Part shown: positions 1-45,032 of the stretch, in pieces | Layout of the letters: each line of letters opens with the position of its first letter | How positions within the stretch are numbered: position 1 is the first letter of the stretch | IMG/VR virus record: IMGVR_UViG_3300010396_000020 | Location: 1-45,032 of that record | DNA from: a virus | Direction: 5' to 3' (one strand) | Length of the DNA stretch: 45,032 nt | Program-made: the position numbers and the translations under genes | The notes under the pieces: model-generated | Database searches by the model: none | What the model was told of the DNA's origin: nothing | Seen by the model: the letters and a program-made list of their open reading frames with translations, nothing else

Positions 1-123
1 ACCTTGGTACTGGCTGGAACCCTGACCTCTGTTTCATGGGCAAATCCTGAAGTCTTTTCAGAATCAATCGAGTCCTTGCTTTCAACATCACTTCTGGGAA
101 ACGGAGAATATCTCACAGGATGC
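1..123. repeat. Terminal direct repeat, left copy; identical to 44910..45032. Read as the overlap of a circular or circularly permuted genome.
   Basis: The first 123 nt (accttggtactggctggaaccctgacc...ctcacaggatgc) recur exactly as the last 123 nt. The offset is fixed by the GTG at 45025, which equals position 116. Confidence 0.9.
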
Positions 124-929
124 AGTTTTTTTCTAAATTCATCATCGACTGGAATTTCAAGCAAGACATCTCTTTCTCTGAAATATGGATTTCTTGGATC
201 AAATGTAAAAGATTTGTAGTCTGCATCCTCGCCAGTCTCAAACTTGGACTTGCCAAACTCTCCAGTCTTGAGATAACTGTCAAGTTCGTCAAATGATACA
301 AACCTGTGGATGGCCTTTGTAGTCTTGGCCCTCTCTTGTTGCACTTGGTTGAAACCTTCAAGCTCTTCAATACCTTCCTTGACTAGATTCTTGGATTTGT
401 CATCCATTGACTCGATTGACTTCAATGAAAGTTTGTCAAGTGTCTTGTTGTCGCCTTTGTCAAGAGCTTCATAAAACTCATTGGCATCTGATTCAGACAG
501 GTTTCTTGATATGTCATTTGGCTTGGTTCGTGTGTTGAGATTTCTTCCAACGTCATCCATTCCTTTAAAGTCAGATTCCTTGGCATTATCAACAATATTT
601 TGGATTCTTTTGTTATCAAGATGTAAAATTTTGTTCAATCTGTTCTCAGATTCTATTTTATTGGCTATATCTGTGAAAAACTTCCTTTCTTCTTCAGTGT
701 GACTGTGTTTGTCAGCCAGTTCTCGAAAGACATCAGCATTTTCATCCGGTTCGTGGCCAGATTGATGAGTATCTCTCTCTTTTTCTGTGTCAAATCCCTT
801 GCCGCAATTCTTACAAGTAAACTGGCCATCATTGTCTCGTGGATGATCTGATTCATTAAAATCAGATGCGATTTTTTGGATTGAAAAATGAAAATCCAAT
901 GATGGAATATTGATTCCTGATGGAGTCAA
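1..929 (-). CDS. N-terminal part of a 963-aa composite head-module protein that continues across the circular junction into 42947..45032. Contains a C2H2 zinc finger.
   Basis: Hand translation of the frame shared with ORF 42947..45025 is open from 995 down to position 1. The TTG at 929..927 overlaps the TGA of gene 926..1276 (a TTGA overlap, as at four other starts). FTCKNCGKGFDTEKERDTHQSGH at 753..821 fits C-x2-C-x12-H-x3-H. The ORF is absent from the track because it runs off the window edge. Confidence 0.6.
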   Translation of the reverse strand, partial: MTPSGINIPSLDFHFSIQKIASDFNESDHPRDNDGQFTCKNCGKGFDTEKERDTHQSGHEPDENADVFRELADKHSHTEEERKFFTDIANKIESENRLNKILHLDNKRIQNIVDNAKESDFKGMDDVGRNLNTRTKPNDISRNLSESDANEFYEALDKGDNKTLDKLSLKSIESMDDKSKNLVKEGIEELEGFNQVQQERAKTTKAIHRFVSFDELDSYLKTGEFGKSKFETGEDADYKSFTFDPRNPYFRERDVLLEIPVDDEFRKKLHPVRYSPFPRSDVESKDSIDSEKTSGFAHETEVRVPASTK

Positions 930-1276
930 GGCCGCTTTGTGATTAGAACAGTCATGTAAGGATAAGTTGGAATAACAATATTTCCTCCAGCATCTTCACA
1001 GGAAAGCATCGCCCAATAATTTCCGGCAGCTGGAATGTCACCTGAAGAGACAGGCCATCTGGCTATTGAGCCAGTGGGAATCACAGTCATTGGCTTGCGA
1101 TTCAAAAGTATTGTCAAAAAGTCCTGAGTCCAAATGGTAAGATAGATGTTAGTGATGCCAAGGACAGCAAAGTTGGCAAGCTGTGGAGTGTTGAAGGAAT
1201 CAACATTTTCAGGATCGTAAACAGCGATATCATATTCATATCCCACTGATTGCTCTCCAAGTTCTATGTCTGCCAT
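926..1276 (-). CDS. Hypothetical protein, 116 aa, in the fibre/accessory region.
   Basis: Track ORF in the dominant minus-strand gene chain, starting 1 nt after the stop of the upstream gene. No motif recognised. Confidence 0.6.
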   Translation of the reverse strand: MADIELGEQSVGYEYDIAVYDPENVDSFNTPQLANFAVLGITNIYLTIWTQDFLTILLNRKPMTVIPTGSIARWPVSSGDIPAAGNYWAMLSCEDAGGNIVIPTYPYMTVLITKRP

Positions 1277-1277
1277 G

Positions 1278-2348
1278 TCAGAATCTTGATGTTACTCCTT
1301 TCCTCCTATCCAGTCTAGTATCTCCACTTCGTTTAAAGATTTTTGTTGTTGTGCTTCGTCTGATGAGTGAGGTTTTTGTTGATTTCCTTGGAGTTGGAGG
1401 CTGTGCCAGCTTGCCAACAAATGTCTCGATGATATGCTCAATTTCATTGATGATTCTGGAAATTGCTCTGGCCCAGATTGATCCCTCATTGATGTTCTCA
1501 GTCTCGTTAACTTTCATCACTGTGGCTTTGACATAATTCCACTCCTCGATAATATTCTCAATCTCATCAACAATCCTGACAAGGCTTCGAGAAATTACAG
1601 AATTTTCAATAATATTTTCAACTTCATTGATGATTCTAGTCTTGGCACTAATTGGCAGAATTGTCTCGTTGACATCAACAGTCTCATCGACATAGATAAT
1701 GTGGTTTATGATTGGCTCAACATCCTCATTGATATCTTCAGTCTCGTTGACAGTCCTTGTCTTGGCACTAATTGGACTGACTGACTCGTTGATATCTTCA
1801 GTCTCGTTGACCATGCGATTCATCGCCCTGACAAACAGGACAGCTTTGTTGACAAGAACTTCAAAGGCTCGGTTTGCCGCTTGAAATGATGAGCCTTGGA
1901 AAACTGGAGATTGTTCCTCCTCCACTTCCTCAGTCTCGTTGATGATTCTAGCCATTACTTTTGAGCCAATAAATGACTCTACCTCATGGACAGCTTCATT
2001 GAAAAGCCTGACCATAACTCTCGGATTAAACCATGATTCCGTCATTCTCTCAGTCTCGTTGACTTGCATGATAACAGTTCCAAGGCTGTTGAACTGTTCA
2101 TTATTGTCAACAGTCTCGTCAATGATGAATTTGTTGGAGAGTGTGACAAAAAGATTTGAGCCTCCGTTTACAACAGTCTCAAAAGCATGGTTGGCCCCTT
2201 GGAATGAACTGGCCTGAAATACTGGATGATTAGAGTCAGATACCCTCTCAGTCTCGTTTTGTATCAAGACGAGGTTGCCTGTGACTTGGAAAGCTCCGGC
2301 CCCTTGGAATGAAAACTCTTGAAAATCAACACTTGTTCTAGTTACCAA
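1278..2348 (-). CDS. Repeat protein with 12 copies of a (I/V)-x-N-E-T-E-x-(I/V)-x-E motif and a basic C-terminal tail.
   Basis: Track ORF of 356 aa with a TTG start at 2348. Repeats include IQNETERVSDS, QVNETERMTES, IINETEEVEEE, MVNETEDINES, TVNETEDINED, KVNETENINEG, IINEVENIIEN, IVDEIENIIEE and IINEIEHIIET. A larger repeat is PVFQ(A/G)SSFQ(G/A)AN(H/R)AFE. Confidence 0.75.
   Translation of the reverse strand: MVTRTSVDFQEFSFQGAGAFQVTGNLVLIQNETERVSDSNHPVFQASSFQGANHAFETVVNGGSNLFVTLSNKFIIDETVDNNEQFNSLGTVIMQVNETERMTESWFNPRVMVRLFNEAVHEVESFIGSKVMARIINETEEVEEEQSPVFQGSSFQAANRAFEVLVNKAVLFVRAMNRMVNETEDINESVSPISAKTRTVNETEDINEDVEPIINHIIYVDETVDVNETILPISAKTRIINEVENIIENSVISRSLVRIVDEIENIIEEWNYVKATVMKVNETENINEGSIWARAISRIINEIEHIIETFVGKLAQPPTPRKSTKTSLIRRSTTTKIFKRSGDTRLDRRKGVTSRF
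1639..1811. repeat. In-frame DNA repeats inside the NETE-repeat gene.
   Basis: The 17-mer gtcttggcactaattgg occurs at 1639..1655 and 1759..1775. The 21-mer gatatcttcagtctcgttgac occurs at 1731..1751 and 1791..1811. The core cagtctcgtt recurs through 1499..2260. Confidence 0.85.
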
Positions 2349-2382
2349 TTAAAAAGAAAATAGACGGTAAAGGAATTAACCT

Positions 2383-2820
2383 TTACTTTTGTGATTCGTT
2401 GCGTTGCTTCAGAAAGAGATCCTTCTTTGCCTCTTCAAACATGGCATAAACTTCTCCTATCTCTTGGACATTGAGATTCTCTGGAGGAATTGTATTGACA
2501 TATTCTTCAAGTCTCTTGAGAAGAGATTCATCGATGTTCCATTCTCCCTTATCTTTTGCTGTGAGATTATTGATGCTCTTTGAGAGTCTGTTCAAGTCAG
2601 CCGCTTCTTGGGCTGTCTTTGGCTTGATTCCATTCATTAGAATCAAAGACAACAGTTCTCCTCTCATGAGAGGTTTTGCCTCTGCCTCGATGTCTATCAT
2701 GGTTTTTGGAGTGCCATCAGGTTTGGTTCTCTTTACGGCCTGAAGATTCTTGACTGGATTGCCAGCAACATCAGTCACAGGCTCTTTCAGTTTCAGAATT
2801 ACTTTGACTGTTTCTGTCAT
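2383..2820 (-). CDS. Hypothetical protein, 145 aa.
   Basis: Track ORF with an ATG at 2820 lying exactly 22 nt downstream of the promoter box at 2843..2854. Confidence 0.7.
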   Translation of the reverse strand: MTETVKVILKLKEPVTDVAGNPVKNLQAVKRTKPDGTPKTMIDIEAEAKPLMRGELLSLILMNGIKPKTAQEAADLNRLSKSINNLTAKDKGEWNIDESLLKRLEEYVNTIPPENLNVQEIGEVYAMFEEAKKDLFLKQRNESQK

Positions 2821-2842
2821 GAAAAGTTATGAATATTACAGT

Positions 2843-2854
2843 CTTAATAAGATT
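2843..2854 (-). promoter_or_regulatory. TATA-like promoter box.
   Basis: Minus strand reads AATCTTATTAAG, 22 nt before ATG 2820. The flanking gttatgaatatt is shared with the box at 25980. Confidence 0.6.
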
Positions 2855-2935
2855 ATGATAGATTTTGGTGACGAGGACATTGTGGGTTTATTGTTTCTGC
2901 ATTACAAATACAGTTATCATCTGAATAATATTGAC

Positions 2936-4948
2936 TCATGCCAACTGTTCGATTATTGCAGATATCTTGTATGCTACGGATGTTCCAGTGAAGGTTGTTT
3001 TGACTATAATATTAGCTCCTGAATTATCAATGTCAAACTCCCACGATCCACTATAAGTTACGTTTGCGCTAACGGATGTTGTCAATCCAACTGTTGTGGA
3101 GTTTTGTGTGAATATTGGTAAGTTTGCTGGAGTTTGGGCATGAGAATTAGAATCAGTCCATGCTAATGTCCATCCAAGTGTTGCGGCTGTTGCAGCTGAT
3201 ACAGAAATTGAAACAGTTACCCTATATCTTCCAGCCACAGAAGGAGGAGTATAAGTCAAGACGTTTGTATCAGCTCCAGTTTCTGATTTTTGTAATGTAG
3301 AACCGTAGATAGTAGATAGTCCTTGTCCTGCTGTTGAAATGTTTGCATATCTCGTAATTTTTCCAGTATTTCCTAAAACCATCAAAGTTGTTTGAGTTCC
3401 TACTCCTGTTAGTTGTCTCCATGCAAACGAATCAGTTGCCGAAGTAAAAGTATTCCAAAAGTCTATAGCTGAAGATTGGAAATTCCATCCAATAGCTCCT
3501 ACTCCTGTTGCAGAAGAGGGATATAGTGTATTGTTGTTTCCATTGATGTACACAAATGTATTTCCTCCAGCTCCTAAAATAATATTGGAGTATGTTGTGA
3601 TTGTTGCCGCAGTATCAAGACTCATTAGTTTTGTTCCATTGTTGTAAAAGTTAAGTGGTCTGAAAGATCCTGTTCCTCCCTTGTTTACATAGAGTGCGTG
3701 TTCGTTGGATGTGCCAAAGTCAGAAGTAAGCATCACAAGCTCATAATTTGTCGCTATATCGCTAGTCCTGAAAACGTAAAGCCCTGATGATTTTGTTGTG
3801 CCAGCTGGTGATAATGCCAAAACTGATTGATTGTTTCCCGAAGAACGAGATAATCCAATAGCTGTGACACTTGCGGCTGTTGTTTCTAATATTGTATAAT
3901 TCGAAGTTGTCAAAGAGTTTGCGCCAAGTGCAATATTAGCTCCAGACATTGTAATTGTTCCAGTGAATGTTTGGGCCAGTCCAAGTGTTGCCAAGGTATC
4001 TGTTCCAGTTATCAGAGGAAGATTGAGGATTCTGTTGGCTGTGATAGCGGCTGGAGTTAATACATAGTTGAAAGTAAATGCTGGATTTGTTATGTTTATA
4101 GTTCCATCATCATTGAGCCTGAAAACTTCTGAGAGAGTTGTTGTTGTTTTCTTTGTCGTCAAAAATGAGATATATGTTCCATGTGCCGAGCCAGATTGGT
4201 TCTCAGCTGCAACAAGTCTTATCTGTGGGTTTCCAGCTGCGGCAAAGGATGTTCCATCATAAGCTCTTCCAGTAAGTGAAGTGATGATATCATTAGCTGA
4301 GAGTGTTGTTGGGCTTGCCTTACTTCCCCTTGCAGCTCTTCCAATAAAATGATTATAAAATCCTGTTCCATAAGCATCAAGTAAAATCTGGGCATCTCCT
4401 CCGTCTTTCACTCCATGGATCAATTCAGAGGCAACAAAGGTTCCAATATTGATTCCAATTTGGTTGTCAATTTCTACAACTCCAGAGAATGTTTGCTTTA
4501 ATGCAAAGGTATTGAGTGATGATGTAAGAGCTGCAAGATAGTTTCCAACTTCATTCCAGTTGGTTCCATCATATTGTAAAAGCAATCTGACTGATGTTGA
4601 AAGGACTTTGTCTGTGGCCCCTTGTAATTGGATGTTACCTGAGCCATGTTTCACAGTGATTGTTTGGCCAGCTGCGGCCAATAATTGGACTACATCATGA
4701 TTAAGGGCATCAGTTGAGGTGATTGTAACAAGATTGTCAGGACTTCCTCCTTCTCCAGTGATTACGTGTAATGCGTCTGACAAGACAAATGCATCAGTCG
4801 CCAGAGTTGTTGATGTTCCGATATATCCAACAATACCTTGCTGTTTGTGTGCATTTCCATTCCAGTCTCTTTGTGGCTGGATGTCAGAAGTTCCATCGTC
4901 TGGCTGTGTTGCAACTCTCACATGACGATCATATTCAACACGAGTCAT
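2936..4948 (-). CDS. Tail fibre or receptor-binding protein, 670 aa.
   Basis: Track ORF rich in T/S/G/N/A, with long beta-rich low-charge stretches typical of fibres. It lies in the structural region. The call rests on composition and position only. Confidence 0.65.
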   Translation of the reverse strand: MTRVEYDRHVRVATQPDDGTSDIQPQRDWNGNAHKQQGIVGYIGTSTTLATDAFVLSDALHVITGEGGSPDNLVTITSTDALNHDVVQLLAAAGQTITVKHGSGNIQLQGATDKVLSTSVRLLLQYDGTNWNEVGNYLAALTSSLNTFALKQTFSGVVEIDNQIGINIGTFVASELIHGVKDGGDAQILLDAYGTGFYNHFIGRAARGSKASPTTLSANDIITSLTGRAYDGTSFAAAGNPQIRLVAAENQSGSAHGTYISFLTTKKTTTTLSEVFRLNDDGTINITNPAFTFNYVLTPAAITANRILNLPLITGTDTLATLGLAQTFTGTITMSGANIALGANSLTTSNYTILETTAASVTAIGLSRSSGNNQSVLALSPAGTTKSSGLYVFRTSDIATNYELVMLTSDFGTSNEHALYVNKGGTGSFRPLNFYNNGTKLMSLDTAATITTYSNIILGAGGNTFVYINGNNNTLYPSSATGVGAIGWNFQSSAIDFWNTFTSATDSFAWRQLTGVGTQTTLMVLGNTGKITRYANISTAGQGLSTIYGSTLQKSETGADTNVLTYTPPSVAGRYRVTVSISVSAATAATLGWTLAWTDSNSHAQTPANLPIFTQNSTTVGLTTSVSANVTYSGSWEFDIDNSGANIIVKTTFTGTSVAYKISAIIEQLA

Positions 4949-5397
4949 TATGAAGCTCCTCCGGAGAAGTCATAGATAAAGGCTCTATTGTCAAACGGAG
5001 TTGAAACAATCTGGCCCCCAATATCCTCATCAACTGAGATTCCTTCTCCAACCATCTTGACAAAGAATGAATCGATTATCTTCTGTTGTTTTGGATCAGA
5101 GCTTGCCAAGAGAGTTCGATAAAGACTGATGACTCTAGTTCGATGGTCAATCTTTGGCGAGATTTTTATGAAATCAGAATAATTCAGGAATGTAATCAAG
5201 ACATCAATGTTCTTGCCGTCAAAGTCAACAACTCTTTGCTCTACTGGAGAATATCCTCTGTCGATTAGTTCATCAACAATCTTGGAGTTTCCATTGGTAC
5301 AACAAACAATCTTGTCAGTCTTTTCAATGATATGAGATTCTTCAATAGATGAGACAAGTTTTCCAATGAGTTGATTGTAATGTTCGGAACTAACCAT
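4948..5397 (-). CDS. Hypothetical protein, 149 aa; possibly a fibre accessory protein, judged by position only.
   Basis: Track ORF whose stop overlaps the fibre gene start by 1 nt. Confidence 0.6.
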   Translation of the reverse strand: MVSSEHYNQLIGKLVSSIEESHIIEKTDKIVCCTNGNSKIVDELIDRGYSPVEQRVVDFDGKNIDVLITFLNYSDFIKISPKIDHRTRVISLYRTLLASSDPKQQKIIDSFFVKMVGEGISVDEDIGGQIVSTPFDNRAFIYDFSGGAS

Positions 5398-5542
5398 TTT
5401 TTATCACCTTGGTTTTATCCCCATTTTTTAAGACAAAGATATTCTCTTCCTTGCCCACGAAGATTGGCTCATCTATCCATCCATCCAATTTCTTGACATC
5501 GACTCCGGCCTTGTCTAGCTTGTCTTTGATTGAAGTCAACAT
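5390..5542 (-). CDS. Small hypothetical protein, 50 aa.
   Basis: Hand-translated as MLTSIKDKLDKAGVDVKKLDGWIDEPIFVGKEENIFVLKNGDKTKVIKNG. It overlaps both neighbours (ATGTTGA and ATGGTTAG). Below the track size cutoff. Confidence 0.4.
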   Translation of the reverse strand: MLTSIKDKLDKAGVDVKKLDGWIDEPIFVGKEENIFVLKNGDKTKVIKNG

Positions 5543-5955
5543 CTATTCTCCTTCTTAATTGAGGTTAGTTGATGATAAATCTCTTCTTGTTTGACTTTAT
5601 CAATCTTAGGAGCTCCAAATTCTCCAGCCATGACTTTTCTTCCAATAGGAAATTGCAACGCTAACATCAGTTGTGATGATTTGATTCTTGAGAATGGAAG
5701 TAACATCATAGACATTCTTTTTGCATCATTACTATAAAATGACAAATGCCAGCCAATTTTATGATGCTCTTTGCTTTTCTTGTAGTCTTTGCGAGTCAAA
5801 CTCCCTCCATATTGAGCTTGAACTGATTGCAAGAAGAACTTGTCAGTATTGATGAGAACTAATCTCAATCCAAAATAATTCCACTTTTTTGTCTTGACTA
5901 CTCCAACATAACCATCAGCATCAAAGAAGCCAGCCAGATACTCTGGGCTAATCAT
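5536..5955 (-). CDS. LAGLIDADG homing endonuclease, single-motif and free-standing.
   Basis: The N-terminus MISPEYLAGFFDADGYVG carries the LAGLIDADG motif. At 139 aa the size is typical of homodimeric family members. It sits between unrelated genes. Confidence 0.8.
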   Translation of the reverse strand: MISPEYLAGFFDADGYVGVVKTKKWNYFGLRLVLINTDKFFLQSVQAQYGGSLTRKDYKKSKEHHKIGWHLSFYSNDAKRMSMMLLPFSRIKSSQLMLALQFPIGRKVMAGEFGAPKIDKVKQEEIYHQLTSIKKENRC

Positions 5956-5957
5956 TT

Positions 5958-6593
5958 TTAGACTCCTAGAAGTTGGTGATTGATGAATCCCTTGAGAGAA
6001 TCGTTTACAGTCTTGTCAAAGGATGCAACTGAGAAATGAGTCAAGAGTTTTGAGCCACTCACTGGAGTTGAGCCAGCGTCATGAATACAGCCTCCAACAA
6101 TTCCAGTGGCGTTAAAGTCAGCCTTAGTCCAAGAAGTTCTCCATGTTACAACATTGACTCCAGCTCCAGTGTTGTCAGGATCAGAGTCGTTTACTTTTGG
6201 ATATGTTGCATCAATGGCCTTTCTTGATGTAGTTACTGGAGAAGATACGTTTCCATAAGTGTCAGTCTTTGCTATTGTCTGGGCCGCATTTGCAAGCTCC
6301 ATTCTTCCATTGGTATCGGCAAAGTTTGGAGATGGAGTTGTCAAGGCCCCAGCTTGTGCGTAGAAAATATCTCCGTCATTTGTTACCAAGTTATCTCCAA
6401 CAATTCTTCCATAAAATGATGATTTCTTTCCTTTCCCTGTTCTGTAATAATCTGGCTGATTCAGAACAAAAAGGATGTTTTTCTTTTTGTAAACTCCTTT
6501 CGCAATATACTTCTGGCCCCCATGGGCTGAGTGAATTTTATCCATTCGTTCATCGAAGGATTCTGCCTTTATTTTGTCGCCAACTGTAATCAA
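5958..6593 (-). CDS. Hypothetical protein, 211 aa; possibly structural.
   Basis: Track ORF with a TTG start at 6593, 23 nt downstream of the promoter box at 6617..6628. Confidence 0.65.
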   Translation of the reverse strand: MITVGDKIKAESFDERMDKIHSAHGGQKYIAKGVYKKKNILFVLNQPDYYRTGKGKKSSFYGRIVGDNLVTNDGDIFYAQAGALTTPSPNFADTNGRMELANAAQTIAKTDTYGNVSSPVTTSRKAIDATYPKVNDSDPDNTGAGVNVVTWRTSWTKADFNATGIVGGCIHDAGSTPVSGSKLLTHFSVASFDKTVNDSLKGFINHQLLGV

Positions 6594-6616
6594 GATAGTT
6601 TTTAATAAAAATGAGA

Positions 6617-6628
6617 ATATTTAAGATT
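6617..6628 (-). promoter_or_regulatory. TATA-like promoter box.
   Basis: Minus strand reads AATCTTAAATAT, 23 nt before TTG 6593. Confidence 0.5.
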
Positions 6629-6647
6629 AGAGTTTCAATTTAATAAA

Positions 6648-7286
6648 TTATTTCAGTCTGTTCTTCCAACCGGATATTGCATTTGTAATTCTGATATAAG
6701 CTCCGGTGGCCCATGTCCTTTTTCCGTAAAGGTTCTGAATTGCAGCTTTGTCAGTTGCATCAAGCATCAGTTTTCCATTATACATGAAATACATGATTGC
6801 TGATGGATTTGGATCGTGTGGAAGGCCCAACGAGTGGCCTGATTCGTGTTGCATTGTATTGAGTGGATTCCATTGGAAGTTTGTTCCAGAGAAGCTCCAG
6901 TTTAGCAAGTCATTGAGTTTGATATGGATTGGACTGTCTGTTCCATCTGGCATCATAGAATATCCCATGATTCCAGTGTTGCCCTTGATGACAGGATCAG
7001 CGTTGCCATCAACCCATTCGAAAGTAATATCTGGATTCTGAGTTGACTTGACATTTACGAGATTGATTGGGATCTCGTCTTGCCATGTCTGCATTACAAG
7101 TCTCATTCCAATAGCAATCTCGTGTTGATCTGGAATATCCTGAGTGCCTTTGAGTAATGCAAAGGTCACAATATTTTTGTTCCACTTGGCAACAACTTGA
7201 TTCTCTGATAACTCATAAGTGATCTTAGTTGGAATCATATTCTCGTCAGGGATGCAACGCATCACACAGCCAATTTGTGGAGTCAT
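6648..7286 (-). CDS. Matrixin-type (M10A, MMP-like) zinc metalloprotease with an N-terminal cysteine-switch-like motif and no signal peptide.
   Basis: HESGHSLGLPHD fits HExxHxxGxxH. The Met-turn is SAIMYFMY. DKAAIQNLYG resembles the MMP D..GIQ.LYG element. VMRCIPDE at residues 8-15 resembles the PRCGxPD cysteine switch. Confidence 0.88.
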   Translation of the reverse strand: MTPQIGCVMRCIPDENMIPTKITYELSENQVVAKWNKNIVTFALLKGTQDIPDQHEIAIGMRLVMQTWQDEIPINLVNVKSTQNPDITFEWVDGNADPVIKGNTGIMGYSMMPDGTDSPIHIKLNDLLNWSFSGTNFQWNPLNTMQHESGHSLGLPHDPNPSAIMYFMYNGKLMLDATDKAAIQNLYGKRTWATGAYIRITNAISGWKNRLK

Positions 7287-7843
7287 TTCTTCTTCACTCT
7301 AAGAATAACAAATGAAAGGATTCCACTAATAATCAAAGTAAGGCCAGCAATATTTCCAAACTCTGGAACTGGAACTGTGTTGTTTCCATTGATTGGATTG
7401 GGGCCAGTCTCAGTGTAACAATAGGATGGATAGATATAGCCAGTCAAGTCCTTGATGACAGTTCCATTGGTTGCAACTGTGTAAGTCTTGTTTAGATATC
7501 CATCTTGGTTCTTGAGAATCATCAATGCGATAGGACAGTAATTGGATGTTGGAGATGCAGTTGTAACGATTGGAGGCTCACAAAGGCCGTTGTTGAATCC
7601 TCCACAAGCTGTGAAAAATCCAACATTGTTTTTGATTGCTGTGTAATTTAGAGGGGCCAAGACAACGTTATTCTCTTGCACTCCGGTTGGAGTTATGATG
7701 ATTTGAAAAAAGTAATTGAAGTTACTTCCCTGAAAGTTTGGAACTCGGTTAAAGACTTGTTCTCTCTGGGCCTTGGACATGATTGGAATCTTCGAGTCTG
7801 CAAAGGCTGGAGAGATGACAAATCCAATAATTAGTATCATCAT
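7283..7843 (-). CDS. Secreted protein with a signal peptide and a C-terminal PEF-CTERM archaeal sorting signal.
   Basis: The C-terminus is PVPEFGNIAGLTLIISGILSFVILRVKKK: a PEF motif, a TM helix and a basic tail. The likely start is MM at 7843/7840, giving signal peptide MMILIIGFVISPAFA|DS. The track start at 7900 is an upstream alternative codon. Confidence 0.7.
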   Translation of the reverse strand: MMILIIGFVISPAFADSKIPIMSKAQREQVFNRVPNFQGSNFNYFFQIIITPTGVQENNVVLAPLNYTAIKNNVGFFTACGGFNNGLCEPPIVTTASPTSNYCPIALMILKNQDGYLNKTYTVATNGTVIKDLTGYIYPSYCYTETGPNPINGNNTVPVPEFGNIAGLTLIISGILSFVILRVKKK

Positions 7844-7921
7844 CACTATGCATGGGATGTCTCGTTCATAGTTCAATATAAAAAGAAGAGAGAATCTCAC
7901 GTTTAAAAAGATTGTGAGTGG

Positions 7922-8392
7922 TTATTTTGTTTCAGCCGTAGCCGATGAGGCTGGGGCTGATGGATTTGCTTTTTTGCCTTTGATCCAGTTACCAAATAAT
8001 GGCCTTGTGGTCAAGTTGATTGCATGAAGGAAGAAGTAATTTACGGCAAAGATAGCAAGCTGGACAATCTCGGAATTGCCTGTCAATTTTGTTGCATCAA
8101 TTCCAGCCCAGCTTAAACCTATACCAATTACAGCTCCCAAGATTAGATTGGCCCCCAATTTGTAAGGATCAATCTTTTCTCCAGCTCCTTGATGGTTCTT
8201 GTTGATTATTGTCATGAATGACAACAATACTCCGGCCAATGCGCCAAAGCCTCCAGTCTTGAAGGCAGTTGCGGCACTTACTCCGGCCAAGGTTGCATCA
8301 GTCGAGCTGTCAGCAAAGGCATAACCTGTCATGATTGTTGCTGTTGAGACAACAAACAGAACAAGGAATAGCATCTTTGTTGATGTTCGCAT
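7922..8392 (-). CDS. Multi-pass membrane protein with an N-terminal signal peptide, 156 aa.
   Basis: The signal peptide LFLVLFVVSTATIMTGYAFA|DS has the same AFA|DS cleavage-like site as the next gene. Several Gly/Ala-rich hydrophobic helices follow. Confidence 0.7.
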   Translation of the reverse strand: MRTSTKMLFLVLFVVSTATIMTGYAFADSSTDATLAGVSAATAFKTGGFGALAGVLLSFMTIINKNHQGAGEKIDPYKLGANLILGAVIGIGLSWAGIDATKLTGNSEIVQLAIFAVNYFFLHAINLTTRPLFGNWIKGKKANPSAPASSATAETK

Positions 8393-8521
8393 AATGTTAA
8401 GAAAATTCTAGTTGCATAAAAAGACTCTGTAAGGTTGCACGCCTACCATGGCAGAAAGATTTCCCACCAACAATATTTTTGTTCTTTTTCAGTGGGGGAT
8501 GATTTTGATTCAGCCACTTTG

Positions 8522-8716
8522 TTATCTTTCTCTTTTATTACCATACTCTTGTAATAACCTTCCGACTTGTATGCCCATCAGTATGAAAGAGCCAATCAAT
8601 CCGTTTATGATTTTGGATTCGAATGTTGAGTCTTGAAATGAAAGAGAGCCAAGGCCACAAAAATAACCTGTTATTGCGTTGCCAAATATCTTGGCCAGAC
8701 GCATTCTCCAAAACAT
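8522..8716 (-). CDS. Small two-TM membrane protein, 64 aa; holin-like by size and topology only.
   Basis: Hydrophobic segments ITGYFCGLGSLSF and INGLIGSFILMGI. ATG 8716 lies 22 nt downstream of the promoter box at 8739..8750. The competing track ORF 8538..8831 overlaps the portal gene and looks non-coding. Confidence 0.5.
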   Translation of the reverse strand: MFWRMRLAKIFGNAITGYFCGLGSLSFQDSTFESKIINGLIGSFILMGIQVGRLLQEYGNKRER

Positions 8717-8738
8717 GATAATTCCAGAAGATGTTTAC

Positions 8739-8750
8739 ATTTTTAAGATT
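8739..8750 (-). promoter_or_regulatory. TATA-like promoter box.
   Basis: Minus strand reads AATCTTAAAAAT, 22 nt before ATG 8716. A second AAGATT copy lies at 8754..8763. Confidence 0.55.
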
Positions 8751-8769
8751 TGTGATAAGATTTGTTAAA

Positions 8770-10425
8770 CTAATTTTCATAGTTCCACTTTTGAGATTTC
8801 TTGTTTTTGCCCCAGCCTTTTTCAACAACAACTTGGATATTGCCTTGAGATGGTTTCAAGTCTTTGGCCCACTTCTTGGAAGCCCCCCAGCCCATTGAGA
8901 CTGAGTTTGTCTTATCCCAAGCCTTTTGCCATGATGGATTGATTCTCTTCCATGTTGCAACAGATGGATCAGACTGTTCTCCTTCTGTGTCGTGAGTAGC
9001 TGCATACTTGGAGAGTCCTAGTTTCTCAAGCAATCCCTCCTTGGTGATTACTCCGTCTTGTACCATCTCTTTGAGTAATGCGTAATACTGAGGATCGATG
9101 GTTAATGAAATCTCTGGCCTGTTGAAATGATGTCTCATTCTCACAGGGCATTTGTCAGGATCGTCAACTTCATCCGGTTCTATGTCAAATAATATGGCCA
9201 AGACTCTATCATATCCCTGTTTCTCAAGTGTCATCTCAAGGATATTTTGTTCTGGCCTGATTTCATTTTCTAAGAATGCATCAGTCTCTTCTTGGTTTGC
9301 ATTTCCTCCAAGGTTGCCTTGCTTGCCCTTTGCCAGCATGAAAGGAGGAATATTGTAAAAGCCAGCAACGGCATCAATACACTCATTCTGGATTGAAACC
9401 ACTCCGTTGATATCTCCAGAGTTTTGAGGAGTTGGGAGGAGCTCCACTGTCTGAGTGACAGCGATATCTTTTCCAAGTGAGTTGTTGCGTCTGAAGAGAA
9501 AGTCATCAAGAACCTTCTGAGGATTCTTATAGTCTCTTGCTGGAACTGTAACCTTGAATATCTGTGGCTTGTGCCAAGTGTACTCGGCAGCTTGTCTCAA
9601 GTCTTGGGCATAAATTGTCAGAAGAGTCTTTCCAATATCTTCGAGAGGATCAATGAGTGACCTTCCATAGTAATCAGCAAACAAGTCAAGATTGAATTGA
9701 TTTACAAAATAGATGCAACGGTTTGCATCAAGCCTTCCTCCATTTGTTGTCAGTCCAACAACTTCGACAGCTTCCAAGGCCCCACTGTCACGATTCAGCA
9801 AAGGCCTTCGAGTAAACTCGGGCCTGATGAGTCTGATTGCTTTTGGTAACTGATAATATCCATTTTCATCTCGCATCTCAGGAAACATTCCAACGGCACA
9901 ACGGCCCTGTTCTCTTGTATAATCATAAGCATTGAATGTCACTGATTCCAAGTCAAGCTTGTCAAACATCTTGTCAATCCAAGATTTTAGTTTCTCTGGC
10001 GACATCTGAGCTGGCGCAATTCCGGTTCTCTCAAAATATGGAATTGTGATTTTTTGTTTTCTCCAAGAGGTCATCAATGATTCCTTGATTTCTTTATCCT
10101 CTCTTGGCTCGATTGATGTTGTGTAGCCGTTGCCAGTAACTAGCTTCTGGATGATGTTGTTTGCCCTCAAGATGTATGGTATTTTAGTATGAATGGCCCT
10201 AAACATGGCTCGCTGTTGTGGGCGATAAGGATCAATGGAAGGATAAATTATCAGTCCTCCAAGCGGCCTCATTGATTGAGAAGATTGTTTCTTCTCAAGT
10301 GCTTGGCCTTTGCCTCTTGGATCAGATGGATCCCATTTTGGAGGATTGACTTCTCTTGTAGTTTTACTGACTGAAATCCATGCCGGAGCTGCAAAGCGTT
10401 GTTTTGATTCAGCCAATGATATCAA
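8770..10425 (-). CDS. Portal protein.
   Basis: 551 aa, directly downstream of the terminase nuclease gene. Contains a portal-like element FYNIPPFMLAKG. The start (TTG 10425 in the track) is uncertain. Confidence 0.7.
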   Translation of the reverse strand: MISLAESKQRFAAPAWISVSKTTREVNPPKWDPSDPRGKGQALEKKQSSQSMRPLGGLIIYPSIDPYRPQQRAMFRAIHTKIPYILRANNIIQKLVTGNGYTTSIEPREDKEIKESLMTSWRKQKITIPYFERTGIAPAQMSPEKLKSWIDKMFDKLDLESVTFNAYDYTREQGRCAVGMFPEMRDENGYYQLPKAIRLIRPEFTRRPLLNRDSGALEAVEVVGLTTNGGRLDANRCIYFVNQFNLDLFADYYGRSLIDPLEDIGKTLLTIYAQDLRQAAEYTWHKPQIFKVTVPARDYKNPQKVLDDFLFRRNNSLGKDIAVTQTVELLPTPQNSGDINGVVSIQNECIDAVAGFYNIPPFMLAKGKQGNLGGNANQEETDAFLENEIRPEQNILEMTLEKQGYDRVLAILFDIEPDEVDDPDKCPVRMRHHFNRPEISLTIDPQYYALLKEMVQDGVITKEGLLEKLGLSKYAATHDTEGEQSDPSVATWKRINPSWQKAWDKTNSVSMGWGASKKWAKDLKPSQGNIQVVVEKGWGKNKKSQKWNYEN

Positions 10426-10451
10426 AAAGGCTGGATAGTATTTTAGTTTTC

Positions 10452-11174
10452 TTAATAACTCATTAGTGAACTGTCAAAACCCATCAGCTTATCAATCTCT
10501 GCATCAATATCCCTCTCGTCTTGCTGGGTTCCAATCCTTCGAATCATTGGAGGAGGCATATTGAGAACATAGGGAAGAGCAACATAACAGGCATAACCCA
10601 AGGCCCAAAATCTGTCATCATGTCTGTTGCTTGGATGCTTGTATCGAATGTTTCCAGCGTCAGTCTTGATGAGTTCCTGTTCCTCGATCTGCCTGACAAG
10701 CTCTGACTCGTTGCCAACAAACAATTTCTTGGAATTGAAGAGTCCTCTGACAATAGAGACAATCTCAACCTTGAGAGTGTCAGTTGTCTTGAGAGGTTCC
10801 ATTCTCAGGCCAGTAACATCAAAGAACTCTTGAGCTGCATCTCCAACTCCAGCCCTATCAAATCCCATCATCTCCCATGGATATTTTGTGTAAATCTTGA
10901 AGATGTCAGATGAAACCTTTCGATAATTGACATGGGGCCAGAGCATGAATGCCTCTTCCCTCAGTGACCTTTCTCCAGTCTTGAGGTCAGTGTCCATCCG
11001 CAATAATTCAAATGCAGAATGGTCAACTCTTTTGGCAACATCAAGGCCTGAGAACCTTGGTATTGGAGGCTCTTCTTGTGATATCAGACGAGGGTTATGG
11101 CCTTGTACTACTCTCGGATTGACTTGGCTTGGAGTAGCGACTCCATACTCCTCAACATATTGGGCCTGACTCAA
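10452..11174 (-). CDS. Large terminase, nuclease (RNase H-like) domain only.
   Basis: Three acidic-residue motifs in TerL order: GLDVAKRVDHSAF, GFDRAGVGDAAQEF and NRHDDRFWALGYACY. The TTG start at 11174 overlaps the upstream TGA. The portal gene follows. Confidence 0.8.
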   Translation of the reverse strand: MSQAQYVEEYGVATPSQVNPRVVQGHNPRLISQEEPPIPRFSGLDVAKRVDHSAFELLRMDTDLKTGERSLREEAFMLWPHVNYRKVSSDIFKIYTKYPWEMMGFDRAGVGDAAQEFFDVTGLRMEPLKTTDTLKVEIVSIVRGLFNSKKLFVGNESELVRQIEEQELIKTDAGNIRYKHPSNRHDDRFWALGYACYVALPYVLNMPPPMIRRIGTQQDERDIDAEIDKLMGFDSSLMSY

Positions 11175-11323
11175 CTTTTAAGAATGCGCCAGATTGATGA
11201 TTCAGAAACTCCAAAGGCATTGGCAATCTCTGGAACCTTGTGCTTGAATTGATAATATGATTGCTTGATATTTTTGATTTCTTGTTCTGTAAAACATAGG
11301 TTTAGTCCTGATGTCTGACTCAA
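11171..11323 (-). CDS. Small helix-turn-helix protein, 50 aa.
   Basis: Hand-translated as (M)SQTSGLNLCFTEQEIKNIKQSYYQFKHKVPEIANAFGVSESSIWRILKS, with an HTH-like segment IANAFGVSESSIWRIL. TTGA overlaps at both ends. Confidence 0.5.
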   Translation of the reverse strand: MSQTSGLNLCFTEQEIKNIKQSYYQFKHKVPEIANAFGVSESSIWRILKS

Positions 11324-11463
11324 GACATTGGCCCCTCTGGAACAATCAATCCAACAATCTCTCCAACATGAACAATCAAAAATCGATTATCGTTTTCTTT
11401 TGGCAAGTCAAGATTTTCAAAGGTTGCCATTCCATCCTTGGCCTCGATAAGTTTTAGATTCAT
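11320..11463 (-). CDS. Small hypothetical protein, 47 aa.
   Basis: Hand-translated as MNLKLIEAKDGMATFENLDLPKENDNRFLIVHVGEIVGLIVPEGPMS. ATGA overlap upstream. Confidence 0.35.
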   Translation of the reverse strand: MNLKLIEAKDGMATFENLDLPKENDNRFLIVHVGEIVGLIVPEGPMS

Positions 11464-11585
11464 AGCCACATCTCCCAGCCAGTGTCATCATGAGTATTAG
11501 CAAAGTGATGTTTCAAGGCATCTCGGCTCTCTGTTGTAAAATCACAATCATCTTGAGGACAGACAAAGAGAACTTGTTCTGACAT
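11460..11585 (-). CDS. C2H2-type zinc-finger micro-protein, 41 aa.
   Basis: Hand-translated as MSEQVLFVCPQDDCDFTTESRDALKHHFANTHDDTGWEMWL. TAATG overlap upstream. Confidence 0.45.
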   Translation of the reverse strand: MSEQVLFVCPQDDCDFTTESRDALKHHFANTHDDTGWEMWL

Positions 11586-11779
11586 TATGCAGACTCTCCT
11601 TCAAAGAGTGGAATCTGTTGCAGCTCTCCAATGATGTTTCCTTTCTTGCCTTCCTCTGGAGGAGTTAGCTTGATGATTTTGTAACGCTTGGGGCCAACTC
11701 TAAAACTTCCTCCAAGATGTGGAATCTCTTCATCAGTCACTAAAAGTTTCTTGCCTTCAAAATGATATTCAGTTCCCAT
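11585..11779 (-). CDS. Hypothetical protein, 64 aa.
   Basis: Track ORF in the gene chain. Confidence 0.5.
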   Translation of the reverse strand: MGTEYHFEGKKLLVTDEEIPHLGGSFRVGPKRYKIIKLTPPEEGKKGNIIGELQQIPLFEGESA

Positions 11780-11805
11780 ATTAAGATTGTAATCTTGCTA
11801 TGATT

Positions 11806-12015
11806 TTAGTCTTTCTTGTTTCCAAGAATTACGGTTGCATAGCCACAGACAGAGCAAAGCACTCCATAAGATTCGTTCCAGTCAACTTTCATCTTGTGAG
11901 TTGTTCTAGTGTTTATCATATACTCTTTGCAAGGGCCTTGGATTTGTCTGATGGATAATGATGCGCCACATCCAAGAGGGCAATAAGTGGGAACAGCATG
12001 GACTTCTTTACTCAT
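11806..12015 (-). CDS. Zinc-ribbon-like protein, 69 aa.
   Basis: Cysteine pairs CPLGC and CSVCG. Overlaps the upstream gene by 4 nt. Confidence 0.6.
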   Translation of the reverse strand: MSKEVHAVPTYCPLGCGASLSIRQIQGPCKEYMINTRTTHKMKVDWNESYGVLCSVCGYATVILGNKKD

Positions 12016-12404
12016 ACATTAATCACATTTCCTTGAAGTGCTTGCCATTGGGCGAATCGTTTGCCTTTATACAATAGACTTTTTTCTTTCTCATACCAAT
12101 TATGTTGCCAAGTCACTCCAAATTCTCCAGAGTTCTCTCTAAAGAAGATATGACATTTGACACATTGGATGATATTTGATTCGTGGCCAAATGTTTCAAC
12201 TATATCAGTTTCTAAGTGAGGACAATCTGTCTGATGTGGATCAAGAAGTTTTTCATTATAAGAACGATATTGAAAGGCCTTGGTTCCCTCTTGCACTCCA
12301 ACCTTCTTCCAGAATTTATCAAATTGCTCAGCTGTGAGAGTCTTGAGTTTACCATTTACTTTGATTATTACTCGTTGATATGGAAGATGAATTTCTTTCT
12401 TCAT
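12012..12404 (-). CDS. Hypothetical Cys/His-containing protein, 130 aa.
   Basis: Track ORF with a 4-nt overlap upstream. Contains CPH...CVKCH. Confidence 0.6.
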   Translation of the reverse strand: MKKEIHLPYQRVIIKVNGKLKTLTAEQFDKFWKKVGVQEGTKAFQYRSYNEKLLDPHQTDCPHLETDIVETFGHESNIIQCVKCHIFFRENSGEFGVTWQHNWYEKEKSLLYKGKRFAQWQALQGNVINV

Positions 12405-12694
12405 TGTGACTCGGCCCTATAATCAATCTCAACAAACTCCGGATAACATTTCTTGCAAAAAGTGTCATGGCCTTTGCCGTCACAAGCTCCGCATTTCTGC
12501 GATTGGTCAAGACGGTTCTCATAGGTAAAGTAAAAGATTCCAGTTCCTCCACACTCTCCACAATAGGCCTTCTTGAGTCTGAAGATAGTTCCACAGTTCC
12601 AGCATGAAGGGATTCCGAACTTGATACAGATTCTCTCCCAAAGATATTGCAAGTCAATCATGAAACAAATCAAGGATCTCATACTATTAAACAT
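12401..12694 (-). CDS. DnaJ-type zinc-finger-like protein with two CxxCxGxG repeats.
   Basis: CGECGGTG and CGACDGKG match CxxCxGxG, with additional CWNCG and CKKC pairs. Confidence 0.6.
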   Translation of the reverse strand: MFNSMRSLICFMIDLQYLWERICIKFGIPSCWNCGTIFRLKKAYCGECGGTGIFYFTYENRLDQSQKCGACDGKGHDTFCKKCYPEFVEIDYRAESQ

Positions 12695-12986
12695 CTTGCG
12701 AGATTTCAGTCAGGATGAGTTTGCCGTCAACATACTCCATCTGTTTTCTGTTGGGCTTGTTATCTTCAAGAGTTGTCTTTCCCTTGATGACTCTCAGTTT
12801 GCGTTTGTATCTGACAGCTCTTGGATTACTTCTCAAGCGATAACCACAGCATGGACACCACAGGCCCTCAACCTTGATGAAAGTTTCACAGATTTGACAG
12901 CGTTTCTGGCCTGATGCATATCTTCCCATTCCTGTTGGCTTGGGGGCATGATACTCTGGCCTTTCACAAATTCCCTTGCAAGTCAA
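12687..12986 (-). CDS. Zinc-ribbon protein, 99 aa.
   Basis: CQICE...CPCCG. The TTG start at 12986 overlaps the upstream TGA. Confidence 0.6.
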   Translation of the reverse strand: MTCKGICERPEYHAPKPTGMGRYASGQKRCQICETFIKVEGLWCPCCGYRLRSNPRAVRYKRKLRVIKGKTTLEDNKPNRKQMEYVDGKLILTEISQDV

Positions 12987-13075
12987 TGAAGTTTCATCTC
13001 CACGATTGCAAACAACACTCCAGCCCAGAACATGGCAATTCCCCAGCCAATAGTAAAACCAAGATACCTATCCAT
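12983..13075 (-). CDS. Single-TM micro-protein, 30 aa.
   Basis: Hand-translated as MDRYLGFTIGWGIAMFWAGVLFAIVEMKLH. Its stop forms a TTGA overlap with the next start. Confidence 0.3.
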   Translation of the reverse strand: MDRYLGFTIGWGIAMFWAGVLFAIVEMKLH

Positions 13076-13250
13076 ATCGATTATCCCACTTCCAAACCCA
13101 GAAATATCCAGCTGGAATCCAATGCTTTACTCCGTCATATTCTTCATAGTGGCCTCCTTCTGGCTCTTCTATTTTCTTTTGTAAGAACCTGAAGAGGAAG
13201 TTATCAAAGAAGCGATTCAAATTAACATTTACCTCGTTTTGAAATCTCAT
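13068..13250 (-). CDS. Hypothetical protein, 60 aa.
   Basis: Track ORF in the chain. Confidence 0.4.
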   Translation of the reverse strand: MRFQNEVNVNLNRFFDNFLFRFLQKKIEEPEGGHYEEYDGVKHWIPAGYFWVWKWDNRYG

Positions 13251-13392
13251 TATTGGCTTGTCGATGACGATTTAGACTTTCTGCTTCTAAATGATTTTCT
13301 AAATGCTCTTGACACCACCATCCATCGCCTAAATGACAAGTGCATCCGATAGTTGCTCTCCGATTACATTCTGGATAAATACAACGAGTCAT
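13222..13392 (-). CDS. Cys/His micro-protein, 56 aa; paralogous to 27153..27353 and 27350..27475.
   Basis: Hand-translated as MTRCIYPECNRRATIGCTCHLGDGWWCQEHLENH..., which fits the pattern C-x4-C ... C-x2-H. Confidence 0.4.
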   Translation of the reverse strand: MTRCIYPECNRRATIGCTCHLGDGWWCQEHLENHLEAESLNRHRQANNEISKRGKC

Positions 13393-13393
13393 G

Positions 13394-13561
13394 TTAACGA
13401 GAACCTCGTAATGTTGAGAGAATCTCTTTGTATGTCACGGGGTTATGTAAGTGAAAGTTACAAACAGGATTTCCATTTTGATTAGTATAATTTCCACCGT
13501 AGGAACGTAATCCGACTAACAAGCAATCTGAACAAAGTAACTTCTTTGTCTCAGAACTCAT
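13394..13561 (-). CDS. Cys-containing small protein, 55 aa.
   Basis: ATG 13561 forms an ATGA overlap with the upstream micro-ORF. The track start at 13579 is a GTG further upstream. Contains CSDC...CNFH. Confidence 0.5.
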   Translation of the reverse strand: MSSETKKLLCSDCLLVGLRSYGGNYTNQNGNPVCNFHLHNPVTYKEILSTLRGSR

Positions 13562-13659
13562 TTCTTCCACAATCTCCACATGATATATCCAACAGCTCCG
13601 ATCCAGATTGCAGCTCCGGCAGCTCCAATGATGAGAACATCATGGAATGTGAGAATCAA
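13558..13659 (-). CDS. Single-TM micro-protein, 33 aa.
   Basis: Hand-translated as (M)ILTFHDVLIIGAAGAAIWIGAVGYIMWRLWKK. TTGA overlap upstream and ATGA overlap downstream. Confidence 0.35.
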   Translation of the reverse strand: MILTFHDVLIIGAAGAAIWIGAVGYIMWRLWKK

Positions 13660-13883
13660 GCGTTACTTGTCACCACAACTTCGAATATCATTCCTTCTTT
13701 TACAACAACAAACTCATTTGGAATAATGGTTCCTCCTTTCTCTTTTGGATGTGAGTATTGGATTGTATAGAGAGGAGTCATTGAGGGAGGCTGTTCACTT
13801 GGCCAAGCTAGATTTACTAGCTGATAATAATTGATTGTTCTGCATTCCCATTCAACTTTAACAGCATTGACTATGATTTTCAT
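13656..13883 (-). CDS. Beta-grasp, multiubiquitin-like small protein, 75 aa.
   Basis: MKIIVNAVKVEWECRTINYYQLVNLAWP...LYTIQYSHPKEKGGTIIPNEFVVVKEGMIFEVVVTSNA matches my recollection of the Multiubiquitin-domain pattern: IxVN, an LA(F/W)P element, (F/Y)T(V/I)xY, and G..(I/L).P....V.(V/I)K(E/D)G..F.V..T. Not searched. Confidence 0.5.
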   Translation of the reverse strand: MKIIVNAVKVEWECRTINYYQLVNLAWPSEQPPSMTPLYTIQYSHPKEKGGTIIPNEFVVVKEGMIFEVVVTSNA

Positions 13884-14047
13884 TTTATTCTCACATACTT
13901 TCTAGGATATGTTGCCCTGAATGATTGAACGTGCATACAAGTCCAAACTGTGGTTTGGCCCTCAGAGTGGCAGATTGTTCTCTCTTTTTGTATCTCCCTG
14001 ATTGCTTCAGGATCACACTTGCCACAGGTAATCATTATCTCTGTCAT
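13880..14047 (-). CDS. Cys-containing micro-protein, 55 aa.
   Basis: Hand-translated as MTEIMITCGKCDPEAIREIQKERTICHSEGQTTVWTCMHV... ATGA overlaps at both ends. Confidence 0.4.
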   Translation of the reverse strand: MTEIMITCGKCDPEAIREIQKERTICHSEGQTTVWTCMHVQSFRATYPRKYVRIK

Positions 14048-14193
14048 TTGGAATAAACCTCGTCAAGTATCATAGCAAAAATCAACTGCATTCCATTTAA
14101 CTGAGTTATTTGTGAATGCCCTTTCTTCTTCATTGACTTGGCATATCCAGTCAAAAATTCCACGACATCGGAGGTTTCTATTGGTTTATCCAT
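14044..14193 (-). CDS. Small hypothetical protein, 49 aa.
   Basis: Hand-translated as MDKPIETSDVVEFLTGYAKSMKKKGHSQITQLNGMQLIFAMILDEVYSK. ATG 14193 lies 22 nt downstream of the promoter box at 14216..14227. Confidence 0.4.
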   Translation of the reverse strand: MDKPIETSDVVEFLTGYAKSMKKKGHSQITQLNGMQLIFAMILDEVYSK

Positions 14194-14215
14194 TGAGGAA
14201 GATTCTGATTTTCAA

Positions 14216-14227
14216 CCTATTAATGAT
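14216..14227 (-). promoter_or_regulatory. TATA-like promoter box inside the terminase-splitting cassette.
   Basis: Minus strand reads ATCATTAATAGG, 22 nt before ATG 14193. The flanking attatgat is shared with the box at 2843. Confidence 0.5.
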
Positions 14228-14237
14228 TATGATGGAA

Positions 14238-14576
14238 TTATTCTCGCCAGATGCCATTTGTTACAAATCCATGGATTGTCTTGTCTGGATCATACTCTAT
14301 GAGAATTGATGGATGGATTGTGAGTTTGGATACATCTCCATTCTCAAGTTCTTTATCGCCTGTAATATCCCAGCATCTATGAGGATTTGGCTTGTCAGGA
14401 TGTGGACATCTTGAAGCGCAAGTATTGAGAGCAAACTCCACGAATTGCATATACGCTTTTGGATCAGGAATTGGAAGGCAAATCTTCCAGTCTTGCAGAT
14501 ACTCAGCATAATAGATATCTCCAGCTTGTAATTGGCCCTTGAAACCTTTTGGTAAGACTCTCAACTTTAGTTCCAT
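14238..14576 (-). CDS. DUF6527-like protein with a Cys/His cluster, 112 aa.
   Basis: CASRCPHPDKPNPHRCWDITGD...KLTIHPSILIEYDPDKTIHGFVTNGIW matches my recollection of the DUF6527 pattern W.(F/I).GD ... T.(S/H)PSIL ... H.F(V).(D/N)G.I. TAATG overlap with the TerL ATPase stop. Confidence 0.5.
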   Translation of the reverse strand: MELKLRVLPKGFKGQLQAGDIYYAEYLQDWKICLPIPDPKAYMQFVEFALNTCASRCPHPDKPNPHRCWDITGDKELENGDVSKLTIHPSILIEYDPDKTIHGFVTNGIWRE

Positions 14577-15625
14577 TAATCTCTCATATCCTCATATCCC
14601 AAGAACGCTGATAAATCTTCTGGCTGTTTCTCAGGATCAGTGATTACTTGGATTTCATCCTCTGGGATTGCAGCTCGCTTGGTTGTGGTAAAGCGGCACA
14701 TATACTCTTGTGGAAAGTCAACCCTTGGATCCTTCTTCTGTCTCTCGATGTACTCCTTGGATAAGACTCCATACTTGAGGGCCTCTGTGTAATCAACCTC
14801 AATGTAATGGTAATGATTCTTCTTTGGAACTGACTTTGCATCCATGGTAATATCATAATAGAATCCTCGCTTTCCGTTTGGAGTTGATTCAAAGACTAGA
14901 TCACCAATGTCTCTGTTGGCCAAGAGTGGAGTAAGTGCCGTATAGATTGGATAGTCATCAATAGCTCCAGAGTGTGCGGCCTCGGTAAAGAAAACGGAGA
15001 TGACATCATCAAGGCCTCTGAAGCTCTGGGCCTTGCCTGACTTGCTTGCAGCTGCGCAAAAGTGTCGATGTCCATTGTAAAATTCAACCATTGGAATCGG
15101 ACTCTTGGAGTATCGCATCACTAAATCTCCATAGGCCCATTTCTTACCGTCTTTGTCAGTGACTCCATTATGGAATAATTCATCAAACCTGTCAAGAACC
15201 TCGACAGCAACATTAAGCTCGTTTCCAGCAACAATCAAAGAATCATGGCCAGCATACTTGGAAAATGTGAGTCTTGACTCTGCCCTTATCCTTCCATCAG
15301 TAAAGGCCCCCTTTCTTGTCTTGTTTACAATTACTGTATGATATTTTTCCACATCATACTCGTATTGAATCTGATAGGGAACCATTGGAACAGGCTGATT
15401 GAGGAGTCTTGATTGGGGCCATCCAATCATTCTGTTGTACTCTTGGACAGCATAGGAATATTCTTCATACGTACAAGTTTGGATGTCTGGCAACAATAAC
15501 GGATCAAGCTGGGGGAAATCTCTCACATCTGCATATCTAAGGCCCTTGTCCTCGATTACTTGGTCAACAGTCTTGGCAGTTAGTGAGCCAATCTTTCTGG
15601 GATCAAAGTTGATGAGTGATGTCAT
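14576..15625 (-). CDS. Large terminase, ATPase domain only.
   Basis: Deviant Walker A VNKTRKGAFT; Walker B-like DDVISVFFTEAAH; coupling motif FESTPNGKRGFYYD; QEYMCRF near the C-terminus. No nuclease motifs. ATGA overlap with the small terminase gene. Confidence 0.82.
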   Translation of the reverse strand: MTSLINFDPRKIGSLTAKTVDQVIEDKGLRYADVRDFPQLDPLLLPDIQTCTYEEYSYAVQEYNRMIGWPQSRLLNQPVPMVPYQIQYEYDVEKYHTVIVNKTRKGAFTDGRIRAESRLTFSKYAGHDSLIVAGNELNVAVEVLDRFDELFHNGVTDKDGKKWAYGDLVMRYSKSPIPMVEFYNGHRHFCAAASKSGKAQSFRGLDDVISVFFTEAAHSGAIDDYPIYTALTPLLANRDIGDLVFESTPNGKRGFYYDITMDAKSVPKKNHYHYIEVDYTEALKYGVLSKEYIERQKKDPRVDFPQEYMCRFTTTKRAAIPEDEIQVITDPEKQPEDLSAFLGYEDMRD

Positions 15626-16140
15626 GATGTGATTGATTGGGCCTCTACTTTCTTTTTAAGCTCTTCAATCTTGATTCCATACTTGGCAAGGATAGCCTGT
15701 TCAATCTTATCCTCAGTCAATGGCATCATATTGAGGCCAGCGATTTCTTTTGTTGTTTCCTTGTTCTCCTTGCGTAAGTTGGCTATGATACTGATAACCA
15801 TTCCAAGACTCTTGCCAGCCTTGGGAAGTAATTTGTTTAGTTTCTTGATTTCAGCGTTGTTTTCTACTATGTAACTTTCAAGATATAGAGCCAGTCCATC
15901 TCTTGCATCCTGTTCTCTCTCGATGAAATTAGTTGTGTCTCTGACTTCGGTTAGATAGATTCGTTTGTAATTTGCAATAGTCTCTCGCTTGTGGCCTGTC
16001 TCTCTTGAGATTAATGATAAGTTGAACTCTCCTTGTTTGAAATACGTATTACATTTGGCTTGGATATCTTCAGACTTGATTCCACGCTTGGCCTCTCCCC
16101 CCTTTTTCTTCTTCTGTCCGCTATTCCGGTCAGTTGGCAT
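15622..16140 (-). CDS. Small terminase subunit (putative).
   Basis: 172 aa, immediately upstream of and overlapping the TerL ATPase gene. Basic N-terminus, an HTH-like segment LSLISRETGHKRETIANY and a coiled-coil-like C-terminal half. Called mainly from position. Confidence 0.55.
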   Translation of the reverse strand: MPTDRNSGQKKKKGGEAKRGIKSEDIQAKCNTYFKQGEFNLSLISRETGHKRETIANYKRIYLTEVRDTTNFIEREQDARDGLALYLESYIVENNAEIKKLNKLLPKAGKSLGMVISIIANLRKENKETTKEIAGLNMMPLTEDKIEQAILAKYGIKIEELKKKVEAQSITS

Positions 16141-16162
16141 TATGAAAATTATAATCTTACTA

Positions 16163-16174
16163 TTTAATAAATTG
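16163..16174 (-). promoter_or_regulatory. TATA-like promoter box of the packaging operon.
   Basis: Minus strand reads CAATTTATTAAA, 22 nt before ATG 16140. Confidence 0.55.
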
Positions 16175-16268
16175 CTTGTTAAATTGAAAAAGAAGGTATC
16201 AGAAGGGCCATTCCAGAGTTGTTTATCCTATCCATAATCTTCCCCTTCAAGGCCAAAAGACTTCCTCT

Positions 16269-16286
16269 CACTATGTTTCCATAGTG
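16269..16286. other. Perfect 7-bp stem with a 4-nt loop, in the 210-bp non-coding gap upstream of the small terminase promoter.
   Basis: cactatg tttc catagtg. Confidence 0.5.
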
Positions 16287-16384
16287 TCGTTGTGTGTCAT
16301 CTGCTTGATAGAGACTGGATGGCGTTGGTTTTTTACATACCCAATATGCCTTATGGATATACTAGAATTTCACTCTTAAAAAGA

Positions 16385-16558
16385 TTAGAGAGGAATTACT
16401 GGAGTCACAGTCATCTTATACACGCCTGTTCCTTTCTTGAATCTGATAATTACCTCTGATAGATTAGTATCAATGGTAACGTCATCAAGTTTGACTCTGT
16501 CTATTCCTATGTTTGCATCCTTGAAGGTGATATTATCTCCCATGGGAATCTTCTTCAT
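16385..16558 (-). CDS. Small hypothetical protein, 57 aa.
   Basis: An internal ATG at 16558 of track ORF 16385..16660 gives MKKIPMGDNITFKDANIGIDRVKLDD... The upstream part of the track ORF overlaps the preceding gene and a T-rich tract. Confidence 0.4.
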   Translation of the reverse strand: MKKIPMGDNITFKDANIGIDRVKLDDVTIDTNLSEVIIRFKKGTGVYKMTVTPVIPL

Positions 16559-16625
16559 ACTCAGGCTAAAAAACACTATGCTTGGAGTGAGGGGATTGCC
16601 AAGGGGAGAGAGGAAAAAAAGAGTA

Positions 16626-16874
16626 TTATCCCATGAGGGTTTGAATCTCACGAAATACATTGAGGAATTTGTTGCCTCTGTCAGTTGTCTTGAACTTGCC
16701 TTCTGAGTTCATATTCAGGAAGGTTTTCTGTTGCAAGAGTGCAAGATACTGTTTGAGCTGTCCATAGGATATGTGTGCATCAAACATTATGTGAGTCTTG
16801 GAATGATAGCCGTCAGCACAGATTTCCAGTATCTCACTGATGATGTCATGTCTGCCTCTGTAATTTACATCCAT
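16626..16874 (-). CDS. Archaeal-type winged-helix DNA-binding protein (HTH_45-like).
   Basis: RGRHDIISEILEICADGYHSKTHIMFDAHISYGQLKQYLALLQQKTFL...KTTDRGNKFL fits the pattern of small archaeal wHTH regulators. A promoter box lies 22 nt upstream. Confidence 0.65.
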   Translation of the reverse strand: MDVNYRGRHDIISEILEICADGYHSKTHIMFDAHISYGQLKQYLALLQQKTFLNMNSEGKFKTTDRGNKFLNVFREIQTLMG

Positions 16875-16896
16875 AACAAAGTTCTATATTTTTAAT

Positions 16897-16908
16897 CTTA
16901 TTAACATT
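16897..16908 (-). promoter_or_regulatory. TATA-like promoter box.
   Basis: Minus strand reads AATGTTAATAAG, 22 nt before ATG 16874. Confidence 0.55.
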
Positions 16909-17007
16909 ATGAAAGAATCTGGAGTCAACTCCTTCTCTGGCCCCAGATTCCTAATGATCTAACAGACGAGATGTCTGCAAGCAAAGATATGATTGTATTT
17001 CAGCCTA

Positions 17008-17496
17008 TTAAAATTTAGGCTTGGAGAGATGCCAGTCAAAGACTCCAAATGGCATCTTGGGAACCTTCTTGGAGATTGTCTTATGATACAATTCATCTGC
17101 ATAACGAGTATATCCGCAAGTATTACAGAACCAATTATCAATTATTGCTTGATAGTTGCACTCAGAATTACAATATTTACAGCAAGTGATTGTAACATTT
17201 CTGCACTCCATTTGTTCCTCTTCAAATGATTCGATTGTGATGGGGCCATTACATGGTATAAAATTAGCTTCAAACTGGAACATACCAAACTCCTTGAATG
17301 CCTTTGGCAGAGTGAAACAGTCTGGGAACTTGTGGAAAGTCTCAAAGAAAACAGGCGAATCTTTTATCATATCTTGGTCAGATACCCTCCCCTTTTGCCT
17401 CATATTGTCTATCTTGTCAATCCAATAGTTGAAAATCTTGGTATGTTCTTCGAGAGTATGGCCAGAGGTTCCACATTCTCCACATAGTTTGATCAT
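17008..17496 (-). CDS. Cys-rich protein, 162 aa.
   Basis: Track ORF containing CGECG, CCKYCNSEC and CNTCG. Confidence 0.6.
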   Translation of the reverse strand: MIKLCGECGTSGHTLEEHTKIFNYWIDKIDNMRQKGRVSDQDMIKDSPVFFETFHKFPDCFTLPKAFKEFGMFQFEANFIPCNGPITIESFEEEQMECRNVTITCCKYCNSECNYQAIIDNWFCNTCGYTRYADELYHKTISKKVPKMPFGVFDWHLSKPKF

Positions 17497-17720
17497 GCTA
17501 CGTAATACACGACTCCACTTTCTGAGACTCGTCTATCTTGAGGGGAATGCCTTGGTATTGGGATTCTGTGAAATACTTCATTACATTTGACACATGATAA
17601 GGCTCTTGGATGACACTTACAAGGACAATTTGATTGGGTTTCTTGGTCAATGATTCCAATTTGGCTCTCTAAAGATTCATCCATTAATTCAAGTTCTGGG
17701 TTCTGTGTTACTTGTTTCAT
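17493..17720 (-). CDS. Cys-rich protein, 75 aa.
   Basis: Contains CPCKCH...CVKCNEVFH. ATGA overlaps at both ends. Confidence 0.55.
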   Translation of the reverse strand: MKQVTQNPELELMDESLESQIGIIDQETQSNCPCKCHPRALSCVKCNEVFHRIPIPRHSPQDRRVSESGVVYYVA

Positions 17721-17818
17721 GCATTATCCCAAAATTCTTTTTCAATCTCTTCCTTGGTTTTTGTCTCTGGCTTGGCTTCTCCAGCTTCCAAGTCGATCAT
17801 GTCATCTTCATAGCACAT
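17717..17818 (-). CDS. Acidic micro-protein, 33 aa.
   Basis: Hand-translated as MCYEDDMIDLEAGEAKPETKTKEEIEKEFWDNA. ATG 17818 lies 22 nt downstream of the box at 17841..17852. Confidence 0.3.
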   Translation of the reverse strand: MCYEDDMIDLEAGEAKPETKTKEEIEKEFWDNA

Positions 17819-17840
17819 GAATTATCATAAGATTATAACC

Positions 17841-17852
17841 TTAATAAGAATT
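17841..17852 (-). promoter_or_regulatory. TATA-like promoter box.
   Basis: Minus strand reads AATTCTTATTAA, 22 nt before ATG 17818. Confidence 0.5.
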
Positions 17853-17857
17853 ATGGA

Positions 17858-18190
17858 TTAAAACACTTTATTATAAATCCAGTCATACTCGATGGGATTT
17901 GCCTGATCGTCTGTTGATTCCGGTTGAGATGGATCGTAATACTCAACGATGATATTTGTTGCCTTGTCAACAGGACAGACATTCGAGTTTCCAGTTGGAG
18001 GCTCAAAGCGTATGACCTTGAACATTCTTCCAAACTGGCCCTGAATCTGGATGTAATCTCCAATGGATGGAGTGAAGAGATCAGGCGCAGCTTTCCACCA
18101 ACCAAGGAAAATGGGATCAGTTGCATTCAGGTATAATTTGTATTGGTAATTTTCATCAATCGGATGCGACTGGAGGATAAAGTTTCTCAT
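17858..18190 (-). CDS. Hypothetical protein, 110 aa.
   Basis: Track ORF in the chain. Confidence 0.6.
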   Translation of the reverse strand: MRNFILQSHPIDENYQYKLYLNATDPIFLGWWKAAPDLFTPSIGDYIQIQGQFGRMFKVIRFEPPTGNSNVCPVDKATNIIVEYYDPSQPESTDDQANPIEYDWIYNKVF

Positions 18191-18191
18191 G

Positions 18192-18503
18192 TTATCGAGT
18201 CATGGCCGGAGGCTGTTGGAAGAAGAACATCCTCTTTTCAGTTACTCGGTTCTTCCACTCATCCCAAATCTTTTGGTCAGTGTTTTCCTTAAACCAAAAA
18301 CAGGCAACATATCCATCAGTTGCAAGAACTTTGAGCCAGTCAGGAACAGATTGGAAAGGAATCGAATCACTAAGAATATAGAGAAATTCAGTCTCAAGAT
18401 GGCCGTCAACTGTATTCATATATTGCTCTTTTTTTGCAGTATCAAGAACAGTTCCAGACTCGTTGATTGCGTCATTGAACTTGGTTTCATCCCCATAGGC
18501 CAT
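18192..18503 (-). CDS. Hypothetical protein, 103 aa.
   Basis: Track ORF with ATG 18503 lying 22 nt downstream of the box at 18526..18537. Confidence 0.6.
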   Translation of the reverse strand: MAYGDETKFNDAINESGTVLDTAKKEQYMNTVDGHLETEFLYILSDSIPFQSVPDWLKVLATDGYVACFWFKENTDQKIWDEWKNRVTEKRMFFFQQPPAMTR

Positions 18504-18525
18504 ATAATACGTATTATCTTGAGAG

Positions 18526-18537
18526 ATTTAAGATTAT
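18526..18537 (-). promoter_or_regulatory. TATA-like promoter box.
   Basis: Minus strand reads ATAATCTTAAAT, 22 nt before ATG 18503. Confidence 0.55.
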
Positions 18538-18974
18538 TTGTTACTCACAACATAATCGTAAACAGCCCAATATTTGAGGCCTTTCTCTTCAATCACTTCC
18601 TGTTTAGTGGGGCCATACTTTGCAAAATTCTTCTCAACTTCCTTTTGCTTGGCTCTACGTATGATTTCAGGATCAGTCAGATTGTCAAGTATCTCATTTG
18701 TCAAGTCATCTCTCAGCCCATCACAGAGGAACCAATAATTAAAGACAAATTCCTTGTTACTAGAATCTCTAAGCTCTGGAATATTCTCCAAGATATACCT
18801 GACTTTGCCAGCCGTTCCCTCAATCTGCAATAGATATTTCTGATAGTCTGGAATGACTGGCCTTTCCTCAGTTGCAGCTTCAAAGGTTGAACAGTTACAG
18901 TGAAGATCCTTGCATACATTCATTGGATCATTGTCAGCCCCAACGTGGAAATGATGACATCTTCGACAGAGCAT
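18534..18974 (-). CDS. Hypothetical Cys/His-containing protein, 146 aa.
   Basis: The internal ATG at 18974 of track ORF 18534..19238 gives MLCRRCHHFHVGADNDPMNVCKDLHCNC... It forms a TAATG overlap with the stop of 18974..19186. The upstream part of the track ORF is antisense-frame noise. Confidence 0.55.
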   Translation of the reverse strand: MLCRRCHHFHVGADNDPMNVCKDLHCNCSTFEAATEERPVIPDYQKYLLQIEGTAGKVRYILENIPELRDSSNKEFVFNYWFLCDGLRDDLTNEILDNLTDPEIIRRAKQKEVEKNFAKYGPTKQEVIEEKGLKYWAVYDYVVSNK

Positions 18975-19186
18975 TATCTTCGAGTCCTCGTGATTGTTCC
19001 ATCCATTTGTATCATCGTCTTGTTTGGATCCAAGTGGTACTTTTCGCATATCTTGGTAAGACAGGCCTTGTAATCCTGATAGGACTGGAACCATATTGGA
19101 GATTTGAGTCCATGTTCCTTTCGTGCCATGCCACAAATGACATACCATTCCTTTAATTCTCGGAGTTCTTCTGGAGTGACTTTCAT
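18974..19186 (-). CDS. Hypothetical protein, 70 aa.
   Basis: Track ORF beginning MKVTPEELRELKEWYVICGMARKEHG... ATGA overlap upstream. Confidence 0.5.
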   Translation of the reverse strand: MKVTPEELRELKEWYVICGMARKEHGLKSPIWFQSYQDYKACLTKICEKYHLDPNKTMIQMDGTITRTRR

Positions 19187-19341
19187 CCATCCAACTCCTC
19201 TTCTTCTGGCTGTGGATCTCTACAATCACAAGTCTCAATAATACACAAGTCAGAAATCATTTCAAAGTTTGTGTGATGCCATCTCATGTTAAAGAAAACT
19301 ACTGGATGGGAACAGTTCTTGCATTTGGATTCTTGTCTCAT
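19183..19341 (-). CDS. Cys-rich micro-protein, 52 aa.
   Basis: Hand-translated as MRQESKCKNCSHPVVFFNMRWHHTNFEMISDLCIIETCDCRDPQPEEEELDG. ATGA overlaps at both ends. Confidence 0.4.
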   Translation of the reverse strand: MRQESKCKNCSHPVVFFNMRWHHTNFEMISDLCIIETCDCRDPQPEEEELDG

Positions 19342-19676
19342 GCCTTCTCCACTCTACAAATCTTTTCTCTTCGCATATAGGGAAGGACTTTCTCAACCCA
19401 CTCAGGTTCTTCATGACTCATACAATGCTCAATAGAGTTCATGTTTGATATGAGGACAGTTAGAATCTTCCTTGCCGTCTTGACTCTGTATTTGTGATTA
19501 TACTTGATAAGCAATCGACACAATCCATTCAGCCAGATTAATCCATTCTGTGAAATCATGTGGTTGTCACGATAGAAACACCAAACAGCTCTTGCGATGT
19601 CATGTGCAAATATATCCTTGAGTTCTGACTTGGCTGGATCAAACTTTACCTTGAAAACTTTTACTTCGTCAATCAA
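19338..19676 (-). CDS. Hypothetical protein, 112 aa.
   Basis: Track ORF in the chain. Confidence 0.6.
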   Translation of the reverse strand: MIDEVKVFKVKFDPAKSELKDIFAHDIARAVWCFYRDNHMISQNGLIWLNGLCRLLIKYNHKYRVKTARKILTVLISNMNSIEHCMSHEEPEWVEKVLPYMRREKICRVEKA

Positions 19677-19807
19677 ATCTCATACCTCACTTTTAATATT
19701 CTCTCTTTGATTACTAGAAACTCACTCACAGAACATTCGATAAAAAGTCCATTCCTCTCGTGATAGTGAGCATATTGAATCTGGGAAGGTTCGAGTTTGC
19801 GTTTCAT
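19673..19807 (-). CDS. Small hypothetical protein, 44 aa.
   Basis: The internal ATG at 19807 forms an ATGA overlap with the upstream stop. Confidence 0.35.
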   Translation of the reverse strand: MKRKLEPSQIQYAHYHERNGLFIECSVSEFLVIKERILKVRYEI

Positions 19808-20106
19808 ACTGGCTTCCAAGCTGCAAAGACTGATAGCTTGGCCCCACAAGGACAGTTTTTTCCACATCCATTGAATGACCAAATGTAAATCATAATTTCA
19901 TTATCACAGAAAGGACATTTGATATAGCAAGTTGATCTCCCATGTTCTCCAGAATATCCATAACCGAGCTCCATGTAACGAATCTCACATTTTACAACTT
20001 TCTTTTTGCTAATCTCAATCATGGCATAGATTTTATCTTTGACTTGATACCAATTAGTGGGTTCCATAACTTGAGGAAGCTCGTCACATTTTATCATTTT
20101 ACGCAT
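19804..20106 (-). CDS. Zn-binding-like protein, 100 aa.
   Basis: Contains CPFCDNE...CGKNCPCG. The likely start is ATG 20106 (MRKMIKCDEL); the track start at 20154 overlaps the upstream zinc-ribbon ORF. Confidence 0.55.
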   Translation of the reverse strand: MRKMIKCDELPQVMEPTNWYQVKDKIYAMIEISKKKVVKCEIRYMELGYGYSGEHGRSTCYIKCPFCDNEIMIYIWSFNGCGKNCPCGAKLSVFAAWKPV

Positions 20107-20272
20107 TTTGAGCCTCCTTCTTTCTCTCCTCATATCTGACTCTGGCTCTGGCAAGCTGATCCTGATGCTTGCATTCAGGACAGCGTTTGGGAAGTGGCCC
20201 TCCTCTAAAGTTGAGGTTATCCATCAGTTTTCCACAGCCAGCACAAAACCACTGAGTAACTTGGAAATTCAT
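20099..20272 (-). CDS. Zinc-ribbon micro-protein, 57 aa.
   Basis: Hand-translated as MNFQVTQWFCAGCGKLMDNLNFRGGPLPKRCPECKHQDQLARARVRYEERKKEAQNA. ATGA overlap upstream. Confidence 0.5.
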   Translation of the reverse strand: MNFQVTQWFCAGCGKLMDNLNFRGGPLPKRCPECKHQDQLARARVRYEERKKEAQNA

Positions 20273-20616
20273 TGCTTTCTTGACTCCTTACAATATTGGA
20301 TATCATGTTCATCCCATAGATCCGCTTTTTTTCTGAGTTCTTTTTTCTCTTCAACATGAATATCAATTAATTCTCTGAGATTTTGTATTACCTTCTCTAG
20401 TTTTTGGTTTGCTTCTTGTAAAGTATAATATTTCCCAAGAACTTGATAAAATGGTTCACCAAATGCTAATTTGAGATTTTTCATTTCTTCAAGTGCCTTC
20501 TGACCATCAAGAATTTGTTGTTTGAAATTTCCTTTGATAATTGTTACATCATCGTAAGGAAATACAGTTTCTCCATATCTTCCTTCAATTTCAACAATAT
20601 CATTATCTATTATCAT
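20269..20616 (-). CDS. Coiled-coil-like protein, 115 aa.
   Basis: Track ORF, charged and heptad-like in its C-terminal half. Confidence 0.6.
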   Translation of the reverse strand: MIIDNDIVEIEGRYGETVFPYDDVTIIKGNFKQQILDGQKALEEMKNLKLAFGEPFYQVLGKYYTLQEANQKLEKVIQNLRELIDIHVEEKKELRKKADLWDEHDIQYCKESRKQ

Positions 20617-20759
20617 GGATAATTCACCTTTTTGTCTGCCAAGTCAATTATGATATCCCTGTCAATAGATGGGGCAATCGTTATGACAAGGCCCTTCTTT
20701 GTTGTCTCGATTGTTACATGACCAATGAGCTTTTGGTTTAGAGTTAGACTTGGCTTCAT
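20613..20759 (-). CDS. Small hypothetical protein, 48 aa.
   Basis: Hand-translated as MKPSLTLNQKLIGHVTIETTKKGLVITIAPSIDRDIIIDLADKKVNYP. ATGA overlaps at both ends. Confidence 0.4.
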   Translation of the reverse strand: MKPSLTLNQKLIGHVTIETTKKGLVITIAPSIDRDIIIDLADKKVNYP

Positions 20760-21067
20760 ATTTTTCTCATCTCAAAACTATGCTTTCCTTGATGACCTTG
20801 GAGAAATTGGCATTGGACACAGATCATCTTCGAGTTTAAATCTGACACTATCTGACATTGTTTCATATCTTTGTTTAGCTGATAGTAGCCTCGAACAATT
20901 AACGTGATGAATCCCTCTTTATTGAGCTCTTGGCAAATTCTTTTTGATGCCCCAGAGAGAACTCCAGTTGTGAGGGCCACAGTTGCCGGACTGAAAACAA
21001 CTTTTGGATTGTTTCTAAATGCCTCTCTGATCATCTCCTTCTTGGTTTTCTGTCCAAGGTAAGTCAT
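20756..21067 (-). CDS. Putative winged-helix DNA-binding protein, 103 aa.
   Basis: FSPATVALTTGVLSGASKRICQELNKEGFITLIVRGYYQL resembles an HTH followed by a wing. Weak call. Confidence 0.45.
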   Translation of the reverse strand: MTYLGQKTKKEMIREAFRNNPKVVFSPATVALTTGVLSGASKRICQELNKEGFITLIVRGYYQLNKDMKQCQIVSDLNSKMICVQCQFLQGHQGKHSFEMRKI

Positions 21068-21207
21068 TCCGGTTCCTCCTCAGATACGATTTCATAGGGA
21101 ATGTCCTCCATGAGTTCCTTTAGGAATCGTCTTGCATTCTCAAGACTTCCCATGATAGACAGAGTGGCTGATGGATTTGTTGGAGTTCTGTAAGTGATGA
21201 TAGCCAT
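21064..21207 (-). CDS. Small acidic-tailed protein, 47 aa.
   Basis: An internal ATG at 21207 lies 1 nt after the upstream stop. Confidence 0.35.
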   Translation of the reverse strand: MAIITYRTPTNPSATLSIMGSLENARRFLKELMEDIPYEIVSEEEPE

Positions 21208-21208
21208 A

Positions 21209-22108
21209 TCAGTCCTCATTCTCCGGATGCTTCTTGGCATAATCCTTGGCAAACTTTTCCAAGGCTCGTTTCTCTGCATTCTCTCGTTCAACTATGTCTT
21301 GGAATTTATCCATATCAAGCAAGTTCTGGATATTGCTTGTGACAAGGTTCTTCAATACCTGTGGCTTGAGTGCATCAAGTTCCCATGATTCGTCACCATG
21401 TCTGTCAGTATATCTTCCAGCCCTTGAGTCAGTCATCTTGACAGGGTTTGGAGGAGGATTATATCTTTGAATCTGTGCCATAGTCAAAGCAACTTTCTCA
21501 ACTTCGATGTCACATCCAAACTCTGTCAGTCTGTCCTTGATGTCTCTGACCATATCTTCTCCAGATGGATCATGATCACCAAAGTAAAGTATCGTGCAAC
21601 TCTTGTCATCCTGTTCATCCATGATTCGAAGAGCTGCGTCATGCATGGCACTAACTGAGGAATATCCCTTGTTTACCATTAGATGGACATGATATTCTTG
21701 GGTGATTGGAAGCAAGACTCCAGAGAGTGCATCCTTCTCAACCCAAACCTCAACGTAATTGTCTTGACCTTGCCATCTGTTTCGTCTGTATGAGTATAAC
21801 GCTGACTTTACAATATCTTGGATTCCATCCCATGAGCTCGGAATCTTTGGAACTCTGACTCTGTCCTCAATGATGTTCCAGTCAACTTGGCCGCACATTC
21901 TGGCATCGGCAAGCATCTTTCCAATCTTCTTATAAGATAACATAGTATTTGGGATGATATCTTGAGAGACAAGCTGGTAATACAACTGTCTAAGAGTTAG
22001 CTTGTAGCCTTGCTGACCATAATCTTCCACAACTCCGATTATCTGATCCAAGAGTCTTTGATTGGCTGAATTGAGTTTCTTTGGTTCTCTGTATTGTTCT
22101 GTTCCCAT
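21209..22108 (-). CDS. Stand-alone Topo VI subunit A / Spo11-like protein (winged-helix with catalytic Tyr plus Toprim; 'Mini-A'-like).
   Basis: LTLRQLYYQLVS is a CAP-type element with a YY pair. VWVEKDALSGVL carries the Toprim Glu. LYFGDHDPSGEDMVRDI carries the Toprim DxD. All three occur in the canonical order. 299 aa. Confidence 0.72.
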   Translation of the reverse strand: MGTEQYREPKKLNSANQRLLDQIIGVVEDYGQQGYKLTLRQLYYQLVSQDIIPNTMLSYKKIGKMLADARMCGQVDWNIIEDRVRVPKIPSSWDGIQDIVKSALYSYRRNRWQGQDNYVEVWVEKDALSGVLLPITQEYHVHLMVNKGYSSVSAMHDAALRIMDEQDDKSCTILYFGDHDPSGEDMVRDIKDRLTEFGCDIEVEKVALTMAQIQRYNPPPNPVKMTDSRAGRYTDRHGDESWELDALKPQVLKNLVTSNIQNLLDMDKFQDIVERENAEKRALEKFAKDYAKKHPENED

Positions 22109-22449
22109 TAAGATCCCTCTGGATATCCCTCAAATCTGACTTCTCTAGCTGCGTGAAGATGCTTACATTGGAAGGAATGAGTATGAGATTTCTTGAACTC
22201 GTCAGAGTTGCCAAACTGGAAACTCTCACAGGTACAAACATCTTTTATGGATGGTTCTCTTCCCCATAAGATTCCCATGTGCTTGATTGTTCCAGCTGCA
22301 AGTTTGAGAAGGTTTGTCTTTTTGTCAAACTCGTCTTTGGTTGTTATTACGTTAAAATGCTGATAAAGTCCATCAACAAACTGGATTCCAACTTCCTTGG
22401 CCCTTGCCTGTCGTCTTTCATCAAAGATGATTTCTTTTCCGGCATCCAT
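22108..22449 (-). CDS. SWIM zinc-finger protein, 113 aa.
   Basis: VCTCESFQFGNSDEFKKSHTHSFQCKHLH fits CxC-x(n)-CxH. TAATG overlap with the Topo VI-A-like gene. Confidence 0.65.
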   Translation of the reverse strand: MDAGKEIIFDERRQARAKEVGIQFVDGLYQHFNVITTKDEFDKKTNLLKLAAGTIKHMGILWGREPSIKDVCTCESFQFGNSDEFKKSHTHSFQCKHLHAAREVRFEGYPEGS

Positions 22450-22473
22450 TAGAACATTCCTCCAACATTCACC

Positions 22474-22485
22474 TTTATTAAGATT
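22474..22485 (-). promoter_or_regulatory. TATA-like promoter box.
   Basis: Minus strand reads AATCTTAATAAA, 24 nt before ATG 22449. Confidence 0.5.
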
Positions 22486-22522
22486 ATGAAGAATATAAGA
22501 TTAATAAAAATAGAGGAAGGAT

Positions 22523-23035
22523 TCAATGAGATTCCTCCATAGGAATTGAACGTTTGAGAATTTGTTCTTGAACCCATTCTTTGATTTCTTTTGCTGACAT
22601 ACTCCAATCAATATCTTGGTTGATTGTTGCAATCTTTTCCCATTTGAAAGTTTGATAGTAACTCAAAGCGAGTTTATCATCTTCCAAGGCATCAGCTAAC
22701 AAGGCTAATGCAAGTTGTGAAGGGCCAGAGCCTCCATATCCCCAAGCAAATCCATCCGGAGAGTGATTGACCAAGTCTAGTCTTTTGTTCAATGGGATTG
22801 TTTCGATTCCATTGGTGACGTTGACTTCCCAATTCAAATCTCCATGGGATTTCCCTTGGTATGATTTCTCTCCTTGTAAAATAAAGAGAGGTTTCTTCGT
22901 TTTCTGATCCCTTGCGATTCTGCCTGTGCTGAGTCCATGATATCGGCCTCCACAAGCGCATTGGCATACGTCAGATTTTGCGTGTGCGCATCTCTCATCA
23001 TGCTTTCTTCCATTCACTTCGATTTGTTGTGACAT
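22523..23035 (-). CDS. Hypothetical protein with an N-terminal Cys cluster and a conserved-looking HSPDGFAWGYGGSGP domain.
   Basis: CAHAKSDVCQCACGGRYHG, then DLVNHSPDGFAWGYGGSGPSQLALALLAD. I recall this pattern from uncharacterised phage and mobile-element proteins but cannot name the family with certainty. Confidence 0.6.
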   Translation of the reverse strand: MSQQIEVNGRKHDERCAHAKSDVCQCACGGRYHGLSTGRIARDQKTKKPLFILQGEKSYQGKSHGDLNWEVNVTNGIETIPLNKRLDLVNHSPDGFAWGYGGSGPSQLALALLADALEDDKLALSYYQTFKWEKIATINQDIDWSMSAKEIKEWVQEQILKRSIPMEESH

Positions 23036-23066
23036 AGCTGTTACTTAGTATAACAAACCACTATTA

Positions 23067-23096
23067 TATTAAGATTATAATATTATAATCTTAATA
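23067..23096. promoter_or_regulatory. Perfect 30-bp palindrome made of two back-to-back TATA-like boxes; a bidirectional promoter or operator.
   Basis: tattaagattataatattataatcttaata equals its own reverse complement. The spacing is 27-28 nt from each box to ATG 23035 (minus strand) and ATG 23126 (plus strand). Confidence 0.7.
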
Positions 23097-23125
23097 GTTA
23101 TATACAAGCCTGAGAATTTACTATT

Positions 23126-23470
23126 ATGCAAACCAATAACGCAAAAGTTCACTCCTCAGAAGCGATTCCTTCAGTTGTTGGATGTCCAAAATGTGGATCC
23201 AAGGATTGGGGATATTGTGGAGTTATCATATATTGGAAGAATGATCTGGCTGATTCAATCTGTAACGGTTGCGGCCAGAGATTTGTTTCAAGATATGGAA
23301 TAGACTTCTCATGGAAGGGCATCATATCAGAAGCTCAGGATATTGCTTTATCCTATGTGAGAGGATATCAGAAAAATTCATCCATAACAATAAAAGATTT
23401 GGATGAAGTGAAACAAATCATTGATGCATATATGGAGAGCTTAAAGACTCCAGTTATAGCATCACAATAA
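23126..23470 (+). CDS. Zinc-ribbon protein, 114 aa; one of only two plus-strand genes.
   Basis: Contains CPKCGS...CNGCG. Driven by the palindromic promoter, and converges on the RHH-like ORF at 23476..23628. Confidence 0.6.
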   Translation: MQTNNAKVHSSEAIPSVVGCPKCGSKDWGYCGVIIYWKNDLADSICNGCGQRFVSRYGIDFSWKGIISEAQDIALSYVRGYQKNSSITIKDLDEVKQIIDAYMESLKTPVIASQ

Positions 23471-23475
23471 TTTTT

Positions 23476-23628
23476 TTAAATTCCTTCTTTTATTTTTGCT
23501 TGAATTGACTTGGAGAGATTTCTTGTCTCGTCATTAATTATACCTTGAACCCAAGTCTTGACTTTGGGATCTGTGATAGAAACTGAAATTACAAGGGCCT
23601 TGTCCTCGTCTTTTTTGTGTTTTGCCAA
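23476..23628 (-). CDS. Ribbon-helix-helix-like micro-protein, 50 aa.
   Basis: Hand-translated as (M)AKHKKDEDKALVISVSITDPKVKTWVQGIINDETRNLSKSIQAKIKEGI. TTG 23628 lies 24 nt downstream of the box at 23653..23664. Confidence 0.4.
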   Translation of the reverse strand: MAKHKKDEDKALVISVSITDPKVKTWVQGIINDETRNLSKSIQAKIKEGI

Positions 23629-23652
23629 GTGATATTCTATGAATATTATAAG

Positions 23653-23664
23653 TTTATTAAGATT
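23653..23664 (-). promoter_or_regulatory. TATA-like promoter box.
   Basis: Minus strand reads AATCTTAATAAA, 24 nt before TTG 23628. The 12-mer is identical to the box at 22474. Confidence 0.5.
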
Positions 23665-23673
23665 ACGAAAGAA

Positions 23674-24375
23674 TCAATGGAGTTTGTAATCCTTCTTATA
23701 GACAGTATAGTAACTGAGGACTCTCTGGGGATGAATCATCTTGGCCCCAAGTCCGGCTCTCTTTCCACGATATCCCACTCTTGCACATCTTTGAAAGTCT
23801 GAGACTGGATTGAGCCTCTTGTCATAACAGACATCCATGTAAGTTGTAACTGGAATCTCATAGCCTTGCTCGTAACGTTCTGATATCTTGACAACAAGTC
23901 CGTTCTTGGAAACCCTGTTGAACTCCTTCCAAGTCTGTTGGAAGAAATCCTCTGGAGGAACCCACTTGTCATCTATCTGTCTGAAATAATAGAGCCTGTC
24001 TGGAGTCTTATGCGTCTTGATTCCAAATGCCTCGACTCCATTGGCTGGCTTCATGAATGGAGGATCAAAGTAAATGATATCAAAAGAATTGTCAGCGAAT
24101 GGCAAGTGTCTAAAGTCTGCCATGACCTGAAGTTTTGCATCTGGGGATTGGTCAAGGAATGTCACATCCCATGATTTTTCTCCTGTCAGTAATGATGTTG
24201 TCTCAATGTTTGGACTCCAACTTCGTTGCTGGCCAGCTGTAACATCAAGGATAGTTTTTCCAGCCTCCCAATACCATTCCAAGATCCGCTTGAGTGCAAA
24301 GTTAAGAGGTTTCATGTAAATCAAATCTCTGTCTGGCTTGGTATTTCCCTTTTCTACAAAAAGATTTGTAATCAT
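23674..24375 (-). CDS. DNA methyltransferase (N6-adenine or N4-cytosine type).
   Basis: ILDVTAGQQ is SAM motif I-like. FADNSFDIIYFDPPFMKP carries the DPPF catalytic motif IV. Confidence 0.65.
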   Translation of the reverse strand: MITNLFVEKGNTKPDRDLIYMKPLNFALKRILEWYWEAGKTILDVTAGQQRSWSPNIETTSLLTGEKSWDVTFLDQSPDAKLQVMADFRHLPFADNSFDIIYFDPPFMKPANGVEAFGIKTHKTPDRLYYFRQIDDKWVPPEDFFQQTWKEFNRVSKNGLVVKISERYEQGYEIPVTTYMDVCYDKRLNPVSDFQRCARVGYRGKRAGLGAKMIHPQRVLSYYTVYKKDYKLH

Positions 24376-24641
24376 TCAATATCACTCGCTTTCACAAAAT
24401 TTGGCTTGTCAAAGAGTTGCTCTCCTCGTTTATGCTGTTCAAAATGTGACTGGCAGAGAAAGAACTTCTGGCCTCCAACAAAGACATGATGTCTGGCTGG
24501 CTGACATGGATTGCCTTTGAGTGATAAAGAACATTTCTTGGCCTTGTCTTGAGTGGCCTGTTTAATCTTCTTCTGAGTGAACTGGCTTCTTTTGTAACGT
24601 TTGTTTTCATTGAGATAGTCACGTATTGAGAGGAAAACCAA
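24372..24641 (-). CDS. Hypothetical basic protein, 89 aa.
   Basis: Track ORF with an ATGA overlap downstream. Confidence 0.5.
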   Translation of the reverse strand: MVFLSIRDYLNENKRYKRSQFTQKKIKQATQDKAKKCSLSLKGNPCQPARHHVFVGGQKFFLCQSHFEQHKRGEQLFDKPNFVKASDIE

Positions 24642-24642
24642 G

Positions 24643-25080
24643 TCATTTGGTCACCTTTTTTCTTTCATGATATCTATTTCTTTGTTGTATATTGTGACAG
24701 ATTCGACACATTCTATGATTGTCATTTCTTTTTAAGATGTTATGTCCTGATAATGGATGTCCTCTTGGACAGTGAGTTCTTTTTGCTTGAATTGCCACAA
24801 ATCCTATTCCTCTTAGTAGATTTTCTCTTCTTGTTACTGGCTGGAGATGGTCAGGATTTACACAGGCTCGGTTTCTGCATAAGTGATCCAGTTCTAATCC
24901 TTCAGGTACTTTTCCTTTATTTACTTGATATGCGAATATGTGAGCTTGGGTTGTTTTCCCTGAAGAGATGCCAAATCTTCCATATCCATTTTGTGCTTGA
25001 GCTCCAATCCAGTTCCAGCATCCAGAGATTGGATCGACTTGTACCTTATCCCAGAATCTTTCGAGAAGTTGATCTGTCAT
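24643..25080 (-). CDS. HNH endonuclease (phage HNH_3-like).
   Basis: GCWNWIGAQAQNGYGRF...AHIFAY...LELDHLCRNRACVNPDHLQPVTRRENLLRG. Confidence 0.85.
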   Translation of the reverse strand: MTDQLLERFWDKVQVDPISGCWNWIGAQAQNGYGRFGISSGKTTQAHIFAYQVNKGKVPEGLELDHLCRNRACVNPDHLQPVTRRENLLRGIGFVAIQAKRTHCPRGHPLSGHNILKRNDNHRMCRICHNIQQRNRYHERKKVTK

Positions 25081-25811
25081 TTTATTTTAGGAGCTATGAA
25101 GAACCTAACAGAGCCAATCCCTTCAATGTCAAACAGTCCTTGGAGTGGCTTGTCATTTCCAAACTCAAAACTTCCCTTTGTTGCATATTGTGAAATAGTT
25201 GAAATGAAATCAGCAACATACTCAATCGATATCATGGTTGAGCCATCTTCTGCGGCAATCCTGATTCCAGAATCTCTCTTGGCCTTGTGATTCTCGGAAT
25301 CATTTCCTCCAGTGAACAATAATCCTCCATTCTTTACTTCAAGCCTGATGTAATCTCCAGCAATTTTCATATCTCCAACAACATCCTTGAGAACATCAAA
25401 CTCAAGCTCAAATTTGTACTCTAATTCTGCCTTGACCTTGTCTGGAACTTCTTCAAGATGGTCAGCGTGAACAAGAATCATTTCAAATGTTTTCTGGCCC
25501 TGATGTAGCTGCAAGATTCCAGCTCCAGTGTCCTTGATTACTTGCACATCTCCAGCCTTGTCAAATCTCTTGAGTATTGATTTGAAATCATCAACTCTGA
25601 ATCCAATAATCTCATTGGCTAAAGTGAGTTCATAGGATGTCATATTCTCTTTCTTCCAGAGAAAGTTTACAGCTTCATGATGGGATGGATCCATTGATTT
25701 GAAAACAATCCCTTCCTCAGTAAATCCAAAGGATGACTCTTCAGTTGTCATGGCCCCAATGGTTTCAATGATTGCAAGCCAGCCTTTTACTTTTGATGTT
25801 ACTTTTGTCAT
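25077..25811 (-). CDS. pcna: PCNA / DNA sliding clamp, archaeal type.
   Basis: 244 aa with two-domain clamp-like periodicity. The C-terminus RFFIAPKIK resembles the archaeal PCNA ending (F/Y).LAPR(I/V)E. Confidence 0.8.
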   Translation of the reverse strand: MTKVTSKVKGWLAIIETIGAMTTEESSFGFTEEGIVFKSMDPSHHEAVNFLWKKENMTSYELTLANEIIGFRVDDFKSILKRFDKAGDVQVIKDTGAGILQLHQGQKTFEMILVHADHLEEVPDKVKAELEYKFELEFDVLKDVVGDMKIAGDYIRLEVKNGGLLFTGGNDSENHKAKRDSGIRIAAEDGSTMISIEYVADFISTISQYATKGSFEFGNDKPLQGLFDIEGIGSVRFFIAPKIK

Positions 25812-25957
25812 GTCATCCAGTCCGTTAATCTTGTTTGGAATTTATCATGACAGAAGCAATTTCTATTTTCACACAAGTCTTGAGGAAGGCCTCCAATGAT
25901 GAGCATTTTCTTCTCCGTTCCAAAGAACATAAAACAGTTGTTACAGCAAGGATTCAT
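25808..25957 (-). CDS. Cys-rich micro-protein, 49 aa.
   Basis: Hand-translated as MNPCCNNCFMFFGTEKKMLIIGGLPQDLCENRNCFCHDKFQTRLTDWMT. ATG 25957 lies 22 nt downstream of the box at 25980..25991. ATGA overlap with PCNA. Confidence 0.45.
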   Translation of the reverse strand: MNPCCNNCFMFFGTEKKMLIIGGLPQDLCENRNCFCHDKFQTRLTDWMT

Positions 25958-25979
25958 AGAAAGTTATGAATATTTTAAA

Positions 25980-25991
25980 CTTAATAAGATA
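25980..25991 (-). promoter_or_regulatory. TATA-like promoter box.
   Basis: Minus strand reads TATCTTATTAAG, 22 nt before ATG 25957. Confidence 0.6.
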
Positions 25992-26412
25992 TCGCTAGAA
26001 TCTTGTTTCTGACTAGCGAAATAGCTTCTTGGAATGTCCTTCCTCTTCCAATCATTTGATACAGACATACCTTGAATTTGACGAAGGTTTCCATATCCAA
26101 GGAATCAGGTTTGACCATCTTCTCAACTTCAGTCAGTTCCTTTTCTTGATTGAAAAGAGGTTTCCTATATTCTCCATTCAGGCGTTGCTTTTCTCGATTG
26201 TGATTGTAACACAACAACTGAATCAGATGCTTGACAATATCAAAATGCTCAAGATAGAATCTAAACATGGCTTCAGATGATTTGAATCGCTTTCTCTCAA
26301 TGTTACCACTTCCAAAGACATGATCAACACAGAGAAGATTCTCATCTGTTATATCACACTTGACACACTTGTATCCAAGCTTTTCAATGAGTAAATCTCG
26401 GTATTTACCCAT
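25981..26412 (-). CDS. HNH endonuclease.
   Basis: CVKCD...LLCVDHVFGSGN...LQLLCYNHNREKQ. The likely start is ATG 26412; the track start at 26457 overlaps the upstream gene by 53 nt. Confidence 0.68.
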   Translation of the reverse strand: MGKYRDLLIEKLGYKCVKCDITDENLLCVDHVFGSGNIERKRFKSSEAMFRFYLEHFDIVKHLIQLLCYNHNREKQRLNGEYRKPLFNQEKELTEVEKMVKPDSLDMETFVKFKVCLYQMIGRGRTFQEAISLVRNKILAISY

Positions 26413-26617
26413 TATCGATTTCCTCAACTTCCTTCCAGACAAAGACTCCATTTTCATATTGGATATTTGGATATCTCTGGAGAATGAACTTTCTATAATT
26501 GTAGAAAGTTGAAGGAGAGAGATTCAGGGCATCACAGAATCTCACAATATCAATTCGTTTTTCTTTTTTGATTAGAGCCGCCATCTTTTCAAGCGTTCTA
26601 TGCATCCCAATTTTCAT
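26405..26617 (-). CDS. Putative HTH DNA-binding protein, 70 aa; first gene after the large non-coding region.
   Basis: IVRFCDALNLSPSTFYNYRKFI is HTH-like. ATG 26617 lies 22 nt downstream of the box at 26640..26651. Confidence 0.5.
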   Translation of the reverse strand: MKIGMHRTLEKMAALIKKEKRIDIVRFCDALNLSPSTFYNYRKFILQRYPNIQYENGVFVWKEVEEIDNG

Positions 26618-26625
26618 GGAACGAT

Positions 26626-26748
26626 TCTACTTTACTTTACTTTATAAGTTATATTATAAAATTTTTTTTAACGAGTTTATTTATTTATTTACACTAGAGT
26701 TTTTTATTTTTTCAGATTCCAACATATAAAGTAAAGTGGAGTAAAGAG
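26626..26748. repeat. Imperfect inverted repeat (about 21 bp, 18 of 21 matching) flanking a 78-bp extremely AT-rich spacer; origin-like and/or a divergent promoter pair.
   Basis: The left arm tctactttactttactttata (26626..26646) pairs with the reverse complement of the right arm tataaagtaaagtggagtaaagag (26725..26748). The spacer is agttatattataaaatttttttta...ttttttatttttt. It lies in the largest non-coding gap, 26618..26979. Confidence 0.6.
26640..26651 (-). promoter_or_regulatory. TATA-like promoter box, embedded in the left arm of the inverted repeat.
   Basis: Minus strand reads TAACTTATAAAG, 22 nt before ATG 26617. Confidence 0.55.
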
Positions 26749-26979
26749 TCGATTCTTTTGGTAACTTTGACTCATTTGAGCATGGTGTCCGAGGCCAGAT
26801 TAAAAATCGTGCCTAGACTGGAAGCAAAGGAGTAATTCTGTTCTCCATATCATAAGCCACTCGGAGAGCCTCAGAGAGAACGTAATCCTCAAGAAGTTGC
26901 CAAGCATTGTCAAGAGGCTTGTTAAACAGAGCTTTCTATTTTGGCCTAGTTGTAATTGGTAAGAAAATTCAGTCTTTTA

Positions 26980-27156
26980 TTATTTGCGGCTGTGACGAGT
27001 TCCAGCCATTTCTCCAGCTTCAGCATACTTTCCAATCTTGCAAACCTTGACCTCATCGTTTGTGTGCCATGATTTTCTTCTTCCGCAAGTTTCACACTTT
27101 CCATTTGGATCATCCTTCTTATCGATTGGAGTGTTGGAGTGATCTAAGACAGTCAT
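26980..27156 (-). CDS. Small Cys-containing protein, 58 aa.
   Basis: The internal ATG at 27156 forms an ATGA overlap with the upstream stop. Contains CETCG...C. Confidence 0.45.
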   Translation of the reverse strand: MTVLDHSNTPIDKKDDPNGKCETCGRRKSWHTNDEVKVCKIGKYAEAGEMAGTRHSRK

Positions 27157-27353
27157 CTTGAATAAAGTTCCATGATTGAGACAGTTCTTCTTCCATGTGT
27201 TGGGAGAGTTGGATGAGCTCCACAATATTTGATGCTATGATTGCCCACTGAAGTAAAAAAGTTACAACATTTTGGAAACTGGCATTTGAAAATATATGGA
27301 TGCCATCTTCGCTTATAGATTGCCAAGAGTGGAAATTTCTTTGGAGTTGTCAT
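27153..27353 (-). CDS. Cys/His micro-protein, 66 aa; paralog of 27350..27475 and 13222..13392.
   Basis: MTTPKKF...FKCQFPKCCNFFTSVGNHSIKYCGAHP fits C-x4-C ... C-x2-H. Confidence 0.5.
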   Translation of the reverse strand: MTTPKKFPLLAIYKRRWHPYIFKCQFPKCCNFFTSVGNHSIKYCGAHPTLPTHGRRTVSIMELYSR

Positions 27354-27475
27354 ATTTCTTCACACTCTTTCTCAACAGGATTGGCGTGCCACTTGCAGAG
27401 ATACAATCCCTTTTCCATGTGGAGAAAACTTGCAACTTTGCCGCAATCAGTCACTTGACAGAAGGAAGTTGTCAT
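27350..27475 (-). CDS. Cys/His micro-protein, 41 aa.
   Basis: Hand-translated as MTTSFCQVTDCGKVASFLHMEKGLYLCKWHANPVEKECEEI. ATGA overlaps at both ends. Confidence 0.45.
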   Translation of the reverse strand: MTTSFCQVTDCGKVASFLHMEKGLYLCKWHANPVEKECEEI

Positions 27476-27678
27476 CTTATTTTCCTCAGAACTGATTCAA
27501 CCAATTCAGATGCATGATTCTCTTTCATTCCTTTGGATATACAGAAATCAATCATATCCTGTTTGGTATGCACTCCAGAAAACATAAACTCTGCCAGCTT
27601 GTCTCCCATGTCATCCAGTGAGTCAAGATATCGATGGAGATCCTTGTCATGATGTTTCCTTGAGATAAAGTGATTCAT
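27472..27678 (-). CDS. Hypothetical protein, 68 aa.
   Basis: Track ORF in the chain. Confidence 0.55.
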   Translation of the reverse strand: MNHFISRKHHDKDLHRYLDSLDDMGDKLAEFMFSGVHTKQDMIDFCISKGMKENHASELVESVLRKIR

Positions 27679-27929
27679 GCTGGCTCTGGAGTGACTTGTT
27701 CTGTCTGGCCCTGTCCTATGTTGTGATAAATATAATTGAAATTCAGATTGATATTGATTCTCAAATCAAATTCAACAGCAATTTTCTTGAGTCCAAATAA
27801 CATTCCTTGCAAGTCATGAGTCTGGCTGTCTCTTGCTGTTGTCAATCCAACCAAGACCTCTTTGATTTCTCCAGAGACAAACTTTTCCAACTCTTCTCTG
27901 ATGATTGGTTTGGGTTCCTTAGCTTCCAT
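27675..27929 (-). CDS. Hypothetical protein, 84 aa.
   Basis: Track ORF in the chain. Confidence 0.55.
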   Translation of the reverse strand: MEAKEPKPIIREELEKFVSGEIKEVLVGLTTARDSQTHDLQGMLFGLKKIAVEFDLRININLNFNYIYHNIGQGQTEQVTPEPA

Positions 27930-28422
27930 GGATTCTATGCATCCCCAATTTCAGTGATAAAAGAATTGCGAGAGAATTGTCATCCAGTTTGAGTTCCTCA
28001 GTGGTTATGATTACAAGGTTCTTATTCTCTTCAGTATAGCCTCCAAGTCTGTAATTCTCGTTTCTTGAAGTTGTCTGTTCTGATTCTGTGATGTCATCAA
28101 AGAAGCCATGTTCAAAACCATCAATCTCGATTATGATTCCATACCATCCCTTTGTCTTTGCAAACAAGTCTATTTTTTGGACTTGGTACTTGGCAAACAT
28201 CTCCTCCTTGTTCTTCACATCAGATGGATTGTGTCTGTTAATCTGGCTGGCATTTGTGGCCTTGTTCCTGAAGAAGATAAACTCATCAACCAAGCCAAGG
28301 GCATTGAGTCCAAACTCCTTCTTGAGTAGTTGTGCAATACGTATTTTCTTTCCAAGGTCAGAGGCTTCAGTCCTGTTCTTGTTGGCCCTGTGGATATGAG
28401 ATTTGTTTTTATTTATTGACAA
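27919..28422 (-). CDS. Putative PD-(D/E)XK / Vsr-like (DUF559-like) nuclease.
   Basis: DLFAKTKGWYGIIIEIDGFEH resembles the (D)...(I/V)E(I/V)DG..H core of Vsr/DUF559 endonucleases. Weak call. TTG start. Confidence 0.4.
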   Translation of the reverse strand: MSINKNKSHIHRANKNRTEASDLGKKIRIAQLLKKEFGLNALGLVDEFIFFRNKATNASQINRHNPSDVKNKEEMFAKYQVQKIDLFAKTKGWYGIIIEIDGFEHGFFDDITESEQTTSRNENYRLGGYTEENKNLVIITTEELKLDDNSLAILLSLKLGMHRIHGS

Positions 28423-28546
28423 GATGACTCTCTAACTCTTTTTTTATGAAATGAGCTTCTCTCTCAGGCAAAAGAAATATTCTAAGACTCCAAACATGGG
28501 TATCAGGAGTTTCTCCATGATTAATGACTAGCTTGACAAAATCCAT
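28409..28546 (-). CDS. Small hypothetical protein, 45 aa.
   Basis: Hand-translated as MDFVKLVINHGETPDTHVWSLRIFLLPEREAHFIKKELESHLVNK. TAATG overlap upstream. Confidence 0.35.
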   Translation of the reverse strand: MDFVKLVINHGETPDTHVWSLRIFLLPEREAHFIKKELESHLVNK

Positions 28547-28758
28547 TATTTCTTTACAACTCTCATGCTAAATGTAATCTTCATGTCTTGGCCAAGAGTC
28601 TCTTGGAATTTCAAATATTGATCCTTTGTCATTGGTTCTGCATCAAGGACATAACTCATGGCTTTTCCCTCGTTTCCAACAACAATAATCGAAGGCAACA
28701 CTCTCAGAGTCTTTGATTCGGCCTTTGATACAATTCTAGCTTTGGATTTCTTCTTCAT
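28546..28758 (-). CDS. Hypothetical protein, 70 aa.
   Basis: Track ORF with an ATGA overlap upstream. Confidence 0.5.
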   Translation of the reverse strand: MKKKSKARIVSKAESKTLRVLPSIIVVGNEGKAMSYVLDAEPMTKDQYLKFQETLGQDMKITFSMRVVKK

Positions 28759-29432
28759 TCCTTCTGTCCATGGAACATTGATTGCAAGTCAGAGACTCTA
28801 ATCTCTTGGCATCTATGAAAACCATTCTTGATGTAAAGATCAGGATATCGATGGAGGAAGTTATGATCTGCAAGATTTGGAATAGCTTTGAAAGGAATTG
28901 GATAATAATCAAGTGAGATGACATGGTTCTTTGATTCCTTGACCATCTTTCCAAAGAAAGTCTCTAACTTTGGAGGAGGAATATGCATAAGAACCTCGGT
29001 TGCAATTACCAAGTCATATTTTTGCTCTGGCCTGAAATCATAATATGAACATCCATAAAATTCGATATCTGGGCCAACTCCAACTCCCTTATATTTTTCA
29101 GTGACACTCTTTGCACACTGGAGACGTTGAATTGACAAGTCAACTCCATGATATGTTTCCACATCAAAGTTATTAAAAATCAGTTGAGCTATTCTTCCTG
29201 TGCTGGCCCCCACATCCAAGACTGATTTGAATTGGATTGTATTAAGAAACTTGATCAATGACTCTTCTTGATATGGGATGGTATGAGGCGCACTTGGAAT
29301 CAATAAAGGATTATCCATCTCAACCCAATGCTTGATATCATCGTACACTTTCCAATCTCCTCTCGTTTGATTCCTTGGAACGTTGTTGTAAATATTTTTG
29401 TTTTTCAAGGATTCTTTCACTTGATTTCTCAT
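28755..29432 (-). CDS. Class I SAM-dependent methyltransferase.
   Basis: Motif I VLDVGASTGRIAQ, post-I TYHGVDLS, and DLVIATEVLMHIPP. The start is uncertain because the ORF overlaps the 3' end of the glycosyltransferase gene by 95 nt. Confidence 0.75.
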   Translation of the reverse strand: MRNQVKESLKNKNIYNNVPRNQTRGDWKVYDDIKHWVEMDNPLLIPSAPHTIPYQEESLIKFLNTIQFKSVLDVGASTGRIAQLIFNNFDVETYHGVDLSIQRLQCAKSVTEKYKGVGVGPDIEFYGCSYYDFRPEQKYDLVIATEVLMHIPPPKLETFFGKMVKESKNHVISLDYYPIPFKAIPNLADHNFLHRYPDLYIKNGFHRCQEIRVSDLQSMFHGQKE

Positions 29433-30825
29433 TCCAGTTGTTTTTAATCCAAATCTGATTTATGAAATCATGATTAACACAAGTCAGATGCATCCTTGGA
29501 GAATAGTCAGCCATAAGATTTCCATCTTTGTCAACATATCTCATGGAATAACCTTCAGCCCATCTGATTCCTTGCTTGCCTCTGACAAGTCTGACTCCAG
29601 AGTTTTCCATTGGATGATTGGTGATTTGAGATGGATTTGTCTGCATGAAAATAATGTCACTCTTGCAGCTCTTCAGGTACTCTTTGAGATTGAAAAACGC
29701 ATCATTCCACTTGATCTCTTCATCTCCATCAAAGACAAATATCCAGAGTTCCTGATCAGAGTCCATCTCCTCAATCCAGTCAAATAAAAGATTACGCTTC
29801 TGAGATTGTGAATCATAGAATCTTCCCATGGCTGGCCTGAAATAAAACTCCTTGAACTTTTTCTCGTATGCCATGCAAACATCTTTTGAGCCATCATGAG
29901 AATCAGATTTGGCATGAAATCCCTTCATATAGGAACCATCCATCACATAAACAGCATCAATTCCATCAATGGTTTTGAGAGATTCAAATGCCCTTGGCAA
30001 GAACTTGACTTCTTCCCTGATGGACATGGCCACGACTAATCTGATAGTATCAACTCTTTCAAAGAATATTCTTGTAGAGTCTTGGGCCATCATTGGAGTT
30101 CCATCCTCAAGTTTGTATTGTTCTCGATATCTTATCCAATCGATTGATTTGTGTTTGATTCCAACTTTTATCTTTCCTCCATATCTAAGATGTGTCATGT
30201 TTACATCACAGTCAGCCATCACAGGGATTCCCAATTCATAACATCGTGTATTGAATGTGACATCTATTGAAGCGGCACAATTAGGATCAGAGTCTTTGTT
30301 CCATTCAAAGTCAGTCTCAAAAGGAATCTTTTCAACAATATCTCTTCGAATGAACATCAGTGGAAAGCCAGAAAATAAAACCCTGATAATGTTTCCTTCT
30401 TTGATATCTTCCTCAGTTGCCCAATCATAGAATCTCAACTGTTCTTTGTTTGTGTGACTTCCATCATCCCAATTTCGATTTGGAAGATTCCTGATACATA
30501 TTGCATATTTGTATCGGTTTAAGCTCATGTCAACGTTGCATATTCCAGAGAGAACAGGATAGTCAAATGCCTCCAAGTCATTGATGAGAGCTTCAATGTG
30601 ATGATTCTCAACAATCAAGTCATCTGGCGCAATTACAAGATGAGTGTATTTTTGGAATCTTTCATCATTGAGAAAAATATCCCTGATTCTTCTGTAAACT
30701 TCTGGCTCTGTTCCCATGGAATTGATATAATTGCAAGAAAGTTGATCGAATTTGAGTTCATTTCTCTTGTCAAGGACTGGCTTGATGTCTCTTGCTCTCA
30801 TGTTACAGATTAGAGGTTTGATCAT
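29338..30825 (-). CDS. Two-domain GT-A-type glycosyltransferase.
   Basis: The N-terminal half has HLVIAPDDLIV (DxD-like) and FSGFPLMFIRRD. The C-terminal half has VVAMSIREEVKFL...VYVMDGS...FVFDGDEE, which is GT2-like. ATG 30825 forms an ATGA overlap with the upstream stop. Confidence 0.7.
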   Translation of the reverse strand: MIKPLICNMRARDIKPVLDKRNELKFDQLSCNYINSMGTEPEVYRRIRDIFLNDERFQKYTHLVIAPDDLIVENHHIEALINDLEAFDYPVLSGICNVDMSLNRYKYAICIRNLPNRNWDDGSHTNKEQLRFYDWATEEDIKEGNIIRVLFSGFPLMFIRRDIVEKIPFETDFEWNKDSDPNCAASIDVTFNTRCYELGIPVMADCDVNMTHLRYGGKIKVGIKHKSIDWIRYREQYKLEDGTPMMAQDSTRIFFERVDTIRLVVAMSIREEVKFLPRAFESLKTIDGIDAVYVMDGSYMKGFHAKSDSHDGSKDVCMAYEKKFKEFYFRPAMGRFYDSQSQKRNLLFDWIEEMDSDQELWIFVFDGDEEIKWNDAFFNLKEYLKSCKSDIIFMQTNPSQITNHPMENSGVRLVRGKQGIRWAEGYSMRYVDKDGNLMADYSPRMHLTCVNHDFINQIWIKNNWNEKSSERILEKQKYLQQRSKESNERRLESVR

Positions 30826-31223
30826 TTTGTTGGCCCCCAGATCATGGCAAGTGGAAGATTCCACTCTGTTGATTCTGGAGAAACTGTCACTCCCAATGAT
30901 TTCATGAAATCAATAAAATCCTTGCAATTCTGAGCTCGCTGTTCTTTGGTCAAAGGTTTCCAATTTCCCCCTCCCTTTTTGCCCTCTTTTGGCTTCCAAG
31001 ACTCATCAAACTTTCTGCCAAGCATCTCATGGCATAATTTTATCATATCAAAAGCGGCAACTCTGGCATCGACAGGAAGTTTTTCATCACCTTTGATTTG
31101 CCAGAGTTCTTCATTTTTTGCTTTTATAAAAGTTGTAATCTCTGGAGTAACTGATTGAGGATTTGCCTTGAATAACTTGTGAAACTCGAAAATCTTTGCT
31201 TTATCATCGATTGAAAGGCTCAA
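30822..31223 (-). CDS. Hypothetical protein, 133 aa.
   Basis: TTG start at 31223, 22 nt downstream of the box at 31246..31257. Confidence 0.6.
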   Translation of the reverse strand: MSLSIDDKAKIFEFHKLFKANPQSVTPEITTFIKAKNEELWQIKGDEKLPVDARVAAFDMIKLCHEMLGRKFDESWKPKEGKKGGGNWKPLTKEQRAQNCKDFIDFMKSLGVTVSPESTEWNLPLAMIWGPTK

Positions 31224-31245
31224 TGCAATCTTATGAAGATTATAA

Positions 31246-31257
31246 CATTAATAAGCA
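31246..31257 (-). promoter_or_regulatory. TATA-like promoter box, in a divergent intergenic region.
   Basis: Minus strand reads TGCTTATTAATG, 22 nt before TTG 31223. A plus-strand box-like ttcttaaaag at 31279..31288 precedes the plus-strand gene. Confidence 0.55.
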
Positions 31258-31300
31258 TTATGCGAGATTCAAGCTCTATTCTTAAAAGACTGAGATTGTA

Positions 31301-31606
31301 ATGCGTATTATGACAAAAAGAAAACTCATCCAAATCAATATTGGAATAGTTCTTGGAATTATTGTTGGATTGACACTTCATCAGTTAGCATTTGGGGAAC
31401 AGCAAGGCCAGATTGTCAAGGTTGAGCCAAATAACGGCCCTCCATACTATCAAGTACATTATCTAAAGGTTGGAGAGAAACCAAGTCTGTATAATTACAA
31501 ATGCTGGGGATGCAATTTCCATGACGAGATAAAAATCTACAAAGAGACTGGATTATGGAATTGGAGTCTTGGGAGTCCTTCAGAATGGATTTACTGGATT
31601 AACTAA
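31301..31606 (+). CDS. Single-TM membrane protein, 101 aa; the second plus-strand gene.
   Basis: TM segment INIGIVLGIIVGLTL. Converges on the fibre gene with a 4-nt overlap. The start may be the second ATG at 31310. Confidence 0.55.
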   Translation: MRIMTKRKLIQINIGIVLGIIVGLTLHQLAFGEQQGQIVKVEPNNGPPYYQVHYLKVGEKPSLYNYKCWGCNFHDEIKIYKETGLWNWSLGSPSEWIYWIN

Positions 31607-33294
31607 ACCTTAGCTGCAACAAACCAATTTCCTCCAGCTGCAAAAAGGATCGCAGATGCAAAGGTTCCTCCAGTGAGTGTATAAGCTCCGGATGCTTGGC
31701 CATCAACTGTCTGGCCTCCAACAGTAACAAGAAAGACAGAATGGCTTCCAAGGTTTTTAATTATCAAGAATCTCCCAAGATATTGATTGGCATCTGGAAG
31801 AGTACAGTTTCTAGTAAATGAATTGTCAGTCATTGTAATAATCAAGTCACTTCCAGCCCCATTCAGAGAATCAACTGTGTAACTGGCGTTACTTCTCTGA
31901 TTAACAACCATTGATATTCCTTGATAAAATACATTGGGCTTGAAAGCTCCAAAGTAAAAAGTATTTTTGGCCGCATTCTGAAAGAGATGTCCTCCGGAGT
32001 TTGCATACGATACAAAAGAGCCAAGAGTGTCGATAGTCAGTGGAAGATTATTTGGAAATGGATCATTTGCTGTGGTATCTATAACGAGTCTTGAACCAAC
32101 ACACGTAACATTTCCATTGGATCCATCTATTGAGAATAAAGGCGTTGGAATTGCTGGAAATACTGGAGATTCTAAAATCGAAACTAAAAATTTTCCTGAT
32201 GTTCCATTAGTTGCAACCATTCCAGATAATACGACAAAACTCTTTTGACCAATTCCAGTCAATGAATCATAATTGAATGTACCAAGAATTTGATTTGGAA
32301 TCTGACCAAGACCATTGTATAATTTGTATGCTGGAGCTGCTGTTGTACTTTGTCCTACTGTCTGCATTATTCCACAATTTGCAGTTGAGCTCATCCTAAA
32401 GATATTGAAGAGTCCATTTACTGTATAGTTGATTACCTGTCCATCATTGGAAGTAGAAATTTCAATCAGTCCTCCAGTTGATGCAAATTGGATATTGTTG
32501 ACGTTTGTAATGAATTGGTTCTCCATGTTGAGAGTCTTGAAAATGTCAACCTCTCCAGCCCTGATGTTCATGATGTTGTTGAGTCCTATCCAGAAGGAGT
32601 GTTGGAGTTGTGTTGGTCCAGATGAGTTGTCAGTGTAATATTGCAAGCCAGTTGTTATGAAATTGATAGTTCTTTGTGCGTTGTCAAAGTTTGTATTTTT
32701 GAAAGATATTGATGGAACATTGAGGATGTTGAATTTGTTCATGTCCAAGTCTGAAGTTGCTGGATTGGTAAAGCCAGAGGATGATCTTCCTCCCTTTGAT
32801 ACGACATACATTCCAACTCCAGAGATTCCAAAGTCATCAGATAGAGTCAGGTCAAGGAACTCATTTTCTGCGAGAGTGACATCAGCATCAAGATAAAGGT
32901 TCCCCTTGGTTCCTGTCAGGTCAGATGCTTTTTTCAGAGTGAGTGTCTTTCCTTTTACTGGCCTGATTCTAACAATCTGGCCTTTGCTAAATCTTCCATC
33001 AATGTAATGGAGTGTTACGGTTCCAGTTGAGGGATCGTCAACCAAGAAATTTGTTGACATCAAATCAACATGATAAAATCCGGAGCTTAGAGTCACTGTA
33101 TTTGTGAAGGGATTGAGTGAAGTTACTCCCATCAATGTTCCGTTGTTGTATGACTTGGCCCCTGAGCCAAATGCAGAAGAGTCAACATTCTGGCCAATTC
33201 CAGCAAAGTTGGCGATTACTCTTGTTACTCCAATCTTGTTGTCAAGAGCTTTTATTGACTTGAATAATGATGGAGGTTCGTTCCAGAGACTCAT
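31603..33294 (-). CDS. Tail fibre or spike protein, 563 aa.
   Basis: Rich in N/T/S/G and beta-strand-rich. Follows the large tail protein with an ATGA-type overlap. Confidence 0.65.
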   Translation of the reverse strand: MSLWNEPPSLFKSIKALDNKIGVTRVIANFAGIGQNVDSSAFGSGAKSYNNGTLMGVTSLNPFTNTVTLSSGFYHVDLMSTNFLVDDPSTGTVTLHYIDGRFSKGQIVRIRPVKGKTLTLKKASDLTGTKGNLYLDADVTLAENEFLDLTLSDDFGISGVGMYVVSKGGRSSSGFTNPATSDLDMNKFNILNVPSISFKNTNFDNAQRTINFITTGLQYYTDNSSGPTQLQHSFWIGLNNIMNIRAGEVDIFKTLNMENQFITNVNNIQFASTGGLIEISTSNDGQVINYTVNGLFNIFRMSSTANCGIMQTVGQSTTAAPAYKLYNGLGQIPNQILGTFNYDSLTGIGQKSFVVLSGMVATNGTSGKFLVSILESPVFPAIPTPLFSIDGSNGNVTCVGSRLVIDTTANDPFPNNLPLTIDTLGSFVSYANSGGHLFQNAAKNTFYFGAFKPNVFYQGISMVVNQRSNASYTVDSLNGAGSDLIITMTDNSFTRNCTLPDANQYLGRFLIIKNLGSHSVFLVTVGGQTVDGQASGAYTLTGGTFASAILFAAGGNWFVAAKV

Positions 33295-36200
33295 GATGCA
33301 CTCACTATAAAGATGACACTTCCTGAAATAGTTTGAGAATCAGTTCCAGTGAATGTGTGCTGGCCGATTGTTGAAGCTGGAACAAACAGAGGGAATGTAA
33401 ATCTTCCAAACAAGTCAGTTCCAATAGTTCCAATCAAGGTTCCATCATACGTCAAGGTTACTGTTGATAATGGAGTGTAATTGAATCCAGTCAATGTCAC
33501 TACTGTTCCAGAGGGGCCGCTTGGCCTTGATATGTTCAATAGAGCCGTTGCAAACTTTTTGACTCCAAGTCCTTCAATATAATATCCAGAGTGATCCACG
33601 ATATGCTTCACTGACTTGAAAACTAGAGTCTGAGGACTGTTTGGAACCCTTGGGCCTGACAATAAGAATGTCTGTCCAAATCTTGCTCTCACATCTCCAG
33701 AGGCAGTAAAGTAAGTAAACTGTGGATAGAATGACAGTCTTGTTGCAATTCCAACAGCTCTGGCTTGTGCATTGAGATAATCTGTCTCTGATTCGTAACT
33801 TTCTTTTTGGTATCTTGCAAAGGGCAGAGGATTGAGACTGGAGTTGACAATCAATTCTTTTTCGAAATACAATTCATCGATTGCTATGTTTGCATGATCT
33901 ACTAGCTGATTCGAGTGTATTGGCTGGAAGTTACTGGAGAACTGTGCAAGTGCATCCTGTCCGGCATTCCAATAATATGACACTCCTTGCTGTAACAACT
34001 GAGTAAGCTGATCATATCCGGCCTGTTGGCCAGCGATGTAAAATCCAGACTTGTTGAGATATGGAGATGCCATCATCATTCCAAATCCCTTGACATTTCT
34101 CCAGTCAAACGCAATTCCAGAGAACTCTTTTTCTGTGATATACCCATCCCATGGGAAGGTAAAGTTTAACAGACTGAATAGTTCGTCAGGCCTTCCAATA
34201 TACATCTGCTTTGGCGCATTGGGGCCAAATGGAATCCTGATGTCATCCCAGCCTCCATTTCGTCTGAGTGCAAAGTCAGAATAATAAATCCTGTCAAAGA
34301 CATCAATCGCCCAGAATATCATTGGGATTGATTCAATTCCAGTGACAAGGTTTGTGACAGTCTCGACTCCCTTTGTGTAAAGAGCAACACTCATCTTGAA
34401 TCTGATTGCTGAAATCTTTCCAAGATCCTCGGAGTCAAGACCATTGTTCCAGCCAGTCTGTCCTTTCCTGTTGTAAGTGAGATTGTAAGAATCAAAGACT
34501 CCTAAAACCGGAGCTACTCCAGAAGCTCCACTCCCTCCGTAAAGATGGCCAACTTCTCCTCCAGATGTTGTGAGTCTTGGATATGGGAACATGAAAGATA
34601 GCCAAGCTCCTCTTGATGACATATTTGCATCGTTTCCTCCATGGGATGCATCAAGCCAGTTGAAAGTTGCCTGAATTGCTCTGTTTGGAATGCCTGTTGG
34701 ACTTGTGATGTTTTGAATTACAGAACAGATGTGGAATGGCGAGCCTCCAAGTCCAAGATTTATTCCATTTCCAGAACTGTCAACTCCCCAGACAATTTCC
34801 CAAGGAGTGGAAACCTGAGTCCAATGAGTGGGATCACCTGATGGATGGGTAAACGAGGGGCCAACTGGCTTGATACAATGATAGAATAATCCTCCATCTG
34901 TGACGTAATCTCTTGGAGTATAGATTCCAAGTGATGACCAAGCTGGTTTTGCAACTCGGTATTTCAAAACATTGGCTTGATCCATATCATTGACAACATC
35001 TCCATCAGTTGGCGCATTGGAGAAAGTCCAAACTCCGCTTGGAAGATATGTTGCAACTCTTCCAATTTTCCCAACGAATGCGCCTGTTGGAACTGGCCCC
35101 ACAAGAACTCTCTGGAATGGATAGAGTTGAGCTCCAGTGGGAGGGTTATTTGTGTGCATAAAGACGTATTTGACTGATAGAGTCAGATATGGATTGGAAG
35201 GATCAGTCCTTGTGTTTGTGTCATAAATTGCCCTTGCAATATTCCAATCCCAGAACATTCCAACATAAGGAACAAGATTGATGTTTCCTCTGCCAGCCAT
35301 GTTGGCCGCATAGTCCACAGATGAGCTAGTCCATGGACTGGGATCAATGAATGTCAATGCTGACGGATTGGTTGAAAAGTCCTCAAACCAATGCGAAGGA
35401 TCACTCTCTGGAGGAGTTGATGTTGGGCCAACATCCTTGATACATTTGAAAAATCTCAGCCTGTTATTTTGATTCGAATCTCCAAGATTGGTTCTCTTAA
35501 CCAAAAATTGTGATATCTGGGTATAAGCTTGAGTTGAATCCCATTCAGGCCTTCCTCTATAATTTCCATCTCCAGCCGCATGAAGCCAGTTTGACGCAAA
35601 TCTCATGTGACCAGCTGGAAGGCTTCCCCCATTGGAGGAACAGTGGAGTATGCATTGGTTCTTTGTTCTTGTGTTGTCAGTGATTGCAGTTTTTTCTTGT
35701 TGCTGGCCAGCTGGAGAGCCTCCTCCAGATGGAATCGGAGTGATTGTGACTCCAGAATCAGTTCCTCCAAATACATCAGCAATAATTTCCTGTGACAGAG
35801 TAAATGTCGAGCTTGGTTTGTCATCAAAATAATAATCAGCAAAGACTCCTCCAAGGGCCGAAGGGAGGGCAACTTGGTTGATAACATCACTCATCAGGTC
35901 ATGGACAGCAACTTCTTCAGCTGGAATCCAGTTGATTTGGAGATTTGGATTATCTGGAAGATTGTTTGTTTGTATGAAAAAGGCCACAGAGGGGGGGGAT
36001 ATTGGGCCATTCTTACCAGCTTCAATGACAAGATTGTTGAATCTGAGCTTTGGAGTTGTGAAGATATCCTGTCTTGAACATGGAGTCTCTTTGGTGACGT
36101 ATGCTATTGACAACAAAGGCACACTGATAACTTCTCCAACCTCATCATCTTCTTGGATTGATGCCTCTCCAAGCTGAGCTCTGAAAGGAATAGAGGAATA

Positions 36201-36494
36201 TGTCACTCCATTGATTATCTGAGTCATCTGGATTTCAATCAGATAATTTGATTTGGCATAGCTATCGAAAAGATTTGGAGATGATGGATCCCTGATAAAA
36301 GTTCCAAAGGTATCAATCTGTAATTTGAGCTCTCCAGAATTGGTTTGCATAATACCCTCGTTAGTCCATTCCAGTCTCTCAAACCATGGCATCATATCGC
36401 CAGCGATTACTTTACCCTTGGTTACAGCTGCATTGTTTCGAAATATTTGATTTCTGTCAAGCAAAGTGATTGACAGTGGAGTTGGAAGGCTCAT
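33291..36494 (-). CDS. Large tail or baseplate protein, 1067 aa, with two CBM5/12-like modules and a C-terminal Ig-like (IPT/TIG-like) domain.
   Basis: Repeated motifs are EWDSTQAY...RFFKCIKDVGPTSTPPESDPSHWFEDF and AWSSLGIY...LFYHCIKPVGPSFTHPSGDPTHWTQV. The C-terminus is SGPSGTVVTLTGFNYTPLSTVTLTYDGTLIG... Confidence 0.7.
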   Translation of the reverse strand: MSLPTPLSITLLDRNQIFRNNAAVTKGKVIAGDMMPWFERLEWTNEGIMQTNSGELKLQIDTFGTFIRDPSSPNLFDSYAKSNYLIEIQMTQIINGVTYSSIPFRAQLGEASIQEDDEVGEVISVPLLSIAYVTKETPCSRQDIFTTPKLRFNNLVIEAGKNGPISPPSVAFFIQTNNLPDNPNLQINWIPAEEVAVHDLMSDVINQVALPSALGGVFADYYFDDKPSSTFTLSQEIIADVFGGTDSGVTITPIPSGGGSPAGQQQEKTAITDNTRTKNQCILHCSSNGGSLPAGHMRFASNWLHAAGDGNYRGRPEWDSTQAYTQISQFLVKRTNLGDSNQNNRLRFFKCIKDVGPTSTPPESDPSHWFEDFSTNPSALTFIDPSPWTSSSVDYAANMAGRGNINLVPYVGMFWDWNIARAIYDTNTRTDPSNPYLTLSVKYVFMHTNNPPTGAQLYPFQRVLVGPVPTGAFVGKIGRVATYLPSGVWTFSNAPTDGDVVNDMDQANVLKYRVAKPAWSSLGIYTPRDYVTDGGLFYHCIKPVGPSFTHPSGDPTHWTQVSTPWEIVWGVDSSGNGINLGLGGSPFHICSVIQNITSPTGIPNRAIQATFNWLDASHGGNDANMSSRGAWLSFMFPYPRLTTSGGEVGHLYGGSGASGVAPVLGVFDSYNLTYNRKGQTGWNNGLDSEDLGKISAIRFKMSVALYTKGVETVTNLVTGIESIPMIFWAIDVFDRIYYSDFALRRNGGWDDIRIPFGPNAPKQMYIGRPDELFSLLNFTFPWDGYITEKEFSGIAFDWRNVKGFGMMMASPYLNKSGFYIAGQQAGYDQLTQLLQQGVSYYWNAGQDALAQFSSNFQPIHSNQLVDHANIAIDELYFEKELIVNSSLNPLPFARYQKESYESETDYLNAQARAVGIATRLSFYPQFTYFTASGDVRARFGQTFLLSGPRVPNSPQTLVFKSVKHIVDHSGYYIEGLGVKKFATALLNISRPSGPSGTVVTLTGFNYTPLSTVTLTYDGTLIGTIGTDLFGRFTFPLFVPASTIGQHTFTGTDSQTISGSVIFIVSAS

Positions 36495-37015
36495 GGAGGC
36501 GTTGTCAGAGTTCCTCCCTTGGATAAATCAACGGAGAAATCAAAGATTTGATTCTGTTTGCCAACAAATCCAAAGTGTATCTTGTCAATAGACATTCCCT
36601 GAGTCGAGGTTGGATCAAAAGTTAGAATATCAGCATTTGGAATGTATAGTCCAACATTACCATAAAAGAAATTTGTTGAATCAAGCTGTAACTGATTCTT
36701 GAATCCATAGAGTTTTTTCATGTCTGCGTTTGGATTTGATGGAGTAAAACCTTCCTGATTCTTGAAATTGCCATAAAGTGTGAATCGTTCTCCCTTGGCC
36801 CCATTGTCTATCTTTCTGATGAATCTTGTTCCTGAAATGTTTGGAGAAGGCTGATTGACTATGTTATTCTCAGAATCAAAATCAACTCCTTCAAGCATAT
36901 TGTCAGGGTAAGTAAAAAACAACACATTGGCCACTTGAGTTGGATCAGCCAAGAGTTGTGCAACTGTCAACCCAGCATTGGAAGGCCTTCTGATGTAGAT
37001 TGCCGAGTCTGCCAT
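36491..37015 (-). CDS. Tail-module protein, 174 aa.
   Basis: Track ORF; 4-nt overlap with the downstream large tail protein. Confidence 0.6.
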   Translation of the reverse strand: MADSAIYIRRPSNAGLTVAQLLADPTQVANVLFFTYPDNMLEGVDFDSENNIVNQPSPNISGTRFIRKIDNGAKGERFTLYGNFKNQEGFTPSNPNADMKKLYGFKNQLQLDSTNFFYGNVGLYIPNADILTFDPTSTQGMSIDKIHFGFVGKQNQIFDFSVDLSKGGTLTTPP

Positions 37016-37017
37016 TG

Positions 37018-37767
37018 TTATTGACCTCGATACAAAGCGATATATTTCATATAATCATTTCTCCCAGCCTTTGTATTTGAGGATTCTGGGGTTCCCTGTC
37101 TGACAAGAGGGCCAGCATCCGGAGTAAAAAACACATCTCCAGAACTTGCATCAATGGCCTGTTGGATTGATGGAATAGAAACAACAGCATCCTTGATCAT
37201 CTTTCGAATATCAAGCAAGCCTCCAGCCTCAAACTCTTTCTCAATGGTTTGAACAAGTTTCTCGTACACTTCAGGCGCAAAGAGTATGAGAGAACCGATT
37301 GCACTTGATTGAAGTAAAGAGACAAGCTCTCCCATGACAAATGATTTAGGATCCAATACAAGTTTGGCATAATCCTCCTTGGAAAGATTGTCAAAATTCT
37401 TACTAAAACCTAATTGCTTGAGTAAATCATCCTCAACTTCTTTTTTGAATTTGGTTCGTGATGACTGTTGGGATGATTGGCCAGACAGTGGAGCTCTTCC
37501 AGCTGCAAGAGGTTTCTGGCCAGTTGGCAAGCCAAGGGGATTGATATACTGACCAGCTCCAACCTTGGGGCCAGCCATATTCTTTGGAAGGGTTCCATGA
37601 GAACTCTGAGGAATGTTGATTGGAGCTAGTCCGGCAGCTAGTTTCTTTCTTGATTGATTTACCTTCTTTTGGATGTCATCAAGTTTCTTGGCCTTCTTTG
37701 CCTCTCTTTCCAGCCACTCTGGATCAATAAGGCGCAGATCAACAGGTTCCTCGATATCGTCTGGCAT
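37018..37767 (-). CDS. Tail- or internal-module protein, 249 aa, with a low-complexity P/G/Q-rich centre.
   Basis: Track ORF with a charged helical N-terminus followed by LAAGLAPINIPQSSHG...GQKPLAAGRAPLSGQSSQQSS. Confidence 0.6.
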   Translation of the reverse strand: MPDDIEEPVDLRLIDPEWLEREAKKAKKLDDIQKKVNQSRKKLAAGLAPINIPQSSHGTLPKNMAGPKVGAGQYINPLGLPTGQKPLAAGRAPLSGQSSQQSSRTKFKKEVEDDLLKQLGFSKNFDNLSKEDYAKLVLDPKSFVMGELVSLLQSSAIGSLILFAPEVYEKLVQTIEKEFEAGGLLDIRKMIKDAVVSIPSIQQAIDASSGDVFFTPDAGPLVRQGTPESSNTKAGRNDYMKYIALYRGQ

Positions 37768-37770
37768 AGT

Positions 37771-38316
37771 CTATCTTCGCATTATGTGATTGATCCATTT
37801 AACAGTCTCGGTATTGAGCCTCTCCTGACAAACTTTTCTTTTCTCTTTGATCGTATCTGAGATAAATCTTCCAGCTGGTTTCCTTGGTATCTTGACCTTT
37901 CTTCGAAATACTGGAGAGCCATCTTCTCCCAAAAACTTGAGATGTGGATTAGGCCTGTTCTTCTTTGCTGTGATGTCATACTGTTTTCTTCCCCTCTCAA
38001 TCATGACGGCAACTGGAAAACCCTTTTCAGACACATAATCAGACTTGACATAAAATTCAATAGCTCTTCCTCTGGCCCCAAATGATACAGCCTTAGAAAG
38101 AAGATATGTCCTCTCAACAATTTTCTTGGATATTCCAGCCGCTTCCATCTTTCTTTGAATGGTATCAATTATCTCCTCGTTGATGATCTTGGTTGCAGTA
38201 AAGACGGCAAATCCTGAATATTGAAGTTTTACCTGTGCAACTCTGAGCCTGATGTCAGATTTTTGAGGTACATTGAGAATGAGATAATCCTTCTTTGAGA
38301 GAACTATATTTGCCAT
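37771..38316 (-). CDS. Neck or tail-module protein, 181 aa.
   Basis: Track ORF called from position only. Confidence 0.6.
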   Translation of the reverse strand: MANIVLSKKDYLILNVPQKSDIRLRVAQVKLQYSGFAVFTATKIINEEIIDTIQRKMEAAGISKKIVERTYLLSKAVSFGARGRAIEFYVKSDYVSEKGFPVAVMIERGRKQYDITAKKNRPNPHLKFLGEDGSPVFRRKVKIPRKPAGRFISDTIKEKRKVCQERLNTETVKWINHIMRR

Positions 38317-38804
38317 TAGCTGGATTCTTGCAACATATTTGTAAATGCAATTACTCTTCCATGGACTGGAACAGTAACAACATCACCTTGAACTCTCACA
38401 GTTCCTATCTTCTGGATGTCCAAGGTGACTCTGAGATTGACATAAGGAGTAGAGCCTCCATTCTTTGTCTTGAACTTGCCAACATAGGTTCCAGTTACTC
38501 TGTTCTTCAAAATCTCTTTCTGATAAATCCAATAAGAAATTGTCTTGGTATTTGTTGGAGGAGATACAGTGTCAGCCTCATCATTGGTGAGGATGATTTC
38601 CATGTCAAACTCGTGATTCTGACCAGCTCTGACCAAGGCAAGATTGCCTCCCACATCATATCTGTCAGTATCTAGCCAATCCCATTCGATGTCAAGAGTC
38701 TGCAAGGTATTGAATTTGTAAAAGTTGGAACCTTCTTGTAACTGGATAAAACCATCAAAACCCTCAGCACGATCCGCTATTTGGTTGATGTCAATATTTC
38801 CCAT
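38316..38804 (-). CDS. Neck or tail-module protein, 162 aa; possibly the tube protein.
   Basis: Track ORF called from position only. Confidence 0.6.
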   Translation of the reverse strand: MGNIDINQIADRAEGFDGFIQLQEGSNFYKFNTLQTLDIEWDWLDTDRYDVGGNLALVRAGQNHEFDMEIILTNDEADTVSPPTNTKTISYWIYQKEILKNRVTGTYVGKFKTKNGGSTPYVNLRVTLDIQKIGTVRVQGDVVTVPVHGRVIAFTNMLQESS

Positions 38805-38837
38805 TGATTCTCAATCTCTGTCTAATTATTAAAATCT

Positions 38838-39605
38838 TTATCCAGAGACAATTTCGATATGCATAATCACAGTCTCAAGATTGTCATATCTTACGCTGTA
38901 TTTCTGGCTCATTGGTATTGCCTGAAGAGTTCGAGTGTTTGATCCCTCATGCATCACGACAGTTACAGCATTCTTGGCCAAGATGTATGCCGCAATAGCA
39001 TCAAAATTGGACTTTCTATATTCAACTTCCAAGAACTTTGCCCCATAGGTTGCCTCTGGAATTGGAACAGTTGTTCCAGCAACATCAGGCCTTCTCGTTG
39101 AATTTCTTCCCTCATCTCCATCTTGGGAGAGGACTTGCATTCCAGTAACGGAACCGATGTCAACTGTGATATAAGCTCCAATGAGGCCTTGGCCTGTCTC
39201 GGACTGGATATCCTCTGGAGTTACATCAAGATAAGAATGGACATGGTAAAAGGGATCCTGTTCATAGTCAAACTGACTCCAGTTGAAAATTTCCCTGAAG
39301 AGTTTTGTTCCGGCCAGTTGTTGAGCTTCAAGTGTTGACCTGATTACATCCTGAATGCTTTTGGCAGTTGCAATCTCATCAGATGCAGAGCCGGAAACTG
39401 GAGAATAAAGATGGCATCTGAAAACTTGCTTGATGTCCTTGAGTTTGTAATCCTTGTTAATCTGCTCTGGAGAGAGCTGTTCAATGTCAACTCTGATGGC
39501 CCTTGGCCATCTTCCTTTTACCAGCTTGAAATCATTGATTCGAACTGTGACTGGATAGGTTGCAGCTACAAGAAAGGCCTTGATCTGTGCGTTTGTTACG
39601 GTCAT
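38838..39605 (-). CDS. Neck or head-completion-module protein, 255 aa.
   Basis: Track ORF called from position only. Confidence 0.6.
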   Translation of the reverse strand: MTVTNAQIKAFLVAATYPVTVRINDFKLVKGRWPRAIRVDIEQLSPEQINKDYKLKDIKQVFRCHLYSPVSGSASDEIATAKSIQDVIRSTLEAQQLAGTKLFREIFNWSQFDYEQDPFYHVHSYLDVTPEDIQSETGQGLIGAYITVDIGSVTGMQVLSQDGDEGRNSTRRPDVAGTTVPIPEATYGAKFLEVEYRKSNFDAIAAYILAKNAVTVVMHEGSNTRTLQAIPMSQKYSVRYDNLETVIMHIEIVSG

Positions 39606-39610
39606 GCGTA

Positions 39611-39784
39611 TTACTGAGCCTTAGTGATACTTAACTGTCTTGATGGGATCTCTCTTCTGAGTATTGATTCGATTTCTCTTGAAACCTTCTCTGAGTTTCC
39701 AGAGGTTCCACAGGCATAGTAAATATCCAAGATTAGTTCATCATCTAAAGAAAAAGAGATAGGATGGCGATGTTGGTTCTTCAT
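39611..39784 (-). CDS. Ribbon-helix-helix-like micro-protein, 57 aa.
   Basis: Hand-translated as MKNQHRHPISFSLDDELILDIYYACGTSGNSEKVSREIESILRREIPSRQLSITKAQ. Confidence 0.45.
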   Translation of the reverse strand: MKNQHRHPISFSLDDELILDIYYACGTSGNSEKVSREIESILRREIPSRQLSITKAQ

Positions 39785-39786
39785 AT

Positions 39787-40389
39787 CTAACTCATGTCAG
39801 CGTTGCCTTTCTTGGCTCTGTCTGATTCTGTGTTGAATATGCTGTTACCTTGTTGCTCTTTGTTGGCTAGCTCTTGGACAGTATGTTCGAAGAAATCTTT
39901 CTTGTTTGGAATTTCTACAATTCTGGATCCATAATTATAGACAAAATACATCTTTGTAATGCCCACGCTTGTTGTGCCTATAAGCGAAGCATACTTTTTG
40001 GCCATCTCCTTGTCATCCGCTTTGTGCAAGTAGAGATATGTCTTTCTTGCATTTACTGGAGTTCTGACCTCAACATATTTGCCTTTTTCATAGTCAAATA
40101 TTGACTCAACTATTTCATCAGCTTCTTCATCGACTCTCTCTCCAAACTTTGGTTTCTTGTGATCGAGTTGGAATTTCTTTCCCTTGATGTATTTGATTTC
40201 TCTTCCAATGTATAGCTCATCTTCTTTCTTGTTGCCATAATCATTGGGGCCATACATTCTGACAACGAATGCATAAAAGAACTCTCCATCATCCCTCAAC
40301 TCTTTCCAAAGTCTTAGAGCTCGCCATTGTTCTCCCCATTTAAAGTCCTCTGGGAGTGGACTGATTGCTTCCTCGATTTGAAGTGGCAT
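39787..40389 (-). CDS. Hypothetical protein, 200 aa.
   Basis: Track ORF with ATG 40389 lying 22 nt downstream of the box at 40412..40423. Confidence 0.6.
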   Translation of the reverse strand: MPLQIEEAISPLPEDFKWGEQWRALRLWKELRDDGEFFYAFVVRMYGPNDYGNKKEDELYIGREIKYIKGKKFQLDHKKPKFGERVDEEADEIVESIFDYEKGKYVEVRTPVNARKTYLYLHKADDKEMAKKYASLIGTTSVGITKMYFVYNYGSRIVEIPNKKDFFEHTVQELANKEQQGNSIFNTESDRAKKGNADMS

Positions 40390-40411
40390 CTATCAAAGTA
40401 TTTGTTAAATG

Positions 40412-40423
40412 GTTTATTAAATT
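40412..40423 (-). promoter_or_regulatory. TATA-like promoter box.
   Basis: Minus strand reads AATTTAATAAAC, 22 nt before ATG 40389. Confidence 0.55.
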
Positions 40424-40471
40424 ATCGGTAACGAAAAAGATGTTAATTGTCAATAGTTTTCACTGAGTTGA

Positions 40472-40502
40472 AAATTCAAAAAAAGAGAAAAGAGAGGGAA
40501 GT
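40472..40502 (-). terminator. Pyrimidine/oligo-T tract immediately after the major capsid gene.
   Basis: Minus strand reads TAA ACTTCCCTCTCTTTTCTCTTTTTTTGAATTTT. Archaeal terminators are typically oligo-T. Confidence 0.4.
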
Positions 40503-41684
40503 TTATGCTGGGGCCACTGGCGTTGTTGCGCCTGTCATCCTTCTTCCAGTGTTTGTGTTGATGATTGCTGACAAGTGGAAATCAAAGATTCCGTAAATCT
40601 CGGAACCTGAAATTTCTTCACGCTTGCTAGCGACTCTTGTTGGGCCTTGGAACAAAGCGCAACAGGTTTCATCACCTACGTCTAAGACGTAAGCAACACC
40701 TTGAGGGATGAAGTAGTCTTGAGCTAGGCCCACTCCAGCCAAACCCTTTATTGGTCTGAGAGCTGGTTCCCATGAGGGATCTGGGGCTGGCTCGAAGAGT
40801 CCTCTGACGTATGAGTTTGACTCATAGTCTGTGTATGATACAGAGTGCATACCCATTCTGTTGAATGTGCCTCCGATTCCAGTTGCTTCGATTGAAGAGG
40901 TGATGACTCTTGCAATATCCTTCTTTGGATTGATTGTAGAGTGATCAGTGTTTGAGGTGAATGCGCCCCAATCTCCAAGAGCTGCAACTGAAGTCAAGCC
41001 ATTTTCTAGGGTTTGAACTATGTCATAGCTGACTCTTTGATCTACTTTGGTTGATGCCACTGTGATTGAGTCCTGAAGTGGATTGTGTATGTTCTTGAGC
41101 ATCGCTTCCTCGGAAATTTCGAAGATAAGACCGTACTTCTTAGCCTCGAAGTGAGCTCTGGAATACCTTACCTCTTTCGGGAAAGGCAACTGGAGTTCTC
41201 CGATTTCAACCATGCCAGAATATTTCTTGATTGTATCGATGTCGATAACCAAGTTTGGCACAGCTATCTCTTGTGCGAGATATCGAGCTGCATACTTTCT
41301 TTCTTTAAGCCCGTAGAGCTTTGGAAAGACATTCAGGATGTTAACCACTGAGTTAGCTCCAGAGGTGAGAGCTGCCATCTTCTGTCTGCCTCCGGCAAGA
41401 TAGTTGTCTCTAAATTCGAGATACATTTGATGAAATTGTTCATCAATGTAAGGCGATTTCATGTCAAGACCTGAGAAATCAAGTCCGTCAAGAGATGCCT
41501 TTCTCATCATAGAGATATTTGCAACTCTTATCTTTGGATCAAAGACAGGGAAGAAATCTCCCTTGAAGCCATACTCTGGCTCTGCGATTCCAGCATATAC
41601 GAGTTTATCAGTTGGGTTTAACCAAAACTGATATCCATTGTTTAGATGGTTGTTTGTCATTACTTGTTCGGTTACTTCTGTCAT
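40503..41684 (-). CDS. Major capsid protein (HK97-fold expected).
   Basis: 393 aa, following the scaffold-like and decoration-like genes, and followed by a terminator-like tract. Called from size, position and composition. Confidence 0.72.
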   Translation of the reverse strand: MTEVTEQVMTNNHLNNGYQFWLNPTDKLVYAGIAEPEYGFKGDFFPVFDPKIRVANISMMRKASLDGLDFSGLDMKSPYIDEQFHQMYLEFRDNYLAGGRQKMAALTSGANSVVNILNVFPKLYGLKERKYAARYLAQEIAVPNLVIDIDTIKKYSGMVEIGELQLPFPKEVRYSRAHFEAKKYGLIFEISEEAMLKNIHNPLQDSITVASTKVDQRVSYDIVQTLENGLTSVAALGDWGAFTSNTDHSTINPKKDIARVITSSIEATGIGGTFNRMGMHSVSYTDYESNSYVRGLFEPAPDPSWEPALRPIKGLAGVGLAQDYFIPQGVAYVLDVGDETCCALFQGPTRVASKREEISGSEIYGIFDFHLSAIINTNTGRRMTGATTPVAPA

Positions 41685-41686
41685 GT

Positions 41687-42193
41687 CTAACCCAAGTCCT
41701 CCAACTCGATTATGACAACATCTCCAGATGTTGCATTGAGGAGAGGTTTCTGGCCCCCACTTAATGTTTCAGTGTATGGAGTTGTTGAGCTTCTACTGAA
41801 TACAGCTCCTTCTTCTGAAAGATATCTTCCATAGATTAGGTCTGCGTCATCAGTTCCGGCTATGAACTTTGTCACTTTGCCGTCTGTGCCAGATATTTTG
41901 ACGTAGTCGTTTGTTTCCAAGTCAGATGTCGTAAAGACAGTGACTCTTTGACGAGGGCCCACGCCTCCTATGGTTTTACTTCCAGATGATCCTCCGGAGT
42001 TATCAATCGATTCGATTGGTACGAAGGGGGCATTTCCGGCTCTGTTGCTAGTTGTTGCAAGAGTTACAACTCCGGCAATAACGACACAACATTGACCAGC
42101 TGCCAAGTTCTGAGCTGCCATTGGCAGATAGAAAACTTCTGGAGGGATTGACATGGTCATTCCGATAACAAGTGCTTGATATGGGTTTGTCAT
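41687..42193 (-). CDS. Head decoration or cement-like protein (DUF2190-like?).
   Basis: 168 aa, Gly/Ala/Thr-rich, lying between the scaffold and capsid genes. Confidence 0.45.
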   Translation of the reverse strand: MTNPYQALVIGMTMSIPPEVFYLPMAAQNLAAGQCCVVIAGVVTLATTSNRAGNAPFVPIESIDNSGGSSGSKTIGGVGPRQRVTVFTTSDLETNDYVKISGTDGKVTKFIAGTDDADLIYGRYLSEEGAVFSRSSTTPYTETLSGGQKPLLNATSGDVVIIELEDLG

Positions 42194-42203
42194 GTTTTTT
42201 CTC

Positions 42204-42884
42204 CTATATGTCCGTTAAGTCAGCTGGGCCTTTGGCCGTTCTCTGACTTGAAACTCCAGTAAAGATATTTTCTTTGGCTGGGTTGATTGTTTGCAAGTAG
42301 TTGCTTTTCTGACTTGCAAGTTTTTGAGAGCTGACGGCTGTTTTAGCTCCTTCGAGTTTGGCTGTGAGTATGTTAAGAGGTTCGGTTGATGCCAAAAATT
42401 CTGTTTCCTTGGCCTTTCTCATTGAGAGAGGGAACAAAGAAGAATATTCCTTGGCCATCGAAGCCTTTTTCATGGCATCTCTTTCAGCCATGAGTGAGGC
42501 AACTTGTTCTCTTAGTTTATCACCTGATGGATCTCCGGCACTCTTGCCATAGGCTGTCTTTCGATCAACCTTTGGCTCGTGGCCTTCTTCCAATCCTAAC
42601 TCTGGAGTGCTAGCGACTTTGGGTTTGCCATCTTCTCCCATTTGTGGAGTTTCTGGCTCTGCCATATCATCATCTCCACTGGCTGGAACTCCTTCAGCGA
42701 CTTTCTTTATCTCTGAGGATAAACCCATCAAGTTATTGTTGACTCCGGTAAGAATCTCTTTCACTTGATCTGGGCTGAGGCTTCCTTGGCCAGCTTCGAT
42801 ATCAGCTGCCATCTTTTGGATCTCGCTTGCGTATTTACTGACAGACATTGAAGCTGTCAGTAATTGTGTTTTTAGCTGAGTCAT
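42204..42884 (-). CDS. Scaffolding protein (putative).
   Basis: 226 aa, acidic, helical-looking and low in aromatic residues. Lies immediately upstream of the decoration and capsid genes. Confidence 0.55.
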   Translation of the reverse strand: MTQLKTQLLTASMSVSKYASEIQKMAADIEAGQGSLSPDQVKEILTGVNNNLMGLSSEIKKVAEGVPASGDDDMAEPETPQMGEDGKPKVASTPELGLEEGHEPKVDRKTAYGKSAGDPSGDKLREQVASLMAERDAMKKASMAKEYSSLFPLSMRKAKETEFLASTEPLNILTAKLEGAKTAVSSQKLASQKSNYLQTINPAKENIFTGVSSQRTAKGPADLTDI

Positions 42885-42946
42885 GGTTATTGCTTGAAAA
42901 TCTCTTTTTGACTTATTTAAAGTGAGAGAAATAATTTATTAAATTC

Positions 42947-45032
42947 TTACAAGGAGTTTCTGAGTCTCTGGGGAAATGATTCAGATGTATCTCCAGCATC
43001 CTTTTTCTTCTTCTTTTTGTTGTCTGTCATCTGGAGAAGGTTGACAACTTGAGTGTCAGAGATATCCCCAGAGTCAAGGGCCGCAATCTTGTTATTTGAT
43101 TCCTTGATCGCATCCAAAACCCTTCCAACTCTGCAAGGGGAGAATTGCTTCAAGGTCACTTCTGAGGCTGACCTGAGTTGATGTTCGCAGACTCCTCCAT
43201 AATCTCCGTTACAAGTTCCCTTCAAGAGTGCAATATTGCCATACGCTGGCCTTTGGTCAAGTCCGGCCAAGTGAAGAGCTGTCCAAGATTCGATATTATC
43301 ATCCGGCTCATGTGGATTCATCTTGTAGATTGCTGGGGATGTAAATGGGGGCCATGGAACATGGGCATACTTGGGGCTTTTTGTGACATCTGCCCTCCAG
43401 ATTTCATCCTTTTTGTAAACCTTGACAATCTTTCCAATGGCAAACTTGTTTTGGAATCTCTTGATTAGGTTGATATCATTTACGTCATACGTGCCAATAG
43501 ATGCAATCCCCAAGACTGGAAAATGCTCAGTGGAGGGATGGTCATACACCTTGCCATAAGGTGAGCCTTCGATATAATCTGAAGTTGTGATGACAAATGG
43601 CATTCCAACAAAGGACTCGATATTCTTTGGAATTGATTCCTCGGTAACTCCCCAGCCTCTTCCATTGACTTCATCTCCAGCCAACAGGAAATATGTTGCG
43701 TGCTGGCCTTGGCTGTCAGATGATTCCAATTCAAGTGATGCAAACCTGAAGAACTGATGACCTTGAGAAGCTTGTCTGAAAGCGTGCTGGCCATGCATGG
43801 CCTCTTCCTGATGCTGGAGTAATTCTGATTTTGTATATCCACGATATCCACAGTCAACACATGGAAACTGTGGCAAGTCTCGCATTACAGCAATCTTGCT
43901 TTTTGAATTTGGCTGGGATTGTTCAGCTGGCCTCTCGTCAAGAATTTCATCAATCTGTTTTCTTTCCTTGGGAAGTAACTCATCATAAGACTTGGAACAC
44001 ATTGGCAAGCTGTCAAACATCTGATGAGGATCTATCATGTGCATTCTCTGGGAGATATTATATGCATCCCATTTGGTTTTTGCTGTCTTGTTGACATTGA
44101 TTCCAAGAATCTTTGATGTATCTTCGAGCTGATGTCTGAAAGCATATCCAACCTTTACAACAATAAATTCATCATCTGTCATGTCCTTGATTTCTTTCTT
44201 GCAGAGTTCAAGTGAGATGGCATCTTCCAACCTGTTTGGATCGATTGCGTGCTGTCTCTTGGAGATATTCATTTCAGAGTACCAATCAATAACATCCTGA
44301 TCAGTGGAAACTTTTGCAGCTGCAATCTTTAACAGGCTTCCAAACTTTGTCTGTGTTTTGTCTGTTTTATCTTGCCACTTGTTGCAACATCCTTCCTTCC
44401 CATCGACTGGAATTGATAATCCAATATTGTCAAGATTGCAGACGTTGGGGCCTTGGAACCAAATGCAAGTTTGGCATTCCTTCGGAGTTGGCCCCTTGAC
44501 ATATCCCACAGATTCAGGACTGATCTTCTCCTTGGCCTCTTTTATCTTGCCAACCTGTCCATGGAATGGAGCTTTATTCATGCTCTGTCGAAGTAATGAG
44601 AATTTTGCTGAGAGTAAAGAACTGGCAAGTTTCATATCAAATTTAGAATCAGTGTTGCCTCCCTTGTTCTTGATGTAATGTGCCAAGGCATAGGGATTGT
44701 CAACTTCAGGCTTGTTCTTTAGTGATTTCACTAACTCCTCGTATGATTTGGCCATCTTTGCATTTTTATTATTGTAACCCTCGAATATAACATCTCCTAA
44801 CGGAGAATATTTATCCATGATTTTCTTTGCCTCAGAGCTTTTGAGTGCATTTCCATAAGTCAGATTTGGGATGTTGTGAACAAGCACGTTAATTTTTAAA
44901 TTCTTTGGAACCTTGGTACTGGCTGGAACCCTGACCTCTGTTTCATGGGCAAATCCTGAAGTCTTTTCAGAATCAATCGAGTCCTTGCTTTCAACATCAC
45001 TTCTGGGAAACGGAGAATATCTCACAGGATGC
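42947..45032 (-). CDS. C-terminal 694 codons of the 963-aa junction-spanning composite protein: Cys cluster, internal repeat, second C2H2-like finger, putative prohead protease domain and Lys-rich tail.
   Basis: The track ORF 42947..45025 starts at an internal GTG, and the frame stays open upstream into 124..929 after circularisation. The motifs are ECQTCIWFQGPNVCNLDNIGLSIPVDGKEGCCNKW; W..(M/Y)NIS.R.H.IDP twice; FPCVDCGYRGYTKSELLQHQEEAMH; and DEVNGRGWGVTEESIPKNIESFVGMPFV...GKVYDHPS, which resembles the N.NGR...(E/D)(L/Y)(D/G)HP pattern of T4 gp21-type prohead proteases. Confidence 0.7.
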   Translation of the reverse strand, partial: HPVRYSPFPRSDVESKDSIDSEKTSGFAHETEVRVPASTKVPKNLKINVLVHNIPNLTYGNALKSSEAKKIMDKYSPLGDVIFEGYNNKNAKMAKSYEELVKSLKNKPEVDNPYALAHYIKNKGGNTDSKFDMKLASSLLSAKFSLLRQSMNKAPFHGQVGKIKEAKEKISPESVGYVKGPTPKECQTCIWFQGPNVCNLDNIGLSIPVDGKEGCCNKWQDKTDKTQTKFGSLLKIAAAKVSTDQDVIDWYSEMNISKRQHAIDPNRLEDAISLELCKKEIKDMTDDEFIVVKVGYAFRHQLEDTSKILGINVNKTAKTKWDAYNISQRMHMIDPHQMFDSLPMCSKSYDELLPKERKQIDEILDERPAEQSQPNSKSKIAVMRDLPQFPCVDCGYRGYTKSELLQHQEEAMHGQHAFRQASQGHQFFRFASLELESSDSQGQHATYFLLAGDEVNGRGWGVTEESIPKNIESFVGMPFVITTSDYIEGSPYGKVYDHPSTEHFPVLGIASIGTYDVNDINLIKRFQNKFAIGKIVKVYKKDEIWRADVTKSPKYAHVPWPPFTSPAIYKMNPHEPDDNIESWTALHLAGLDQRPAYGNIALLKGTCNGDYGGVCEHQLRSASEVTLKQFSPCRVGRVLDAIKESNNKIAALDSGDISDTQVVNLLQMTDNKKKKKKDAGDTSESFPQRLRNSL
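44910..45032. repeat. Terminal direct repeat, right copy; identical to 1..123.
   Basis: Exact 123-nt identity with the window start. Confidence 0.9.

What the first reader, a model, noticed from the sequence alone, without database searches (positions are those of the whole stretch)
6648..7286. Virus-encoded matrixin (MMP-like) protease with a cysteine-switch-like motif and no signal peptide: a candidate S-layer-degrading lysis enzyme
Seen in the sequence: a full metzincin catalytic signature, HESGHSLGLPHD followed by the Met-turn AIMY. The MMP-specific element D..AIQNLYG is present. At residues 8-15, VMRCIPDE resembles the PRCGxPD cysteine switch that keeps MMP zymogens latent. There is no N-terminal hydrophobic signal.

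The gene is the last of a co-oriented block: a small two-TM protein (8522..8716), a multi-pass membrane protein (7922..8392) and a PEF-CTERM secreted protein (7283..7843, overlapping the protease start by ATGA).

Established knowledge: thaumarchaeal envelopes are a proteinaceous S-layer without murein, so a peptidoglycan endolysin would be useless there.

Inference: this may be a holin-like membrane protein plus protease egress module, analogous to holin and endolysin, with latency provided by the cysteine switch. As far as I know this has not been described as a lysis strategy for tailed archaeal viruses.
Basis: partly seen in the sequence, partly recalled or inferred. Interest (0 to 1): 0.72.

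Follow-up and report, generated by a model that had tools for sequence, protein, structure and literature searches.

The report
Archaeal-virus matrixin protease, lysis-like cassette
A complete ~45-kb tailed virus genome, probably of ammonia-oxidising archaea, encodes a signal-less MMP-type zinc protease that is almost always next to small membrane proteins, which makes it a testable candidate for how such viruses escape cells whose wall is protein; the function is inferred, not shown.

Summary
ORF 6648..7286(-) is a full-length matrixin catalytic domain (Pfam 1e-21; AF2 pLDDT 91; TM 0.82-0.84 to MMP-7 and karilysin), with no signal peptide or TM segment.

It belongs to a leaderless clade found in Nitrososphaerota cells and viruses. 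Members are ~205-235 aa. They have one near-invariant Cys 3-19 residues from the N-terminus; this is window C7, not C11 of the "RCIPD" motif. They carry a basic C-terminal helix and lack the MMP structural Zn/Ca sites.

In 9 of 9 distinct soil-type loci the protease follows a secreted, PEFG-CTERM-anchored ~200-aa protein, in 8 of them with a 4-bp overlap. Small TM proteins of unrelated families lie upstream. In 54 IMG/VR viral loci the gene just upstream is a TM protein in 77%, against a 14% background. After dereplication it is 10 of 15 clusters (Fisher p = 4e-6).

The cassette sits in at least five genomic contexts. Some relatives add a second, secreted matrixin.

A holin-like plus protease egress module is the best reading (~0.45) but is circumstantial. 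Cellular homologues, the unexplained PEFG partner and the unverified Cys switch keep rivals alive. I found no prior description.

The parts
6648..7286 (-). Leaderless matrixin (M10) protease, 212 aa
   Evidence: Pfam PF00413 E = 1.1e-21, full length. Karilysin and MMPs in PDB. AF2 pLDDT 91. Foldseek TM 0.82-0.84. No TM or signal peptide.
7191..7286 (-). N-terminal 32-residue pre-catalytic segment with C7 (nt 7266..7268) and C11 (nt 7254..7256); candidate cysteine-switch pro-segment
   Evidence: C7 column holds Cys in 76 of 85 family members, and MAFFT places it on the PRC cysteine of matrilysin. The Cys lies 3-19 residues from the N-terminus in about 70 of 85. AF2 predicts a beta-hairpin at residues 7-13 and 19-26. 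Contact with the zinc site was not verified.
6816..6848 (-). Catalytic zinc motif HESGHSLGLPH (H147, E148, H151, H157)
   Evidence: Invariant in 85 of 85 sequences. The Met-turn M165 (nt 6792..6794) is at least 90% conserved.
6651..6722 (-). C-terminal extension KRTWATGAYIRITNAISGWKNRLK; basic, moderately amphipathic helix, not part of canonical MMP domains
   Evidence: W192, Y197, R199, A203, R210, L211 and K212 are invariant among the 11 close relatives. A Y.R.K.W...R.RR-type tail is present across the wider family. AF2 helix 194-210 at high pLDDT. Hydrophobic moment 0.32, net charge +3.
7283..7843 (-). Secreted, Cys-rich ~186-aa protein with an N-terminal signal peptide and a C-terminal PEFG-TM-basic sorting signal (nt 7286..7366). 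Its stop overlaps the protease start (ATGA). An alternative GTG start lies at 7900.
   Evidence: Hydropathy. 14 homologues, none with a name given by a source and no Pfam family precomputed; every one whose contig I looked up lies on a phage-like contig. In 9 of 9 distinct loci it lies directly upstream of a metzincin. PEF is conserved in 18 of 18. TIGR04296 PEFG-CTERM scores 24.5 and 23.1 bits for homologue tails.
7922..8392 (-). 156-aa membrane protein: signal peptide plus about 3 TM segments
   Evidence: Hydropathy. Proteins of similar architecture but no detectable sequence similarity occupy the same slot in L001, L002, L005 and L008.
8522..8716 (-). 64-aa protein with two Gly-rich, weakly hydrophobic segments and a charged C-terminus (holin-like features)
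   Evidence: Homologues at about 30% identity in the same position in L002, L005/6 and L008. Hydropathy maximum 1.52. No homology to the small TM partners of IMG/VR relatives (hhalign probability 5%).
8770..10425 (-). Portal protein, 551 aa, upstream flank of the cassette
   Evidence: Weak matches to Pfam Phage_portal, TIGR01537 and phrog_12. 36% identity over 513 aa to the portal of IMG/VR locus L055, where a 2-TM gene plus matrixin also follow the portal.

Best explanation
The four genes 8716..6648(-) form an envelope-directed proteolysis cassette. Its most likely role is virus egress.

Proposed mechanism:
1. The matrixin is made in the cytoplasm without a signal peptide. (Shown.)
2. It is probably kept latent by its N-terminal segment, with the thiol of C7 proposed to cap the catalytic zinc. 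(Inferred from conservation only.)
3. One or more of the adjacent small membrane proteins permeabilise the membrane late in infection. (Inferred, by analogy with holins.)
4. The protease then reaches the proteinaceous S-layer and cuts it, releasing virions. (Inferred.)

The secreted PEFG-anchored partner sits on the outer face of the membrane. It may modulate or localise the protease, for example as a surface-anchored cognate inhibitor like the potempins of karilysin. (Speculative.)
For: 1. The enzyme looks active and is leaderless. It has an intact HExxHxxGxxH motif with the catalytic Glu and the Met-turn, and an MMP fold. It has no export signal. Only 5 of 85 family members have a hydrophobic N-terminus.

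2. It is linked to membrane proteins.
- All 9 distinct soil-type cassettes have 1-3 small TM proteins directly upstream.
- In 54 IMG/VR viral loci the -1 gene is a TM protein in 36 of 47 cases, against 81 of 572 for background genes.
- After dereplication into 15 clusters, a small co-oriented TM protein is at -1 in 10 of 15 and within +/-3 genes in 15 of 15. Fisher p = 4e-6.
- The TM partners belong to unrelated families, while the enzyme is conserved. This is the classic pattern of holin plus lysin.
- Five homologues fuse a 4-TM domain to the N-terminus of the Cys-plus-matrixin unit.

3. The cassette is modular and occupies at least 5 contexts.
- After the portal (window and L055).
- After the MCP (L002, L005, L008).
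- After a tail fibre (L001).
- Before an integrase (L003, L004).
- Before the portal or TerL, at the end of the early genes (L010-13, L032).
- Otherwise almost nothing is shared between these genomes.

4. No other recognisable envelope-degrading enzyme was found among the window ORFs scanned.

5. Related viruses place a secreted matrixin paralogue next to the leaderless one. This points to an extracellular protein target.

6. The egress machinery of tailed archaeal viruses on S-layer hosts is unknown, and holins have not been identified (review PMC10791045).
Against: - There is no functional or expression data of any kind.
- Leaderless homologues sit in ordinary cellular neighbourhoods of Nitrosopumilus chromosomes, so the family has a non-viral role.
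- One related 64-kb virus (L017) has the protease with no PEFG partner, and its only nearby TM gene is convergent.
- The partner most tightly coupled to the protease, by translation, is a secreted anchored protein rather than a holin-like one. A simple holin/lysin model does not need it.
- Secreted paralogues would need no holin.
- The 64-aa protein is only weakly hydrophobic.
- The positive-inside rule puts the protease domain of the TM-fused homologues on the cytoplasmic face. That fits an intracellular target equally well.
- The actual host and its envelope are unknown.
Confidence: 0.45

Rival explanations
1. Surface-remodelling or exclusion module. The PEFG-anchored protein and the protease alter the infected (or lysogenic) cell surface, for example by removing or masking the receptor to block superinfection, or by reshaping the S-layer for assembly. 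The PEFG protein acts as a surface-anchored partner or inhibitor. The effect is not lysis.
For: - The PEFG protein and the protease are strictly coupled by translation in 9 of 9 loci.
- The position next to an integrase in L003/L004 is also typical of lysogenic-conversion morons.
- There is a precedent. Potempins are surface-anchored inhibitors encoded by ORFs that overlap the start of the downstream karilysin or KLIKK peptidase gene (PMC9890683).
- Secreted matrixin paralogues occur in relatives.
- The cellular homologue in N. adriaticus lies among secreted and anchored proteins.
Against: - The protease has no export signal, so it cannot reach the surface of an intact cell.
- The profile of the PEFG protein finds no potempin or other inhibitor in PDB.
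- The protease plus small-TM pairing persists in many viruses that lack the PEFG protein.
- Presence across many divergent lineages suggests a core step of the cycle rather than an accessory one.
Confidence: 0.2
2. Intracellular, membrane-proximal host-takeover protease. It acts in the cytoplasm or at the inner face of the membrane on host proteins such as defence, division or transport proteins. The N-terminal Cys and the C-terminal basic helix serve regulation and membrane docking.
For: - It is leaderless.
- The TM-fused homologues are predicted N-in/C-in, which places the protease domain in the cytoplasm.
- The C-terminal helix is basic and amphipathic.
- Leaderless homologues occur in cells.
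- In L066 and L017 the gene lies among DNA-metabolism genes.
Against: - Matrixins are, as far as is known, extracellular enzymes, and a thiol-capped zinc would stay latent in a reducing cytoplasm (established MMP knowledge, not tested here).
- Adjacency to secreted matrixin paralogues and to a secreted anchored protein points outward.
- No candidate substrate is known.
Confidence: 0.15
3. Virion-associated protease. Either a non-canonical prohead maturation protease, or a packaged or tail-associated enzyme used at entry. The C-terminal basic helix would be the capsid- or scaffold-targeting signal.
For: - In the window and in L055 the gene follows the portal, where prohead proteases often lie.
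- No canonical prohead protease was recognised in the window.
- The C-terminal helix is conserved.
Against: - Known thaumarchaeal tailed proviruses use S78-type or chymotrypsin-like serine prohead proteases (PMC6563490).
- The enrichment of TM neighbours, the TM fusions, the secreted paralogues and the cellular homologues are unexplained by head assembly.
- In L055 a divergently transcribed secreted matrixin separates the portal from the cassette.
- Other contexts are far from head genes.
Confidence: 0.08

Closest known systems
Karilysin (Tannerella forsythia) and the vertebrate MMP catalytic domains MMP-7, -13 and -20 (MEROPS M10A, Pfam PF00413)
   Same: - Full-length catalytic domain match, with the HExxHxxGxxH motif, the Met-turn and a C-terminal helix ending in YG.
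- Predicted fold TM 0.82-0.84.
- A short N-terminal pro-segment, like karilysin's, rather than an ~80-aa prodomain.
   Different: - No signal peptide.
- The structural-Zn ligands H, D, H, H are A, D, Y, K, and the Ca ligands are lost.
- The pro-segment carries a Cys only 7 residues from the N-terminus. Karilysin uses an Asp, and MMPs use PRCGxPD.
- There is an extra basic C-terminal helix.
- Identity is about 25-30%.
Holin-endolysin lysis cassettes of tailed bacteriophages
   Same: - A leaderless hydrolase encoded next to small membrane proteins with charged C-termini.
- The enzyme is conserved while the membrane partners are diverse.
- The cassette is modular and moves between genome positions.
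   Different: - The effector is a protease, not a muralytic enzyme. The presumed target is a protein S-layer.
- There is an additional secreted, anchored partner.
- No homology to any holin family.
- Function untested.
Potempin-KLIKK peptidase operons (potA-karilysin), PMC9890683
   Same: - An upstream ORF whose stop overlaps the peptidase start.
- It encodes a small secreted, membrane-anchored protein.
- The downstream enzyme is a matrixin.
   Different: - The anchor is a C-terminal PEFG sorting signal, not an N-terminal lipobox.
- No sequence similarity to potempins.
- The peptidase here is not secreted.
- Inhibition untested.
PeiP/PeiW pseudomurein endoisopeptidases of methanogen viruses, and virus-associated pyramids of crenarchaeal viruses (the archaeal virus egress systems named in the sources I read)
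   Same: An archaeal-virus-encoded tool aimed at the host envelope (reviewed in PMC10791045 and PMC12596118).
   Different: - Pei enzymes cut pseudomurein, which S-layer-only hosts lack.
- Virus-associated pyramids are self-assembling membrane proteins, not enzymes.
- Neither is related to matrixins.
Matrixins of insect viruses (granulo-, asco-, entomopox-, irido- and nudiviruses) and a few phage M10 proteins
   Same: - Virus-encoded MMP fold. These are the top BFVD structural matches, with E from 6e-11 to 1e-7.
- In granuloviruses they help break host barriers (from my own knowledge, not checked here).
   Different: - The hosts are eukaryotes, and those proteins are usually secreted and larger.
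- No relative of the window protein in 50,697 GenBank phage records by tblastn.

Membership tests
Matrixin / MEROPS M10A (Pfam PF00413) | Profile match above the curated threshold over the whole catalytic domain | tested here: met
   77.8 bits against a cut-off of 24; profile positions 1-159 of 159.
Matrixin / MEROPS M10A (Pfam PF00413) | HExxHxxGxxH zinc site with catalytic Glu, plus a Met-turn | tested here: met
   H147, E148, H151 and H157 are invariant in 85 of 85 sequences. M165 is at least 90% conserved.
Matrixin / MEROPS M10A (Pfam PF00413) | MMP catalytic fold | tested here: met
   AF2 pLDDT 91 and pTM 0.87. Foldseek TM 0.82-0.84 to MMP-7 and karilysin.
Matrixin / MEROPS M10A (Pfam PF00413) | Structural zinc (His, Asp, His, His) and calcium sites of classical MMPs | tested here: not met
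   The aligned residues are A, D, Y, K, and the Ca ligands D, D, E are K, N, L. Most of the clade lacks them too. So this is a minimal matrixin, not a classical MMP.
Matrixin / MEROPS M10A (Pfam PF00413) | Cysteine-switch latency (PRCGxPD in a prodomain, thiol on the catalytic Zn) | tested here: inconclusive
   There is no PRCGxPD motif. MRCIPD (C11) occurs only in close relatives. C7 is conserved in 76 of 85 sequences and aligns with the switch Cys. The geometry was not inspectable.
Matrixin / MEROPS M10A (Pfam PF00413) | Secretion signal | tested here: not met
   Maximum 19-mer hydropathy is 0.41, and no upstream extension of the ORF is possible.
Holin-endolysin-type lysis cassette | Leaderless envelope hydrolase adjacent to small membrane protein(s) with at least 1 TM segment and a charged C-terminus | tested here: met
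   Window 64-aa and 156-aa genes. 9 of 9 soil-type loci. 77% against 14% at position -1 in IMG/VR loci, p = 4e-6 after dereplication.
Holin-endolysin-type lysis cassette | Membrane protein forms lethal holes; the enzyme degrades the host wall; late expression | not testable with these tools
   Needs expression, permeabilisation and S-layer cleavage assays, and transcript timing.
Holin-endolysin-type lysis cassette | Homology of the membrane protein to a described holin family | tested here: not met
   No Pfam, PHROG or NCBIfam hit for the 64-aa or 156-aa proteins. This test is weak, because holins are very diverse.
PEF/PEFG-CTERM archaeosortase substrates (TIGR03024 / TIGR04296) | N-terminal signal peptide plus a C-terminal PEF(G) motif, TM helix and basic cluster | tested here: met
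   ...AFA|DSK signal peptide and VPEFG-IAGLTLIISGILSFVIL-RVKKK tail. PEF is conserved in 18 of 18 homologues, even after a domain insertion in P0027.
PEF/PEFG-CTERM archaeosortase substrates (TIGR03024 / TIGR04296) | HMM score above the curated cut-off | tested here: inconclusive
   Homologue tails score 24.5 and 23.1 bits against a cut-off of 25 for TIGR04296. The window tail gives no hit.
PEF/PEFG-CTERM archaeosortase substrates (TIGR03024 / TIGR04296) | Cognate archaeosortase in the host | not tested
   The host genome is unknown. PEFG-CTERM proteins are reported in Nitrosopumilus (PMC6593220).
Potempin-type cognate inhibitor operon | Upstream overlapping ORF encoding a small, secreted, anchored protein | tested here: met
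   ATGA overlap. Signal peptide and anchor. Precedent.
Potempin-type cognate inhibitor operon | Sequence relationship to potempins, or demonstrated inhibition | tested here: not met
   The A4 profile search against PDB finds no potempin (8b2q is in that library); best E = 0.03, to unrelated TPR proteins. Inhibition is not testable here.
Caudoviral prohead protease | Assemblin-like or ClpP-like serine protease encoded next to the scaffold or MCP | tested here: not met
   It is a metzincin. The MCP candidate lies at 40503..41684, far from it. Thaumarchaeal proviruses use S78 or chymotrypsin-like proteases.

The most novel reading that the evidence does not exclude
Tailed viruses of ammonia-oxidising archaea lyse their hosts with a three-part system not known from any phage.
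1. A holin-like membrane protein releases the enzyme.
2. The enzyme is a cytoplasmic, thiol-latched minimal matrixin. Its two N-terminal cysteines (C7-x3-C11) keep it off in the reducing cytoplasm. It switches on, by oxidation or autocleavage, once it reaches the pseudo-periplasm, where it cuts the S-layer.
3. A virus-encoded inhibitor or positioner, anchored to the surface by the host archaeosortase (the PEFG protein), sets the timing or protects kin cells from lysis from without.
Probability: 0.15. Interest if true: 0.88.

Novelty: new variant of a known kind. Interest (0 to 1): 0.68.

Why it matters
How tailed archaeal viruses get out of hosts that have only a protein S-layer is an acknowledged open question. 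The 2024 review PMC10791045 states that the players are uncharacterised and that no holins have been identified.

Ammonia-oxidising archaea are major players in the nitrogen cycle, so how their viruses kill them matters ecologically.

This cassette turns the question into concrete experiments. It offers a small soluble enzyme with obvious point mutants (E148A, C7A, C11A), defined membrane partners and a defined secreted partner. It recurs in at least 70 viral contigs from different collections.

It also defines an unrecognised clade of minimal matrixins shared by Nitrososphaerota cells and their viruses. These are leaderless and lack the structural metal sites. That bears on the origin and regulation of the MMP family.

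Tried and rejected
- **AF2 on the 11 close homologues.** It failed (pLDDT 37). It was repeated with 85 sequences.
- **Searches with the close-family alignments for related loci.** IMG/VR returned nothing with A1. GTDB genomes returned nothing with A2. The JGI metagenome scan with A2 gave only 6 loci. A3 was too diverse to derive search patterns. A mid-distance alignment, A5, then found 62 IMG/VR loci.
- **tblastn of the protease and the portal against 50,697 GenBank phages.** No match.
- **Homology among the membrane partners.** Window 156 aa against L001 135 aa against N. adriaticus 153 aa gave nothing. Soil against marine small TM families gave hhalign probability 5%. They are analogous, not homologous.
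- **Window 211-aa protein against L005 219 aa.** No similarity, although the 219-aa and 179-aa proteins are homologous to each other.
- **PEFG protein profile against PDB.** Nothing meaningful.
- **Prohead-protease idea.** Considered because of the position after the portal. Judged unlikely, for the reasons given under the fourth rival.
- **Look-up of the TM-fused homologue P0037.** It gave only a 1.9-kb contig.
- **Literature.** No paper combines 'matrixin' with 'archaeal virus'. Papers on soil AOA viruses and on lytic proteins do not mention it. Ahlgren et al. 2019 was not available, so prior mention there or in Lopez-Perez et al. 2019 cannot be excluded.
Full report
**1. The observation**

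The window has 123 identical bases at both ends. The same contig exists in ENA at 45,050 bp. So this is a complete, circularly assembled ~44.9-kb genome.

Almost all genes are on the minus strand. The genome carries the hallmarks of a tailed virus:
- a terminase large subunit, present as two ORFs at 14576..15625 and 10452..11174;
- a portal at 8770..10425;
- an HK97-type major capsid protein candidate at 40503..41684.

ORF 6648..7286(-) encodes 212 aa. It matches Pfam Matrixin end to end, with E = 1.1e-21 and 77.8 bits against a cut-off of 24. Its best solved relatives are karilysin (E = 1e-16) and then MMP-20, -7, -2 and -13.

A first AF2 run on 11 sequences failed with pLDDT 37. An 85-sequence alignment gave pLDDT 91.0 and pTM 0.87. 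That model superposes on MMP-7 and karilysin with TM 0.82-0.84.

The protein has no hydrophobic stretch at all; its maximum 19-residue hydropathy is 0.41. The three upstream co-oriented genes are as described, and the ATGA overlap is real.

**2. What kind of matrixin it is**

The word-indexed search found only 11 close relatives, all metagenomic. An exhaustive profile search of 1.84 billion representatives found 3,961 hits at E <= 1e-3, of which 17 were below 1e-30.

The best hits form a clade of ~205-235-aa proteins that match the profile from about residue 4 to about residue 211. In an 85-sequence alignment (A3):
- The four catalytic residues are invariant.
- The classical structural-zinc ligands are A, D, Y, K in the window and are mostly absent from the clade. 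The calcium ligands are not kept either.
- One cysteine column holds Cys in 76 of 85 sequences. MAFFT places it on the switch cysteine of matrilysin's PRCGVPD. This is window C7.
- The Cys lies only 3-19 residues from the N-terminus in about 70 of 85 sequences. Only 5 of 85 have a hydrophobic N-terminus.

C11 and the PRCGxPD-like 'MRCIPD' motif occur only in the closest relatives. C7 and C11 are the only cysteines in the protein.

After the canonical ...LYG end there is a conserved basic helix of the Y.R.K.W...R.RR type. AF2 predicts it confidently at residues 194-210. Its hydrophobic moment is 0.32 and its net charge +3.

I could not read the model coordinates. Whether C7 reaches the zinc site, and what the C-terminal helix packs against, remain open.

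**3. Host**

Named members of the wider clade come from Nitrososphaerota/Thaumarchaeota MAGs, from Nitrosopumilus MAGs, and from the Nitrosopumilus adriaticus chromosome (WP_371503653.1).

The partner protein ends in VPEFG-TM-RVKKK. Tails of its homologues score 24.5 and 23.1 bits against the PEFG-CTERM model TIGR04296, whose cut-off is 25. All four papers in the library that mention PEFG-CTERM concern ammonia-oxidising archaea, and PEFG-CTERM proteins are detected in Nitrosopumilus proteomes.

A relative on a 64-kb contig co-occurs with MCM and RadA-like genes. The thaumarchaeal assignment is therefore well supported, though indirect.

**4. Conservation of the block**

Look-ups of homologues of the protease and of the PEFG protein gave 9 distinct soil-type cassettes: the window, L001, L002, L003/4, L005/6/7/18/19, L008, L010/11/21/22, L012/13 and L020.

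- In all nine, a PEF(G)-anchored ~190-210-aa protein lies directly upstream of a metzincin.
- In eight of them the overlap is 4 bp. In L003 a 40-aa ORF intervenes.
- The PEF tripeptide is conserved in 18 of 18 homologues, including one with an inserted domain.
- In L012/13 the 212-aa type is replaced by a very divergent 264-aa metzincin (HELRHGIGDVH...MMYP) behind a 66%-identical PEFG protein. This argues for a functional pairing rather than a merely inherited one.
- Upstream there are always one to three small TM proteins. A 64-68-aa two-segment family occurs in the window, L002, L005 and L008. A 74-aa two-TM family occurs in L010-13. Others occur in L001, L003 and L020.
- Apart from these genes, and a 464-670-aa downstream protein, the genomes share almost nothing detectable by BLASTP.

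**5. Wider test**

A mid-distance alignment (A5) recovered 62 IMG/VR viral loci. Their protease genes are again leaderless. The full-length ones mostly have Cys at residue 4-6, a few further in (up to residue 31), and they carry the basic tail.

- Across 54 loci, the gene immediately upstream has a predicted TM segment in 36 of 47 cases (77%). For genes more than four positions away the figure is 81 of 572 (14%).
- After collapsing to 15 clusters at about 70% identity, a small co-oriented TM protein is at -1 in 10 of 15 clusters and within +/-3 genes in 15 of 15. The background is 13%. Fisher p = 4e-6.
- Gene calling was a simple greedy ORF picker and TM prediction a hydropathy threshold. Both were applied identically to neighbours and background.
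- The small TM partners of the soil and IMG/VR groups are not detectably homologous (hhalign probability 5%).
- Five homologues of 392-545 aa fuse a multi-TM domain in front of the Cys-plus-matrixin unit. For two of them the positive-inside rule gives four TM segments, N-in and C-in. That places the protease on the cytoplasmic side.

**6. Genomic position**

- The window and IMG/VR locus L055 share TerL-C (39% identity), the portal (36% over 513 aa) and downstream genes. In both, a two-TM gene and the matrixin follow the portal.
- In L055 a divergently transcribed gene lies between the portal and the cassette. It encodes a second matrixin with an N-terminal signal or anchor.
- In L026 and L032 such a secreted matrixin (261 aa; Pfam M10, 32 bits) lies directly downstream of the leaderless one, a few genes before TerL.
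- Elsewhere the cassette follows the MCP (L002, L005, L008), follows a tail fibre (L001), precedes an integrase (L003, L004), or sits between methylase or early genes and the portal (L010-13).
- In L066 and L017 the protease lies among DNA-metabolism genes.

The unit is thus mobile within late and boundary regions, as lysis cassettes are.

**7. Interpretation**

The data fit a holin-like plus protease egress module better than the alternatives.
- It is the only recognisable envelope-directed enzyme among the window ORFs scanned.
- It is leaderless and plausibly latent.
- It is tied to diverse small membrane proteins.
- It is modular.
- It occurs in viruses whose presumed hosts have a protein wall. 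That last point is established knowledge about AOA envelopes, and was not tested for the actual host.

I put this at about 0.45.

Four things keep it from being higher.
1. Everything is contextual.
2. Leaderless homologues occur in ordinary chromosomal neighbourhoods of Nitrosopumilus. The N. adriaticus gene sits after two secreted proteins, one of them C-terminally TM-anchored, and before a 153-aa membrane protein with a signal peptide and TM segments. So the system may be a captured cellular one of unknown role.
3. The tightest partner is a secreted anchored protein that the holin/lysin analogy does not need.
4. Secreted paralogues in relatives need no holin.

For the PEFG partner the closest precedent is the potempin system. 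In Tannerella, ORFs whose stops overlap the start of karilysin and other peptidase genes encode small surface-anchored inhibitors that protect the producer's own surface (PMC9890683). No sequence similarity supports this here. It is a lead only.

The rivals are surface remodelling or exclusion (0.2), an intracellular takeover protease (0.15) and a virion or prohead protease (0.08). The last draws on the position after the portal and on the absence of a recognisable prohead protease in the window. It does not explain the membrane and secreted partners, the TM fusions or the cellular homologues. Known thaumarchaeal proviruses use serine prohead proteases (PMC6563490).

**8. Novelty**

- The 2024 review of archaeal virus entry and egress states that the egress system of tailed archaeal viruses is uncharacterised and that holins have not been identified.
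- A 2025 survey of prokaryotic viral lytic proteins lists Pei enzymes and pyramids for archaeal viruses and does not mention metalloproteases.
- No paper in the library combines 'matrixin' with 'archaeal virus'.
- Two papers on soil AOA viruses do not mention peptidases.
- Two key papers on marine thaumarchaeal viruses were not available to me, so an annotation-level mention cannot be excluded.
- Virus-encoded matrixins as such are known from insect viruses, and a few phages have them. None of 50,697 GenBank phage records has a relative of this one.

I therefore rate it a new variant of a known kind. It is a lysis-cassette-like arrangement whose effector is a minimal, leaderless, cysteine-bearing matrixin, with an archaeosortase-signal partner.

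Noticed in passing
window 14576..15625(-) and 10452..11174(-): The terminase large subunit is split into an ATPase ORF and a nuclease ORF about 3.4 kb apart, with small ORFs in between (a Zn-ribbon at 12401..12694 and a DUF6527-like ORF at 14238..14576). Relatives also have stand-alone halves: L055 has a 190-aa TerL-C before the portal, and L032 a 299-aa TerL-N. It looks like a lineage trait rather than an assembly error.
   Followed up: partly
window 5536..5955(-): A LAGLIDADG-type homing endonuclease (phrog_5046, 1.4e-18; weak Pfam LAGLIDADG) sits between the 211-aa and 149-aa genes just downstream of the protease. It is absent at the equivalent place in L005 and L055.
   Followed up: no
window 1..123 and 44910..45032: A 123-bp exact terminal repeat. 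The window is a complete, circularly assembled genome, and the ORF ending at 45025 probably continues across the junction.
   Followed up: partly
L012:10567-11361 and L013:10204-10998: A very divergent 264-aa metzincin (HELRHGIGDVH...MMYP, leaderless) replaces the 212-aa matrixin behind a 66%-identical PEFG-anchored protein. This is an apparent in-place swap of the protease.
   Followed up: partly
L032:6737-7522, L026:6756-7541, L055:4775-5668(-), L048:4622-5554(-): IMG/VR relatives encode a second matrixin of 261-310 aa next to the leaderless one. It has an N-terminal signal or anchor, its own Cys motif (..C-I-M/C-V-F..P.P) and HEFGHxLGLGH. These viruses therefore carry one cytoplasmic and one exported matrixin.
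   Followed up: partly
proteins P0037, P0038, P0042, P0043, P0053 (metagenomic): Homologues of 392-545 aa have a multi-TM domain (four TM segments in two of them, N-in/C-in by the positive-inside rule) fused upstream of the conserved Cys plus matrixin. These look like membrane-tethered zymogens. Their genomic context is unknown; the only contig retrieved was 1.9 kb.
   Followed up: partly
L015 (Nitrosopumilus adriaticus CP167059.1, 935917-956798): A cellular 293-aa homologue has the same Cys and basic helix, plus a C-terminal coiled coil. It lies after two secreted proteins (613 aa; 789 aa with a C-terminal TM anchor) and before a 153-aa membrane protein with a signal peptide and TM segments. 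Housekeeping genes (tRNA synthetase, TBP, TFB) are nearby.
   Followed up: partly
window 8702..8716(-): The 64-aa gene begins M-F-W-R-M. The two in-frame Met codons are four codons apart with an Arg between them, which resembles holin/antiholin dual-start motifs. The feature is not conserved in the L002, L005 and L008 homologues.
   Followed up: no
window 2936..4948(-); L005:11693-13087; L055:7497-9116: A 464-670-aa protein of unknown function (weak Phage_depo_C; phrog_30390) is conserved a few genes downstream of the cassette in soil and IMG/VR relatives. It is often preceded by a Zn-ribbon protein and a phrog_5417 protein of 176-219 aa. Possibly a receptor-binding or fibre module.
   Followed up: partly
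window 21209..22108(-) and 22523..23035(-): A strong match to phrog_6247, annotated 'DNA topoisomerase' (1.5e-97), and a DUF6166 protein (6e-28) lie in the replication region. They are the best-conserved non-structural genes in the window.
   Followed up: no

Follow-up and report, generated by a model that had tools for sequence, protein, structure and literature searches.

A probable two-chain large terminase flanking a hypervariable gene island in a tailed virus of ammonia-oxidising archaea

Overview

The large terminase (TerL) of this virus is encoded in two pieces, an ATPase gene and a nuclease gene, and we consider it probable that they represent an old and stable two-chain large terminase whose genes flank a hypervariable island of accessory genes. 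A published description of such a split was not found in the open-access literature, in agreement with the original prediction, whose author was aware of none. A terminase in two genes makes it possible to test, in a natural setting, how the packaging motor operates.

The window, meaning the whole stretch of 45,032 nucleotides that was analysed, closes on itself, and the unit length agrees with that of an independent MEGAHIT k141 contig of 45,050 bp (45,050 - 141 = 45,032 - 123 = 44,909). The sequence represents a complete genome of 44.9 kb, assembled as a circle, and belongs to a tailed virus of ammonia-oxidising archaea (Nitrososphaerota/Nitrosopumilaceae-type); the circular closure would fit circularly permuted, headful-packaged DNA. 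All genes of the region under study lie on the minus strand. The main features are as follows.

1..123 = 44910-45032, no strand: exact terminal overlap; circularly closed assembly, 44,909-bp genome
15622..16140, minus strand: candidate small terminase (TerS), 172-aa ORF; position only
14576..15625, minus strand: TerL ATPase subunit, 349 aa; profile, fold and motif matches
10452..11174, minus strand: TerL nuclease subunit, 240 aa; profile, PDB sequence and fold matches
8770..10425, minus strand: portal protein, 551 aa; Pfam Phage_portal (E 3e-4) and PHROG_12

The 172-aa ORF overlaps the ATPase start by 4 nt and may encode TerS, as judged from its position; it has no Pfam or PHROG family match. 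An ORF of 150-189 aa, overlapping the ATPase gene, occupies the same place in three relatives (L001, L002 and L035). In another relative, L004, an HNH gene lies directly upstream of the ATPase gene. At the other end of the region, 26 nt separate the nuclease gene from the portal gene that follows it, bearing out the predicted position of the nuclease ORF directly upstream of the portal gene.

The ATPase and nuclease subunits

As had been proposed from the letters alone, ORF 14576-15625 encodes a complete TerL ASCE ATPase domain and nothing else. It matches Pfam Terminase_6N (E 8e-4, profile positions 70-214 of 215) and the TerL family PHROG_2 (E 6e-9); the Pfam scores of both halves lie under the curated cut-offs, and the assignments are based on the PHROG, PDB and fold matches. 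The top Foldseek matches of the AlphaFold2 model (pLDDT 88, pTM 0.81) are the ATPase domain of T4 gp17 (2o0h, E 1e-10) and that of P74-26 TerL, and the coverage of full-length gp17 is limited to its ATPase part. A nuclease domain in this ORF, which would have overturned the predicted split, was found neither by Foldseek nor by profile searches. The motifs quoted in the original prediction are present in conserved columns: NKTRKGAFT (K102 and K105 invariant), VISVFFTEAAH (E215 invariant), ESTPNGKRG and QEYxCxF. Walker A, Walker B and the C (coupling) motif are all represented, and homologues show little or no variation at K102, K105, R203, E215 and the TPNG motif. The Walker A is deviant and conserved, with the consensus NK[ST]RKxGxT in the lineage; the usual GK[ST] lysine is absent and conserved lysines lie upstream of it. 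We take this form to be reminiscent of the deviant motif of the lambda gpA type. The stop codon follows about 37 aa after QEYMCRF, and this C-terminal tail is flexible and modelled with lower confidence.

ORF 10452-11174 likewise encodes one whole domain, the RNase H-like nuclease of TerL, and nothing else: a disordered N-terminal segment of about 39 aa precedes the RNase H-like core (residues 40-205), and the C-terminal tail is acidic and hydrophobic. The protein matches Pfam Terminase_6C (E 8e-3), PHROG_5909 and PHROG_5713, and the TerL nuclease of G20c (5m1f) in both sequence (E 2e-5) and fold (E 4e-11), so that the concern that it might not be TerL-like was laid to rest. The acidic catalytic triad (D45, D106 and D186/D187) is conserved, D45 being nearly invariant and D106 and H185-D186-D187 invariant across homologues. 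Codon changes in the nuclease between strains comprise 12 synonymous and three non-synonymous ones, and both halves are under purifying selection.

Both genes begin at start codons of their own, at junctions where a stop and a start codon overlap; the nuclease starts at a TTG that overlaps the stop codon of the preceding ORF (TTGA). Bacterial relatives have Shine-Dalgarno sequences, and the two halves hold no fixed frame relation there. Read from the sequence, the ATPase and nuclease genes appear to be independent cistrons.

The interval between the two genes

The original prediction counted 17 short same-strand ORFs chained by overlaps between the two halves, and the count was exact. These ORFs (30-130 aa) overlap by 1-29 nt, and the cassette contains two intergenic gaps, both short (14194-14237 and 11780-11805).

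14238..14576, minus strand: cassette ORF 1, 112 aa, weak DUF6527 (BubE-like) match; Pfam PF20137, E 2.8e-3, under the curated cut-off
14194..14237, minus strand: the cassette's sole sizeable intergenic gap, with TATA-like ATCATTAATAGG; sequence reading
11171..14193, minus strand: remaining 16 cassette ORFs, 30-130 aa, including the Multiubiquitin ORF; ORF chain
13656..13883, minus strand: Multiubiquitin (beta-grasp) ORF, 75 aa; Pfam PF14452, E 1.5e-8, over the curated cut-off
12401-12694, minus strand: double zinc ribbon ORF; weak Pfam match
11460-11585, minus strand: C2H2 zinc finger ORF; weak Pfam match
11171-11323, minus strand: helix-turn-helix (HTH) protein ORF; weak Pfam match

The start codon of cassette ORF 1 overlaps the ATPase stop codon (TAATG). 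The AT-rich, TATA-like ATCATTAATAGG at 14216-14227 precedes the ATG at 14193 by about 28 nt and resembles D3, a repeated promoter-like motif of this genome, and it is plausible as a putative promoter. Substitutions relative to strain L060 (95-97% identical) are concentrated at the third codon position in the eight testable cassette ORFs (14/5/40, p = 7e-8), which are therefore real genes.

Homologues in the cassettes of relatives were found for only two of the cassette ORFs (11585-11779 and 12687-12986). Across relatives the interval holds 4-21 unrelated genes, including nucleases, a radical SAM enzyme and methyltransferases, at a coding density of 0.83-1.0, and 107 of its 221 ORFs are singletons. 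Its content is different in each genome, with genes replaced even between strains that are 95-97% identical. The interval thus appears to be a hotspot at which small accessory genes come, go and are swapped, and its content looks like a hypervariable island rather than one mobile cassette.

This bears on the second option offered by the original prediction, in which an accessory or mobile cassette had split the gene. That both halves were left intact holds, whereas a single mobile cassette gives way to the hypervariable island. The suggested agent fares similarly: a free-standing homing-type nuclease gene does occur elsewhere in the genome (24643-25080, its only HNH gene), whereas no homing endonuclease was matched in Pfam among the 17 cassette ORFs. 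Cassette insertion need not have caused the split, because the gap is as short as 0.9 kb in some archaeal relatives and the two cistrons are adjacent in related bacterial prophages.

Conservation of the split

The split is a property of the lineage. The best 120 ATPase homologues listed are each 224-395 aa long, and 22 of 22 nuclease homologues are 145-250 aa long. In a search space of 1.84 billion proteins, the 54 cluster representatives of the ATPase at E <= 1e-10 do not exceed 400 aa, with two exceptions, one of which bears an intein and the other of which is fused. The two genes are separate and on the same strand in the 19 contigs that hold both, with a gap of 0.9-6.8 kb, and on one 52-kb contig they lie at least 17.6 kb apart; a stand-alone nuclease gene followed by the portal gene is seen in about 36 related contigs. 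Separate start and stop codons are found here and in all close relatives. Between pairs of relatives, the divergence of any one of ATPase, nuclease and portal tracks that of the others (r = 0.93-0.97), to as little as about 35% identity.

The option of a two-chain TerL is therefore strongly supported: all relatives found are split, to about 35% identity, with the catalytic residues kept and the halves co-diverging with the portal. Fused forms are rare. Three of them (P0188, P0292 and P0232) share the deviant Walker A; their ATPase profile stops at residue 331 and their nuclease profile begins at residue 351, and these boundaries place the break in the interdomain linker.

Proposed mechanism and alternative explanations

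We propose that the large terminase is made as two separately translated polypeptides, the 349-aa ATPase, encoded after the TerS-like gene, and the 240-aa nuclease, encoded before the portal gene, and that the two proteins would physically assemble. The ATPase subunits would form the ring motor that translocates DNA, and the nuclease subunit would join non-covalently, probably docking to the portal by means of its C-terminal tail, which is charged and hydrophobic, and would make the initiation and headful-termination cuts. For T3, lambda, SPP1, P22, phi29 and HK97, docking to the portal is described as involving the C-terminus or the nuclease domain of TerL (review PMC13595956).

An ATPase-only protein can occur without a linked nuclease gene, since the ATPase gene has neither a nuclease nor a portal gene within 10 kb at two host-chromosome loci (L035 and L036) or at L032-L034. 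Together with the viral contig on which the two genes are at least 17.6 kb apart, such loci would suit a motor made of ATPase alone, as in phi29, from which the nuclease-like protein is uncoupled, the RNase H-like protein serving, for example, to resolve branched or concatemeric DNA. Motors of the phi29 type function without an active nuclease, and RuvC resolvases, which share the nuclease fold, are among the weaker Foldseek matches (E ~1e-4). Nevertheless, we regard this uncoupling as unlikely: the best sequence and fold matches of the nuclease are all TerL nuclease domains, its gene invariably adjoins the portal gene and co-diverges with the ATPase and portal, and its C-terminal tail is still charged and hydrophobic, as is typical of TerL C-termini that bind the portal. 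Moreover, the fused relatives indicate that both genes descend from one TerL, and the large ORFs of the genome yielded no other candidate for a terminase nuclease.

A one-chain TerL might still be made if the halves were rejoined by split-intein trans-splicing, an intron, or ribosomal bypassing or frameshifting. There are precedents: marine metagenomes have yielded a fractured gp17-like terminase whose fragments carry a split intein and are separated by a homing endonuclease gene (Dassa et al. 2009, PMC2677866), and recoding over gaps of 7-10 nt has been proposed for Streptomyces phage ter genes (PMC10732093). Within the present family, the ATPase of relative P0155 contains a conventional LAGLIDADG intein. 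However, the signatures that the original prediction suggested looking for at the two boundaries did not turn up, and rejoining is very improbable. Neither half has a Hint/intein match in Pfam at E up to 1. N-inteins are 88-105 aa long and C-inteins are 33-54 aa long and end in HN followed by C, S or T (PMC2677866), whereas the poorly conserved tails here measure 37 aa after the last ATPase motif and 39 aa at the nuclease N-terminus; the latter carries GHNP and is missing in the marine clade. No intron or other RNA family matched in Rfam at E <= 1 within 10000-16500. The spacer measures 3.4 kb in this genome, ranges from 0.9 kb to at least 17.6 kb in relatives, and is densely packed with genes under purifying selection, and each half has a start codon of its own.

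That the split is a chimera of the assembly, or that an inserted element has recently disrupted or pseudogenised terL in a defective genome, deserves practically no credence: the sequence is indeed a metagenomic contig with a highly variable cassette, from a lineage in which homing endonuclease genes are present, but an independent ENA assembly, made with a second assembler, is 100% identical over positions 452-21174 of the window, spanning both junctions, strain L060 spans the nuclease junction at 97% identity, dozens of contigs in JGI, ENA, Logan and NCBI data show the same arrangement, and both halves are under purifying selection. On the sequence data, an assembly artefact was accordingly rejected, and the junctions are taken as authentic.

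Comparison with known packaging systems

The proposed two-chain TerL shares the folds and active-site motifs of both modules with the one-chain TerL proteins of T4 (gp17), Sf6 (gp2), P74-26/G20c and HK97, and TerS-like and portal genes lie nearby in both cases. It differs in that the modules are separate polypeptides whose genes are separated by 0.9 to at least 17.6 kb. The T4 gp17 domains expressed apart reportedly keep their ATPase and nuclease activities and do not reconstitute packaging in vitro, and a working two-chain motor is therefore not to be assumed.

As in phi29-type gp16, the ATPase chain has no covalently attached active nuclease. However, phi29 has a vestigial nuclease-like C-terminal domain, a pRNA and protein-primed unit-length DNA and lacks a nuclease partner, whereas this lineage retains an intact TerL-type nuclease as a separate gene that adjoins the portal gene; no pRNA was found within 10000-16500, the stretch scanned with Rfam. 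HK97-type terminases reportedly require a separate HNH endonuclease, so that there too a nuclease of the packaging module with its own gene cooperates with the terminase; the HK97 TerL has its own RNase H-like domain and an HNH helper, whereas here the RNase H-like domain is itself the separate protein.

In the herpesvirus terminase pUL15, two exons flank other genes, and several kilobases with other genes likewise interrupt the TerL coding sequence. The pUL15 exons are spliced into one mRNA that gives one protein, and the intervening genes lie on the opposite strand, whereas here each part starts and stops at codons of its own and shares its strand with the intervening genes. The fractured genes of marine metagenomes (PMC2677866) also present an essential phage gene that is divided in two by other coding sequence. 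The present arrangement lacks intein halves and, in the interval of the window, a homing endonuclease, and its break coincides with a domain boundary instead of cutting through a conserved motif.

The same linker fission is seen in bacterial prophage contigs (L040, L042-L044, L048, L052 and L057; uncultured Acidobacteriota/Bryobacteraceae and others), which encode TerL in two adjacent cistrons, the ATPase one of about 250-290 aa and the nuclease one of about 200-260 aa. There, split and fused forms occur intermingled, and Tunturi_4, a cultured relative, has the fused form. In contrast to the archaeal viruses, the bacterial halves are adjacent or overlapping and the island is absent (1.1 kb in L056), and the bacterial Walker A is the classical NC[ST]RQxGKS.

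Gene order and closure of the genome

Every gene between 8.7 and 16.2 kb of the window lies on the minus strand, and the terminase and portal region is arranged as follows.

15622-16140, minus strand: 172-aa ORF, first in transcription order (TerS-like, a small-terminase candidate by position alone)
14576-15625, minus strand: 349-aa ATPase ORF, second in transcription order
11171-14576, minus strand: 17 short ORFs, third in transcription order
10452-11174, minus strand: 240-aa nuclease ORF, fourth in transcription order
8770-10425, minus strand: portal gene (551 aa), fifth in transcription order

The window ends, 1-123 and 44910-45032, form an exact 123-nt terminal overlap, and a second, independent ENA contig of 45,050 bp, with an overlap of 141 nt, shows 100% identity to window positions 452-21174. 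Subtracting the overlaps gives the same length for the two contigs (45,050 - 141 = 45,032 - 123 = 44,909), so each of them closes into a circular genome of 44,909 bp. A physical terminal repeat was considered for the 123-nt end repeat and rejected, as it is the assembler's k-mer overlap, 123 nt in one contig and 141 nt in the other for the same circle.

Elsewhere in the window, a 53-nt repeat family is found at 2817-2869, 16871-16923, 23627-23679 and 25954-26006, each copy directly upstream of a minus-strand start codon. On the coding strand the repeat consists of the core ATCTTATTAAG, a spacer, ATATTCATAACTTT and ATG, and these repeats look like archaeal promoter and leaderless-start modules. 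Further features are listed below.

1426-1811: three diverged 86-nt direct repeats inside ORF 1278-2348
6648-7286, minus strand: matrixin-type Peptidase_M10 in the structural module, also found in the relative L001
21209-22108, minus strand: topoisomerase-like protein (PHROG_6247, E = 1.5e-97)
22523-23035, minus strand: DUF6166 protein
24643-25080, minus strand: HNH_3 homing-type endonuclease

Structure of the two halves

The profile matches of the 349-aa ORF are confined to the ATPase part of TerL (Terminase_6N, E = 8e-4; PHROG_2, E = 6e-9; PHROG_7579). Its AlphaFold2 model, calculated with 42 homologues in the alignment (pLDDT 88, pTM 0.81), superposes on the ATPase domain of T4 gp17 (2o0h, E = 1e-10) and on that of P74-26, and on full-length gp17 it spans the N-terminal part only; residues 311-349 form a tail of lower model confidence. 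No nuclease domain appears among the profile or fold matches, in agreement with the original prediction that this ORF is the ATPase half alone. Among the positions invariant across the ATPase homologues are two lysines of the deviant Walker A NKTRKGAFT (K102 and K105), the coupling motif ESTPNGKRG, the element QEYxCxF, and R203, which lies 12 residues N-terminal to the catalytic E215. At residues 101-109 the archaeal clade has NK[ST]RK[GI]G[AF]T in place of the classical Walker A GK[ST], with K102 and K105 invariant and no lysine following the glycine.

The 240-aa ORF gives profile matches to Terminase_6C, PHROG_5909 and PHROG_5713, and resembles the crystallised nuclease domains of the G20c and P74-26 TerL proteins both in sequence (E = 2e-5) and in fold (5m1f, E = 4e-11), with RuvC among the fold matches only at about 1e-4. 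D106 and H185-D186-D187 are invariant among its homologues and D45 is nearly so, and in the alignment with the G20c nuclease D45, D106 and HDD185-187 face its D, D and HDD motifs. The assignment of 10452-11174 as a TerL-like nuclease half thus holds by sequence and by fold. Two outcomes that would speak against a split TerL, a nuclease domain already present in the ATPase ORF and a nuclease ORF unlike TerL, were both looked for, and neither was found.

Distribution of the split gene

A search of 5.8 billion clustered proteins with the ATPase half gave 183 homologues, the best 120 of which are all 224-395 aa in length, and the nuclease half has 22 homologues, all of 145-250 aa. In an exhaustive HMMER pass over 1.84 billion representatives, the ATPase half gave 54 hits at E <= 1e-10, all of at most 400 aa save two: P0155, an ATPase-only protein with a LAGLIDADG intein, and P0188, a fused TerL of 522 aa. 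In P0155 (637 aa, archaeal type) the intein interrupts the coupling motif itself, with TPNG on one side and (K)RGFF on the other.

Genomic context was collected from JGI, ENA, Logan, NCBI and IMG/VR and scanned with ATPase, nuclease and portal profiles; the IMG/VR relatives came from alignment-based scans, a single-protein query having given no match there. In 19 contigs with both genes, the two are separate and on the same strand, with gaps from 923 nt to 6,751 nt (3,401 nt in the window). In one IMG/VR contig of 52,067 bp (L018 and L079), the ATPase gene (17434-16502) and the nuclease-portal pair (50929-48170), again on the same strand, are separated by at least 17.6 kb, assuming a circular genome, and by 33 kb otherwise; a LamG/pentaxin protein is among the genes downstream of this ATPase gene. 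A stand-alone nuclease gene followed by the portal gene, with a spacing of 30 nt to 1.3 kb, was found in about 36 distinct contigs. The original prediction had left it to related contigs whether terL is contiguous or split: in the archaeal-type contigs scanned, no fused protein occurs at this position. Assigned hosts are Nitrosopumilaceae, Nitrosarchaeum, Marine Group I, Nitrososphaerota MAGs and Ca. Nitrosotenuis aquarius.

Among 12 genomes, the pairwise identities of the ATPase, nuclease and portal proteins are correlated (r = 0.93-0.97) and drop jointly to about 35%, which indicates that the three genes form a co-inherited core and that the split is older than that divergence. The GenBank phage collection holds no close relative; its matches are TerLs of the Ackermannviridae type for the ATPase half, with about 23% identity, and Thermus and B3 TerLs for the nuclease half. 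BFVD contains a few short nuclease-only viral entries, of which gp2 of Roseophage SIO1 was checked as a true split; this old record with overlapping, fragmented ORFs was judged to be an annotation or sequence artefact.

Two further arrangements were observed. In a 341-kb contig of the Marine Group I thaumarchaeote L19a (L035, 9441-10792), a TerS-like ORF and an ATPase-only TerL lie in the host chromosome, flanked by a Y-family DNA polymerase and a Type I restriction-modification operon, with no nuclease or portal gene within 10 kb; the pair recalls the 'enigmatic' TerS+TerL element NitKor-E1 (PMC6563490) and might be a relic, belong to a satellite or have been domesticated. In a soil relative (L004/L005, 9294-10004), a gene for a 236-aa HNH endonuclease replaces the TerS-like ORF directly upstream of, and overlapping, the ATPase gene.

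Origin of the split and search for rejoining

Three fused relatives from low-GC contigs (P0188, P0292 and P0232; 522-532 aa), with the common Walker A VKSRKIGATE, are matched by the ATPase profile up to residue 331 (E = 7e-52) and by the nuclease profile from residue 351 onward (E = 8e-29). These boundaries indicate that the split genes derive from a single TerL and that the cut lies in the interdomain linker, remnants of which are the 37-aa ATPase tail and 39-aa nuclease N-extension in the window, and the corresponding segments of about 24 aa and 6 aa in the marine clade.

As far as sequence can show, mechanisms that would rejoin the halves are excluded. Intein or intron signatures, for which the original prediction had proposed a check of the two boundaries, did not appear: the profile search gave no intein/Hint match in either half, and no Rfam family of any kind was found in 10000-16500. 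The tails of both halves are too short and too variable for split inteins (dimensions as in PMC2677866). The two halves possess separate start codons, and these are coupled to a stop codon upstream (TAATG on the 14576 junction side, TTGA for the nuclease); the interval between them is densely filled with genes.

Two-gene TerL in bacterial relatives

Gene fission in itself is a common evolutionary event. In prophage-like contigs of bacterial MAGs (L040, L042-L044, L047, L048, L050, L052, L053 and L057), binned to Acidobacteriota, Bryobacteraceae, Thermomicrobiales and others, TerL comes as a pair of cistrons that abut or overlap. The first is an ATPase ORF of about 250-290 aa; the nuclease ORF follows immediately, is about 200-260 aa long and carries a Shine-Dalgarno sequence of its own. 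The Walker A of this group is still the classical NC[ST]RQxGKS, in contrast to the NK[ST]RK[GI]G[AF]T of the archaeal clade, and there is no fixed frame relation between the halves. Fused relatives (L038, P0209, P0269 and phage Tunturi_4) are interleaved with the bacterial split forms; Tunturiibacter phage Tunturi_4, the sole cultured relative of this group, was considered as a cultured example of the split and proved to be fused.

Fused and split forms are mixed within the archaeal-type and bacterial-type groups alike, and this linker was probably cut, or the halves re-fused, on more than one occasion; on the two-chain reading proposed below, the linker would be a recurrent evolutionary fission point, because bacterial prophages show the same split. 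In a neighbour-joining tree of ATPase domains, the deep nodes have 2-40% support and do not separate single from repeated fission.

The accessory island

The interval between the halves was compared at 16 loci, where it contains 4-21 same-strand ORFs at a coding fraction of 0.83-1.0. Singletons account for 107 of the 221 interval ORFs, and only two ORFs of the window cassette are common to any relative. In L060, a strain with 95-97% DNA identity to the window, a radical SAM gene (L060 1694-2818) replaces window 11810-12401, which holds two ORFs of 130 and 69 aa, and the 41-aa C2H2 ORF at 11463-11587 is missing; genes of the island are here exchanged one for another although the two genomes are almost the same. 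Within the cassette frames of the window, codon positions 1/2/3 carry 14/5/40 of the substitutions that distinguish the strains (p = 7e-8), and the codon changes are 36 synonymous and 15 non-synonymous; this bias indicates that the micro-ORFs that could be tested are real genes. The original prediction of a cassette is accordingly retained in part: 17 same-strand ORFs do separate the halves, but gene content turns over among the 16 loci, and the interval is best described as a hypervariable accessory island rather than a single mobile cassette. Two of its genes are listed here.

13656-13883, minus strand: Multiubiquitin-domain protein, 75 aa (PF14452, E = 1.5e-8)
14238-14576, minus strand: DUF6527/BubE-like protein, 112 aa, two genes upstream of the Multiubiquitin ORF (weak match)

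DUF6527 corresponds to BubE, the serine protease encoded in the ubiquitination-like Bub operons of bacteria (bioRxiv 10.1101/2024.11.21.623953). The viral pair of a ubiquitin-like and a BubE-like protein (the latter a weak DUF6527 match) has no E1 or E2 beside it; it might act as a mimic or in counter-defence. The other window cargo comprises zinc ribbons, a C2H2 finger and an HTH protein, and that of the relatives a PD-(D/E)XK nuclease, a DruA-like protein, a metallophosphatase, a PRPP synthetase, methyltransferases and a cupredoxin. The island is a defined accessory-gene hotspot, with ubiquitin-like, nuclease, radical SAM and DruA-like cargo, and may be a place to seek archaeal anti-defence functions.

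Proposed mechanism and comparison with known motors

Judged from their sequences, the TerL modules are two intact, conserved and co-diverging genes, the nuclease gene being tied to the portal gene, and the function of a two-gene TerL is predicted. We propose, tentatively and with confidence just short of even, that tailed viruses of ammonia-oxidising archaea use a two-chain TerL, in which an ATPase ring translocates DNA without a covalent nuclease tether and the nuclease is a separate, portal-associated subunit. The ATPase chains would form the ring motor, with R203 as a candidate trans-acting arginine finger by its position, in analogy to P74-26 R139. The nuclease subunit would bind without a covalent link, its conserved tail (...RDIDAEIDKLMGFD...) probably docking onto the portal, and would cut the DNA when packaging is initiated and again at headful termination; circularly permuted DNA would be compatible with the circular assembly, which does not demonstrate it. 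The proposed docking fits the documented rule that TerL contacts the portal via a charged and hydrophobic C-terminus, and via the nuclease domain in phi29 and HK97 (PMC13595956). Host chromosomes also contain TerS-like and ATPase-only pairs that lack portal and nuclease genes (L035; compare NitKor-E1, PMC6563490), which raises a further possibility: through this modularity, cryptic elements or satellites may bring their own motor and recognition subunits and borrow the nuclease and portal of a helper virus.

A TerL with fused ATPase and nuclease is regarded as a universal feature of tailed phages, tailed viruses of archaea and herpesviruses (for example PMC7824862). Split-intein 'fractured' terminases (PMC2677866) and recoded ter genes of Streptomyces phages (PMC10732093) have been described; full-text searches of open-access papers, on thaumarchaeal viruses or otherwise, gave no account of a two-gene TerL, consistent with the original prediction, which knew of no described split of this kind. 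TerL serves as the standard marker gene in phylogeny and in virus detection, and what is recovered as 'TerL' from these abundant nitrifier viruses is half an enzyme. A lineage in which the linker is cut and the parts have long been kept apart is a natural experiment on the packaging motor, relevant to the identity of the domain that touches the portal, to the need for a tether in translocation and to the coupling of cutting to head filling. Current motor models rest on movements between linked domains (PMC13595956). If the two-chain TerL is correct, this lineage must translocate DNA without relying on a covalent ATPase-nuclease hinge of the kind that the T4 'inchworm' and HK97 extension-contraction models contain.
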